Shown here piece by piece: positions 1 to 45,413 of a stretch of 45,413 bases of DNA. How positions within the stretch are numbered: the first letter of the stretch is position 1; every line of letters starts with the position of its first letter. Source of the DNA: a virus; IMG/VR virus record IMGVR_UViG_3300008255_000025. One strand, given 5' to 3'. A model generated the notes under the pieces. That model did not search any database and was not told where the DNA came from. It saw only the letters and a list, made by a program, of their open reading frames with translations. Position numbers and translations under genes: made by a program.

Positions 1-123
1 ATCAGGAATTTTCTGGTTTACGGCATATTGGCTTCGTCCAGTTATAATTTCTCGATTGCGCGCAACAATATTTATTCTTGTGACCAAGCGGGCGCGGCCA
101 ATGCTTACGGCATTTCAGCAACC
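1..123. repeat. Terminal direct repeat copy 1. Identical to 45291-45413, so this is the end overlap of a circular or circularly permuted genome with unique length 45290 bp.
   Basis: Both ends read atcaggaattttctggtttacggcatattg...gcatttcagcaacc in the same orientation. Confidence 0.95.
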
Positions 124-1248
124 GGCAATGTCGCTGCTGGCTCCCCTCAATTGCGAAACCGTATCGAAGGAAACATGATTGTAGGCGTCCCATCTTGGGA
201 TGGCATTATGTCGCATCAGGTCAGCAATATCGTTATTTCCGGGAATCTAATATCGGACGTTCGTTGTGGTATTGATTTGACCACCAGCGATGAAGTTATC
301 AACGATATTGTTATCTCTAACAACCAAGTCACTCTAACCACAACAGACACTTTTGCTGGTGCTGCCGCCCTTCATAACGGTATCTTGGTCACAGCGGAAA
401 GCCCCGCCGTAACAGTTCAGGGCGTCGTTATCAGTAACAACATCATCATTGGTGCCAACAAGATGACCGGCTACACTTACGGCGGCAATAATCGCGGCGC
501 TATAGGGCTGGAAAATGTCGCCAATGCTACTGTCATTGGGAATATTATCAGGGACTTGGGGAATATCGACACTTCTTATGGCGGTGTCTTTCTGTATAAA
601 CCCGGAGATAGTGTCACTGTTACAAAAAACACCTTTTCCGGTAGTTTTGCGGGCCATCCAATAACGGTCCAGCAGCTTGACGGCTCAGCCACTTGCGACC
701 AGCTTTCTCTCACTGGAAACAAAGCCAAATCAACCGCCACCCCATCAGCGCATATCCGCTTTTTCTCCGGCGCGTTCACCAATCTTTCGGTCACGGACAA
801 TGTTGGTTTTGTAAGCCCAATGCCATACATCCTTAACGGAACCACTCCAAGCGTCACTATGGCCAACGGCCCCATGCTGTTTACGCCGGAGCTTAAATTT
901 GGCGGCGCGAATACCGGCCTTACTTATCTGCAACAGCAAGGCATTACCGAACGGCGCGGGAACAAAGTCACCGAGCAAATCTATATCAGGCTGACTGCCA
1001 AAGGATCATCGACAGGCAACGCCACAATCACCGGCAGCCCATATACGGCGGCATCAACGCTAGCCTATGCGGCGGGCACTTGCTTTGCCGATGCTCTGGC
1101 TACGATTACGGGGCCGGTTATGCCAGTAAAACAGGGAGCTCTGGACATAATTCAATTATTTCAGGGGCCGACCGGCAATACAACTCTGACGGACGCTAAT
1201 TTCACAGATGCGTCGATCCTCGCCAGCACAATTGAATATGTCGTCTAA
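1..1248 (+). CDS. Tailspike/tail fibre, C-terminal part, with a right-handed beta-helix (pectate-lyase-like). Continues in frame from 44451-45290 across the junction, about 695 aa in total.
   Basis: The frame is open from base 1, which is a codon start and matches the frame of the ATG at 44451. Repeated beta-helix rungs are visible (NNIYSCDQAG.., ISGNLISD, ISNNQV, ISNNIIIG, VIGNIIRD). Stop at 1246-1248. Confidence 0.85.
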   Translation: MRNFLVYGILASSSYNFSIARNNIYSCDQAGAANAYGISATGNVAAGSPQLRNRIEGNMIVGVPSWDGIMSHQVSNIVISGNLISDVRCGIDLTTSDEVINDIVISNNQVTLTTTDTFAGAAALHNGILVTAESPAVTVQGVVISNNIIIGANKMTGYTYGGNNRGAIGLENVANATVIGNIIRDLGNIDTSYGGVFLYKPGDSVTVTKNTFSGSFAGHPITVQQLDGSATCDQLSLTGNKAKSTATPSAHIRFFSGAFTNLSVTDNVGFVSPMPYILNGTTPSVTMANGPMLFTPELKFGGANTGLTYLQQQGITERRGNKVTEQIYIRLTAKGSSTGNATITGSPYTAASTLAYAAGTCFADALATITGPVMPVKQGALDIIQLFQGPTGNTTLTDANFTDASILASTIEYVV

Positions 1249-1254
1249 TGACAA

Positions 1255-1677
1255 ATGAGAGTTAAAAATAGTAATATGCAAACCGAAATAAACTCTAAAA
1301 ACCTTTCTAAAGCATTAGAAAAACACCCTTTCATTAATGATGATTTTGATCTAAATGTTTGGTTGTCGTCTAATAACATTGTTATTCAAGACGGCGAGAA
1401 TTACGCACTGTTTGAAAATACTCGGGACGGAGTTTATGAAGGTCATTATCTTTTCCAAGACGCTCGTGGGAAAAGGGCAATAACTCTAGCAAATAAAATT
1501 ATCAACTACTTCTTTACTACTTTTGATGTAAAAGTTTTGATTGGTAAAGTTCCTCTCCAACAAAGAGGAGCAAGATGGTTGACTCGCCAATTGGGCTTTA
1601 AATCCTTAGGCGCTATAGAAACAATAGACGGGGATTGTGAGTTGTTCTTACTAACCACCTTAGATCGGAGACCATAA
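1255..1677 (+). CDS. GNAT-like small acetyltransferase-fold protein. AT-rich moron downstream of the tailspike.
   Basis: 140-aa ORF. Motif-A-like ARGKRAITLANKIINYFF followed by GARWLTRQLGFKSLG. Composition is strikingly AT-rich (17 G/C in the first 66 nt by hand count). Confidence 0.6.
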   Translation: MRVKNSNMQTEINSKNLSKALEKHPFINDDFDLNVWLSSNNIVIQDGENYALFENTRDGVYEGHYLFQDARGKRAITLANKIINYFFTTFDVKVLIGKVPLQQRGARWLTRQLGFKSLGAIETIDGDCELFLLTTLDRRP

Positions 1678-1680
1678 ATC

Positions 1681-2430
1681 ATGGGTTTTCTAAAAAGTAA
1701 AAGTAAATCCAGTCAGCAGTCTCAGGCTACCAGTGAGTCTAAGAACCAAGCGTATCCTTGGATTCAGGAAAACTACGGCGGCACGGGGGCCAATGCCTAT
1801 CGGTCGTCTACGAACGCCATATCTAATCTACTTGGTCTTAATGGTCAACAGGGTTCCGATGAAGGGTTCCAGAGTTTCCTAGACAGCACAGGATATAAAT
1901 TCAATCTTGATACTGGTTCTAAGGCTATTACTGGTAATGCTGCTGCTGCTGGTCTTCTGAACTCAGGAGCTACTGCTAAGAGGCTTACTCAATACGGGCA
2001 AGAGCTAGGAAAGAATTACTTTAGTAACTATCTTGGACAGCTCTTTGGTCTTAACCAGAGTGGTCTTGGTGCTGGTCAACTTATCTCGGGAGCCGGTAAC
2101 ACGGCCCAAAGCCAGTCGACTTTTAGCGGAAAGAGCAATTCTTCTGAAGGTCTCGCTGCCGCAATTGGTCAAATGGCTTCTGCTGCTGCTGCTTCAGAAC
2201 GTAGACTTAAGAAAGATATTATCAAACTTGGCGAACTTGCTAATGGTCTTCCTATCTACGAGTTCACGTACAAGGACAGCGGTAAGAAGTCTGTTGGCGC
2301 AATGGTGGACGAGGTTGAGAAAATCTTCCCTGAAGCTCTTGGCTCTAAGATTGATGGTATTCAAACCGTTGACTACACCAAGATCAAAGAGTTTTATGTT
2401 CAGAGTGAAGGGGCACCTGTAAATGCTTAA
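1681..2430 (+). CDS. Short fibre-like virion protein with a C-terminal peptidase S74 intramolecular chaperone domain
   Basis: G/S/N/Q/A-rich N-terminal 170 aa, then ASERRLKKDI (Ser-x4-Lys autocleavage motif) and ..VGAMVDEVEKIFPEAL..VDYTKI, typical of the endosialidase/tail-fibre chaperone domain. Confidence 0.75.
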   Translation: MGFLKSKSKSSQQSQATSESKNQAYPWIQENYGGTGANAYRSSTNAISNLLGLNGQQGSDEGFQSFLDSTGYKFNLDTGSKAITGNAAAAGLLNSGATAKRLTQYGQELGKNYFSNYLGQLFGLNQSGLGAGQLISGAGNTAQSQSTFSGKSNSSEGLAAAIGQMASAAAASERRLKKDIIKLGELANGLPIYEFTYKDSGKKSVGAMVDEVEKIFPEALGSKIDGIQTVDYTKIKEFYVQSEGAPVNA

Positions 2431-3496
2431 CTTACAAGAACTTCTTCGTCAAGGGCAAATGTCACAGAATCAACCTGTGATTGAAGGTATCTCTAATAAT
2501 CGTGCAGATTATGGGGGCCCTTCCTCTGCGTCTTTTCAAGCACAGCCTAATGCAGCGCCTCCTCCTACGATGAGCGGCACGGCTCCTGATCTCTCTACTA
2601 TACTAACTCCTCCGGGGCAAATTCCCGGTGCGGGAGCTCCTGTAGCCCCTCAAATGGAGATGTCGGCGGCTCCCACTGCTCCTGTTGAAGAGCCTGTTGA
2701 CAATCGTCCTTCTGGTATGTTTGGAATGAAGGGAACTATTAGAGATATTATTGGCTCTATCGGAGATGCTCTTCTAGTACAAGGAGGTCGTAACCCTGTC
2801 TACGCTCCTCAGAAACGAGAGGAGAAACTCGGAGTGGCTATGCAAGGGTTCGATCAGGACCCTGAAGGAGCGATTGCTCGTATGCGACAACTAGGGTTCG
2901 GTAAAGAGGCTGCTGAAGCTCGTGAAGCGCTGATGAAGCAAAAGGCCGAACAGCAGAAACTTAGCTTCCTTCAGAGAAAAGAAGATCGAGAAGACCGAGA
3001 AGCTACTAATGAAGAGTACGAAGCTGGCCTTGATCTAGGTGGCCGTCTTGGCGCTGCTATGAACGAAGATAACTACCCTGCTATGAGGGAGCTTTACAAG
3101 AAGTTTTACGTTAGTCGTGGTATGGAACCACCTGTTAATCTTCCTGATGAGTACAATCCAGAAGCAGTTCAGAGTATAGTTGATCTTGGTGTAGATGCTG
3201 CTAAGCGCATGGAACTAGAGATTGCTAGGGCTAAAGCAGAAGACCTTGCTAAGTATCGTGATCGGTATCTTGGTATTCAAGAGAAGACTGCGGATAGTCT
3301 TGCGACTACTAGAGAAGCTACTATTGCTGACAAGGCCGTAGGAAGGGAAATCCAACGAGAAGCTGAAGTAGGTCGTAACACTCGTGCTGCTAACGCGCCT
3401 CCTAAGAAGGGTGAACGCCGTACTGGCACAGATGCTTCTGGAAAGAAAAGCACTAGAGAGTGGACAGGAACAAGATGGAAGCCGGTGGCTGACTAA
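2423..3496 (+). CDS. Internal virion/ejection protein candidate (Pro/Ala-rich N-terminus, highly charged coiled-coil C-terminus)
   Basis: 357-aa ORF whose start overlaps the upstream stop (ATGCTTAA). Sits between the fibre gene and the giant virion protein. No recognisable catalytic motif. Confidence 0.6.
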   Translation: MLNLQELLRQGQMSQNQPVIEGISNNRADYGGPSSASFQAQPNAAPPPTMSGTAPDLSTILTPPGQIPGAGAPVAPQMEMSAAPTAPVEEPVDNRPSGMFGMKGTIRDIIGSIGDALLVQGGRNPVYAPQKREEKLGVAMQGFDQDPEGAIARMRQLGFGKEAAEAREALMKQKAEQQKLSFLQRKEDREDREATNEEYEAGLDLGGRLGAAMNEDNYPAMRELYKKFYVSRGMEPPVNLPDEYNPEAVQSIVDLGVDAAKRMELEIARAKAEDLAKYRDRYLGIQEKTADSLATTREATIADKAVGREIQREAEVGRNTRAANAPPKKGERRTGTDASGKKSTREWTGTRWKPVAD

Positions 3497-6400
3497 TGGT
3501 ACAACAAGTAAAAGACACTTGGACCCCTGATCCAGTTCCCGCTTCTGCACCTGTGGCAGTCGAAGAAGACACTTGGGTCCCTGATAACAGTCCTGTAGTA
3601 GCGAAAGCTGCTCCTAAACCTGTGCCTACCCCAAAGGCAAAACCAGTAGGGCCTTCTCCTTTTCAAGATCGTGACCTGTACGGAGAGCTTCAACAGAAGT
3701 ACCCCGGTATAGGGCTTACATCTGGATACAGGGATAAGGAGTACCAAAGAAAAATGAAAGAGCGTGGGTATAAGCCTGCTGCTAATTCAGAACATCTTGT
3801 AGGTGACTCTATTGACATTAAGTCTTTTCCCGGCGGTCTTACACTAGCTCAAGGGGCCGCTCAGTTGCGCAAGCAATACCCTGAGGCTAAGATTATATAT
3901 GGGGATAAGAACCACAAAGATCACGTACACTTCTCTGCTCCCGGCTACGGAGCTTTCCCTGCCTTAGGAGGAGCCGCCGATGCAGGACTAAGTAATCCGA
4001 GTTATGCTCAAGCAGAGGACGGCTGGACGCCTTTCCCTGCTGCTAACGCCGCTGAACCCGCTGAACCATCAGAGAGTGAAACAGAAGAAGGTGAGACTGT
4101 CTCTCAGAGTCCTGCTGGTGTGACTATGGTAGGAGGTCTGCCAAAGGGTTCAGAGATTGAGTTCAACGTAGACAAAAATACTAATCAAATCTTCGACCGT
4201 GACAAATGGTTGATGGAAGAAAAAGGTTTTACTAGTGACGCTGAAGAAGAGTATGTTGCTTGGTTGAATGCTAACAGAGGTAACAAGAACATTGAGGCTG
4301 CTGATGTAGCAGAAGTGTTTAATCGACTAGCCCCTTCCAATCCTCAACCTGAAGAGGGGCATGAGAAACAAGCTGAACTTCTTAGAGAAGGTAAGCTTGT
4401 TTTTGGACCGTTTGATAGTAAGCCTGCTGAAGAAGAGTATCGAGCCAAACTACAAGAGATTATAGACAAAAAGGAGACTGGTAGTCAAGGAGACTATGCA
4501 GCTCTTACTGCCCAAGGTCTTATGTGGAATATGTCTGATGAAGCAGAGGGCTTGCTGGCGGGTGCTGGTGCTGCTCTCCAAGGAGAAGACCCTTCAGAAG
4601 CTTACGATCAGGCTCGTAACGTAGAACGCCTCAAACTCGAACAAGCAAGAGAGAACAAAGGAGGTCTCGGAACTGCTGCTGAAGTTGCTGCTTCTATTCC
4701 TACTGCTTTTGCCTTGCCTTTTGCAAACGCTAAGAAGGTGGCTGACTTGGCTAAAGCCGGTGCTGCTTCTGGCGCCGCTTACGGTTTCGGTCGTGGTAGC
4801 GGGTTAGGAGACAGTCTTGGGTCTGCTGCTATTGATGCGGCTACGGGTGCAATTGCTGCTCCTGCTATTGATAAAGTTGTAAAGAAGATTGCTACTCCTA
4901 TTGCTAGTAAGATAGGAAATAAGATCGACGATGTAGAAGATATTGTTGACGAAACAATTCCAATTATTGAACAACCAGCAACCCCTGTAGAGAAACTACA
5001 GAACGCTCTTGCAGAAGCTAAACCTCTCCGTGACGCACAAGACAAGCTTACTAAAGAGGCTCGTAAAGAACGAGCAGCTAAGCTTAAAGGTATTCAGTCT
5101 GCTGATAAAGGTGAGAGTGGATTCTTTAAATCTCTTGCTGCTTTGAAGGGAGAGCTTCCTAAGATAGAAGCACAGAGTATTCGTAATCAGTTCAGTCAAG
5201 ACGACTTAAATACCCTGTACGCGGCTATCCACGATGTAGAGGGTCTTGGTCCTTACGACGTACTTAATGCCCAGAAAGCTTTGACAAAACTGTTAGGGCC
5301 TGAGGGAGTTGGTGTGCCTACTGAAAGCGAGGCTGAACTTCTTTCAAAAATCTTTCCTGAAGACCTTATCAAGAACATCGGCAAGCTTCGTCCCGCTAAA
5401 GGGAAACTTAGAGAGGCTGCGGCTAACGCTCTGAACCTTCCTCGTGCTGTCATGTCTACTATGGATTTGTCTGCTCCGCTTAGGCAAGGTGTATTTACTG
5501 TCCGCCGCAAGGAGTTCTGGAAGAATTTTAAAACAATGTTCAAAGCTTTTGGCAGCGAGGACGCTTATAAAACTGTAATGAACGACATTGATAGTCGACC
5601 TTCTCGTGCTTTGATGGATGAGTATGGTCTGGCTGTTACAGGTCTTGACGGCCCTCTGGCTAAACGAGAAGAAGACTTCATGTCCAACTGGGCAGAGAAG
5701 ATTCCTGTGTTCGGAAAGGGCGCTAGAGCTTCTAATCGTGCATACACAGCCTTTCTTGCTAAGTTAAGGGCAGATGTTTTTGATGATCTTGTAAGCAAGA
5801 TGTCTAAAATCGACCCAGACTACATAGAAAATGATGAAGCTATGAAGTCTCTTGCAGGATATGTTAATAACGCCACAGGTCGAGGAAGCCTAGGAGGCCA
5901 TGAAGGTGCCGCTCCGTTGCTTAACGCTGCCTTCTTCTCTCCTCGTCTTATCTCTGCTCGTGTACAACTTCTCAACCCAGTCTATTATTATAATCTTCCA
6001 AAACCTCTTCGAGTAGAAGCTCTAAAGGATTTGGCAGCTTTTGGTAGTGTAGTTACTACAGTCCTTAGTCTTGCTAAGGCTTCGGGAGCAGAAGTAGAAA
6101 CAGACCCTCGCAGTTCTAACTTTGCTAAGATCAAGGTTGGAGATACCCGTTATGATATTCTAGGGGGTTTCCAACAGTACCTTAAACTAGCTGCTGTTCT
6201 TGCTACCAATACTTCTAAGACGGGTAAAGGAGAAGAGAAGGAATTAGGAGAAGAGTACAGAGGAGACACTCGACTGTCGACTCTAGGCGAGTTTGCTCGT
6301 AGTAAGCTTAGCCCTGTGGTGTCCTACCTGTACGATGCTCTTGAAGGAAAAGATTTCCTAGGTGAACCTTTCGATCCTGTAGAAGGTGCAGCAGAACGCT

Positions 6401-6831
6401 TTGTTCCTATGTTCCTTGGAGATATGGTCGAAGCCTTTAAGGAAGAAGGGCTCAAGGGCGCTGCTAAAACAGCTCCGGGTTTCTTTGGTGTAGGTGTATC
6501 TACTTACCCAACCCCCAAGGACTTTTTTGGGAACGTTGTAGAGCCTAGCGGAACTGATGATCCTGTTTATAAAGAAGTTGAATCTCTTGGTAAACAGAGC
6601 GAGATTATCGGGACTCCTTCTCGTACCGTAAACAAACGTAAGTTGACAGACGAGCAATACGATCAGTATAAAGAAGCGTCTGGTAAAGCTATCTACAATC
6701 AATTGAAACTTGAAATGCAACAACCTGAGTGGAAAAAGATGTCTACTACGGAAAAGAAAAACATAATTAAAGAAGTTAAAAAAGAAGAACGAGAGGCTGT
6801 TAGAGATGAGCTCTTCCCAGAACCAGAATAA
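3496..6831 (+). CDS. Giant internal virion/DNA-ejection protein with an N-terminal zinc D-Ala-D-Ala carboxypeptidase-like (peptidase M15) domain
   Basis: 1111-aa ORF. M15 signature GLTSGYRDKEYQ...NSEHLVGDSIDI...HKDHVHFS (SxHxxGxAxD ... HxH). The start overlaps the upstream stop (TAATG). Confidence 0.8.
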   Translation: MVQQVKDTWTPDPVPASAPVAVEEDTWVPDNSPVVAKAAPKPVPTPKAKPVGPSPFQDRDLYGELQQKYPGIGLTSGYRDKEYQRKMKERGYKPAANSEHLVGDSIDIKSFPGGLTLAQGAAQLRKQYPEAKIIYGDKNHKDHVHFSAPGYGAFPALGGAADAGLSNPSYAQAEDGWTPFPAANAAEPAEPSESETEEGETVSQSPAGVTMVGGLPKGSEIEFNVDKNTNQIFDRDKWLMEEKGFTSDAEEEYVAWLNANRGNKNIEAADVAEVFNRLAPSNPQPEEGHEKQAELLREGKLVFGPFDSKPAEEEYRAKLQEIIDKKETGSQGDYAALTAQGLMWNMSDEAEGLLAGAGAALQGEDPSEAYDQARNVERLKLEQARENKGGLGTAAEVAASIPTAFALPFANAKKVADLAKAGAASGAAYGFGRGSGLGDSLGSAAIDAATGAIAAPAIDKVVKKIATPIASKIGNKIDDVEDIVDETIPIIEQPATPVEKLQNALAEAKPLRDAQDKLTKEARKERAAKLKGIQSADKGESGFFKSLAALKGELPKIEAQSIRNQFSQDDLNTLYAAIHDVEGLGPYDVLNAQKALTKLLGPEGVGVPTESEAELLSKIFPEDLIKNIGKLRPAKGKLREAAANALNLPRAVMSTMDLSAPLRQGVFTVRRKEFWKNFKTMFKAFGSEDAYKTVMNDIDSRPSRALMDEYGLAVTGLDGPLAKREEDFMSNWAEKIPVFGKGARASNRAYTAFLAKLRADVFDDLVSKMSKIDPDYIENDEAMKSLAGYVNNATGRGSLGGHEGAAPLLNAAFFSPRLISARVQLLNPVYYYNLPKPLRVEALKDLAAFGSVVTTVLSLAKASGAEVETDPRSSNFAKIKVGDTRYDILGGFQQYLKLAAVLATNTSKTGKGEEKELGEEYRGDTRLSTLGEFARSKLSPVVSYLYDALEGKDFLGEPFDPVEGAAERFVPMFLGDMVEAFKEEGLKGAAKTAPGFFGVGVSTYPTPKDFFGNVVEPSGTDDPVYKEVESLGKQSEIIGTPSRTVNKRKLTDEQYDQYKEASGKAIYNQLKLEMQQPEWKKMSTTEKKNIIKEVKKEEREAVRDELFPEPE

Positions 6832-7474
6832 TAAAGAGCTAAGCCCCGGCATGTTGCAGGCTTTGACGGAACTCTTCGAGCAGCTTAAAGCTATTCTCGC
6901 TGAGATTAACCAAGAAGCAGAGCAACAGAAGCCGAGTGTCCTCACTAACAAAATCCTACTGGAACTAGTCTGCCATGAGGGTATTGTTCTTGAGGCTTAC
7001 AAGGACAGTAAAGGTATCTGGACATGGGGTGTCGGCGTAACTAATAAATCCGGCCACGGTGTATTACGTTACAAAGACAGGCCCCAGTCTCTCAAGCGAG
7101 TTATTGAAATATATAAGTGGCTGCTTGAGGCTAAATATCTGCCTGATGTTCTAGAGGCTTTCAGTGGGCGCGACCTCACTGAGGAGCAACTGGCTGCTGC
7201 ACTCTCTTTTCACTACAACACAGGAGCAATTGAAAAGGCTTCATGGGTGAAAAGCTTCATGCTGGGTAATCCAGATAAGGCTTACGTGGAGATTATGAAT
7301 TGGAGGTCTCCTCCTGAAATCATTCCACGCCGTAAAGCTGAGAGGGACCTTTTCTTTAAAGGTGAGTGGTCCAACGATGGTATGGCTACAGTTTATACTA
7401 AGGTTCGGAAACCTTCATACACTCCTGTATGGAAGTCAGCCGAGCGGATTGACATTTCAAAGGAGTTAGAATAA
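6806..7474 (+). CDS. Endolysin, glycoside hydrolase family 24 (phage lysozyme)
   Basis: HEGIVLEAYKDSKGIWTWGVGVT matches the E-x8-D-x5-T lysozyme catalytic motif. The 5' end overlaps the upstream gene by 26 nt. An alternative ATG at 6851 is possible. Confidence 0.8.
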   Translation: MSSSQNQNNKELSPGMLQALTELFEQLKAILAEINQEAEQQKPSVLTNKILLELVCHEGIVLEAYKDSKGIWTWGVGVTNKSGHGVLRYKDRPQSLKRVIEIYKWLLEAKYLPDVLEAFSGRDLTEEQLAAALSFHYNTGAIEKASWVKSFMLGNPDKAYVEIMNWRSPPEIIPRRKAERDLFFKGEWSNDGMATVYTKVRKPSYTPVWKSAERIDISKELE

Positions 7475-7908
7475 TGGGTATCCCAATAATCGGCGATATC
7501 ATCAACGCCGTAAAAGACCTAGCAGGCGAGGTAATCGTTGATAAGGACAAAAAGAATGAAATCCTGTACAAGGTTGAGCAACTTAAAGACCAAGCTGACC
7601 AAAGGTTCCACGATGAGCTCATGGGCCAGATCGAGGTTAACAAGGTTGAAGCTGCTCACTCAAGTGTATTTGTTGCAGGTTGGCGTCCTTTTATTGGTTG
7701 GGTCGGCGGGGTGGGCCTTGGCTACACTTTTGTCTTGGCTCCGTTCCTAGAAATCTTAGTCAAAACACTAGGCTATGCCGAACCCATGCCTGTAGTAGAC
7801 TCTACATCTCTAATGACGCTTGTGCTAGCTATGCTAGGTATTGGCGCACAAAGGTCTTGGGATAAAACTAAAGGTGTTGACACTAAGCAGATCGGCACCA
7901 AATCATGA
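7474..7908 (+). CDS. Holin, 3-TM GTA-type family
   Basis: MGIPIIGDIINAVKDLAGEVIVDKDKK... N-terminus followed by hydrophobic segments (VFVAGWRPFIGWVGGVGLGYTFVLAPFL, LMTLVLAMLGIG). Lies immediately after the endolysin with a TAATG overlap. Confidence 0.7.
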   Translation: MGIPIIGDIINAVKDLAGEVIVDKDKKNEILYKVEQLKDQADQRFHDELMGQIEVNKVEAAHSSVFVAGWRPFIGWVGGVGLGYTFVLAPFLEILVKTLGYAEPMPVVDSTSLMTLVLAMLGIGAQRSWDKTKGVDTKQIGTKS

Positions 7909-8159
7909 GGTTAGAAACATTGGACGATAAAGGTCGCGTACTTTCGCTGACAGCCCTTGAGAAAGCAGTAATCAGCCTCTTCTCTACAATCACGTTTGCC
8001 ATGCTTGCATGGGTAACTTTCACGACCAACCAAACCTCTAAGGACTTAATCGCTGTTCAGACTTCTATCGACTTTATCAAAGATGATACAAGAGTAGCTG
8101 ACCTCGCTAGGCGAGTGACTGAGCTAGAGAGATACCACAGAGGTAAGACTATAGAATAA
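7905..8159 (+). CDS. Membrane-anchored coiled-coil protein, possible spanin-like lysis accessory
   Basis: 84-aa ORF overlapping the holin stop (ATGA). One TM segment (VISLFSTITFAMLAWVTF) plus a charged helix. Last gene before the terminator. Confidence 0.5.
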   Translation: MRLETLDDKGRVLSLTALEKAVISLFSTITFAMLAWVTFTTNQTSKDLIAVQTSIDFIKDDTRVADLARRVTELERYHRGKTIE

Positions 8160-8183
8160 AATATTCAAATACAGTAGACAATA

Positions 8184-8225
8184 AAAGACCCTCGTAAGAT
8201 TAATTTCCTACGAGGGTCTTTTTTT
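8184..8225. terminator. Bidirectional rho-independent terminator between the convergent + and - arms
   Basis: aaaAGACCCTCGTAagattaatttccTACGAGGGTCTtttttt: an 11-bp perfect stem flanked by an A-run on the left and a T-run on the right. Confidence 0.85.
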
Positions 8226-8239
8226 ATGTTATGCCTAGA

Positions 8240-8431
8240 TTACCGTGTGAAAGGTTGAGTATTCTCTGCTGGCCATTCTGCGGCGGTAGTCTTTTCAGGA
8301 CCGCACTGACAGAGTTTAGGCTGGTCATACAGCTCTCGCTCTAGTATCTTGATGGCTAGAATTGTACTTGCAATATCGTAACCTTGAGCAACAAAGAACC
8401 GGATCAGTTCAGTTTTTTCGTAGTTTTCCAT
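8240..8431 (-). CDS. Hypothetical small protein (63 aa from MENYEKTEL)
   Basis: ATG at 8431 lies 1 nt downstream of the RNR stop codon and is preceded by GAGGTGG. The ORF-track start at 8461 would overlap the RNR gene. Confidence 0.55.
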   Translation of the reverse strand: MENYEKTELIRFFVAQGYDIASTILAIKILERELYDQPKLCQCGPEKTTAAEWPAENTQPFTR

Positions 8432-8432
8432 A

Positions 8433-10361
8433 TTATACCACCTCACATTGATTACCGACACAGGCTAATTCCTGACTGCCGGTTGTATTGTCTTCTTGTT
8501 CGTAGTGCCTAAGATCATCCCAATCAATAGTAGGCATAGGATGCTCTTTCAAGAACTCTTCGTACTTTTCTTTCGTTACCTCGGTGTAGGGAGCCTGTTG
8601 ATAAGACCCGCCGGCATGAGGAAGAAAAGAGATACCAGAGATATCATCAAAGTTTTTGTAGACCCAAGCACCAACATCAAACCATTCCTCTTCCTTGACG
8701 CTTATTGTCGCAGAAGGTTTGTGCTCACACCAATGGTCCTGCAACGTCTTCCAGAGCTCAAGAGCTTCCAGAGAGGTCTGTTGGTTCCTAGTGACGCTTC
8801 CATCAGGGCTTTTTACAGCGAAGAAGAATACAGTAGTGCTATCTTTAGCCATTACGTCTGGCTCGTTATACACTCCTGCATCCTTAAGGAAACCAGTCAG
8901 CGGGTCATTGTTGTCTGCTCTGATTGTCCTGATGTAGAACTCGGAGTGTCGGGCGTGGAGGCCAGAGGCGGAGTCCACCAGTTGTGAGACTGTACCACTC
9001 GGTTTAACACAGGTAATTGCAGCAGATTGAGGGATACCCAACTTAGCAGCCCAAAGCTTGTTTGTTTCAATTGCTATCTCCTTTAGAATATGTAGGTTAT
9101 CAGGCTTGAGAAGCTCCAAATTATCGCAAACCCCAGTAAGGCTAACCCCAAGCAGTCTCTCTTCTTCGCAGTTATCTCTCCACTTCTTTCGTAGGTATTT
9201 GAAGTCGGTGAAGGTAGACTGGATCGTGCCGAGGGTTGTAGCCGACTCAACTTTCCGTTTAAGGTCCTCAAGAGTATCTGTAGCTCTGACAACAACTTCT
9301 GTGAGGTTGCAGAATTGGTAAGGTCTAAGGATGATCTCAGAACAAGGGTTTGTGCCAAAATCATACTCTGCATCACGTCTTCCATTACGTCCTGCAATTC
9401 GTTGGCAGGCGTATCGGCTGAATATGCCGGGCTCTCCGCTTTGACTGTCATATAACGCCTTCCATTTCTTCATGAACAGTTTCATGTCAGGACGACGATG
9501 CTCATAGACTGCGCTGTTATTAGACAGACGCCTATAACCAAAGTTCTCCCACCATGCCCCTGTCTTGCTCTCCATCATTCGATCGTCTACTACGTCGAAC
9601 AAAGAGATCATTGCAGACCGTCTAACACCTCCAACAACGACGATATCTGCGACTTTGCACATGAGGTCGTGACATTCCAGAGAAGTAAGTCGTCGCCCAG
9701 CCGCGTTAGTGAAAGTGTGTATAGAGAATTTGAAGAGGTCTTCCAGTGGCTCAGGGCCAGAAGCGCGACCACCGAAGGTTTTAAGCCTTTCGCCAGCCCC
9801 TCGCACGTTAGACATGTCCCACTTGGGTATTTGACCCGCAATGAGTAATGAAACGAGCTCTCGAAAAGCTTTAGCCCAACCTTCCTTACTATCGGCGACT
9901 TTGATAACAGTATCGGTCTCTGCAAACTCTTCGCTAATTTTTGGTAGTTGCTCAACATACTTGTTCTCCACACTATAGCCGACGCCTGTACCACACATCA
10001 GAATGTACATAGCCTCGTCAAAAGATCGAGGGCTGTCTACAGGCAGATAGGCGCAGTTATAGGCCGGCACGTGGCAACGATCTAGAGCAGGTCCAGCGGT
10101 CATAAGGGCTCGCATGGATGGCATCACTTCTAGATTGTAGATCGCGGCATAGAGACGACCATAAACAGCGTCTTCCTCCGCTTCTGATTTACAACTACCT
10201 TCATATACAGCGAAATAGTAGTCGCACAACCTCGCTACAGTTTCATCCCAGTTCTCTCTGCGCCCCTCTTTCTCAATCCATCGAGCGTATCGGCTCTTGT
10301 GAATGAACTGAGAATAGAGGGACATTCCGGCATCATTAGTTGATTGTTGGACCATTTTCAT
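8433..10361 (-). CDS. nrdJ: Class II (adenosylcobalamin-dependent) ribonucleotide reductase
   Basis: 642-aa ORF. Active-site TNPCSEIILRPYQFCNLTEV and a C-terminal Cys pair ACVGNQCEVV. The true start is probably the third codon (ATG at 10355), which has AAGGA 5 nt upstream. Confidence 0.85.
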   Translation of the reverse strand: MKMVQQSTNDAGMSLYSQFIHKSRYARWIEKEGRRENWDETVARLCDYYFAVYEGSCKSEAEEDAVYGRLYAAIYNLEVMPSMRALMTAGPALDRCHVPAYNCAYLPVDSPRSFDEAMYILMCGTGVGYSVENKYVEQLPKISEEFAETDTVIKVADSKEGWAKAFRELVSLLIAGQIPKWDMSNVRGAGERLKTFGGRASGPEPLEDLFKFSIHTFTNAAGRRLTSLECHDLMCKVADIVVVGGVRRSAMISLFDVVDDRMMESKTGAWWENFGYRRLSNNSAVYEHRRPDMKLFMKKWKALYDSQSGEPGIFSRYACQRIAGRNGRRDAEYDFGTNPCSEIILRPYQFCNLTEVVVRATDTLEDLKRKVESATTLGTIQSTFTDFKYLRKKWRDNCEEERLLGVSLTGVCDNLELLKPDNLHILKEIAIETNKLWAAKLGIPQSAAITCVKPSGTVSQLVDSASGLHARHSEFYIRTIRADNNDPLTGFLKDAGVYNEPDVMAKDSTTVFFFAVKSPDGSVTRNQQTSLEALELWKTLQDHWCEHKPSATISVKEEEWFDVGAWVYKNFDDISGISFLPHAGGSYQQAPYTEVTKEKYEEFLKEHPMPTIDWDDLRHYEQEDNTTGSQELACVGNQCEVV

Positions 10362-10620
10362 CCTTATCGTTAGCGGCTACCATCATTAGCGGGACAGCCA
10401 GTTCTTGTGGGTCTGACCAAACTTCTTCGTCATCGCCATCTAACTTGAGGACAATAATAGAGTGTGTAATCAAACCAGAGGATTTATCCTGTAGAAAGGA
10501 GGCCCCGCACATCACTCGATCTTGGAAGATGTCTTGCACCACTGAGAGGCACTGGTCATCCGTAAGAACACTTGTAATCTGCTTCGGGTCAAATTCGTTA
10601 TCGTTAGTTTTATCAGTCAT
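10336..10620 (-). CDS. Hypothetical acidic protein
   Basis: 94-aa ORF in the operon, 8 nt downstream of the HD gene stop. No motif recognised. Confidence 0.55.
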   Translation of the reverse strand: MTDKTNDNEFDPKQITSVLTDDQCLSVVQDIFQDRVMCGASFLQDKSSGLITHSIIVLKLDGDDEEVWSDPQELAVPLMMVAANDKDENGPTIN

Positions 10621-10628
10621 TTTATTCC

Positions 10629-11177
10629 TTATGCTGCACTCTTCTGTCGGAGTGCTGTCAGTTCATTAAATCGAGAGAGGAAGAACGCTTTCGCGTCTTT
10701 TGGTTGCATACCGGTAATCACTACGTCAGCGATCTTGGTACGAGTATGCCAAAGATTGTCTACCCCTCCTGTTGCGATTTGCTCTCGTTCTGCTTTATAT
10801 AGCTGCTTGTCTGCAACATGTACTGAACGAGGCATAGGCCAAGAAAGATTAAAATAATTAAAAAGGGCCTCCTGTACAGCCTCTTCAATCTTCTTGTATT
10901 CAGGTAGCAAAGCCTTCAAAGGAGACGAAACATCTCCACAGAAAGCCTCGCTCGCGTCATGCAGTAAGCCTGCAAGGGCTGCACTCTCCGGCACGATACG
11001 TGAGACAAGTACGCTGTGTTCAGCTACGCTGTAGAACTTGTCACTGTGTCCCGTGTATCGACAAACATGAGACAAAGCGTGTGCAATAGTCTTAATATCA
11101 AACTCGTGCCTAAACGGATCATTAAAGTCGAAGAAATCTCCGTTGTTAAGCAGAATAGAGGTTTTAGTCTGTTCCAT
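10629..11177 (-). CDS. HD-domain phosphohydrolase (YfbR/5'-deoxynucleotidase or dNTPase-like)
   Basis: HALSHVCRYTGH...YSVAEHSVLVS...LLHDASEAFCGDV (H..HD..D metal ligands). ATG at 11177 is preceded by AAGGAAG. The ORF-track start at 11210 is less likely. Confidence 0.8.
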   Translation of the reverse strand: MEQTKTSILLNNGDFFDFNDPFRHEFDIKTIAHALSHVCRYTGHSDKFYSVAEHSVLVSRIVPESAALAGLLHDASEAFCGDVSSPLKALLPEYKKIEEAVQEALFNYFNLSWPMPRSVHVADKQLYKAEREQIATGGVDNLWHTRTKIADVVITGMQPKDAKAFFLSRFNELTALRQKSAA

Positions 11178-11604
11178 TTTCAGCTTCCTTCTGACGGAGA
11201 TATAACTCAAGTACCGCTAGTGCGCCCCAAGCTTCGTGCTTAAGATGCATCAGATGGCTGTCATCGTCAATCTCTTCGCCCATAGCGAGCTTCAAGGCAT
11301 GACGATATTTAGCGTCTTGATAACGATTGTACCCGTCCTCTACGCCTTCCCACCCTTTCCAAGCGTATTTATTGGCTCCGAAAGTAGAGATTTCAGCAAC
11401 ACCCCAAAGGGCTCGTGGGAAGTAGTTGATTACGCCTTGAAAGACAGAAGGCTTGCCGGCATCGTCCTTAATAGCACCAGTGCCAATCTTGTCTTCGCTA
11501 TCTGGCGTATCGCTGGCCGACCACTTGGCTAGAACCTCTTGTACTACTTCTTCGTCAGTCTCACCAGTAGAGGTGAGCTGTTCTGGATATGCTTCTTTTC
11601 CCAT
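11164..11604 (-). CDS. All-alpha MazG-like dNTP pyrophosphohydrolase (dATP/dGTP diphosphohydrolase-type N-terminal domain)
   Basis: DDAGKPSVFQGVINYFPRALWGVAEISTFGANKYAWKGWEGV...YQDAKYRHALKLAMGEEIDDDSHLMHLKHEAWGALAVLEL matches the phage DUF5664/MazZ-like pattern as I recall it. Confidence 0.7.
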   Translation of the reverse strand: MGKEAYPEQLTSTGETDEEVVQEVLAKWSASDTPDSEDKIGTGAIKDDAGKPSVFQGVINYFPRALWGVAEISTFGANKYAWKGWEGVEDGYNRYQDAKYRHALKLAMGEEIDDDSHLMHLKHEAWGALAVLELYLRQKEAENGTD

Positions 11605-11607
11605 TTC

Positions 11608-11778
11608 TTAACTCCTTAATCCTACAAACTCTTTTACATCTTCAACATTGTCTTCATTAATCCAGTCGTCTTGAAGGGCACAAGAAAGAATATCTTGTAT
11701 GGAGACCTGTAGAAATTCTACAAGCTCCCACCCTTCAAGACGATCAGCAATTGCGGCTAGCTCTTCTTGTGTTAACAT
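11608..11778 (-). CDS. Hypothetical small acidic protein (56 aa, MLTQEELAAIADRLEGWELVEF...)
   Basis: Below the ORF-track length cutoff. ATG directly abuts the upstream stop. The 3' end carries the AGGAG that serves the next gene. Confidence 0.5.
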   Translation of the reverse strand: MLTQEELAAIADRLEGWELVEFLQVSIQDILSCALQDDWINEDNVEDVKEFVGLRS

Positions 11779-12528
11779 TTACTTTGCTTTCTTAGCTACT
11801 CCGCTAATCTTACGACGAGTTCCCTCGCCCCACGACCCGCAGTCCTGACATTGAATACGCTGAATACTAAAGTGTTTCGTATGACGGAAACCTCTCTTCT
11901 GCGTATGTTTACTACCACAAGCACCACACTTGACGGACCGTTCTTCGTCGAACGACATATTGGGGTGGTTCTTGATGAATGGGCGAAGCTTCATGTACAC
12001 ACGTTCAGTAAGTCTTACGTCCTGTATGCAGTACTTCTCCATTCGTTTCTGTGCCCGAGTATCTCCGTCCATAACTTTAGACCACAAAGAGAAGCCTTCA
12101 TGCTTCATTTTACGACCTACTTCAAGGAACGGACCAACAAAATCAAGCTTACCACTGTCGAACCCTAGTTGTCGCACAGTCTTGTAAACATCGATCGTTG
12201 TAGGCGGTGGAGGTGGTTTAAGCCCTGCCCTAACAAATTCACCTGTCAGTTTAGGGAGATCGAACTTGTCTCCATTATACGTGATCACAGCATCAGCTTG
12301 ACTAATCAGGTCGTGCATCGCTTCGACCATTGCTTGGTGTCCGTCATCCCAGTCGGAATAGAAGAACACCTCTTTCTCACCAAGCCACTTTGCCCCGACA
12401 CAGATGGTGCCTCCGGGCGCTACGATTTGGTTAAGGCTTATATTCTGGTCCCATAGACGCCAGACATAAGCAAGAATAGGCTTAGTCTCAATGTCTAATA
12501 GGAGTACTTTGTTTTTGTGTTTACTCAT
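11779..12528 (-). CDS. RNase H-fold 3'-5' exonuclease (PolB-exonuclease-like) with a C-terminal zinc ribbon
   Basis: VLLLDIETKPILAYVW (Exo I D-x-E), ITYNGDKFDLP (Exo II), YCIQDVRL (Exo III). C-terminal CGACGS...CQDCGSW. Confidence 0.75.
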   Translation of the reverse strand: MSKHKNKVLLLDIETKPILAYVWRLWDQNISLNQIVAPGGTICVGAKWLGEKEVFFYSDWDDGHQAMVEAMHDLISQADAVITYNGDKFDLPKLTGEFVRAGLKPPPPPTTIDVYKTVRQLGFDSGKLDFVGPFLEVGRKMKHEGFSLWSKVMDGDTRAQKRMEKYCIQDVRLTERVYMKLRPFIKNHPNMSFDEERSVKCGACGSKHTQKRGFRHTKHFSIQRIQCQDCGSWGEGTRRKISGVAKKAK

Positions 12529-12832
12529 AGAATTTATGTCTTCCTATTTGTTTATATATTTCCTTACCCCAGTTTACACCATTCGAGGAAAAATAAAGGC
12601 TGCTGCCAATAGGATTAGCATAAACCCTATCAATAATTCTCCTAGCCAAGACTTTCTTTGCATTAGTCATTCCTTTCTTGGACGTCCACGAGAACTGGTA
12701 CTTCTGTTTAACTACCCCACAAATAGTGTTGGGGAAGCGTTTAGATTTTACTCTGTTTAGCACAACTTGTGCGACTGCGACCTGACCTTGCAGAGGCTCT
12801 CCACGAGCTTCATGATAGATTACACTACTCAA
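12521..12832 (-). CDS. SleB-type cell wall hydrolase domain protein
   Basis: IYHEARGEPLQGQVAVAQVVLNRVKSKRFPNTICGVVKQKYQFSW is the SleB/Hydrolase_2 signature. The only in-frame canonical start is TTG at 12832. No signal peptide. Confidence 0.65.
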   Translation of the reverse strand: MSSVIYHEARGEPLQGQVAVAQVVLNRVKSKRFPNTICGVVKQKYQFSWTSKKGMTNAKKVLARRIIDRVYANPIGSSLYFSSNGVNWGKEIYKQIGRHKFYE

Positions 12833-12852
12833 GCAAAGCAGGGCCGCAGCAC

Positions 12853-12999
12853 TTATAGGTAGGTTGAGTCCTCTTCGTCTTCAAACCAGTCGTCTGGCAA
12901 TACAGACCACTCCATTGCTCTAACAAAAAGGTAGGCGAAGCCTGTTACAGCAGCGCCAATAAGTGTAATAATTCCTAACCCTAGTAGCACTTCCGTCAT
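12853..12999 (-). CDS. Small single-pass membrane protein (48 aa, MTEVLLGLGIITLIGAAVTGFAYLFV...DDWFEDEEDSTYL)
   Basis: Hand-translated. ATG overlaps the upstream stop (TAATG). Hydrophobic N-terminus and acidic tail. Below the ORF-track cutoff. Confidence 0.45.
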   Translation of the reverse strand: MTEVLLGLGIITLIGAAVTGFAYLFVRAMEWSVLPDDWFEDEEDSTYL

Positions 13000-13457
13000 T
13001 ATCTTTTTTTCTTTCGTTTTCGAGGCTGTTTAGGCACGAACAACCCAGTGCCTTGCTCTATGTAGTCTGCAATCTTTCTAAGGAGGTCTCCGTCTCTGTG
13101 TCTTCCTACTAACCGCCTATTGCAGTAATTACACAGCAATCCACGTATCTCTCCTGTAATATGGTTATGATCTACAGAAAGCTTCGTTTTAAACTCTTTT
13201 TCATGTTTTTCACAAATATAGCATCTGTGGTTCTGTTTTTTAAGCAGGTCATCGTACTGTTTAGTAGTGATACCGTACTTTTTTTGTAGATGATACTGCC
13301 TATTTACAGAATACCTATTCTTTGTGTCTTCTCTGTTAGCACGCCATTCTTTAGTTTGCTTAGCGGTACAGGCCCGGCACCAAGATTTGAGGTACTTACC
13401 AGACCTATGAAACTCTGTTAAAGGCTGCTCTTTTTTACATTTTGTACAGGTTTTCAT
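12999..13457 (-). CDS. Endonuclease VII-family (HNH-type) nuclease
   Basis: CYICEKHEKEFKTKLSVDHNHITGEIRGLLCNYCNRRLVG matches T4 endo VII. N-terminal CTKCKK...CRAC zinc motif. Confidence 0.8.
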   Translation of the reverse strand: MKTCTKCKKEQPLTEFHRSGKYLKSWCRACTAKQTKEWRANREDTKNRYSVNRQYHLQKKYGITTKQYDDLLKKQNHRCYICEKHEKEFKTKLSVDHNHITGEIRGLLCNYCNRRLVGRHRDGDLLRKIADYIEQGTGLFVPKQPRKRKKKR

Positions 13458-14347
13458 CCGTTACCCATCGCTGCGAAAGGGTTGGGGTCATACGCTTCGC
13501 CGGATACTTTAGGCTCTCGCACAACTTTAGTCAGATAGCGAGGACCATTGCTGTAGTAGTAAGTCTTCAATTCAGGCCAGCAGCGGAATTTATGGCTGCA
13601 ATAAGAGCACCCTATATCAAGCTTCATGTTGCCGCTTTTACCGTCAGGTACGTCTTCGTAGCACCGCTCTGGTGCTGCGTCTTGCTCTACTACGTCCTTG
13701 ATGTGAGCAATACGTGCTTTTACATCAAAGGGTTGCAAAACTTCAGCAGGAACTTTCAACAGGGTAAGCTTACCAAGTGTCTTGTCTACAGCTAGAAATG
13801 CACCACCTTTGCCCGGAGTAAGTGCTTCAACGTATCCAGCCATTTGAGCTACGTAGCCGAAAGGGTCTTTAGCTTTACCCTCTAGCAGTTCGCCAGACTC
13901 AAACTTCTTGAACGAGTAGGTGGAGGCTGATTTGATATCAACAACCACTCCGTCGATCATACAGTCGATGTGGCCTTTGATGCCATCAACACCTACCTCA
14001 CCTTGCTCCATCTTTACGTCATGTCCAGCCATCTTAGCCAACATGAGGATAAACTCTTCGATCATGTCGCCATAAGCGAACTTTATCAGAGTAGAAGGAA
14101 GGAAAGGTTCTTTACTGCCGTCTGGGTGCATGTCATACCATAGCTGCCTGTCTGGCCGGCCTATGTTGGACATACGCAGTCGAGGTGTATCGTCTCTCTT
14201 CTCTTGGAACCTAAGAGACATGATATCCTCTAGGCCTTTACCAAAGTTCTGGAAGAAGTGATCACCAAATTCAATAGCTTGATCACCGTCTTTAAACAGG
14301 GCGTAAATGTCGTCAACTAGTGTGTCGATTGTTTTCTCAGTTGTCAT
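13454..14347 (-). CDS. PD-(D/E)XK nuclease, Cas4/RecB-like exonuclease
   Basis: GHIDCMIDGVVVDIKSAS (D...D-x-K core) and a C-terminal Cys cluster CSYCSHKFRCW. ATGA-type overlap with its neighbours. Confidence 0.7.
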   Translation of the reverse strand: MTTEKTIDTLVDDIYALFKDGDQAIEFGDHFFQNFGKGLEDIMSLRFQEKRDDTPRLRMSNIGRPDRQLWYDMHPDGSKEPFLPSTLIKFAYGDMIEEFILMLAKMAGHDVKMEQGEVGVDGIKGHIDCMIDGVVVDIKSASTYSFKKFESGELLEGKAKDPFGYVAQMAGYVEALTPGKGGAFLAVDKTLGKLTLLKVPAEVLQPFDVKARIAHIKDVVEQDAAPERCYEDVPDGKSGNMKLDIGCSYCSHKFRCWPELKTYYYSNGPRYLTKVVREPKVSGEAYDPNPFAAMGNG

Positions 14348-14589
14348 TTCTGGTACACTTTCTTAATTTTAAGGAACTCAATTGAACGAGGTATCCAATG
14401 ATGGACTTCTGTGACTACAGCTCGGTCAACGCCTTCTACTGTCGTTTTTTTCGGGAAGTCTTCCAACAAAGCTCTAAGCGTTTGCTCTGCTTCTTCTTTA
14501 TCGGAAGCGTTAACAATAAACTCTACTTGGCTGGTTACTACTTGATCGACTTTTGCTGTGACGTGGTATATACTCTTATCGTCGGGCAT
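14344..14589 (-). CDS. Hypothetical protein
   Basis: 81-aa ORF. AGGAG lies 5 nt upstream of the ATG. Overlaps the downstream gene start. Confidence 0.6.
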   Translation of the reverse strand: MPDDKSIYHVTAKVDQVVTSQVEFIVNASDKEEAEQTLRALLEDFPKKTTVEGVDRAVVTEVHHWIPRSIEFLKIKKVYQK

Positions 14590-14599
14590 CTAGTCTCCT

Positions 14600-14648
14600 A
14601 TAAAAATACGTGGGTTGGGCGGGTGGTAACGGCCTCCACTTGACCCAC
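14600..14648 (-). terminator. Probable intrinsic terminator/attenuator downstream of the SSB gene
   Basis: On the minus strand: GUGGGU-caa-GUGG-aggccguua-CCAC-ccgccca-ACCCAC followed by gUAUUUUUAU, ending just before the AGGAG of the next gene. Confidence 0.5.
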
Positions 14649-14765
14649 GGCTTATCCTCTCGGACCCGGTTTAAATTGGTGGGGTTTCTTTTGAGACGCT
14701 ATCCCCGGCGAGTCAGGATGAACCTGACCCTTACGTCTGGTCCTAGGGAGCTACCCTAGTAACCC

Positions 14766-15338
14766 TTAGAACGGAACGTCGTCGTCCAGTTCTTTAGCTA
14801 CATCACTATTGTCTGTACCGAAATCCTCCGCTACACGGTCCTTGGCTGCGACCTTAGCCGCTGGCTTAGCAGAACCACCACTGGCGTCATCCATAGCACC
14901 AAATTCAGAGGAAGCATACTTGACAAGCTCTGTCACTCGAATAGCTGACGGGTAGATGCCTTTGAATTTACCTACACCATAGTCAGCAATATTGACTTTA
15001 ACGTCGCCCCTGCTACCATTACCAATCATGGTGTCGTCCGGCCACTTTTCGTTGGCTTCGTTGTACACTCTGATATGAGTATTAGGGGTTCCGTCTTTCT
15101 TAAGCTCAGACTTCTTCAACACGATATACTTACCGCGTTCAGGGTCTTTCTTGTCAGTTTTCAATCGATCGGTTAGACCGTGTTTCTCAAGGGTAGCGAT
15201 ACCGGCTTCATCCGGAACCAACTCAAAGGTCCATTCATTAGCGTCTCCACCGTAATTAGGTCGAGGTGCGCCAAAGATTTTGGCCCAATATAAGGTGCCT
15301 GAGATAAACTCGGTTACACTGCTTGTTGCTTTTGCCAT
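14766..15338 (-). CDS. ssb: Single-stranded DNA-binding protein (phage type)
   Basis: 190-aa ORF ending in the acidic SSB tail ...ELDDDVPF. It has its own strong promoter and a downstream hairpin cluster. Confidence 0.8.
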   Translation of the reverse strand: MAKATSSVTEFISGTLYWAKIFGAPRPNYGGDANEWTFELVPDEAGIATLEKHGLTDRLKTDKKDPERGKYIVLKKSELKKDGTPNTHIRVYNEANEKWPDDTMIGNGSRGDVKVNIADYGVGKFKGIYPSAIRVTELVKYASSEFGAMDDASGGSAKPAAKVAAKDRVAEDFGTDNSDVAKELDDDVPF

Positions 15339-15454
15339 TACTTAAATTCACTTTCTTTTTGAGTTACTTAATGATATAAGGTTAGAGAGTTATGATTTAT
15401 TAAGGAGTCCTGTATAATGTGAAGGCTCGCTCTTTCTTCCAACCTTATAAGAGT

Positions 15455-15482
15455 ATTATAACAGATTTTAAGGAAAAGTCAA
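15455..15482 (-). promoter_or_regulatory. Sigma70-type promoter with an extended -10, driving the SSB gene
   Basis: Minus strand reads TTGACT-16 nt-TATAAT with TGt immediately upstream of the -10 (TGTTATAAT). Confidence 0.75.
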
Positions 15483-15491
15483 GAACTATTT

Positions 15492-16211
15492 TCAACTAAC
15501 TTCATTTAGGTCAACAGTTAAAGGTTTCCACATAGGGTTCTCTCCGGGATAGCCTCTAGGATTACAGACTACTCTTACTCCATTGACTTGCTTATCTGCG
15601 AAAGCGTGAGTATGTCCATGACACCAGACAGCGATCTGGTCTGGGTACATCTCAATCAGTTGTCGCATATACGGGTTCCAGTACCACTCATTAGAAGGGT
15701 CGTCTTCGTAACGAGGGTCAAGAGTTTCAGTACACGGTGCAGTATGTGTAGTTACAATCCCTTTGATACTGCCTTCTTTCCATCTTTGAAGGGCATATTC
15801 AACCATCTTGGCGTCATTCATAGCTATCTGATTAACCCTGTCTGCCGTCAAGTCTGCAAAACGTCCATCATTCATAGAGCGATACCAGAGATGTTCGTTA
15901 GACACCTGATACCAACCATTGACGATAACAAGAGGAACTCCTTCAATATCTTCCAAAGGAGAGAAATCTTCTTGGAACCGTTCAAGAGTCTCTATATAGT
16001 CTCTACCCTGACCGACATTAGAATAATGCTCATGGTTGCCATCACAGGCGTAAACATTGAAACCCTTGTTTCGTAATTTATTTAGAAACTTCAAACCAAG
16101 AAGGCCGTTAGCAGTGTCTCCTGCAACAACTACGTTCTCTTCTAATAGGTCGTAAGGAGTTTTAGGCTGGGGGTGATCTAGGTGCATATCACTAATCAGA
16201 GAAAATTTCAT
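15492..16211 (-). CDS. Calcineurin-like metallophosphoesterase (class III phosphodiesterase-like motifs)
   Basis: SDMHLDH...VVAGDTANG...CDGNHEHY...TTHTAP...CHGHTHAF: D-x-H / GD / GNHE / H / GHxH. Confidence 0.8.
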   Translation of the reverse strand: MKFSLISDMHLDHPQPKTPYDLLEENVVVAGDTANGLLGLKFLNKLRNKGFNVYACDGNHEHYSNVGQGRDYIETLERFQEDFSPLEDIEGVPLVIVNGWYQVSNEHLWYRSMNDGRFADLTADRVNQIAMNDAKMVEYALQRWKEGSIKGIVTTHTAPCTETLDPRYEDDPSNEWYWNPYMRQLIEMYPDQIAVWCHGHTHAFADKQVNGVRVVCNPRGYPGENPMWKPLTVDLNEVS

Positions 16212-16327
16212 TGTGTATCCTTTTCAATCACCGGCCCATAATCCCACAAATGATCGCCTTCATTTTTACAATACCAATCAGCTTCTTCCTTGGTCTTAAA
16301 GTGTTTTATGATAATCTTTTTATCCAT
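16208..16327 (-). CDS. Hypothetical small protein (39 aa, MDKKIIIKHFKTKEEADWYCKNEGDHLWDYGPVIEKDTQ)
   Basis: Hand-translated. The stop overlaps the next ATG (ATGA). It fills the gap after the polymerase gene. The RBS is weak. Confidence 0.4.
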   Translation of the reverse strand: MDKKIIIKHFKTKEEADWYCKNEGDHLWDYGPVIEKDTQ

Positions 16328-16347
16328 ATATTCTAACCAATAGGTTT

Positions 16348-18180
16348 TTAGTGTGTCTGTGCCCATGTCAGTCCTTCCTTCGCGTTTGCATCGAGTGGTA
16401 CATTGAGATTAAGTTCGCGGCCAGCCTCTCTGATTGCGAGTATGCTGAGCCTCGCGTGCTCCCGTGCATCGTCAGGAGCAACGTCGTATTGCCATTCGTC
16501 GTGTATGTCTCCAACCTTGAGACTGTCAAGTCCATAACGTCGTATATCGCGCTCCAAAATGATTGCTCCAAGAGCCATGACTCTGGCACCACCACCTTGT
16601 AGTTTGTAGTTGAGTGCCGCATGTGGGGAGGGACAGACAAGCTGGCTCCCATCCACGAGAGAGACACGACCGGTTTGTTGTTCATGTTGAGCAATCTCCA
16701 TTATCTCAGTGAGGCCTAGCCTATCTAGGAACCTCTGTCGCATCTCCTTACCTTCTGCAAGGGTGCGTTTGATTATCTTGGCCACCTTCCCAGCTTGAGC
16801 GCCGTATTGAATAGCGTACAGTAGAGTTTTAGCCGTAGGGCGTTCAACCTCTGCAAGATCGGCATTGTATTGGTGTGGATCACCCTCAACGACTTGCTTG
16901 GTGAAATCTGGTCTGTTGAGATAGTGAGCCAGCATCCGTAATTCAAGGCCAGCCGCGTCAGTTCCGACAAGAACTCTTCCCTTTCTTGCCTTCCAACAAT
17001 CTCTAGCCTCATATGTATAGTCGCCGGCATCCTTGTAAAGGATAAACTCTTTACCGCTCTCATCTTTCTTAGACCTAACAGCCGGAATATTGGCAGTATT
17101 AGGTGCCGAATGTTTGAACCGTAGAGTATCTGCAACGAACAAGTTGCCGTGTATTTTTCCTGTATCTTCATTGTATGCCTCTATCCATGTGTTGACCATA
17201 TTTGCACGACCATTAACGGTCATCCATTTAGCAATCAACCTAATCTCTTCGCTCGGCATCTCCTCAAGCATTGCCTCAAGGGATGGTGCTAGCTTACCTT
17301 TCTCAAAAGGTTTCGGCTTACCGGTTTTTGTTACTTCATCTGGCCAGTTCTCCCACCCGAGTTCGACAAGCTTTTCAGTTCGCTGAGTAGGGCTCCCAAT
17401 ATTGAACTCAACATGATCGTATGCTTCATACTCAGAACCTCCAACGAGAACGGTTTCGTAGCGTTCTTGGTCCCTTGTATAAATCGCTGTAGGGTTGCCA
17501 GCCTTTGTAACAGTCTTTGCTCGTCTGACAAACGTCCTGACGGGTGGGAATGCGACATGAATTTTATCCTTATAATCGTTCTCGATTTTACGCAGAGTGC
17601 TGTAAAGCCCACGAGCTTGCATGATATCAAACTCGAAGCCATTCTGTTTCTGTCTGTTGATAACAGGGGTGATGTAGTGCTGAATGTACAGCGATTGCTC
17701 ACTGACACCTATCTTAATCAGAACGTCCACCATTCTACGGAACAACTCCGCCGTGATCTTAACGTCCTGATGGCAGTATGTCACCATTTCAGGAGACAGC
17801 TTAGACCAATCGTTGAACTTGATCTTAGGATAGCCCATGCGTACACCCCACGCCTCCAAACCATGCCCATCAGGGATGGATGGAAGGTAGACGGTAGACA
17901 TAATCATGGTATCGATCAGACGGGACATACCGATTGCACACCCTAATAGGCGATTGATTACCGCAATATCAAAGCTAACAGAATTATGCCCAATGAAAAC
18001 AGCTCTAGGCCTCTCCTTAAAGAATTGTCTGATAGCTTCATGTCCGATGCATTCTCCGGTCTCCTTTGTTCTTATATTTTCCCAGCACATGCACCAGATT
18101 GTATCTGGCTTAAGGCCGTTTGTCTCTATGTCAATGGCATAGAACTCTTTATCTACATCTGTTTTCCATGTTAAATACAT
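16348..18180 (-). CDS. Family A DNA polymerase with a 3'-5' exonuclease domain (T7-like)
   Basis: Exo I AIDIETNGL. Motif A VGTDAAGLELRMLA. Motif B ERPTAKTLLYAIQYG. Motif C VGDIHDEWQYDV. Confidence 0.9.
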   Translation of the reverse strand: MYLTWKTDVDKEFYAIDIETNGLKPDTIWCMCWENIRTKETGECIGHEAIRQFFKERPRAVFIGHNSVSFDIAVINRLLGCAIGMSRLIDTMIMSTVYLPSIPDGHGLEAWGVRMGYPKIKFNDWSKLSPEMVTYCHQDVKITAELFRRMVDVLIKIGVSEQSLYIQHYITPVINRQKQNGFEFDIMQARGLYSTLRKIENDYKDKIHVAFPPVRTFVRRAKTVTKAGNPTAIYTRDQERYETVLVGGSEYEAYDHVEFNIGSPTQRTEKLVELGWENWPDEVTKTGKPKPFEKGKLAPSLEAMLEEMPSEEIRLIAKWMTVNGRANMVNTWIEAYNEDTGKIHGNLFVADTLRFKHSAPNTANIPAVRSKKDESGKEFILYKDAGDYTYEARDCWKARKGRVLVGTDAAGLELRMLAHYLNRPDFTKQVVEGDPHQYNADLAEVERPTAKTLLYAIQYGAQAGKVAKIIKRTLAEGKEMRQRFLDRLGLTEIMEIAQHEQQTGRVSLVDGSQLVCPSPHAALNYKLQGGGARVMALGAIILERDIRRYGLDSLKVGDIHDEWQYDVAPDDAREHARLSILAIREAGRELNLNVPLDANAKEGLTWAQTH

Positions 18181-18181
18181 C

Positions 18182-18397
18182 TTATTCCTTAATGTGAGTT
18201 CCTAGCGGCTTATAAGTGTTAACCTTGTCGATACCGTCGTACCAAAACTCTATCTTGATGCTCCGTTCAACTGTTTCCAGCCAGCGGCAATCTTCCTTAC
18301 CTACAGATACAGGATACCAAGCGAACCATTTGTGCCATTTTTTAATACGCTTCTCATATTCTGGCCAAGTTTCTGCCTCTTTACATTTGAATTTCAT
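18182..18397 (-). CDS. Hypothetical protein (Trp/Lys-rich)
   Basis: 71-aa ORF ending 1 nt before the polymerase ATG. ATGA overlap with the upstream gene. Confidence 0.6.
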   Translation of the reverse strand: MKFKCKEAETWPEYEKRIKKWHKWFAWYPVSVGKEDCRWLETVERSIKIEFWYDGIDKVNTYKPLGTHIKE

Positions 18398-18654
18398 AAT
18401 ATCTTACCTTCTTCTACTTTCTCAAGTCTGTACGCAGTCTCTCCGCTTGTTATCTGTACCTGAGACCCGGAGAAAATCTTACAAGTATTGAGGATAGTTT
18501 CGTCGTTAGTTAATTCTCCGAGAGGTCTCCCGTTAATCGCCTTAGAAAGCGTATCAATCGACGGCTTGATCTGCCACCAACACTCTAGATTATTATCTGG
18601 TTGATCGTAATTATTCTCTATACTAAATAAGCACCATATTTCAGTCTTACTCAT
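18394..18654 (-). CDS. Hypothetical protein
   Basis: 86-aa ORF in the operon with tight spacing. Confidence 0.6.
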   Translation of the reverse strand: MSKTEIWCLFSIENNYDQPDNNLECWWQIKPSIDTLSKAINGRPLGELTNDETILNTCKIFSGSQVQITSGETAYRLEKVEEGKIL

Positions 18655-18660
18655 TTGTCT

Positions 18661-19179
18661 TTACTCCTTGATTTGATTTAGAATGGTTTGTAGATCAAGA
18701 GGATAGAAGTTAGTCTGCTCAACAGACACACAGATGTAACGAGGGTCGGGTTCTCCGTCCTTCATTACTACATTCGAGTGCGTATGTCCATGAACATTAA
18801 ACTGCCACCTAGACAGAGAAGACTCATGGATAGGGATATGAGTCATGATCAAACCCTTCATCACTACACAAGCTCTGATATCGTCAAAGAACTCACTATA
18901 AACGTGTAGCTTCTCCGTATCGTGGTTCCCTTTGACCAGAACCTTACGCTCTTTGAGGACTTTAAGAGGCCACAGAGCCTTCTTGGTCATTGCTACATCA
19001 CCAAGGAGGTACACCCTGTCTTGGTCGTCTACTACCTCATTCCAGTTGGAAATCAGTTTGCCATCCATTTCGGCAGGATCGTTCCAAGGCCGGAGAGGTG
19101 TTACCCCATCGGCTTGGGTGAACATACACACGCCTCGATGGCCGAAGTGTGTGTCTGCCAGTACCCATGTTTTACTCAT
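18661..19179 (-). CDS. Small metallophosphoesterase (phage MPP family)
   Basis: LADTHFGHRG...YLLGDV...VKGNHD...VHGHTHSN. Confidence 0.8.
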   Translation of the reverse strand: MSKTWVLADTHFGHRGVCMFTQADGVTPLRPWNDPAEMDGKLISNWNEVVDDQDRVYLLGDVAMTKKALWPLKVLKERKVLVKGNHDTEKLHVYSEFFDDIRACVVMKGLIMTHIPIHESSLSRWQFNVHGHTHSNVVMKDGEPDPRYICVSVEQTNFYPLDLQTILNQIKE

Positions 19180-20864
19180 GCTTTATCTCCTGATGGTTGG
19201 AACGTGTCAAACTCGTGGCCTGCATTATTACCACCAGCCTCAAAACGCTCTGCGTCTTCTCTGGATAACTCTTCTAGTCGGCCAGTCATTTCATTGTAGA
19301 AGAGCCAGCTAGCCGGACCAGTGCGGCCAAACTTCCGGTTCTTCTCGATCGACACCCGAGTAATATTACGCCGCCAGTCATCCATTTCCTTGAGGTCTCG
19401 CTCAAGACGGATGATGACATTAGCAACTTGCTCTGGGCCAGCAGACCCACGGATTTCCCCTTGACGATTGACGTGGATAACACAGATGATCGAGATATCG
19501 AGGTTCATAGTCAGGGTCTTCAATTTCGTACTGATTTCGTCCAACTGTTTACGCTCGTCACCATGTTGATCACTAACAATGATTGAAAGGTGGTCGAGGA
19601 AGATGTACTTGCAGCCTAGGGCGTGCATATGTCTAATCTTATTCAACACAGTATCAATCTCGTTACTGCCGAAGTGGTCCCAGATAACAATCCTATCAGT
19701 GTCCATTACCTTCTTGTACACCTCACGGAGTTCTTGCTCTGTGCGTGGTACGTCAGGGAAATGGTAAGGCTTGTTCTTCTCAATCGACATGAGGCCTAAC
19801 GCAAGGTCGCGCTTTGGTTCTTCAAGGTGCATGAAGCCAAGCCCTACTCCTTCTTCAACCAGTTCAGGATTGTTGAGGATTTTGAACTCGATCTCCTTCA
19901 TGATAGATGTCTTACCTACACCAGTAGGTGCAGTAATCAGAACAAGCTCACTGGTACGAATACCATAGGTCTTGGTGTTCAGGCCTTCCCACGGATAGGG
20001 TATAGATTTAGGCTCCTTATATTGGATAATCTCCTCAACAAAGTCAGGGTCAGACCCTAGTTGCAATCCGTCGGGTAGCCACACAGGGGCACGATACCAT
20101 TCGTTAGTGTACTCAGACACCCAACCGTTCTTAAGGTAGTCGTTAGGGTCCTTAGCCTTCTGTAATTTAACTACCCGAACCTTCCCCGGAGGGAACAATG
20201 GGGCGACTTGGCTGGCAGCGGCCTGACCCGCAGCATCACTATCGAAGCATAAGACGATCTGCTCGAATGAGTTCAGATACTCGAAGCTTCGGATGCAATC
20301 ACCTTTAGCTTGAGAAGCACTACGTACACCAACACAAGGATAACGCAAGCCTGTCAGTTCGTATCCGGCTGGTGCATCGCACTCACCTTCAACAACAGTG
20401 ATAGCCTTACCGCCCGGAGGAAACGCTTGCTGTCCAAACAAACCACAGCCTTTAGAGTCTCCTTCCCATCGGAAATCTTTCTCACCCTTCATACGCATCT
20501 TGTTGCCAACATGCTTGCTGCTATCAACCGCATCAAAGTAAGGGTAGACATGCTCGAAGGCATCGTTGTCCGGCTTGGTTGTAATCTGATATTTAGCTAT
20601 TGCCTCGGCAGAAAGAGCCCTGTTAAAGTCCGCCGGTTGTGGCGTCTTAGGTAGGCCAATCTTCAAAGGCTTCAATGGGGCGGCTTGATCGCTACCTTCT
20701 GCTTTTAGTTCTGTATCCATAGTTTCACTTTCTTCCACGGTATCTGTGTAGTTGTGATGATAACCACACTCAAGATGAAAACAATGTTCATTGTCATCAT
20801 ATACTCCTAGTTTATCCTCTCGCTTACATTTAGGGCAGGTATCGTGTCTTATAAAATTACTCAT
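19176..20864 (-). CDS. Bifunctional primase-helicase (T7 gp4-like)
   Basis: N-terminal zinc finger CPKCKRED...CFHLECGYH, a TOPRIM region (VVEGECDA...CFDSDAAG) and helicase Walker A ITAPTGVGKTS with DnaB-like motifs. Confidence 0.9.
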   Translation of the reverse strand: MSNFIRHDTCPKCKREDKLGVYDDNEHCFHLECGYHHNYTDTVEESETMDTELKAEGSDQAAPLKPLKIGLPKTPQPADFNRALSAEAIAKYQITTKPDNDAFEHVYPYFDAVDSSKHVGNKMRMKGEKDFRWEGDSKGCGLFGQQAFPPGGKAITVVEGECDAPAGYELTGLRYPCVGVRSASQAKGDCIRSFEYLNSFEQIVLCFDSDAAGQAAASQVAPLFPPGKVRVVKLQKAKDPNDYLKNGWVSEYTNEWYRAPVWLPDGLQLGSDPDFVEEIIQYKEPKSIPYPWEGLNTKTYGIRTSELVLITAPTGVGKTSIMKEIEFKILNNPELVEEGVGLGFMHLEEPKRDLALGLMSIEKNKPYHFPDVPRTEQELREVYKKVMDTDRIVIWDHFGSNEIDTVLNKIRHMHALGCKYIFLDHLSIIVSDQHGDERKQLDEISTKLKTLTMNLDISIICVIHVNRQGEIRGSAGPEQVANVIIRLERDLKEMDDWRRNITRVSIEKNRKFGRTGPASWLFYNEMTGRLEELSREDAERFEAGGNNAGHEFDTFQPSGDKA

Positions 20865-21028
20865 AATTCAATCTTGATTGTTTTTACCCACTTCTTTGCA
20901 GGGAGTGTGAACCTATAACCCCTTCGGCTAATCTCAGATCGGATAACCAACAAACGTCTCTCAGCCGCAAGCAGGAGACTTTTCATATCTTGATCGGTCA
21001 TACCAATAAAACCATTAATATTTCCCAT
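20861..21028 (-). CDS. Hypothetical small basic protein (55 aa, MGNINGFIGMTDQDMKSLLLAAERRLLVIRSEISRRGYRF...)
   Basis: Hand-translated. ATGA overlaps on both sides indicate translational coupling. Below the ORF-track cutoff. Confidence 0.5.
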   Translation of the reverse strand: MGNINGFIGMTDQDMKSLLLAAERRLLVIRSEISRRGYRFTLPAKKWVKTIKIEL

Positions 21029-21285
21029 CACTCTTCTCCTATCGTATCGTTAAAGCTGGCGAACCCTGTCAAGTTCTCTGGGTCGTCTAGAGCGTCGTAA
21101 TCCTCATCGAGAACTTCAACACCATGAATATGCTCAGTGTCATCATGCACGAAGTCTCCGGAGTATGCAGTCTCCATAATGATTTCCATACACTCTCCAC
21201 AAGGGTCGTATGCTCCGAGTTCTTCATTATAGACGATCTCTTTATCGCCTAGCATCTTGTTACATATATTGCAGTGCATTCTCAC
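21028..21285 (-). CDS. Small acidic zinc-ribbon protein
   Basis: CNICNK...CGEC followed by an Asp/Glu-rich tail. First cistron after the 21377-21404 promoter. AAGGAG lies upstream. Confidence 0.65.
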   Translation of the reverse strand: MRMHCNICNKMLGDKEIVYNEELGAYDPCGECMEIIMETAYSGDFVHDDTEHIHGVEVLDEDYDALDDPENLTGFASFNDTIGEE

Positions 21286-21376
21286 TACTCCTTTTATGTT
21301 CTGTTATTAGATAAGAGTGATATGAATAAGAGTATCTTAATATAGTAGGTCTTCAAACGGGGCATCCTTAAGTCTT

Positions 21377-21404
21377 ATTATATCATGTTTTCAATTTCTG
21401 TCAA
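21377..21404 (-). promoter_or_regulatory. Sigma70-type promoter with an extended -10, driving the replication operon
   Basis: Minus strand reads TTGACA-16 nt-TATAAT, with TGa upstream of the -10 (TGATATAAT). Confidence 0.75.
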
Positions 21405-21424
21405 GAGAAAAATGACAAGTCGTT

Positions 21425-22045
21425 CTAATTCAACGAAAGTTTCGGTACATTAAGGCGTACCAGTGTTCTGTGCCCATTTTGCTTTACTGGGACCGACTCG
21501 TGTAGGCCTGTGATGTTGCCTCCATAAGCCCTTCCAGCCCTCATTAGGAACTTATCCATCTGACTGGTATCAAGGTGAGAGCAGTCACCCATATCACCGA
21601 TCGGGCCAGCGTATTCTCCTAGGTATCCTACAGCTCCTTCCATACTAGACGCGAGGATAACTGCCTCCAATTCAGCGAAATCTGCCGCAGCCCACGAGCC
21701 AGAGCCACAGCTATGTGTAGGTCTAGGAGTGTGTACAGGAGCCGGCTGTGCTCCATGCCCCGGCCCATTACTATGAGCCTCCACGGCAGGGTTCCAGTAT
21801 CCGTCAATATGAACTCCGGGCCTACGATGGGCCTCTCCCTCCTTCACATCAGACTGGTCGATCATTAAGTAGATTGGCATACTGGTCTGATACGCGCCTA
21901 ACATGGCGTCTACGGTCCGCTGCCAGTGCATAAGCTGAGGTGGAAGCCCTTCCCTTTGAAGGAATGGTTCCATATATACTCTCTCACCCGTGGTATCGGG
22001 GAAAGGTACGGAGTCAAGCTCTTTGAACTCACTTTTATATAGCAC
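21425..22045 (-). CDS. Possible double-stranded beta-helix (2OG/Fe(II) dioxygenase-like) protein. Last gene of the ligase island.
   Basis: HRRPGVHIDGYW (H-x-D), then a His/Pro-rich insert, then GGNITGLHESVPV...GHRTLVRLNV (distal His and Arg). The fold assignment is tentative. Confidence 0.4.
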   Translation of the reverse strand: MLYKSEFKELDSVPFPDTTGERVYMEPFLQREGLPPQLMHWQRTVDAMLGAYQTSMPIYLMIDQSDVKEGEAHRRPGVHIDGYWNPAVEAHSNGPGHGAQPAPVHTPRPTHSCGSGSWAAADFAELEAVILASSMEGAVGYLGEYAGPIGDMGDCSHLDTSQMDKFLMRAGRAYGGNITGLHESVPVKQNGHRTLVRLNVPKLSLN

Positions 22046-22055
22046 GATAATTCTC

Positions 22056-22397
22056 CTATTCTGTGTACAGTATTTTTGATACGTCGAACTCGTCTAGAAT
22101 ATCGACTCGATCTGGGTGCTTCCCTTTGAAGGAGTGTAAGATGCCGTAGTTACTAGCGCCTGCCACCCCGTAGGAAGATTTGGCACAGATGTAGCGTGCC
22201 CCAGACTTAGAAGTGAACGTATAATTGTCGTCATCCTCTTCAATCTTTTTGATGCCGGAGTTCAGCCTCCACGAGTCTCCGTCTAAGTAGCCTCCTGACC
22301 ACGTACCGAAAACCTTTGAAAAGGTCTCCCCTTCATTGTTTGTTACGTTGATAATACACCATTTATTCGGTGTAACCGCATAATGAGTGCTACTCAT
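22056..22397 (-). CDS. Hypothetical 113-aa protein translationally coupled to the ATP-grasp gene
   Basis: ATG at 22397 overlaps the ATP-grasp stop (ATGA). The ORF-track start at 22454 would sit inside the upstream gene. The C-terminus is ...DVSKILYTE. Confidence 0.6.
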   Translation of the reverse strand: MSSTHYAVTPNKWCIINVTNNEGETFSKVFGTWSGGYLDGDSWRLNSGIKKIEEDDDNYTFTSKSGARYICAKSSYGVAGASNYGILHSFKGKHPDRVDILDEFDVSKILYTE

Positions 22398-23128
22398 AGT
22401 CCTTCTCCTATAGCCTGTGCGTATTTGTTGGCTGTACGTTCTTCGAGGCCACAAGCCGTGTTCACCTCAAGCACGTAGGCTTGTTGATCGTGTGCGTTCC
22501 ACATGACGTCAACCCCACCGAAGTTAAGTCCGAGTGATTTGATAGCCATGATAGATTGCTCCACCACAGCAGGAGGCACGTCACTGAACTCAGCCTCTAC
22601 AAACACGAACCCTCCCTCAAGGTTACGTATCATCCAGTTAGGGTCATAGATAGACAGTTTACGAGCCTTACGCTGCACAAAGAATGCCTTATCGTTGAAG
22701 ATATGTACCCTATACTCGTGCTTCTTCTTTATATATTGCGTATAAAGAGGGGCAGGAACCAATGTTGCAGCATCAGTAGCCACAACAATACCAGCACCGC
22801 TATGTCCAGAGAGCAAGGTACGGCACATAACAGGGAACACATCGTCAGGTACTTCATCCATCTTCTCCCAGAAAGGAGGCACACAGACACCAGCATCACG
22901 CATAATCTTGAACGCGGTCAGCTTGTTCTGTGCTTGTTCTACATTGGCGTTGAGGGTGGTGGCCGGCTGGAAAACAGGACAACTAGAGCTACCCCAATTA
23001 ACAATGACGTCAGATGGACGAGGCTTAAAGACGCTTCCGACATGTTTTAATACCCTTCCTTTGATAGCCAAAGCCAACGCCTTGGCTGATTTCGAGCCTT
23101 GTTTATATGGATATATCTTAATTCTCAT
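22394..23128 (-). CDS. ATP-grasp ligase (RimK-like/R2K-clade phage version)
   Basis: NKLTAFKIMRDAGVCVPP, CRTLLSGHSGAGIVV, HEYRVHIFNDKAFFVQRKAR, FGGVDVMW...YVLEVNTACGL: the canonical ATP-grasp strand order. Confidence 0.8.
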   Translation of the reverse strand: MRIKIYPYKQGSKSAKALALAIKGRVLKHVGSVFKPRPSDVIVNWGSSSCPVFQPATTLNANVEQAQNKLTAFKIMRDAGVCVPPFWEKMDEVPDDVFPVMCRTLLSGHSGAGIVVATDAATLVPAPLYTQYIKKKHEYRVHIFNDKAFFVQRKARKLSIYDPNWMIRNLEGGFVFVEAEFSDVPPAVVEQSIMAIKSLGLNFGGVDVMWNAHDQQAYVLEVNTACGLEERTANKYAQAIGEGL

Positions 23129-23150
23129 AATCTTTCCTTTTATTCATCAT

Positions 23151-24272
23151 CTAAATGGAATCGTCTTCATCTTCGTATCCGTCCTCTTCATCCATGTCAG
23201 TCAACTCGTTGAACCACAATGGGCTTGGTGATGATGGTGGCGGTGGAATGAAGCCCGTAGCAGCTTGAGTGTACTGTGCAGCAGCGCCAAGTGCCGAGGC
23301 TTCCATCGCCGTAGCCGCTTGAACCGCTTGAATCATTGAGGCCATCACGTCTTTAGAGCTGCGTTTGAACGGGTCTTTCAAGTCCTCAACACGGTCAAGG
23401 AGGGTCCAATCACGGCAGTAGCAGATATCTTGCGCGAACCGGATACCTTCGTACATAGACTCACGTATCTGTTGGTCGTTCATGTTGATGCCGTTACTCA
23501 CAAGTTGTGCCTTGTCTCCCAACACGGAGGAAAAGAAGTCAGACGGCCCTTGCTCAGAGAACAAAGCCGGGATATCACGAGGGTCTTTGAACTCGCCAGA
23601 CAGTGTGTACAATCGTTCAAGGATACTAACCCAATCAGTAATCAAGTCAGCCGTCTGTACGCCACGCATGGTGCGTATCTCAATGGACCCGAACTTCTGC
23701 AACGCAGAGATATTGAACCCAGAGTAGTGCATACCGCTAGAGAACTGCATCTTTCCATCTGCCTCCAAGAACTTCTTGATGGAGTTGACTATGCTCGGTG
23801 CATCCTTGCTTCGCAGACAGAATAGATTACCTACACGGAACTCACCACACCATTCGGTCAACACTTCCTCGAAGCACAGATACAGCGCAGAGAAGCAGGC
23901 GATGCGGTCCAAGTGGAACTCTTGACAGTTCAGGTGTACATGGACGCTGGTTCGATTACTCTCGTCGAATACCGTTTTCTTCTTCTCGAACAAAGACCAG
24001 AGGAGGTCACAAGCATCCGAAACCTTATCAAAAGGGATAGGCCGGGCGAGAACATACTCACCACTTTCCTCACCACGCAATGAGCCGTCTTTATGGAAAG
24101 TCCAGTAAGGTTGAAGAGAACTCAGATTGCTAGGAATGTTCTTTCCTTCAACCTCAATCTCAATACCTACCTCGCCTTTAGTGGTATTCTGGCCCATAAT
24201 GTCCCGCATACGGAAGCTTGGCCGGCGCAGCGTCTTGGTGCGACGCAGAAAAACTTTATTATTGATATCCAT
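23151..24272 (-). CDS. Glutamine-synthetase-fold amidoligase (Amidoligase_2 family)
   Basis: EVGIEIEVEG, HKDGSLRGEESGEYV, TSVHVHLN, GSIEIRTMRG. The acidic tail is ...DMDEEDGYEDEDDSI. Confidence 0.75.
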   Translation of the reverse strand: MDINNKVFLRRTKTLRRPSFRMRDIMGQNTTKGEVGIEIEVEGKNIPSNLSSLQPYWTFHKDGSLRGEESGEYVLARPIPFDKVSDACDLLWSLFEKKKTVFDESNRTSVHVHLNCQEFHLDRIACFSALYLCFEEVLTEWCGEFRVGNLFCLRSKDAPSIVNSIKKFLEADGKMQFSSGMHYSGFNISALQKFGSIEIRTMRGVQTADLITDWVSILERLYTLSGEFKDPRDIPALFSEQGPSDFFSSVLGDKAQLVSNGINMNDQQIRESMYEGIRFAQDICYCRDWTLLDRVEDLKDPFKRSSKDVMASMIQAVQAATAMEASALGAAAQYTQAATGFIPPPPSSPSPLWFNELTDMDEEDGYEDEDDSI

Positions 24273-24291
24273 TTACTTTCTCCTTGAGTTA

Positions 24292-25071
24292 CTAGTGATT
24301 TGTAAGAATTGAGATTACCTCAAACTCATTAAGGTCCTCCACCGCTTCTTTGAGGTGTCGGAACTGTGGTGAAAGCTGCACGCTTTTCTTATTGACGAAG
24401 CCGATAACGTCTCCGCGATAGTTAAGGAAGGCTGTACGAATAGGCCCTTTAATCAGGGCAAACTCCCGATGAAAGGCAACCGACGTGTTCAGAATATCAT
24501 CGCTATCAAACGCTTCAAGACATTCGCTCAGAGTCGGATACTGTCCAGTTATGCAATCATAGAAAGCCTCTCCGTATATATCGACGCCGTAGCCCTTGTT
24601 GTTAGGGTTTGAGGTCAAAGTAATCAAAGAGCTGTCAACCATCTGATAAATCAAACCCTGCTCCGATTTCCTAGTAGGACGCCTACGGGTGTACACCGCC
24701 TTACCGTGGTCATTAAGCATCCCAAGAGGGAAGGGCCGAAATCTGTTGAACGAAGGAGAGTTGATTACCTTTCGTTGTATCTTCATGTCGGGGTTCGCCT
24801 CCATCCACTTGTCCATGTTCTCACCCATAGGGTTCCAATCCCAAGGGTATTTAGCACTAGGAGGGGATTTAGGAGAGCTGTGAAGAATATTGAAAGACAT
24901 TTCCGCCTCTCCTTTACCGACCGGCTCAAGGTATAGACGAAAGATGCCGTCAGATTTGTGGTTGGTAATAGTGAGGACGTAATAAGGCTCATCGTCGTAC
25001 AGGACGATAGTGTTACGCAACCTCATGTTAGCTTCCGAGAGAGTCTCGTAAAAACTTGGATATGCTACCAT
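24292..25071 (-). CDS. Hypothetical protein sandwiched between the two amidoligases
   Basis: 259-aa ORF with a 12-19 nt gap on each side and an RBS. No motif recognised. Confidence 0.65.
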   Translation of the reverse strand: MVAYPSFYETLSEANMRLRNTIVLYDDEPYYVLTITNHKSDGIFRLYLEPVGKGEAEMSFNILHSSPKSPPSAKYPWDWNPMGENMDKWMEANPDMKIQRKVINSPSFNRFRPFPLGMLNDHGKAVYTRRRPTRKSEQGLIYQMVDSSLITLTSNPNNKGYGVDIYGEAFYDCITGQYPTLSECLEAFDSDDILNTSVAFHREFALIKGPIRTAFLNYRGDVIGFVNKKSVQLSPQFRHLKEAVEDLNEFEVISILTNH

Positions 25072-25083
25072 TGTGTTTCTCCG

Positions 25084-25938
25084 CTAGTCAAGTTTAATAG
25101 TCTTGATCGGAAAGGTGAAGTTCCGAGTAAGGTCAGATGATAGATGTGAGGTGTTGATGCTTTCGATCAAAGTTCCGCTGAACCTCTGGTAAGTCGAACG
25201 ACCCGGAAGGTAGATCGAAGCCATCAGATTGATAGCTGTGTTCATACGGTTCCAAACCTCAAGACGTTTCGGTTTCGAGGTAATCCAGAAATTCGACAAC
25301 ACACGATACTCAACTCCATAATCCTTATAGCGACAAGCGCCGGCTTTACCATACAACGATCGGCGGATAGGGTCAGGGTCTTTAGTCAGAGACCAAGCAC
25401 CAAGAAACCAGTCAAGCTGTTTCACGAGGTCTTGGCAGGCAGTCAGATGCCCAAGGTCAGAGGTGTCAGCGTCTTTAGTCCACCCGATATGAAGATGACC
25501 GCTGGCTGTCCGGAGACGAGGCCTGTCATTATTCATAGGGGGAGGATTAACGCCGCCCGTCCACGCATTGAAATCGGGGCTGCACCCGAGGGCCTTCGCC
25601 TCATCTGGCGAGTTGGCCCATACTTCTTCATCGAACTCCACGGATGGTATCACCGAGAAACCATAACCCTTCGGAAGCATAGCCTTCAATGCGCCCATAA
25701 CTTTGTTGATGTTGTGGTTGAAGGCGTCGAAATTATCTACGGGGTCAATGTTGAACTCCGCAGCCATACCGTCAACTTGAACAGCGCCACCCTCAACAGG
25801 GTGAGGCTCTAATTTAGTACCGGGGATAAGACCCTCCGCACTTACATGGCGTCCCTTGTCATCAACGATGAACAACTCAGGGTCAGCGCCAAACGTAAAC
25901 CCATCAAGGGGAGTTACTGCGTTAGACGTACTTACCAT
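25084..25938 (-). CDS. COOH-NH2 ligase, phiEco32-like type 2 (GCS2/glutamine-synthetase fold)
   Basis: FGADPELF, MAAEFNI, ASGHLHIGW, YGVEYRVLSNFW. Confidence 0.75.
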   Translation of the reverse strand: MVSTSNAVTPLDGFTFGADPELFIVDDKGRHVSAEGLIPGTKLEPHPVEGGAVQVDGMAAEFNIDPVDNFDAFNHNINKVMGALKAMLPKGYGFSVIPSVEFDEEVWANSPDEAKALGCSPDFNAWTGGVNPPPMNNDRPRLRTASGHLHIGWTKDADTSDLGHLTACQDLVKQLDWFLGAWSLTKDPDPIRRSLYGKAGACRYKDYGVEYRVLSNFWITSKPKRLEVWNRMNTAINLMASIYLPGRSTYQRFSGTLIESINTSHLSSDLTRNFTFPIKTIKLD

Positions 25939-25952
25939 AACATTTCCTTTCT

Positions 25953-27083
25953 TTAATTAGTTGAGTAAAGTGGCCGAGTTGTGTAGATACGGGTAGCTTT
26001 GGCCTTACCACTATCCGTACATTCGTGGCAGATGACTTGAGTGTAGTCATCATCGAATATCGTAATATTGTCAGCGGAAGGATCAAACTCTCCTCCGCAC
26101 CACGAGCAACCATTCAGACCGAGCATTTCTTCCTCGTCCTTGGTGAAGTACCCACCAAACAGGCTGTGCCGATCACCGAACATGGTCATGACGTTAGACT
26201 CTTTAGGGTCCGAATACGTATCCCGGTTCATCCCATGGGAGGTCGTCGTCAAACTCTTGGTCCCACCATTCCGGCCCTGCGTAAAAGGGCTTTTATAACC
26301 ACCACCGCTTGTTGTTGCGACCGGTACAGGCTCCTTTCCCTTGAGTATTTGTACCTTCGGCTTAATGGGTTTGATACCATTATGTTCTCGAATAGCCTCA
26401 ACATTGTACTTGTAATGAAGATCAACCTCAGTTCCGAAGAACTTGTAGGCCTTATCGGTGTACAACGGCTGACCTTGAGCAGACAAGGCGCAAGCGGCCT
26501 GTATCATCGGATACTCCGAAGCCCAGAAAAGCTTGTTGCAATCCTCCGAATGAGCCAGCCACATGGGCCGCTCTTTGTTTCTCAGGAAGTTCAACGTCCC
26601 TTCTGATAGATCATACCAGACCAAAGCCCACGCACCTTCAAGCATTGCTACAGTTTTATTGATGCCGAGTTTCTCAATAGCTTTGAAGATTGCCTCACTG
26701 TCAACATCGAAATCCTCCTCTAAAACCTCCTTAAGTTTGATAAAAGAGGAAGTAGTGAGGGTTCCGTTATGCGCCCCGATGATATGCCCACACTCAAACG
26801 GATGGGCGTTGACGCCGTTGACCTTACCTTTGGTCGCCGCCCTGTTGTGTCCAATGAACACGCTGGACTTGTGTCCGTCCACCAAAGTCTTGAAGCGGGT
26901 CATATCAAACAGATCGAAAGGATGGCTAGCAATCTTGAGAATATCAGCCTCCTTCCCTTCCTTGTCAATAACGGCTACGCCGGTAGAGTCCGGCCCTCGA
27001 AAATAGTCGTAACACAGGAGGCGCTTGAGTGTTGCCTCATCCTTGAACTCAAGTTTCCCTGCAATTCCTACATGTCCACACAT
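25953..27083 (-). CDS. Class II (Ntn) glutamine amidotransferase with a C-terminal zinc ribbon
   Basis: MCGHVGIAG (Cys2 nucleophile), GPDSTG, GHNRAATKG, NAHPF, GAHNGTL. C-terminal CSWCGG...CHEC. Confidence 0.8.
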   Translation of the reverse strand: MCGHVGIAGKLEFKDEATLKRLLCYDYFRGPDSTGVAVIDKEGKEADILKIASHPFDLFDMTRFKTLVDGHKSSVFIGHNRAATKGKVNGVNAHPFECGHIIGAHNGTLTTSSFIKLKEVLEEDFDVDSEAIFKAIEKLGINKTVAMLEGAWALVWYDLSEGTLNFLRNKERPMWLAHSEDCNKLFWASEYPMIQAACALSAQGQPLYTDKAYKFFGTEVDLHYKYNVEAIREHNGIKPIKPKVQILKGKEPVPVATTSGGGYKSPFTQGRNGGTKSLTTTSHGMNRDTYSDPKESNVMTMFGDRHSLFGGYFTKDEEEMLGLNGCSWCGGEFDPSADNITIFDDDYTQVICHECTDSGKAKATRIYTTRPLYSTN

Positions 27084-27988
27084 TATGCTTTATCCTTCTT
27101 CTCTTGAACTCTTTTGATTGGTTGTGTCTTCGCGTTGATGCGACGAATGTTGTCGCCCCACACTAGATCGTTGTTGTGGACTACCAACTCTTCGAGAAGA
27201 TCGAAGGTCCACTGAGCGTATTGGTAGTACCCGCGATATTCTGGATGGCCTTGGATACCAATACAACACGTATCCTTGTACCAGAAGGCCTCAATATCGT
27301 TACTGTCTCCTTCCTCTATCTTCGAGGGCGTGGCGGCCCGTTTCTTGGATTGACCAACAGAGATAGCCAACACTTCCATCTTCTTGTTTTCGATAACCAT
27401 CTGATGATGAACAGAGGAAATCTTCGGGATGGTACGCTTGTTGAAGATATCGAACATCGAATGATCGCCGTAATGCCCGTCCACGTCCTGATACAGCTTG
27501 CCGCCGTTCATAACATGAAGGAACTGTGCGCCACGGCAGATACCCAACATAGGCACACCATGATCAAGACAATCACGATAGACCGCTATATCCTCCTGAT
27601 CGCGCCGATCGTTGAAGTACGTTTTGGGATGCTGCACTTCGCCATACAGTTTTGGGTTGACGTCTGAACCACCAGAAAAGATAACCAAGTCAGCCTCAAG
27701 AGGGCTCTTAGCTTTCCGGCAACATGCACGAACAAAGAGTTCAGCGAACGCCGCCTGCTCTGAGGCATCACCGACAACCCACACCTCAAGCCAAAGCTCC
27801 GGGATTTTCAGCGTAGTGTCCTTAATCAAAGTGATCGGACGCAACGGTGGCTTGGTATCATCCTTAGCCTTGTCCTGTACCTTGTCTGCTTCTTTTTTCA
27901 TCGCCATTTTTTCCTTGTGTTTGACGCGGTTAATTCGAGCGCGACTCATGCGACCCTTGTTGTTGTTTGCTTTGCGTATTCTGGGCAT
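27083..27988 (-). CDS. Class I GATase-fold peptidase C26 (gamma-glutamyl hydrolase/PuuD-like) with a basic N-terminal extension
   Basis: PMLGICRGAQFLHVMNGG (Cys nucleophile) and IGIQGHPEY (His-x-Glu). The first ATG is at 27988. The ORF-track start at 27997 is a TTG. The stop overlaps the next ATG (TAATG). Confidence 0.75.
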   Translation of the reverse strand: MPRIRKANNNKGRMSRARINRVKHKEKMAMKKEADKVQDKAKDDTKPPLRPITLIKDTTLKIPELWLEVWVVGDASEQAAFAELFVRACCRKAKSPLEADLVIFSGGSDVNPKLYGEVQHPKTYFNDRRDQEDIAVYRDCLDHGVPMLGICRGAQFLHVMNGGKLYQDVDGHYGDHSMFDIFNKRTIPKISSVHHQMVIENKKMEVLAISVGQSKKRAATPSKIEEGDSNDIEAFWYKDTCCIGIQGHPEYRGYYQYAQWTFDLLEELVVHNNDLVWGDNIRRINAKTQPIKRVQEKKDKA

Positions 27989-28175
27989 TGGGGTCAATCT
28001 CCTTAATCTCCCTTTTGATGAGGTTGGTCATTATCCTATCAGCCTCTTCGTAATCCCGCCAATAATAGGCAAGATAGGCATCATAGATAAGATCGTCAAC
28101 AGTAGGACGCGGTTTTGGCGTCCCGAACCAACGATCAATCAGGCTTTTCCTGCTTCTGTGGTGGCCGTAGGGCAT
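27930..28175 (-). CDS. Hypothetical 81-aa protein overlapping both neighbours
   Basis: GAAGGAGG lies 10 nt upstream of the ATG. The central segment TVDDLIYDAYLAYYWRDYEEADRIMTNLIKREIKEI looks protein-like. The 3' 59 nt overlap the GATase-I-like gene in another frame. Confidence 0.45.
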   Translation of the reverse strand: MPYGHHRSRKSLIDRWFGTPKPRPTVDDLIYDAYLAYYWRDYEEADRIMTNLIKREIKEIDPNAQNTQSKQQQGSHESRSN

Positions 28176-28948
28176 GGTTGTGCTGCCTCCTTCTGTGGAA
28201 ATGCGTTAGGTGCAGGCTTGGCAGACTTGTCCCTCTTCTCCAAATTTTCGCGGTACGATTTTTCCTGCTGAGGATATTTTGACCTCTTACCCGCCAGAAT
28301 GACAGGCGCACCGGCAGCCACAACCTCAGCCTCGGTCAGAAACTTGGCAGGGCCGATATCATCCCAGATTTTACGTTGGGCGGTGAAGATTTCCTGCTGT
28401 AACGCCTTGCTGTCCTCTGGTGTGGGTGGATTAGGAACAACTTGCTCAAGTTCATTCCAGCCAGCAGGAGGAGCGAACGTGTCGATCAACGCACCACCAC
28501 CGATGTTACGGAACAAGCCAAAAATGTAGTTGGCACGATGTTGGTTTGACGACGAAGATGATAGATTGTCGATCACCGAGTTGCCAGAATACACCGAGTT
28601 ACCAACAGCACGAACGAACTCGAAGCCAGCTTTGCGGAGAATTTTCATCCACGCCTTACCAATCCCGCCGTTTATCTGACTGTCGGTTAGGATAGCCAAG
28701 AAAGCGTGATTAGGCATGTCGCGGGTCTCAAACGTACCAACGCGAAGTCGCTGCCAGAAGATATCTTCGTAGGTCGGACCTGCAAACACGGAACCACCGT
28801 TCCGCATAACTGGCGTACCAGCGTCACCATTGGACATTTGGATGGATGCCTTGTCGCTAGGCATGAACTTGAAGTTCTGGATGATGCAGCAGGCGCAGCA
28901 ACCCCAGTAAGAGCCCGGAATTGACGAGCCAAAACGTAGAAATTCCAT
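28139..28948 (-). CDS. Hypothetical protein, paralogue A (GCC-motif family)
   Basis: 269-aa ORF. N-terminal SYWGCCACCII and core AFLAILTDSQ..AWMKILRKAGFEFVRAVGNSVYSGNSV align to 28978-29505. Confidence 0.65.
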   Translation of the reverse strand: MEFLRFGSSIPGSYWGCCACCIIQNFKFMPSDKASIQMSNGDAGTPVMRNGGSVFAGPTYEDIFWQRLRVGTFETRDMPNHAFLAILTDSQINGGIGKAWMKILRKAGFEFVRAVGNSVYSGNSVIDNLSSSSSNQHRANYIFGLFRNIGGGALIDTFAPPAGWNELEQVVPNPPTPEDSKALQQEIFTAQRKIWDDIGPAKFLTEAEVVAAGAPVILAGKRSKYPQQEKSYRENLEKRDKSAKPAPNAFPQKEAAQPCPTATTEAGKA

Positions 28949-28977
28949 ATTCTATTCCTTTCAATGTTGGTTAAAGT

Positions 28978-29505
28978 TTATTCAGATACACGTATTGGGA
29001 AAGCGTTCTTTGATTTATCCTCTTTCTTTTCTGGTTGTCCGAAAGCTAGGTGGTAAACGTCAACCCAGCTACCGCTATTACTATTGAGGAAAGACGTCAC
29101 AAGTTTGAAGCCGTGAGTTTCGGTCAGGATTTTTGCCCACTCGATTTGGTAACTCCTAGAGAGGACAATCTCGACAAGACCGGCCTTTCTTACTTTCAGG
29201 AGGTATTCAAGATACCTTTCCAATCGTTTCTCGTAGGACTCCATTGGAGCCTCAAGCGGGTAAAAACGCTTACTTTTCCCTGTCCGATAGCCGTTAGCCT
29301 CGGTGGGCATTTTCTTCACGGCTTTTAGGGCGTGTGTCGAAGCTTTAGGGTTAGCCCCAAGCGCGTAGATATGCTTGATGCCGCAGCAACCAGCACCGTG
29401 CAATATCATACCCATAGTCTGATAAGACAGCTCTCCCAGGTCAGGGAATATTTCATCCTCATCACAAAGAGCGAACGGGTTTTCATATCCAAGTTCAGCC
29501 ATCAT
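28978..29505 (-). CDS. Hypothetical protein, paralogue B (GCC-motif family)
   Basis: 175-aa ORF. ILHGAGCCGIKHI and core VEIVLSRSYQIEWAKILTETHGFKLVTSFLNSNSGSWV. Confidence 0.65.
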   Translation of the reverse strand: MMAELGYENPFALCDEDEIFPDLGELSYQTMGMILHGAGCCGIKHIYALGANPKASTHALKAVKKMPTEANGYRTGKSKRFYPLEAPMESYEKRLERYLEYLLKVRKAGLVEIVLSRSYQIEWAKILTETHGFKLVTSFLNSNSGSWVDVYHLAFGQPEKKEDKSKNAFPIRVSE

Positions 29506-29864
29506 ACACCTCCTTCTGACATAACTCTGTTGGCAGCGTTCTTACGCTCCCTGTGTGCTCGCCAATCCCCGTCAGCGACGATAGGCAGATTAGCAACAGA
29601 CCGGTTCCAGACGTAAATCCAACCATCTTTGAAAGGTTTGCGAAGATACAGCGAGGATGATAGATTATCGGGGTTATACCCCTCATAAGCATCGTGCTGC
29701 GTTACATCATCAACCTCAATAGAGGTATATGCGAATGTTCTCGTTTCACCACCTAAGAGGACGGCGGGAAAATGCCCGACATCATACATGGTTCCGTAAG
29801 CCTCGCCCTCAGCGGGTTTATCTTTCGGCATCAACGTGCCGTAAACATATATTTTATGAGTCAT
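29502..29864 (-). CDS. Gamma-glutamyl cyclotransferase-like (AIG2/GGCT fold)
   Basis: IYVYGTLMPKDK...GTMYDVGHFPAVL...HDAYEGY...YLRKP. Confidence 0.7.
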   Translation of the reverse strand: MTHKIYVYGTLMPKDKPAEGEAYGTMYDVGHFPAVLLGGETRTFAYTSIEVDDVTQHDAYEGYNPDNLSSSLYLRKPFKDGWIYVWNRSVANLPIVADGDWRAHRERKNAANRVMSEGGV

Positions 29865-29973
29865 GTTATTTATTCTCCTTTTTAATTCTCTTGAGTTCGG
29901 CGATCATGGCAAGGGCATCGGAATTTTTGTCACCTTGCCAGTTCCGGCGAAATATGGTCCCCATTGCTCGGTC

Positions 29974-30120
29974 TCAGTCATCATTGGTAACCTCCTTAAA
30001 GTTTTCTCCAATCAAATAATTTTTGACAGTCTTGAGAAGCTTCTCGTCTTTCTCTGGCCCGTCAGGCTCGGAGGCATCAACAAAATGTAAATACCCCAAG
30101 AAGATGAGGTCTTGCATCAT
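29974..30120 (-). CDS. Hypothetical small protein (48 aa, MMQDLIFLGYLHFVDASEPDGPEKDEKLLKTVKNYLIGENFKEVTNDD)
   Basis: Hand-translated. ATGA overlap with the upstream stop. Confidence 0.4.
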   Translation of the reverse strand: MMQDLIFLGYLHFVDASEPDGPEKDEKLLKTVKNYLIGENFKEVTNDD

Positions 30121-30353
30121 TCATTCCTCTCTATTCTTACACAGGATGGGAAATGGTCCTCCTCGTCAGCATACGTTGGACCCTCGACAAACATATACAG
30201 ATCGGGGTTGGTCTCAACCTTATAGACGCAACCATAACCTACAAGGCGAGGCTTTGTTACCGTATCATCAGAGGTAACAAGAAGAGCCAGACCGGCGAAC
30301 AAAGCGGCACTGACTCCCAGTAGTCCTAACAGTATTTTCTGGTTTGTGCTCAT
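30117..30353 (-). CDS. Small membrane-anchored protein
   Basis: 78-aa ORF. N-terminal TM segment ILLGLLGVSAALFAGLALLV. TAATG overlap upstream. Confidence 0.6.
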   Translation of the reverse strand: MSTNQKILLGLLGVSAALFAGLALLVTSDDTVTKPRLVGYGCVYKVETNPDLYMFVEGPTYADEEDHFPSCVRIERNE

Positions 30354-30469
30354 TACTTGAACTCCTTCTTTGTCCAGACGATTTCTCCGGTAATTCTGTC
30401 AACACAGTCCAGCCGTGTTTCATTACCCGACAAAGGGGTCGAACGAAGTTCGTATCTAACGGTTTTCAT
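30353..30469 (-). CDS. Hypothetical small protein (38 aa, MKTVRYELRSTPLSGNETRLDCVDRITGEIVWTKKEFK)
   Basis: Hand-translated. GGAGGT lies upstream, and the stop overlaps the next ATG. Confidence 0.35.
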   Translation of the reverse strand: MKTVRYELRSTPLSGNETRLDCVDRITGEIVWTKKEFK

Positions 30470-30484
30470 AATCACCACGACACG

Positions 30485-30616
30485 TTACCTCCAATTGAGC
30501 GCGAGCTTTGGCCGGCGCTGGATTTCTTTTCTTTGACGAACGCGAGAAAGTGCTTGACAATAGCCAAGCCCTTGATTTTCCTGCATTTCTTTCTTAACTT
30601 CTGCTTCTGTAACCAC
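30485..30616 (-). CDS. Hypothetical small basic protein (43 aa, GTG start, VTEAEVKKEMQENQGLGYCQALSRVRQRKEIQRRPKLALNWR)
   Basis: Hand-translated. GGAGG lies 4 nt upstream of the GTG. Confidence 0.35.
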   Translation of the reverse strand: MVTEAEVKKEMQENQGLGYCQALSRVRQRKEIQRRPKLALNWR

Positions 30617-30757
30617 AAAACCTCCTACAGAAAAGTAAGCAACGCTATCAAAATGACCACGAGAGATTGCGTGTTCATATTGTCAGAACCGCCCAAAGAG
30701 CCGAGGCCATCAGCAGCGAGCAGATAGCGTGGCAAGTGTTTGAAAGATGATAGATCA

Positions 30758-30928
30758 TCAAACCCTCCGGCCCGCATTATTAGCGGCAGCGAACATAGCA
30801 GGACGGCAGATGAAATTCTTCAACTGGTCAACGTCCTTTTCACGCTGCACTTTGTCTTTCCTGTCAGCGAGAGGGCTTTCGAGGACAACGCGATTGTTGC
30901 CCCGTCCAATAGTAATTATCGGGTTCAT
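30758..30928 (-). CDS. Hypothetical small protein (56 aa, MNPIITIGRGNNRVVLESPLADRKDKVQREKDVDQLKNFICRPAMFAAANNAGRRV)
   Basis: Translated codon by codon by hand. AAGGA lies 8 nt upstream. It sits immediately after the pentapeptide gene. Confidence 0.45.
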   Translation of the reverse strand: MNPIITIGRGNNRVVLESPLADRKDKVQREKDVDQLKNFICRPAMFAAANNAGRRV

Positions 30929-30955
30929 GAGTAATTCCTTTTCTATTAATAGTGT

Positions 30956-31735
30956 TTAATACTGTTCGGCTTCTTCTCTTGTCATAAAGAAGTGGATACC
31001 ATTAGTGCACTCAATCCTAATGTCGTTATCATATTTGTCCGGATAAACGGTCTTACCTACCTTATAGAAGACTCGTCCGGAATGTTTATCACAACCCTCC
31101 GGCCCTTCTAAGACTTGAACATATTCAGCCCTGCATTTACGTCCTACAAGAGACGCTGTTCTTTTAGCCTTTTCTGGTATCAGCAGTTTAATAACCCCTG
31201 ACTTAATTTTCTTGAACCCAACAAAAGACCCCTCTTGAGGTATTTGAAAGTTAGGTAGGTAAGCCCCTGTAAGGTCAGCCTCTCTAAGGTTAGCCCCTGT
31301 AAGGTAAGCCTCTCTAAGGTTAGCCTCTCTAAGGTTAGCCCCTGTAAGGTCAGCCCCTCTAAGGTTAGCCCCTCTAAGGTCAGCCTCTCTAAGGTTAGCC
31401 CCTCTAAGGTAAGCCTCTCTAAGGTTAGCCCCTCTAAGGTCAGCCCCTCTAAGGTCAGCCCCTCTAAGGTCAGCCCCTGTAAGGTCAGCCCCTCTAAGGT
31501 CAGCCTCTCTAAGGTTAGCCCCTGTAAGGTTAGCCCCTCTAAGGTTAGCCCCTGTAAGGTCAGCCTCTCTAAGGTTAGCCCCTGTAAGGTCAGCCCCTCT
31601 AAGGTCAGCCCCTGTAAGGTCAGCCCCTCTAAGGTCAGCCCCTCTAAGGTAAGCCTCTCTAAGGTTAGCCCCTGTAAGGTCAGCCCCTCTAAGGTTAACG
31701 CAGGGTTTAATGATAGATTTATTAAAGTTAACCAT
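30956..31735 (-). CDS. Pentapeptide-repeat protein with a globular C-terminal domain
   Basis: 29 consecutive [N/D/Y]-L-[R/T]-[G/E]-A units (residues 14-158) plus one degenerate unit, then a roughly 95-aa domain ending ...CTNGIHFFMTREEAEQY. Confidence 0.9.
   Translation of the reverse strand: MVNFNKSIIKPCVNLRGADLTGANLREAYLRGADLRGADLTGADLRGADLTGANLREADLTGANLRGANLTGANLREADLRGADLTGADLRGADLRGADLRGANLREAYLRGANLREADLRGANLRGADLTGANLREANLREAYLTGANLREADLTGAYLPNFQIPQEGSFVGFKKIKSGVIKLLIPEKAKRTASLVGRKCRAEYVQVLEGPEGCDKHSGRVFYKVGKTVYPDKYDNDIRIECTNGIHFFMTREEAEQY
31256..31700 (-). repeat. 15-bp periodic tandem DNA repeat (coding, inside the pentapeptide-repeat gene)
   Basis: Plus strand reads as variants of cccctctaaggtcag, cccctgtaaggtcag and cctctctaaggttag in head-to-tail register. 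Confidence 0.9.
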
Positions 31736-31761
31736 TGCTCAATACTCCTATTCTTTACTAG

Positions 31762-31983
31762 TTAAATCCAATCTTCTGGACGTTGTTCTTGAGCGAGGGA
31801 AAGCCCTTCAATGCAAGGGTTGACCGTCCTGTCGCCAAAGCGATCGAGAACCAAGACTTGCCAATCGGTTTCGTCCATTGTTTCGTCAAGGTCCAAGTCA
31901 TAAGGTTCGTCAATCCATTCAATGTCTGGATTACAATCCCAAGCGCAACCCATTTCTGGCGCGTCAGTATGATGATAAGTCAT
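31762..31983 (-). CDS. Small highly acidic early protein
   Basis: 73-aa ORF rich in D/E/W (DEPYDLDLDETMDETDWQ). Confidence 0.6.
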   Translation of the reverse strand: MTYHHTDAPEMGCAWDCNPDIEWIDEPYDLDLDETMDETDWQVLVLDRFGDRTVNPCIEGLSLAQEQRPEDWI

Positions 31984-32081
31984 GATAAAATTATCCCTTT
32001 ATAGGAACGGGTCGTTCCGCCCCTAGTTGCGTTGATAGGCGTGAAAAAAGGGCAGTTTTAAGCCATGCCTAGGGCTTTCGA

Positions 32082-32576
32082 CTATTTGGCGGGAACAAGT
32101 GAAGCAAGAGCTTTAGCAAGCTTTTCAGTCTTGGTCTTGTCGCCGGCCTTGACATGGTTTTCCTTCAGCTCCTTATCAAAACGCTTTGCCAGCCGCGCAA
32201 CGAACGCAACAGCTTCGTCATAAGTCATTGGCTTACTTTCAGGCGTTTCGTTGGCAATCTGCCAAAATGGCGTAGCTTCCGCCCCTTCCAGATTGAAGTC
32301 AACAAACAGATTGTTATCAGACAGCCGCAACTTGCTCTTGAAAGTAGCGTCATTCTTGGTCACAATTGGCGAATAGAGCGAGAACCATTGAATAAGCATT
32401 GTCCGACGCATAGAAGCGGGCATTGCCATGACCAAGTCTTGCGCCTGCGAACAATCCCCATGCTCTTTGGCATGTTTCATGATAAGCATGGCCGTTTCAT
32501 GAATAAGACCGTTCAGCTTTACGGCGTTCGTTGTAATCCGCGTAATATTCGATTTAATCTTAGCAAAATTAGACAT
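32082..32576 (-). CDS. Hypothetical early protein
   Basis: 164-aa ORF with an RBS region upstream. No motif recognised. Confidence 0.65.
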   Translation of the reverse strand: MSNFAKIKSNITRITTNAVKLNGLIHETAMLIMKHAKEHGDCSQAQDLVMAMPASMRRTMLIQWFSLYSPIVTKNDATFKSKLRLSDNNLFVDFNLEGAEATPFWQIANETPESKPMTYDEAVAFVARLAKRFDKELKENHVKAGDKTKTEKLAKALASLVPAK

Positions 32577-32635
32577 GATATTTCCTTCTTACCTTGTTTT
32601 TCACCGGCAACGGAATGTTGCCAGCTATCCCATAA

Positions 32636-32662
32636 GCTACAGGGATATGAACCGTGGAAAGG
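32636..32662. repeat. Inverted repeat, left arm (gctacaGGGATATGAACCGTGGAAAGG)
   Basis: The reverse complement matches 32982-33008 at 25 of 27 positions, with a 21-nt perfect core. Confidence 0.9.
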
Positions 32663-32672
32663 GTTGTTTCGT

Positions 32673-32954
32673 TCATTTTGTTTTCTGGATTAATTCAACG
32701 CTATAAAGCTTGTTATCAATCGGCAAATTGACAAGCGATTGACCGTTCACCAATTTGCAAATCAGTGTAAGGACTGTTTCGTCCGGTAAAACGCGCAAGA
32801 GCATTAGCAAGCTACGTTCATTGAACGCTTTATAGATTGGCTTATCGTTGCCTGTTTTGAGGCAAAGCAAAGCGTCAACCCGTTGCGTTTTGTTGTGGTG
32901 ACTGCCAAGCCTAACGGCTGGCAATACAGGCTTTGAATGACGTAGTATGGACAT
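32673..32954 (-). CDS. Hypothetical 93-aa protein. First cistron of the leftward arm, bracketed by the inverted repeat.
   Basis: ATG at 32954 has AAAGGAG 6-7 nt upstream. No motif recognised. Confidence 0.6.
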   Translation of the reverse strand: MSILRHSKPVLPAVRLGSHHNKTQRVDALLCLKTGNDKPIYKAFNERSLLMLLRVLPDETVLTLICKLVNGQSLVNLPIDNKLYSVELIQKTK

Positions 32955-32981
32955 AGGTTATCTCCTTTCAAATGGGTTGAA

Positions 32982-33008
32982 CCTTTCCACGGTTCATATC
33001 CCCATAGC
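32982..33008. repeat. Inverted repeat, right arm (CCTTTCCACGGTTCATATCCCcatagc)
   Basis: See the left arm. This arm also contains a local hairpin: TGAACC-gtggaaa-GGTTCA on the minus strand. Confidence 0.9.
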
Positions 33009-34234
33009 GACACTTTGAAGCGTCACTATAGAGACACGAAATAGCTAGGCGGTAGCTACCATTACAGCAATTGTTCCTAGCTAGTGAGAGGGCCGCCTGT
33101 TCTATTGTCAATTCCACCTAAAGCGCCGGAACCTATCGTCAAATATGACTGCTTGTCTCTCAATTCAGAACATACCCAAAGCGTTAAATGCGCCTCATAC
33201 GTTCAAATCCGGTTCAGGGGAATTACGCGCCTATTTGCGACCCCTAGCCTAACCCGCTTCCCTTGCAATCGGAATATAGCCGTTAGACTGCCTAGCTTTA
33301 CAGACGTTTCACGCTAGCCGATAAAACTAGCGGAGCGACGACTTGCAAAGGCCCGTTGATCGCTTACCCTATTTGCGCCAGCACTAGGACGTCACTCCTA
33401 GTCGTTAAGCTATCCCTGACACCTAACCAATATAGCTAAGACGGGAACCTTTGGCGCTTTCCGTTCAACCGGGCAAGCTATGTAAATTCAGCATATCGGC
33501 CACTAAAGGCCCGTTTAATAGGGAAAGACGTTAAACCCGTTTTCTTTCCTTCCGCGGCCAATGGCTGAAAGCCGAGCCGATATGTCTCGACTTGCTTAAC
33601 AGCATGATTTTTAGTCGATAGCGGAATGAGACGAACCGTGCATTTTGAGCGATGAACAGAGTAAGACGGGTAGTATAATACCTTTGAAAGTGCTTGCGTA
33701 ATAATGTTGCGTAAGTTTCGTGATCGTTTATTATATAGTTGCGTCTCTAATACAACTAGACAACGCTTATGCGGGACGGCTGGAAATACGGCATATGTTA
33801 CGGTTACTATACCTAACGATATCAATAAGTTACGTTGTAAAAGACACCAACACAGGACTAGAAGTGGTCTAGCGACTACAGTTGTAGTCAATGTTATCGC
33901 TATTGCAAGTCATTAGCAGGGGGGGGGTGGCTCACTGTTTTAGCACAGTAACACAGGGGGCGGGGAAGGGGGGTATACCGTGAAATGGCGTGAGACTCTG
34001 TCAGGGAGATAACCCACCTAACGTCCTAGAAAAAAAATTAGGATTTTACCTTTTTGAGTCTATAAAGTAACCTACCCAAGGTTTATCATTCTTCTAACCA
34101 TTCTCTTGACAAGAAGAGAGGGCTCGCACAGCTCGCCCCAGTCATGGTAAGAGGTCCTTATCCTTTGTTTATTCCTTTTTAATGCTCTTATCTCCCACTT
34201 TTTCATTTTTCTTTGTTGATTTTTCATTTTTTCC
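33009..34234. other. ORF-free, hairpin-rich intergenic region between the divergent arms. Candidate ncRNA, origin or packaging-site region.
   Basis: The only ORFs of 60 aa or more here are three with non-ATG starts, no SD and implausible sequences. At least six perfect 5-7 bp hairpins, 9 CTAG tetramers in 357 bp, and short direct repeats. Confidence 0.7.
33919..33973 (+). repeat. G-tract cluster: G9-tgg-[hairpin]-G5-c-G4-aa-G6
   Basis: Read directly: caGGGGGGGGGtggctCACTGttttagCACAGTaacacaGGGGGcGGGGaaGGGGGGtat. Confidence 0.9.
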
Positions 34235-34263
34235 TTGACAAGTGGCCTTGAAAATGTTATAAT
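34235..34263 (+). promoter_or_regulatory. Consensus sigma70 promoter with an extended -10 and a T-rich upstream element, driving the packaging/structural arm
   Basis: TTGACA-17 nt-TATAAT with TGt upstream of the -10. A T-rich UP-like tract lies at 34160-34234. Confidence 0.8.
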
Positions 34264-34360
34264 ACTCTTATAAGGTAATGTGATTAAAAAAAGTTATATA
34301 AAAAAGTAATTAGAAAAATGATTAACTTTGTATATGTAACTTTCTAGTGGGGTGGATTTT

Positions 34361-34459
34361 ATGGAAATTTTAGGATATGTCGCAATTGGGGCAATTGTCC
34401 TTGCAACCATAATAGGTTTTGCCCTCTTGGTGGCTCTTGCAGACGGTATGGGCCGATAA
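34361..34459 (+). CDS. Small hydrophobic membrane peptide (32 aa, MEILGYVAIGAIVLATIIGFALLVALADGMGR)
   Basis: Hand-translated. GGTGGA lies 4 nt upstream. It ends 3 nt before the next ATG. Confidence 0.45.
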   Translation: MEILGYVAIGAIVLATIIGFALLVALADGMGR

Positions 34460-34462
34460 CAC

Positions 34463-34711
34463 ATGGCTACTCCTGCGAGACAGAGGGCTCAAAAGAAGTA
34501 CAATAAAAAGCCCGTACAAAAAAAGAACCGGGCACGTCGGAATGCAGCTCGTGCCAAGATGATCAAAGCCGGCAAAGCCCGTAAGGGTGACGGCAAAGAT
34601 GTAGCCCACAAGGATAACAGACCAAGCAACAACAAGAGGTCAAACCTCAAGATGCAGTCCAAAGCGAAGAATCGCTCTTTCCCAAGGAACAAACGTGCCG
34701 GACGTAAGTAA
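34463..34711 (+). CDS. Minimal, very basic HNH-like (HNH_3-type beta-beta-alpha-metal) protein next to the terminase
   Basis: GDGKDVAHKDNRPSNNKRSNLKMQSKAKN fits the H-x-D...NN...NL...N pattern. About 40% of residues are K/R. Confidence 0.5.
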   Translation: MATPARQRAQKKYNKKPVQKKNRARRNAARAKMIKAGKARKGDGKDVAHKDNRPSNNKRSNLKMQSKAKNRSFPRNKRAGRK

Positions 34712-34913
34712 GAAGACTGGGTACGAAATCATGTACGCACAGGATGATGACGGATGGACCGAATGGGTCGCCCCTACACAGCCCTCATATATGATGGAGT
34801 GTTGCGACTGCGGACTGGTCCATGAATTTGAGTTCGACATCGGAGACGCTGATAACGGACGTAAAGGAGTTCCTGTCTTTAGGGCTCGGCGAATAGAGGA
34901 TGCTACAGAATAA
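34695..34913 (+). CDS. Hypothetical small protein
   Basis: 72-aa ORF with a GTG start that has AAGGAA 5 nt upstream. CCDCGLVHEF motif. The stop overlaps the TerS ATG (TAATG). Confidence 0.5.
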   Translation: MPDVSKKTGYEIMYAQDDDGWTEWVAPTQPSYMMECCDCGLVHEFEFDIGDADNGRKGVPVFRARRIEDATE

Positions 34914-35518
34914 TGGAACCAGTGAGTAAAGATGACGGCAGCCTTCTGAATGATATCCTCACTCCTAAACTGAGTGATACGCTACACACGAACAAAGCTG
35001 TGTCGATGCAGAAGAAGAAGAGAGCCACAATCAGCGCCAAAGCAAAGGCTGCTATCGAGAGTGGTGATATTCAGGCTGTAATCGACTCCCTCACAGGCAA
35101 ACAGCTTCGTTTTGTTGAAGAGTACGTCTTGGACCCTAATGGCACTCAGGCGATCCTTAAAGCGGGTTATCAGACTAAGCATCCTAACCGTATGGCGTTC
35201 CAGCTCCTTGAGAACCCCGCTATTAGGTTAGCGATCGACTCTCTTCGTGCAGAGCGTATGAAACAGTCTGACGTGACGAAGGATTATGTCCTCGACAAGA
35301 TCGTCAAGGCTCTTGAGTCCGCAGAAACCGATAAACAGTATCAGGCAGTCCTTCGGGCAGCAGAGCTCCTTGCTAAGCACCTCGGTATGTTTGTAGAACG
35401 CACTGAGATCAGTGGCCCTGATGGGGACGCTATCCAGTACGAGAAAGTACAAGAAGACGCAACAGCTTTCACCAGCGCAATTGTTGGTCTCGCTAACCGA
35501 GCGAAAGGAAAGACATAA
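34913..35518 (+). CDS. terS: Terminase small subunit (Terminase_2/P27 family)
   Basis: LTGKQLRFVEEYVLDPNGTQAILKAGYQTKHPNRMAFQLLENPAIRLAI. Confidence 0.85.
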   Translation: MEPVSKDDGSLLNDILTPKLSDTLHTNKAVSMQKKKRATISAKAKAAIESGDIQAVIDSLTGKQLRFVEEYVLDPNGTQAILKAGYQTKHPNRMAFQLLENPAIRLAIDSLRAERMKQSDVTKDYVLDKIVKALESAETDKQYQAVLRAAELLAKHLGMFVERTEISGPDGDAIQYEKVQEDATAFTSAIVGLANRAKGKT

Positions 35519-35520
35519 AA

Positions 35521-35628
35521 ATGTCAGAGTCTAACTCACCGTGGAAGTATGTAATAAAACATTTCAAAGAACTTATTAAAGACCCAAAAACTGGGAAGCT
35601 TATTGAAAAAGCAAAAAAGAAGAAATAA
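35521..35628 (+). CDS. Possible 35-aa lysine-rich peptide (MSESNSPWKYVIKHFKELIKDPKTGKLIEKAKKKK)
   Basis: Hand-translated. It exactly fills the TerS-TerL gap. No clear SD. Confidence 0.3.
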   Translation: MSESNSPWKYVIKHFKELIKDPKTGKLIEKAKKKK

Positions 35629-35631
35629 TAT

Positions 35632-37047
35632 ATGAATGAGCAAATATCTCCGGCACAATTGCTGGCCTCTCTCCCTGAAGAGGAAAGAGTAAAAGCGTTG
35701 GAGGAGATGTCTCCCGAACTCAAAGCCTCCCTTAAATACTATTGGAGGTTCTGGGCTAGGCCTGATCAATTATATCCTGAAGGAGACGACTGGTCTACTT
35801 GGCTTATTCTTGCTGGTCGTGGTTGGGGGAAGACTCGCTGCGGGGCTGAGACTATTAGAGATTGGGTCTGTGGAGACACCCCCCTCGCAAAAGGGAGATA
35901 CTCTCGAATTGCCCTAGTAGCTGAGACTGCTGCCGACGCACGAGACGTTATGGTTCAAGGGGACAGCGGAATCCTCGGAATTCATCCAAAAGACTTCCGA
36001 CCCGTTTATCAACCCTCTCTACGAAAGATTACTTGGCCTAACGGAGCCGTTGCCCATCTTTATAACGCTACAGAGCCAGATCAGCTTCGTGGACCACAGC
36101 ATGACGCTGCTTGGTGTGACGAACTTGCTAAGTGGGCTTATGCTCAAGCAACATGGGATCAACTTCAGTTTGGTCTTCGCCTAGGAGATAATCCTAAGGC
36201 GATTGTTACGACCACCCCTAGACCTATCCCCGTCATCCGGTCTATCTTGGCTGAGGAGACGACTCAGACGACTAGAGGGCGTACTTACGATAACAAGGAC
36301 AACCTCGCTGTTCCGTTCATGCGGCAAATTGAAAACAAGTACGGAGGAACCCGTCTTGGTCGTCAGGAGCTAGAAGGGGAAATCCTCAACGATATTCCCG
36401 GAGCTCTCTGGACACGTAAGTCCATTGATGAACATCGAGTAAGTTCTGCTCCTGAGTCTCTTAATCGAGTAGTTGTTGCAGTTGACCCTGCCGCCTCTAG
36501 CGGAGAGAACGCTGACGAGACAGGTATTGTAGGATGTGCTACTGGGCTTGACAAGGATGGTTACCAACGAGGGTACATCCTCTCAGACAAGTCGTTGAAC
36601 GGTACTCCTGAAGAATGGGCTAGAGCAGCAGTTGCTTTATATAGAGAACTCGATGCTGACCTCATCATAGCGGAGAAGAATAACGGCGGGGAAATGGTTG
36701 AGTCAGTTATTAAAGCTGTTGACCGTAACGTTCCTGTTAAACTTGTTCACGCGTCTAGAGGTAAATACGTTCGTGCTGAACCAATCTCTGCTCTGTACGA
36801 ACAAGGACGGGTCCACCACGTAGGGCAATTCAACGACCTAGAAGATCAAATGTGTACCTTCTCTCCTGATCTAGACCGTAAGATCAACGGATCACCAGAT
36901 AGAATGGACGCTCTCGTGTGGGGTTTAACAGAGTTATTTAATAAGATGACCTCTCGCCGTAAAAAAGAAGATAACACTCAGAAGGTTGAAGACTTTAATC
37001 GAAAGATGTCTCAACTAGAGAACATAGATACAGGTTGGATGGCGTAA
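35632..37047 (+). CDS. terL: Terminase large subunit (GTA/Terminase_6-like)
   Basis: YYWRFWARPDQLYPEGDDWSTWLILAGRGWGKTRCGAETIRDWV (Walker A), WCDELAKW (Walker B) and nuclease Asp motifs (VAVDPA, GSPDRMDALVWG). Confidence 0.9.
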   Translation: MNEQISPAQLLASLPEEERVKALEEMSPELKASLKYYWRFWARPDQLYPEGDDWSTWLILAGRGWGKTRCGAETIRDWVCGDTPLAKGRYSRIALVAETAADARDVMVQGDSGILGIHPKDFRPVYQPSLRKITWPNGAVAHLYNATEPDQLRGPQHDAAWCDELAKWAYAQATWDQLQFGLRLGDNPKAIVTTTPRPIPVIRSILAEETTQTTRGRTYDNKDNLAVPFMRQIENKYGGTRLGRQELEGEILNDIPGALWTRKSIDEHRVSSAPESLNRVVVAVDPAASSGENADETGIVGCATGLDKDGYQRGYILSDKSLNGTPEEWARAAVALYRELDADLIIAEKNNGGEMVESVIKAVDRNVPVKLVHASRGKYVRAEPISALYEQGRVHHVGQFNDLEDQMCTFSPDLDRKINGSPDRMDALVWGLTELFNKMTSRRKKEDNTQKVEDFNRKMSQLENIDTGWMA

Positions 37048-37050
37048 TTC

Positions 37051-39120
37051 ATGGAAACTAATGACACGGGTTCTAAAGAAACCGAAGATTTCAAAACGGT
37101 TGACAACCTAAAAAGCTCTTCTCTCAATAGGGAAAATGTGTCTGAAGAATACGTGCCCGAAGGTTTCGACTCTCAGGACGAGTTCCTTGCGGATATGCGC
37201 GAGAAGTATGAAGCCGACATAAACTACGACAAAGAGAATCGTGACGCCGCTGTTCAAGATAAAATGTTTGCTGCCGGAGACCAATGGGACCCTGTAGTTC
37301 TTGAGTATCGTAAAGGCCTTCCAACACTAACCATTAACTCTGTTCCACAGTTCACTGCACAGATTGTCGGTGACTGGCGGGAAGCTCGCAACGCCATCAA
37401 GGTTCTTCCTTCTGAAGACGGCGATGTAGAGATTGCCTCTGTAAGGGGAGACCTCATTAGAGCTATTGAAGCACAGAGCCGCGCCTCGCGTGTGTACGAC
37501 AGTGGTTTTGAAAGTATGATCCAGTGTGGGGATGGTGCTTGGCGTGTATCAGTAGAGTACGCTAATGAAGATGTATTCGATCAAGACATACACATTCGCC
37601 CTGTAGATGATGCTCTGTCGGCGGTATGGGACCATCTCAGTATCGACCCCACTGGACGGGACGCTACCCACGTATTCCTTGATGACAGACTTCCTCGCAA
37701 AGAGTTTAAGAAGAATTGGAAAGACGCAGACCCCTCTGAACTATCCTCCTCCATGAGGGCAGAGATGATGTCTAACGGTTGGTGCGATGAAGACTCCGTT
37801 CGAGTGACTGAATACTGGCGCATGATCGAGCGCAAACGTCTTCTTACTATGTTTGAAGATGGCTCAATACATTTCATACAAGAAGACACTGACCTTGAAG
37901 AAATGGTCGACAAGCACGGCCTACCTGTAAAGACACGAGTTGCTCCTTGCCGCTACGCTCAGATGCACCTTGTCACTGGATTTAAAATCCTAGAGGGACC
38001 TTACGAGTACAAACTTAATCGGGTCCCTATCATCCGTTGTACGGGTCGTGTAGTCAATATTAACGGAAAGCGTACTCGTTACGGTCTTGTTCGGTTTATG
38101 AAAGACCCTGTGCGTCTCCGTAACTTCTGGCGGTCTATTGCTGCTGAGCAGCTAGGTTACGCTCCGAAGGCTAAGTGGATTGCTCAAGAAAGTTCAGTCG
38201 AAGGTCGTGAAGACGACTTCCGTAAAGCACATCTTAATCGTGATCCTCTCCTCATCTACAATGATGATACAGAAGAGCCAAAGCAAGTACAACCTCCGGC
38301 TATTGAGTCGGCCTTGCTGAACGAAGCAGCTACTAATGCTCAAGACATGAAAGATGTCACGGGTATCCATGACGCTTCCCTTGGCGTTACATCTAACGAG
38401 ACTTCAGGCCGTGCTATCCAAGCTCGTCAACGTGAAGGGGACATCGCTTCTCTTACGTATCACGATAACGGTAACGCTTCGATCCTTGAAACAGGGGACG
38501 TAATCAATCAGCTTATCTCTCAGGTGTACGACGGCACTCGAATTGTCCGTGTTATCGGAGAAGACCAAGAGGCAAAGCTTGTTAAGATTAATGATCCAAT
38601 GGACCCTTCTACTCCTGACCTTTCGGTTGGGAAGTATGATGTAGCGATGACCACTGGTTCTAGTTACACCACTCGTAGAGTTGAAGCTGCCGCTGCTATG
38701 ATTGAGTCTGTGCAGGCTTGGCCACAGATGATGGAGATTGCTGGCGACCTTGTAGCGAAAGCACAGGATTGGCCCGGAGCTCAGGAGCTTGCTGAACGTC
38801 TTAAGAAGGCTATTCCACCTCAACTGCTAGAGGATGCTGACAAGAACCCGATACCACCGGAAGTTCAACAACAGATGCAGGAGATGGAACAAGCTATCAT
38901 GATGCTTCAGGAAGAGAACAAGAAACTCTCTGAAGGCAAAGAAATTGAACACGAGGAAACGCGGATTAAGGCTTACGAAGCGGAAACAAAACGCTTAGGT
39001 CTCGCCGCAGATCAAGAAGGTAAACTAGAGCAGATTGTAGCGAAAGCTATTATGGACGCTCTTAACTCTCCTGATATTACCTCTCCACAAGAATCGCAAC
39101 CTTCAAACCCTGAAGGTTAA
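37051..39120 (+). CDS. Portal protein
   Basis: 689-aa ORF immediately after TerL with an acidic N-terminus and a C-terminal coiled coil. Called from size and position, which are typical. Confidence 0.8.
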   Translation: METNDTGSKETEDFKTVDNLKSSSLNRENVSEEYVPEGFDSQDEFLADMREKYEADINYDKENRDAAVQDKMFAAGDQWDPVVLEYRKGLPTLTINSVPQFTAQIVGDWREARNAIKVLPSEDGDVEIASVRGDLIRAIEAQSRASRVYDSGFESMIQCGDGAWRVSVEYANEDVFDQDIHIRPVDDALSAVWDHLSIDPTGRDATHVFLDDRLPRKEFKKNWKDADPSELSSSMRAEMMSNGWCDEDSVRVTEYWRMIERKRLLTMFEDGSIHFIQEDTDLEEMVDKHGLPVKTRVAPCRYAQMHLVTGFKILEGPYEYKLNRVPIIRCTGRVVNINGKRTRYGLVRFMKDPVRLRNFWRSIAAEQLGYAPKAKWIAQESSVEGREDDFRKAHLNRDPLLIYNDDTEEPKQVQPPAIESALLNEAATNAQDMKDVTGIHDASLGVTSNETSGRAIQARQREGDIASLTYHDNGNASILETGDVINQLISQVYDGTRIVRVIGEDQEAKLVKINDPMDPSTPDLSVGKYDVAMTTGSSYTTRRVEAAAAMIESVQAWPQMMEIAGDLVAKAQDWPGAQELAERLKKAIPPQLLEDADKNPIPPEVQQQMQEMEQAIMMLQEENKKLSEGKEIEHEETRIKAYEAETKRLGLAADQEGKLEQIVAKAIMDALNSPDITSPQESQPSNPEG

Positions 39121-39202
39121 GATATTCGAGCGATAGAAGTTTTAACTGGTCTTCTGTCGAACAACTCGCCCTAAAACTGGTCGCTGTGAAAGGCGCTATT
39201 AA

Positions 39203-40264
39203 ATGTCTAATGAAACTATTAAAGAAGTTGATGTTAATACTGACGACCTCGAACAATTTGACGACCTACTCAGTGGTCGCGCTGTAGCGAAAATCGTTAC
39301 GGAAGAAACTGAGAAGACTGAGGAAGAAAGTGTTGACGACGAATCCGAGGATGATTCCCTCGCAAACGAACAGGAATTAGACGCTGAGGATGACGAGAAT
39401 GAAGACGACTCTGAAGCCGAATCCGACGATGATGACGATCAATCTGATGACGATGAGGATGATGAGAAGGAAGAAGCTCCGAAACCAAAGAAACAAACTG
39501 TTCAAGAACGAATCAATGAAATAACAGCCGCTCGTAGGGAGGCAGAACGCGAAGCAGATATGCTTAAAGGGCGTCTTGCTGAACTTGAAAAGCGTATTTC
39601 AGAGAGAGAGAAGGCACCAGAGGATAAAACTGAAGGTGTTAAATTAGACGAAGGGCAAAGTTCTAACGAGCCTACACCTTCGGACTTGAATGAAGACGGT
39701 TCTGAAAAATATCCTTTGGGTGAATTTGACCCTAAGTTTGTTAAGGACCTTACTAAGTTCCAGTACGAAGAACTGAAGACTCAAGATCGCCTCGAAAGAG
39801 AACGGGAACAAGCCAAGACCGAACTTGAACAAGCTGAGTTAGCCCTCAGGACGGAATGGACAGGTCGAGTAGAAGAAGCTGTAACGAGGTATCCTGACTT
39901 CGAGGAAAGTGTAACAAACCTTGAGGATACTTTTAAAGACGCTGACCCAGCTTTGAGTCAGTATCTAGCTAATACTATTATGCAGTCTGAACACGGTACA
40001 GAAATTCTGTACTACCTCTCTCAAAACGTAGACGAGGCAAAGGAAATTGTAGGTTCCGGAGCCACTAAAGCTACACTCGCTCTAGGAAGACTTGAAGCCA
40101 CGTTGGCTAACAAGAACAAACCTTCCGAAACTCCTGCAAGAAAGGTGACAAAGGCTGGTGCCCCACCTGTTAAACGCTCTCGTGGAGCGAATGGCAACTA
40201 CGGCATCTCTGATGACACCGATGACTTAGAAGCGTTTGAACAGAAGTTCTTTAAAAAGAAATAA
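39203..40264 (+). CDS. Scaffolding protein
   Basis: 353-aa ORF, extremely acidic N-terminal half (DDENEDDSEAESDDDDDQSDDDEDDEKEE) plus coiled coil, located between the portal and capsid genes. Confidence 0.75.
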   Translation: MSNETIKEVDVNTDDLEQFDDLLSGRAVAKIVTEETEKTEEESVDDESEDDSLANEQELDAEDDENEDDSEAESDDDDDQSDDDEDDEKEEAPKPKKQTVQERINEITAARREAEREADMLKGRLAELEKRISEREKAPEDKTEGVKLDEGQSSNEPTPSDLNEDGSEKYPLGEFDPKFVKDLTKFQYEELKTQDRLEREREQAKTELEQAELALRTEWTGRVEEAVTRYPDFEESVTNLEDTFKDADPALSQYLANTIMQSEHGTEILYYLSQNVDEAKEIVGSGATKATLALGRLEATLANKNKPSETPARKVTKAGAPPVKRSRGANGNYGISDDTDDLEAFEQKFFKKK

Positions 40265-40337
40265 CGTTTGTTTACCCGCGATAGGTCATTTAATTACAAC
40301 AACTTCATAACTTAATATAAAGAAAGAGTTAGATAAA

Positions 40338-41648
40338 ATGGCTAATGTAACAGTCGACCAAGCAAAACTGGTCATGAATGCCTTCGCGGCAACCTTTCAG
40401 AATAGCCTCGTCTCCAAAGACGTTGTTAGCTGGAAACAATACGACACTGAAATGAATGATCGCAACGGCCTAACCGTCGTTGAACAGATCGGCCCTCGCT
40501 ACGACATCACCGAGACTACTGACGGTGTTGCCGATCTGAGCTCGGGTGTTCAGGACAGTGTCTTCGGTTCCGAACAGTTCAAGGTTAACAAGACCTTTGG
40601 CTCTTCGATGGGCTGGGGCGATTTCGTCAAGATTCGGGACATCGGTGATGCTCGTGAGTCTACCGCAATCGCAAACGCTGCTACCAACCTTGCAGAGAAG
40701 ATTGACGCTTACGTGATGGAAGTCGCGGTCAATGCCTCTAATAACTGGGTCGGTACGATTGGTAATGATGTCTCCAACCTCGGCGATATTGCTACCGCCT
40801 ATACTCGATTGAAAGAAGAAGGTGTTGATGACGCCGATCTGCGGGCCGTACTGACCTATGCTGATCGTCAGGCACTCTCGGAAACGATTGTAGCGTATCC
40901 TGCAACTGATAGTCTCTCGACTTCCAACTTCCGCAAGGGTTTTGAAGGTGAGGTTAACGGCATTCCGACGCTGTTCACCCAACAGCTTCCGACGCTGACG
41001 GTTGGTACTCGGGCTGCTTCTGGTGCTGCTGCTATGAACGGCGGTACTCAGAATGTGGATTATAAGGACGTAGCAGTTTCGTCTGCTCCCGGTCGTTATA
41101 TGTCGCAGACTATCTCCATTAATGGTTTGACTGGTTCTCAGACTATTAAGGCGGGCGAAGTCTTTACCATCGCTGGTGTAAACGCCTATGATAATCGCCT
41201 CGGCGCTTCTCTTGGTCGTCTGCAACAGTTTACGGTAATTGAAGATGCTACTGCTACTACGGGAGCAGTTGCAGCTCTCCGTATCTTCCCTGCTCTCATC
41301 GTTCCGGGCTCTGGTTCGGGTGGTGATGTTGCGGTTAACACGGCTCACGCTACTGTTGACGCGGCTCCGGGTGCTACGGCTGCAATTACCTTCCTTGGTA
41401 CTGCGTCTACTGCCTACAAACCTCGTGCGATCTTGCAGAAGCAGGCGATTGTGGTTAACACCGCTCCGCTAATTATGCCCGCATCTGGTACGGCAATGTC
41501 TAAGGCCCTTACTAAGGTTCCTCTGACTGTCCGTATGTGGCAGGACTCCAACTTCGGTACTGGCGCACATAGCGTTCGATTCGATGTTGCTCTTACGGCT
41601 AACGTCCGTGAGCGTCGCAGGATCGTTCGTCTTAACGGCGGTCCCTAA
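40338..41648 (+). CDS. Major capsid protein
   Basis: 436-aa ORF after the scaffold, with a strong RBS, followed by a strong terminator. Composition is capsid-like (A/T/G/V-rich). Confidence 0.8.
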   Translation: MANVTVDQAKLVMNAFAATFQNSLVSKDVVSWKQYDTEMNDRNGLTVVEQIGPRYDITETTDGVADLSSGVQDSVFGSEQFKVNKTFGSSMGWGDFVKIRDIGDARESTAIANAATNLAEKIDAYVMEVAVNASNNWVGTIGNDVSNLGDIATAYTRLKEEGVDDADLRAVLTYADRQALSETIVAYPATDSLSTSNFRKGFEGEVNGIPTLFTQQLPTLTVGTRAASGAAAMNGGTQNVDYKDVAVSSAPGRYMSQTISINGLTGSQTIKAGEVFTIAGVNAYDNRLGASLGRLQQFTVIEDATATTGAVAALRIFPALIVPGSGSGGDVAVNTAHATVDAAPGATAAITFLGTASTAYKPRAILQKQAIVVNTAPLIMPASGTAMSKALTKVPLTVRMWQDSNFGTGAHSVRFDVALTANVRERRRIVRLNGGP

Positions 41649-41656
41649 ACACTAAA

Positions 41657-41695
41657 GGGGGAGGGGCTTTAGGGTCCCTCCTCTATTTTTCTTTT
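41657..41695 (+). terminator. Rho-independent terminator after the major capsid gene
   Basis: GGGGGAGGGGCTttagGGTCCCTCCTC stem (6 Watson-Crick pairs plus G-U and G-C extensions) followed by TATTTTTCTTTT. Confidence 0.8.
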
Positions 41696-41712
41696 GTGTA
41701 AGAAAGCGAATT

Positions 41713-42486
41713 ATGACATTAGTTGCTCAAATTATTAAAGACGCTTTCCGCGAAAGCAACCTTATTTCTATAGGTGAAACCCCTTCTGCCAATGAGCAAG
41801 AAGAGGCTTTGCGTATTCTACAACGATTCATTCGCTCTTTGCTTGGTAACAGTATGGGCGACCCTCTTACGTCGTACCCTATTGGCCGTACAAATGTAAT
41901 TACTCCTTCAGGGTTCCCTATCTATTCCTCCCCTCCGGGCGGCGATTGGTTTATCCCTGATAATACTCGCCTAGTTGCTAACCTCTCTAGCGCTGTCTCT
42001 ATCCCTCTGCACCCTCTCCCAGAGGACGGAGCAAGAATGGCGGTTATTGATACAGCAAACAACATAGATACTTATAACATCACTCTCCAAGGCAACGGCA
42101 GAACTATTGAAGGTGCAACGTCTCTGACTCTTGATACCGTTGGATTATCTGCTGAATGGTTCTACAGAGCAGACCTAGGAGATTGGAAAAGAGTTTCTGA
42201 TCTAGTTCTACTTGATGAACTTCCTTTCCCAGAAGAATTTGATGATGTATTCATCGTCTTTCTGGCGATGCGAATTAACCCTCGCAACACAATTCCTTTG
42301 AACTCCCAAAGCGGAATGGCCTACGCCAAGAGCTTGAAAGAGTTCAAAGCTCGCTACTCTCAACGGAAGACGATACGATCAGAAATTGGTCTTACCCGTC
42401 TCTCAAGCAATGGTCGGTATATTAACAACTACTCTGACTACTGGGTAGACTCGACTAGTGAATTTAACAGGGGTTACGTATGGTAA
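41713..42486 (+). CDS. Virion structural protein (head-tail adaptor/tail tubular A-like by position)
   Basis: 257-aa ORF in the structural module. Function is inferred from position only. Confidence 0.55.
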   Translation: MTLVAQIIKDAFRESNLISIGETPSANEQEEALRILQRFIRSLLGNSMGDPLTSYPIGRTNVITPSGFPIYSSPPGGDWFIPDNTRLVANLSSAVSIPLHPLPEDGARMAVIDTANNIDTYNITLQGNGRTIEGATSLTLDTVGLSAEWFYRADLGDWKRVSDLVLLDELPFPEEFDDVFIVFLAMRINPRNTIPLNSQSGMAYAKSLKEFKARYSQRKTIRSEIGLTRLSSNGRYINNYSDYWVDSTSEFNRGYVW

Positions 42487-43856
42487 GCATCCCCCTCGGA
42501 CTGGGTGATTGGGAGTCTTCAAGTCAAGACATCCCTCGGCTTAAAATGAATAACATGTACGTAACAGGAAACCCTTCGTCTCCTGATGAAGTTTCTCGCG
42601 TTAGTCGTCCTGCCCTTGAGTTCTTTAAAACAGTTGGTACAGGACCCATCAAAGGATTTTGGAGGCAGTACACTACTCTAAATGGCGACTGGCTTGTTGT
42701 TTCAGGTACAGAACTATACCGAGTGAATGATACTACCTACGTCGCTACTAAACTAGGAGATGTTCCGGGTTCTGGTAATTGTGAATTTGCAGGAACTCCT
42801 ACTCTTGTTGTCTTCGTAAGGGACGGTATTGTTTACCTTATTGATGGGGGTGTTCTTAGCACAATAACGACTCCTGACGACGACTTAATTGAGAGTGTAG
42901 CTACGATAAATAGTTATTTTCTTCTGACTGTCAAAGACCAGCAGAAGTTCTTCTGGATGGACCCCGGCGAGATTACTATTGATGCGTTGAACTTTGCATC
43001 AGCAGAACGTATTCCCGACCCTATTCAATCAGTTAAGGTTATCTCAGATGAAGTTTGGTTCCTCGGTAAAAGCGGCCCTGAAGTCTGGACACCTACCGGA
43101 GATGCTGACGCACCTTTTCAACGTGTCTCAGGACGAGTTTATAACGAAGGCTGCTTCGCCAGATCAACTGCTGTAAGTACGACTATTGACGGCATTCCTT
43201 CTCTTCTATGGGTAACAGATACTAAAGCCGTTGTCTTCTCACAAGGAGCCCCCAAGAAGATCAGTAACGAGTCTGTTGAAGAACTTCTTAAGACTACTGA
43301 TGATTTAGTGGGTTGGACTTTTCGGCACAGCCGACATGATTTCTACGTACTCACCTCCCCTTTATTCTCTCTCGTGTACGATATTAATACAGGGTTTTGG
43401 ATGAAGTGGGGGAGCTACCTTAAAGAGTATTGGAGAGCAGAACTTGTTGTTCAAATTAGCTCTGATATTTATGTAGGTGATAGAGAAGACGGAACTATTT
43501 GGAAACTTGTAGAAGGTGTTTCAGATGGTGCCGATCCAATCATTAGAGAGGTCTCTGGTTTTCTCCCTAACAGTGGTCCCGCTATTCGATGCGGAGTTGT
43601 AGAAGCTTTTGTAAACAGTGGGTGGTCCCCTAGTTATGACTTAAACCCCTCTCTAGAGCTTAGATGGTCTGAAGATTTAGGAGCTACATGGAGCGATTAT
43701 ATTACTGCGTCTTTAGGGGAAAGAGGGAATTTTACAAGAACCGTCACTTTCCGCTCTCTAGGTCTTATAAGAAATCCCGGAAGAGTGTTTGAGTTTAGGA
43801 TATCTGATCCTGTTAGGTTCCGTTTAGATTATGCAACAGTAAACGAGAGAAATTAA
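42480..43856 (+). CDS. Virion structural protein (tail nozzle/stabilisation-protein-like, beta-rich)
   Basis: 458-aa ORF overlapping the upstream stop. The N-terminus resembles phage stabilisation/tail proteins (this is recollection only). Confidence 0.55.
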   Translation: MVSIPLGLGDWESSSQDIPRLKMNNMYVTGNPSSPDEVSRVSRPALEFFKTVGTGPIKGFWRQYTTLNGDWLVVSGTELYRVNDTTYVATKLGDVPGSGNCEFAGTPTLVVFVRDGIVYLIDGGVLSTITTPDDDLIESVATINSYFLLTVKDQQKFFWMDPGEITIDALNFASAERIPDPIQSVKVISDEVWFLGKSGPEVWTPTGDADAPFQRVSGRVYNEGCFARSTAVSTTIDGIPSLLWVTDTKAVVFSQGAPKKISNESVEELLKTTDDLVGWTFRHSRHDFYVLTSPLFSLVYDINTGFWMKWGSYLKEYWRAELVVQISSDIYVGDREDGTIWKLVEGVSDGADPIIREVSGFLPNSGPAIRCGVVEAFVNSGWSPSYDLNPSLELRWSEDLGATWSDYITASLGERGNFTRTVTFRSLGLIRNPGRVFEFRISDPVRFRLDYATVNERN

Positions 43857-43858
43857 TA

Positions 43859-44437
43859 ATGGCTACTAAGTTTCCTCGTCTTCCTTCTAAATGGCAAGAA
43901 CTCCCTCAGCTTTTTGAAAGATATTGGGACGAAACTCTGAACGGAATTGAAGAACTCTTTGATAAGATTTTAGCTATACCAATAATAGAAGCTGCTCTAG
44001 CCAATCTTGACGCCGCTGTTGACGCCGCTCAAGCCGCTGCTGACGGGGCTAATACCGCTGCCGATGAGTTAAAAGCTGAAACTAGTTTAACAGGTAGCTA
44101 TCCAGCTAATTTTACTGCCCCTCTTTTATCTGCTGATGATTTAGGTAATGTGACTATTGTTACGCATGACAGAGTTTACGGCAAACCATCTTTGAACCCT
44201 ACTGTAAGTGTCACAGGAGATACAATAGCAACAGGGGAAGCAGCAGGAAGCGTTCTTCGTTTTTATTATGTCGACCCTTCAAGAGCTGGTGGAGCTGTCA
44301 CTTACCTTTACACTGTTGATCCAGCAGCGCCTCCTGTACAGACCGGGGATACACATTCCGTAGGAGTTGTTGCAATTCCAGTAACCGGCACTACTGACGG
44401 AACAGATTTGAAACCTCCGGGTTACGTTTACCAATAA
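43859..44437 (+). CDS. Virion structural protein with an Ala-rich coiled coil (fibre/needle-like)
   Basis: 192-aa ORF containing AALANLDAAVDAAQAAADGANTAADELKAE, immediately upstream of the tailspike. Confidence 0.55.
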   Translation: MATKFPRLPSKWQELPQLFERYWDETLNGIEELFDKILAIPIIEAALANLDAAVDAAQAAADGANTAADELKAETSLTGSYPANFTAPLLSADDLGNVTIVTHDRVYGKPSLNPTVSVTGDTIATGEAAGSVLRFYYVDPSRAGGAVTYLYTVDPAAPPVQTGDTHSVGVVAIPVTGTTDGTDLKPPGYVYQ

Positions 44438-44450
44438 AGGATTAAACTAA

Positions 44451-45413
44451 ATGGCCGCAGCTCTTTACTACAACGCTTTTGTACCTGCTTACTCTAATAT
44501 TGGGGTTCCGATAGCAGGGGGCCGTTTGTATTTTTACTACACAGAGACGACTGATCTCGCCCCTATTTACTCAGACGCAACTCTTACTACCCCTTTGACT
44601 AACCCTGTTGTAGCTAATCTAGCGGGCAAGTATCCTGATATCTATATGGATGATACCATCCTTTATAAAATCCAACAAACAGATAGTGTTGGTGGGGCGA
44701 TTGGCGACGCAGTAGACCCATATATTCCCGGCACCGTAATGATTGGCGGAGGCTCTGTTCTCGAAGGTACTGACGGGTCTTCTCTAATTGGGCATATCGC
44801 CGCTGGGGCAGGAGCTACAGCAACAACTGTCCGAGATAAACTTCGGAAAACCGTTCATGTAACGGATTATTGGCTAGCTATCCATGCTAATTACACAGCC
44901 GCATTTGAAAATGCTTTGACTGCTCTAGCTTTAGGTGGAACTTTAGTGGTTCCTTCAAAAGCAACCTCCTACCAAGTTAACGACGAATTAACTTTACCCT
45001 CCAATATCGAGATTGTTGGGGAGGGTCGTCCCCTTATCGAGCAAATTACAAACGGCAAGAGATTATTCATCGGCTCAAATATCTCGAACGTGACGCTTCG
45101 CGGGTTTAGGGCAAAGGGCGTCGGCTCTGCAACTGTGTTCACGTCTAGTGCCAGCGACGGCCTTATCAACATTACGTCCACAACCCTTGGTGGCTCTAAT
45201 AACATTAGAATTGAGAGTGTGGAAGTTTACGAGACATACACTGGAATTGCGGCAACTCGCGTTCAGAACCTATGGATTGAAAAATGCACGATCAGGAATT
45301 TTCTGGTTTACGGCATATTGGCTTCGTCCAGTTATAATTTCTCGATTGCGCGCAACAATATTTATTCTTGTGACCAAGCGGGCGCGGCCAATGCTTACGG
45401 CATTTCAGCAACC
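44451..45413 (+). CDS. Tailspike/tail fibre, N-terminal part. The frame is open to the window end and continues at base 1 through the circular junction.
   Basis: ATG at 44451 has AAAGGA upstream. I translated it by hand with no stops: MAAALYYNAFVPAYSNIGVPIAGGRLYFYYTETTDLAPIYSD...TVHVTDYWLAIHANYTAAFENALTALALGGTLVVP (pectate-lyase-3-like start of the beta-helix). It is absent from the ORF track because there is no stop in the window. Confidence 0.85.
   Translation, partial: MAAALYYNAFVPAYSNIGVPIAGGRLYFYYTETTDLAPIYSDATLTTPLTNPVVANLAGKYPDIYMDDTILYKIQQTDSVGGAIGDAVDPYIPGTVMIGGGSVLEGTDGSSLIGHIAAGAGATATTVRDKLRKTVHVTDYWLAIHANYTAAFENALTALALGGTLVVPSKATSYQVNDELTLPSNIEIVGEGRPLIEQITNGKRLFIGSNISNVTLRGFRAKGVGSATVFTSSASDGLINITSTTLGGSNNIRIESVEVYETYTGIAATRVQNLWIEKCTIRNFLVYGILASSSYNFSIARNNIYSCDQAGAANAYGISAT
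45291..45413. repeat. Terminal direct repeat copy 2 (identical to 1-123)
   Basis: See copy 1. Confidence 0.95.

Follow-up and report, generated by a model that had tools for sequence, protein, structure and literature searches.

The stretch at positions 33009-34234 is a non-coding control region of a phage of about 45.3 kb, with the early operon running leftward and the late operon rightward away from it. Our preferred reading, to which we give a probability of about 45%, is that it encodes a long untranslated leader for the early operon, with regulatory hairpins in the RNA and, probably interspersed among them, binding sites that act as DNA. The region belongs to a sequence of 45,413 nt, a circular assembly, which is referred to here as the window. 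The phage is a member of an uncultured clade and has a P22-like morphogenesis module, and the signals inside the control region, whose functions are unproven, are common to dozens of related phages.

We infer that host RNA polymerase transcribes most of the window's own copy leftward, which would yield an untranslated early leader of about 1.2 kb or more. The 5' part of this RNA would hold a tandem-G.A hairpin followed by UGUCAA (34147-34102), next a conserved, unstructured C-rich/U-rich tract (34050-33918), then a 66-nt motif with a covarying hairpin (33437-33372), and the 3' part would hold further CUAG-stem hairpins just before the first early genes. These signals would act in cis, for antitermination, termination, processing or stability, and would set early-gene timing. 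What the sequences show is conservation, strand-fixed orientation, covariation, intervals free of consensus promoters and, in relatives, leftward promoters lying upstream.

When the control region was compared with those of about 60 related phages from metagenomes, a mosaic of conserved cis-elements emerged (Table 1). Sequence conservation is confined to short blocks with unalignable DNA between them, and some of these blocks are reversed in orientation. An interval of 1.1-2.9 kb, running from the conserved element to the first widely conserved early gene (phrog_1448 family), is kept in 41 distinct loci. Neither blastn of the region nor megablast of 20 kb returned a match among 50,697 GenBank phage records, and both the 130-nt element and the synteny are absent from the nearest cultured or annotated phages picked by TerL (Brevundimonas Strzyga, MW202777, Microcystis Mae-JY09, Desulfofustis MD02 and Roseobacter CRP-6). 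The phrog_1448 gene has no relative in the GTDB species-representative genomes, which thus offer no prophage copy and no clue to the host. The right arm of the 27-nt inverted repeat holds one of just three copies of GAACCGTG in the genome.

Table 1 Features of the control region and its borders, in window coordinates
Feature	Position	Strand	Description
27-nt inverted repeat	left arm 32636-32662, right arm 32982-33008		brackets the 93-aa first early ORF
CTAG cluster	33042-33402	.	nine CTAG, four within CCTAGC/GCTAGG hexamers, mostly in dyads
Hairpin/dyad CGCTAG-N9-CTAGCG	33312-33332	.	
R2, 66-nt motif	33372-33437	-	GUGYCAUAGGUAGC..AACGA, then 7-bp hairpin at 33383-33402 with loop GUNRCG
Module GAYGAACCGTGC-N7-GCGAYGAAC	33627-33663	.	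direct repeat, ~21-nt spacing
Five STTRCGK repeats	33693-33835	+	same strand; spacings 13, 32, 59 and 32 nt, within 143 nt
Two adjacent small hairpins, CTAGA..TCTAG and GACTAC..GTAGTC	33858-33889	.	no conservation found
Conserved element, ~130 nt	33918-34050	+	G-runs, (A/G)TGRA, ~40 nt, ACCT, ~10 nt, TA.ATAAAAAATT
R1, hairpin motif	34102-34147	-	GGGGC-GA-SS-loop-SS-GA-GCCCC with tandem G.A; UGUCAA 8-9 nt later (+ strand TTGACA)
Late promoter, consensus sigma70 TTGACA-17-TATAAT	34235-34263	+	TG extension, A/T-rich upstream region

The initial annotation had described the region as free of credible reading frames, and this holds. The mechanical ORFs in 33009-34234 are all short or implausible, and stop-free segments of at least 25 aa in 32900-34300 have no match in any relative (tblastn, six frames). 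When the small ORFs of relatives were compared with the window, the only matches were to the phrog_1448 gene and to genes lying deeper in the early arm. A scan for tRNA and tmRNA found none. A basic ORF of 51 aa with an AAGGA Shine-Dalgarno sequence (34072-34227, minus strand), which overlaps the R1 hairpin, was judged to be spurious, a product of the A-rich stretch that precedes the late promoter, since L097, the relative whose leader was read, has just a 19-codon ORF there. The absent coding signal supports an untranslated leader.

The suggestion that the region encodes structured RNA fails at large scale and stands at small scale, in two local hairpin motifs, R1 and R2, which show compensatory changes and always lie on the early-sense strand. 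R1 has 33 matches, every one early-sense, with 89% of cells paired and compensatory changes in four of six pairs, a score reached by none of 500 shuffles. An invariant TC/TC mismatch on its + strand becomes tandem G.A in the early sense. R2, whose hairpin is the ACTAGGA/TCCTAGT palindrome seen by the earlier reader, has 12 good matches, all early-sense and mostly 500-950 nt upstream of the phrog_1448-family gene. Across ten aligned sequences, the window's own copy being left out, 98.6% of its cells are paired and four of seven pairs are compensatory (0/500 shuffles reach the score), and its G-U wobbles are valid on the early-sense strand only. In addition, A-C in L073 and C-A in L059 on the + strand become G-U in the early sense. 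The non-Watson-Crick positions thus fit RNA on that strand, and the confinement of all matches to it supports the leader model. Scanning IMG/VR added little: the R1 stem gave 84 exact matches, about the chance estimate for 16 specified bases and so uninformative, and the R2 pattern hit just three contigs, already known.

Hairpins in excess were also found when leaders were pooled (57 perfect 7-bp hairpins versus 27.8 expected), an excess absent from downstream coding DNA (27 versus 24.1), and this too supports a leader. Single wobble-type defects favour the early-sense strand (124 versus 90; shuffles 57 versus 62), but the bias is equally strong in coding DNA and therefore shows transcription direction at most, not function. 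Taken alone, the region is not rich in hairpins beyond chance, as had been proposed: its five perfect hairpins of at least 6 bp, versus 2.6 expected, are within chance, the count being equalled or bettered by 71 of 442 genome windows and 18 of 300 shuffles. The hairpins of the region are meaningful only through comparison with relatives.

The late promoter would drive the HNH-like, TerS, TerL and P22-like morphogenesis genes. For the early arm, a good leftward promoter of sigma70 type was not found, in agreement with the initial annotation; the best matches score 9/12, and TTGCGA-18-TAAAAT (34385) and TTGTCA-16-AATGAT (34112) are the leading candidates. A family promoter profile run over the whole genome returned 34227-34277 (+), 15484-15439 (-) and 21412-21376 (-) only. 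Inside the interval from element to phrog_1448 gene, none of 41 loci has a consensus promoter. Beyond the element (right of it, + strand), 15 loci carry a consensus sigma70 leftward promoter (13 of 52 IMG/VR loci, together with L097 and L098), and where R1 is present too the order is promoter, R1 hairpin, element, early genes. The promoter-free intervals and the promoters beyond the element both support the leader model. The gene caller leaves 1,980 nt of L097 without a gene. An N4-like virion RNA polymerase using hairpin promoters was considered and dropped: the 1111-aa virion protein has no PHROG or PDB RNA-polymerase match, and several relatives use consensus host promoters.

Of 80 IMG/VR loci selected by TerL, 58 contain the conserved element, and it recurs in additional metagenome loci. 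Its orientation is constant, it lies 15-525 nt from the late promoter, and it contains an invariant A6 tract; in the early sense it is C-rich. Its folding z-scores are +1.5 and +0.5, and RNAalifold gave no consensus structure for it on either strand (0.0 kcal/mol).

Several observations stand against the leader model. No convincing leftward promoter lies right of the window's hairpin, and in one subclade the element is just 14-76 nt from the late promoter, leaving no room for an upstream leftward promoter. The overall folding energy is ordinary. Moreover, repeat modules flip orientation, and the CCTAGC hexamer is constant with varying spacers, a pattern closer to that of a site recognised by a protein than to that of a stem under covariation.

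Indeed, part of the region does look like the protein-binding array that had been proposed, as judged from CCTAGC copies spaced by about 12 bp in relatives and from repeat modules present in either orientation, which point to DNA-level sites. The 33627-33663 module occurs in about 15 relatives, in either orientation, 40-450 nt from the conserved element (about 860-950 nt in L030). The STTRCGK repeats of the window are similar to TTATTRCG arrays in L032 and L033, where the orientation is opposite. Since GAACCGTG and TTRCG modules reverse between relatives, as DNA sites do, the modules at 33627-33663 and 33693-33835 are more likely candidate DNA-level sites for protein binding.

Such sites could belong to a replication origin, a reading we hold to be somewhat unlikely, in which the iteron arrays would bind an initiator and the G-run and A-tract element would be the recognition or unwinding region. 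Firing would be activated by transcription from the flanking promoters, using the T7-like primase-helicase and PolA, and an origin of this kind would be compatible with the leader model rather than exclusive of it. Helically phased direct repeats do lie just upstream of the conserved element (TGTTCY 11 nt apart in L066 and L063, TTATTRCG about 31 nt apart in L032 and L033, five STTRCGK in the window), they work in either orientation, and the element has its invariant A6 tract without RNA structure. On the other side, iteron types differ among subclades and the STTRCGK pattern was picked after inspecting the sequence. The control region, between the divergent operons, is the minimum of cumulative GC skew, but this turn coincides with the switch in gene orientation and says little. 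The phage encodes a primase-helicase and PolA. No neighbouring initiator gene was identified, the phrog_1448 protein lacks a recognisable DNA-binding fold, and the strand-fixed covarying hairpins are left unexplained.

A more ambitious form of the RNA reading, which we consider unlikely, is that the untranslated early RNA of 1.1-2 kb is itself functional, a cis-acting hub that loads or modifies the host transcription machinery. Its parts would be the tandem-G.A hairpin, the conserved poly-C/U tract and the 66-nt motif, and it could work by put/nut-like antitermination, or the invariant C-run could capture Rho or some other host factor. In lineages with an Arg-rich protein, that protein would partner the hairpin. 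ORFs of 73-140 aa with an Arg-rich N-terminus lie 140-770 nt beyond the element in 16 of 41 loci, none being present in 32955-33918 of the window; these proteins belong to no PHROG or Pfam family, and nothing relevant was found in the published literature on Arg-rich antiterminators in metagenomic phages. If true, the hub reading would mean a new antitermination system outside the lambdoid phages.

The CTAG excess reported in the initial annotation is real. Nine copies occur in 33009-33420, where the density of the whole genome (135 copies in 45,413 nt, without genome-wide depletion) predicts 1.22; the Poisson probability is 5.7e-6, or about 6e-4 corrected for about 110 windows, and this is the densest 412-nt CTAG window of the genome, the runner-up having six. 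The palindromes TAGCTA-ggcgg-TAGCTA (33042-58), CTAGCTAG (33077-84), CGCTAG-N9-CTAGCG (33312-32) and ACTAGGA-cgtcac-TCCTAGT (33383-402) and the hairpins CTAGA-agtgg-TCTAG (33858-72) and GACTAC-agtt-GTAGTC (33874-89) lie where they had been reported, as does the direct repeat CCTATTTGCG at 33368; its other copy, given as 33231, starts at 33230. The intervals of relatives have 6.8 CTAG per kb versus 2.5, a family-wide 2.7-fold excess, and in the homologous intervals CCTAGC is enriched 5.3-fold and GCCTAGC 8.7-fold. On the leader reading, the excess would arise because CUAG is self-complementary, so that each such stem brings two copies, and also because the CCTAGC hexamer recurs ahead of early genes across the family.

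The CCTAGC/GCTAGG hexamers and the other CTAG dyads might be read as an operator array, the DNA sites of a phage (or host) regulator of early genes, although we find this quite unlikely. The enrichment is equal on both strands (65 and 65) with spacings of 11-13 bp over-represented, and the hexamer stays constant as spacers vary. In L032 and L033, CCTAGC-N6-GCTAGG-N6-GCTAGG precedes the start codon of the phrog_1448-family gene by 25-40 nt, the L071 version having a 9-nt first spacer, and L073 and L063 have paired CCTAGC/GCTAGG dyads at this same place. In the window, however, the bases flanking the sites vary (CGCTAG, ACTAGG, TCTAGA), the distance from the sites to the first start codon is 90-450 nt, and at least one CTAG dyad (33383-33402) acts as a covarying stem, not a fixed site. 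Furthermore, no DNA-binding protein was identified: neither the 164-aa phrog_1448-family protein nor the 93-aa protein has a sequence match in the PDB, and an AlphaFold model of the former (pLDDT 88, all-helical) gave no Foldseek PDB match below E = 1. The published literature on CTAG-rich phage intergenic regions yielded nothing relevant.

Packaging offers another role for the same element, one we rate as improbable: the small terminase would bind the G-run/A-tract element and neighbouring repeats, forming a pac (or cos) site upstream of the terminase operon. The element is always on the terminase side, near the late promoter of the HNH-like, TerS and TerL genes, and phased repeats with an A-tract are present, as in SPP1-type pac regions. 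A small HNH-like protein (82 aa) is encoded just before TerS, but the HNH match is weak (E = 0.0017). Against this role, TerL is of the Terminase_6N/6C type and accompanies a P22-like portal and coat, a combination that fits headful packaging; in P22 the pac site is inside the TerS gene, and in the window some 860 nt separate the element from TerS. The evidence does not support a cos site. Three long contigs break 10-51 nt from the G-run, but the break points are not homologous, and suspicious ends close to it proved to be overlaps of circular assemblies, not physical ends. The 44.6-kb contig of L012 breaks 51 nt from the G-run and has a 141-nt terminal overlap that spans the element, making it circular; that of L043 has no overlap, and the third is that of L008. 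The 123-nt terminal overlap of the window is located elsewhere than the element.

It is very unlikely that the region is decayed coding DNA, left as a non-functional remnant when the lineage of the window lost a small Arg-rich-protein gene. This would fit the presence of Arg-rich ORFs here in part of the loci and their lack in the window and about 11 others, but tblastn finds no remnant of the proteins, and gene-less loci still keep an interval of 1.1-1.3 kb. Moreover, these loci and the window have conserved non-coding blocks in common, namely R2, the GAACCGTG module and a block at 33047-33091 (85% identity with L097).

Finally, a large, ornate, stand-alone structured RNA of the GOLLD, ROOL or HEARO type between the two arms is extremely improbable and already largely refuted: the long ORF-free stretch, its conserved position and some covarying local hairpins would suit it, but Rfam, thermodynamic and consensus-fold tests all go against it, with no Rfam 15 match at gathering score over the whole window and none with E below 0.3 (permissive filters on 32800-34500 gave far sub-threshold hits, mir-788 at E = 0.34, a snoRNA model at 0.7 and cow-rumen-1 at 1.4), an ordinary folding z of -0.70 for 33030-33440 on the minus strand, sliding-window z-scores mostly between -2.8 and +1.9, no consensus structure in the most conserved block, and conservation in short, in part flipping, blocks set in unalignable DNA.

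Control regions and regulatory leaders that separate early from late operons are already known as a class. What sets this one apart is its unusual length without genes, its occurrence in dozens of uncultured P22-like phages, and its content of at least two covariation-supported hairpin motifs and a 130-nt element with an invariant core, none of them in a described family. Should the leader model be right, the region would provide concrete, testable cis-elements for early-gene timing in a large clade without recognisable early promoters, and an N-like antitermination system may come to light beyond the lambdoid phages. If the region is an origin or pac site instead, the conserved element would still be a useful annotation landmark in these genomes.

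Among known systems, GOLLD, ROOL and HEARO resemble the region as long non-coding phage stretches that contain hairpins, but the window has neither a covariance-model match nor a signal of global structure or stability. Iteron-type phage and plasmid origins (e.g. lambda ori) and SPP1-type pac regions share phased short direct repeats by an A-tract in an intergenic control region; in the window, however, there is no linked initiator gene, the repeats vary among subclades, and strand-fixed covarying hairpins are also present. The RNase III hairpins of the T7 early region are likewise conserved hairpins between or ahead of early genes on a host-polymerase transcript, but the stems of the window, of 6-8 bp, are far shorter than RNase III substrates.

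The antitermination leader pL-nutL-N of lambda, to which the put RNA of HK022 is related, also has a promoter-proximal RNA hairpin at the untranslated start of an early operon. R1 lies 150-230 nt downstream of a leftward consensus promoter in at least seven relatives (L028, L029, L053, L054, L058, L062 and L097), the window itself showing no clear leftward promoter. As their first early gene, about half of the relatives carry one for a small, probably disordered protein whose N-terminus has an Arg-rich motif, M..TRNERRKRAKARN, which resembles MDAQTRRRERRAEKQAQW of lambda N, and subclades with another Arg-rich motif (MTRHQRRKLARKRK) have another hairpin after the same TTGACA. The differences are that the window keeps the hairpin without an Arg-rich-protein gene, that the Arg-rich proteins of relatives stand outside Pfam and PHROG families, and that no boxA was seen, the one conserved linear motif recognised being UGUCAA, 3' of the hairpin. 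Moreover, whereas lambda boxB is a pentaloop, R1 has a variable loop and its invariant part is the stem with tandem G.A, and the leader is here five to seven times longer than that of lambda.

The region at 33009-34234 is a conserved, composite, non-coding control region of a phage. Identical 123-nt sequences at the two ends of the window indicate a circular assembly, with a genome of about 45,290 bp. No close relative was found among 50,697 GenBank phage records, and IMG/VR is rich in TerL relatives (59-72% identity). The ORFs that were searched include no recognisable integrase or repressor.

Coordinates of the features discussed. Positions are those of the window unless a related metagenomic locus (L number) is named; the minus strand is the leftward, early sense.
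Feature	Position	Strand	Description
Identical ends	1-123; 45291-45413
Early arm	32954 down to 8433	-	Primase-helicase, PolA, class II RNR, MazZ-like and HD nucleotide hydrolases, amidotransferase/amidoligase/ATP-grasp gene cluster
Late arm		+	82-aa HNH-like basic protein, TerS (Terminase_2), TerL (Terminase_6N/6C), P22-type portal, scaffold, coat, head-closure and ejection proteins, endolysin, holin
Late promoter	34235-34263	+	Perfect sigma70 promoter, start of late arm
Clade promoter-profile matches, whole genome	34227-34277	+
	15439-15484	-	Inside early arm
	21376-21412	-	Inside early arm
Conserved element	33918-34050		130 nt
R1 hairpin	34147-34102	-
R2 motif (single-stranded stretch plus hairpin)	33437-33372	-
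Block shared with L097	33047-33091
GAYGAACCGTGC-N7-GCGAYGAAC module	33627-33663		Orientation variable among relatives
TTRCG-type array	33693-33835		Five STTRCGK
GAACCGTG copies	within 32649-33640		Three, the only ones genome-wide
27-nt inverted repeat	32636-32662 / 32982-33008
T-rich tract	34150-34230		Between R1 and late promoter
T-rich unit arrays	L056 ~3030-3200; L063 ~3100-3230; L080 ~620-800; L071 ~7300-7420
51-aa ORF	34072-34227	-	Overlaps R1
phrog_1448-family gene	32082-32576	-
Pentapeptide-repeat gene	30956-31735	-
Unusual early-arm genes	10629-11604; 22394-27997; 29502-29864	-
82-aa HNH-like gene	34463-34711	+	Just upstream of TerS
Arg-rich ORFs	L032 3697-4044; L072 6303-6617; L035 6027-6434	-
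	L003; L026

As the initial annotation had proposed, the region contains no credible ORF, and none of its 31 stop-free segments (at least 25 aa) matches related loci. Iterated nhmmer searches against 80 IMG/VR loci picked by TerL showed that it is conserved only in short blocks. The strongest is a 130-nt element (G-run(s), (A/G)TGRA, about 40 variable nt, ACCT, about 10 nt, TA.ATAAAAAATT). It occurs in 58 of these loci as well as in further metagenome loci; its orientation never changes, and its distance from a rightward consensus promoter, which every locus carries, is always 15-525 nt. Five cultured or annotated phages, the closest by TerL, do not carry it. No consensus secondary structure was found for the element on either strand, and its predicted folding is no more stable than that of shuffled sequence (z = +1.5 and +0.5). 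That the region is a decayed gene is unlikely, since no remnant homology was found and its conserved non-coding blocks are common to other gene-less loci, one of them showing 85% identity over 46 nt with L097, a relative with 1,980 nt in which a public gene caller places no gene. A 51-aa Lys/Arg-rich ORF preceded by an AAGGA Shine-Dalgarno sequence is probably spurious, reflecting the A-rich sequence upstream of the late promoter, since L097, the one relative with its leader read, has only a 19-codon ORF there.

Repeat modules lie just upstream of the element, and their orientation varies among relatives: L032 and L033 carry TTATTRCG arrays inverted relative to that of the window. Other subclades carry TGTTCY repeats with 11-nt phasing. 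This orientation independence and helical phasing point to protein-binding DNA sites. Between R1 and the late promoter, where the window has a T-rich tract only, several relatives contain short T-rich units, e.g. CTCTTTATCTTATC and TCTTAGTA, repeated in tandem. The 93-aa ORF that opens the early arm is flanked exactly by a 27-nt inverted repeat (93% complementary) with GAACCGTG within each arm. This repeat could mark the boundary of a cassette, form a long-range stem in RNA or represent a regulatory site that was duplicated.

The interval from the element to the phrog_1448-family gene, which encodes the first widely conserved early protein, measures 1.08-2.86 kb in 41 distinct loci (1,342 nt in the window), and no consensus promoter lies within it in any of them. 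A leftward consensus promoter is located between the element and the late promoter in 13 of 52 IMG/VR loci, as well as in L097 and L098. Where R1 is present, the order is leftward promoter, R1 (150-230 nt downstream), element and early genes; in L097 about 1.57 kb of leader would separate the predicted start site from the phrog_1448-family gene. The window lacks a leftward consensus promoter of that kind, its best leftward candidates being weak, which agrees with the failure of the initial annotation to find a sigma70-like one. The clade promoter profile, a sigma70 promoter with an A/T-rich upstream region, matches only three sites in the genome; two of these lie inside the early arm, and the first 11.5 kb of this arm (32954-21412) thus has no recognisable promoter of its own. 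As the element also abuts the late promoter in one subclade, leftward transcription of the window's own copy is something we infer from homology.

Two motifs, R1 and R2, show the features expected of RNA hairpins when the early-sense strand is read. R2 comprises a conserved single-stranded GUGYCAUAGGUAGC..AACGA followed by a 7-bp hairpin with a GUNRCG loop, which in the window is the palindrome ACTAGGA-cgtcac-TCCTAGT. The 12 good matches to a covariance model based on four sequences are all in early sense, and most of them lie 500-950 nt upstream of the phrog_1448-family gene. In 10 aligned sequences, leaving out the window's own copy, 98.6% of pair cells are standard, compensatory double changes occur in four of the seven pairs, and reading the opposite strand would turn the G-U and U-G pairs into A-C mismatches. 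R1 (GGGGC-GA-SS-loop-SS-GA-GCCCC, with UGUCAA 8-9 nt further on) has 33 matches, again all in early sense; 89% of pair cells are paired, with compensatory changes in four of six pairs (GGGC/GCCC to AGGC/GCCU and UGGC/GCCA; CC/GG to GC/GC). For each motif the observed score was reached in none of 500 shuffles (covariation score for R2). Furthermore, the invariant TC/TC mismatch of R1 on the plus strand becomes tandem G.A, a stable RNA motif, in early sense. With all leaders pooled, perfect 7-bp hairpins number 57 versus 27.8 in shuffles, and in downstream coding DNA they are at expectation (27 versus 24.1). Wobble pairs in single-defect stems favour the early-sense strand (124 versus 90; shuffles 57 versus 62); this bias is equal in coding DNA and thus supports the direction of transcription, not function.

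All the palindromes and hairpins listed in the initial annotation are correctly located, as is its CTAG cluster: nine copies in 33009-33420 versus 1.22 expected from the genome's own density (Poisson probability 5.7e-6; about 6e-4 corrected for window choice), with at most six in any other 412-nt window and no genome-wide depletion (observed/expected 0.92). Its description of the region as hairpin-rich does not hold on the region's own sequence, where five perfect hairpins of at least 6 bp compare with 2.6 expected, a count equalled in 16% of genome windows and 6% of shuffles. The CTAG excess is a family trait, with 6.8/kb in the 41 intervals (393 in 57.8 kb) versus 2.5/kb elsewhere in the same loci (847 in 333.9 kb). 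The enriched words are CCTAGC/GCTAGG (5.3-fold, equally on both strands, with no wider consensus around them), GCCTAGC (8.7-fold) and CCTAGCTA (15-fold), and CTAG-to-CTAG distances of 11-13 nt are over-represented. L032 and L033 carry a CCTAGC-N6-GCTAGG-N6-GCTAGG array 25-40 nt upstream of the phrog_1448-family start codon; in L071 the first spacer is 9 nt, and L073 and L063 have paired CCTAGC/GCTAGG dyads at this place. Part of the excess is explained by R2, since many of its stems contain CUAG, necessarily on both arms.

We favour, at slightly below even odds (about 0.45), a long untranslated early leader. It would contain two new hairpin motifs as well as a C-rich tract that is invariant, and repeat sites working at the DNA level would be interspersed among them. 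A role as replication origin or pac site is possible, as the phased, orientation-independent repeats and the A-tract would fit either, and could coexist with the leader RNA. A cos site is not supported: in a 44.6-kb contig that ends 51 nt from the G-run, the two ends overlap by 141 nt across the element, the window itself is a circular assembly, and the genes for packaging and the head belong to the P22/T4 type. The large ornate structured RNA of the initial annotation is rejected. The interpretation offered there is right in part; the region, a composite one, belongs to no described RNA family. The elements of the region are now defined well enough for testing.

Several neighbouring genes deserve mention. 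The phrog_1448-family protein has 72 homologues in public metagenomes and a confident all-helical AlphaFold model (pLDDT 88) with invariant His, Cys and Asp positions and no structural match in the PDB; a scan of species-representative genomes with this gene alone found no relative. The 82-aa late protein, extremely basic with a degenerate HNH-like motif (DVAHKD...N...SNL), is conserved clade-wide (phrog_4590) and matches Pfam HNH_3 weakly (E = 0.0017). One early-arm protein combines a DUF5758 domain with pentapeptide repeats, which are common in cyanobacteria. The unusual early-arm set (MazZ-like dATP/dGTP diphosphohydrolase, YfbR-like HD hydrolase, two glutamine amidotransferases, one peptidase C26-like, phiEco32-type COOH-NH2 ligase, weak amidoligase and ATP-grasp matches, GGACT cyclotransferase) could form a pathway that modifies nucleotides, DNA or peptides; as PurZ was not seen, a 2-aminoadenine genome is not indicated.

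In 16 of the 41 loci the first leftward ORF past the element encodes a low-complexity protein of 73-140 aa with an Arg-rich N-terminus (e.g. MGLTRNERRKRAKARN, MATRNDRRRKALARRR, MTRHQRRKLARKRK). Searches of Pfam and PHROG gave no family for these proteins, the gene is missing from the window and about 11 other loci that keep R1, and R1 is missing from several loci with the gene; an N/nut-like mechanism is thus a lead, not a finding. In loci of the MTRHQRRK type, the same TTGACA is followed by a different hairpin (ACACCG-loop-CGGCACAC), the pattern that co-evolving protein-RNA pairs would produce. In position and composition, the Arg-rich protein of the relatives resembles lambda N, whose N-terminus reads MDAQTRRRERRAEKQAQW.
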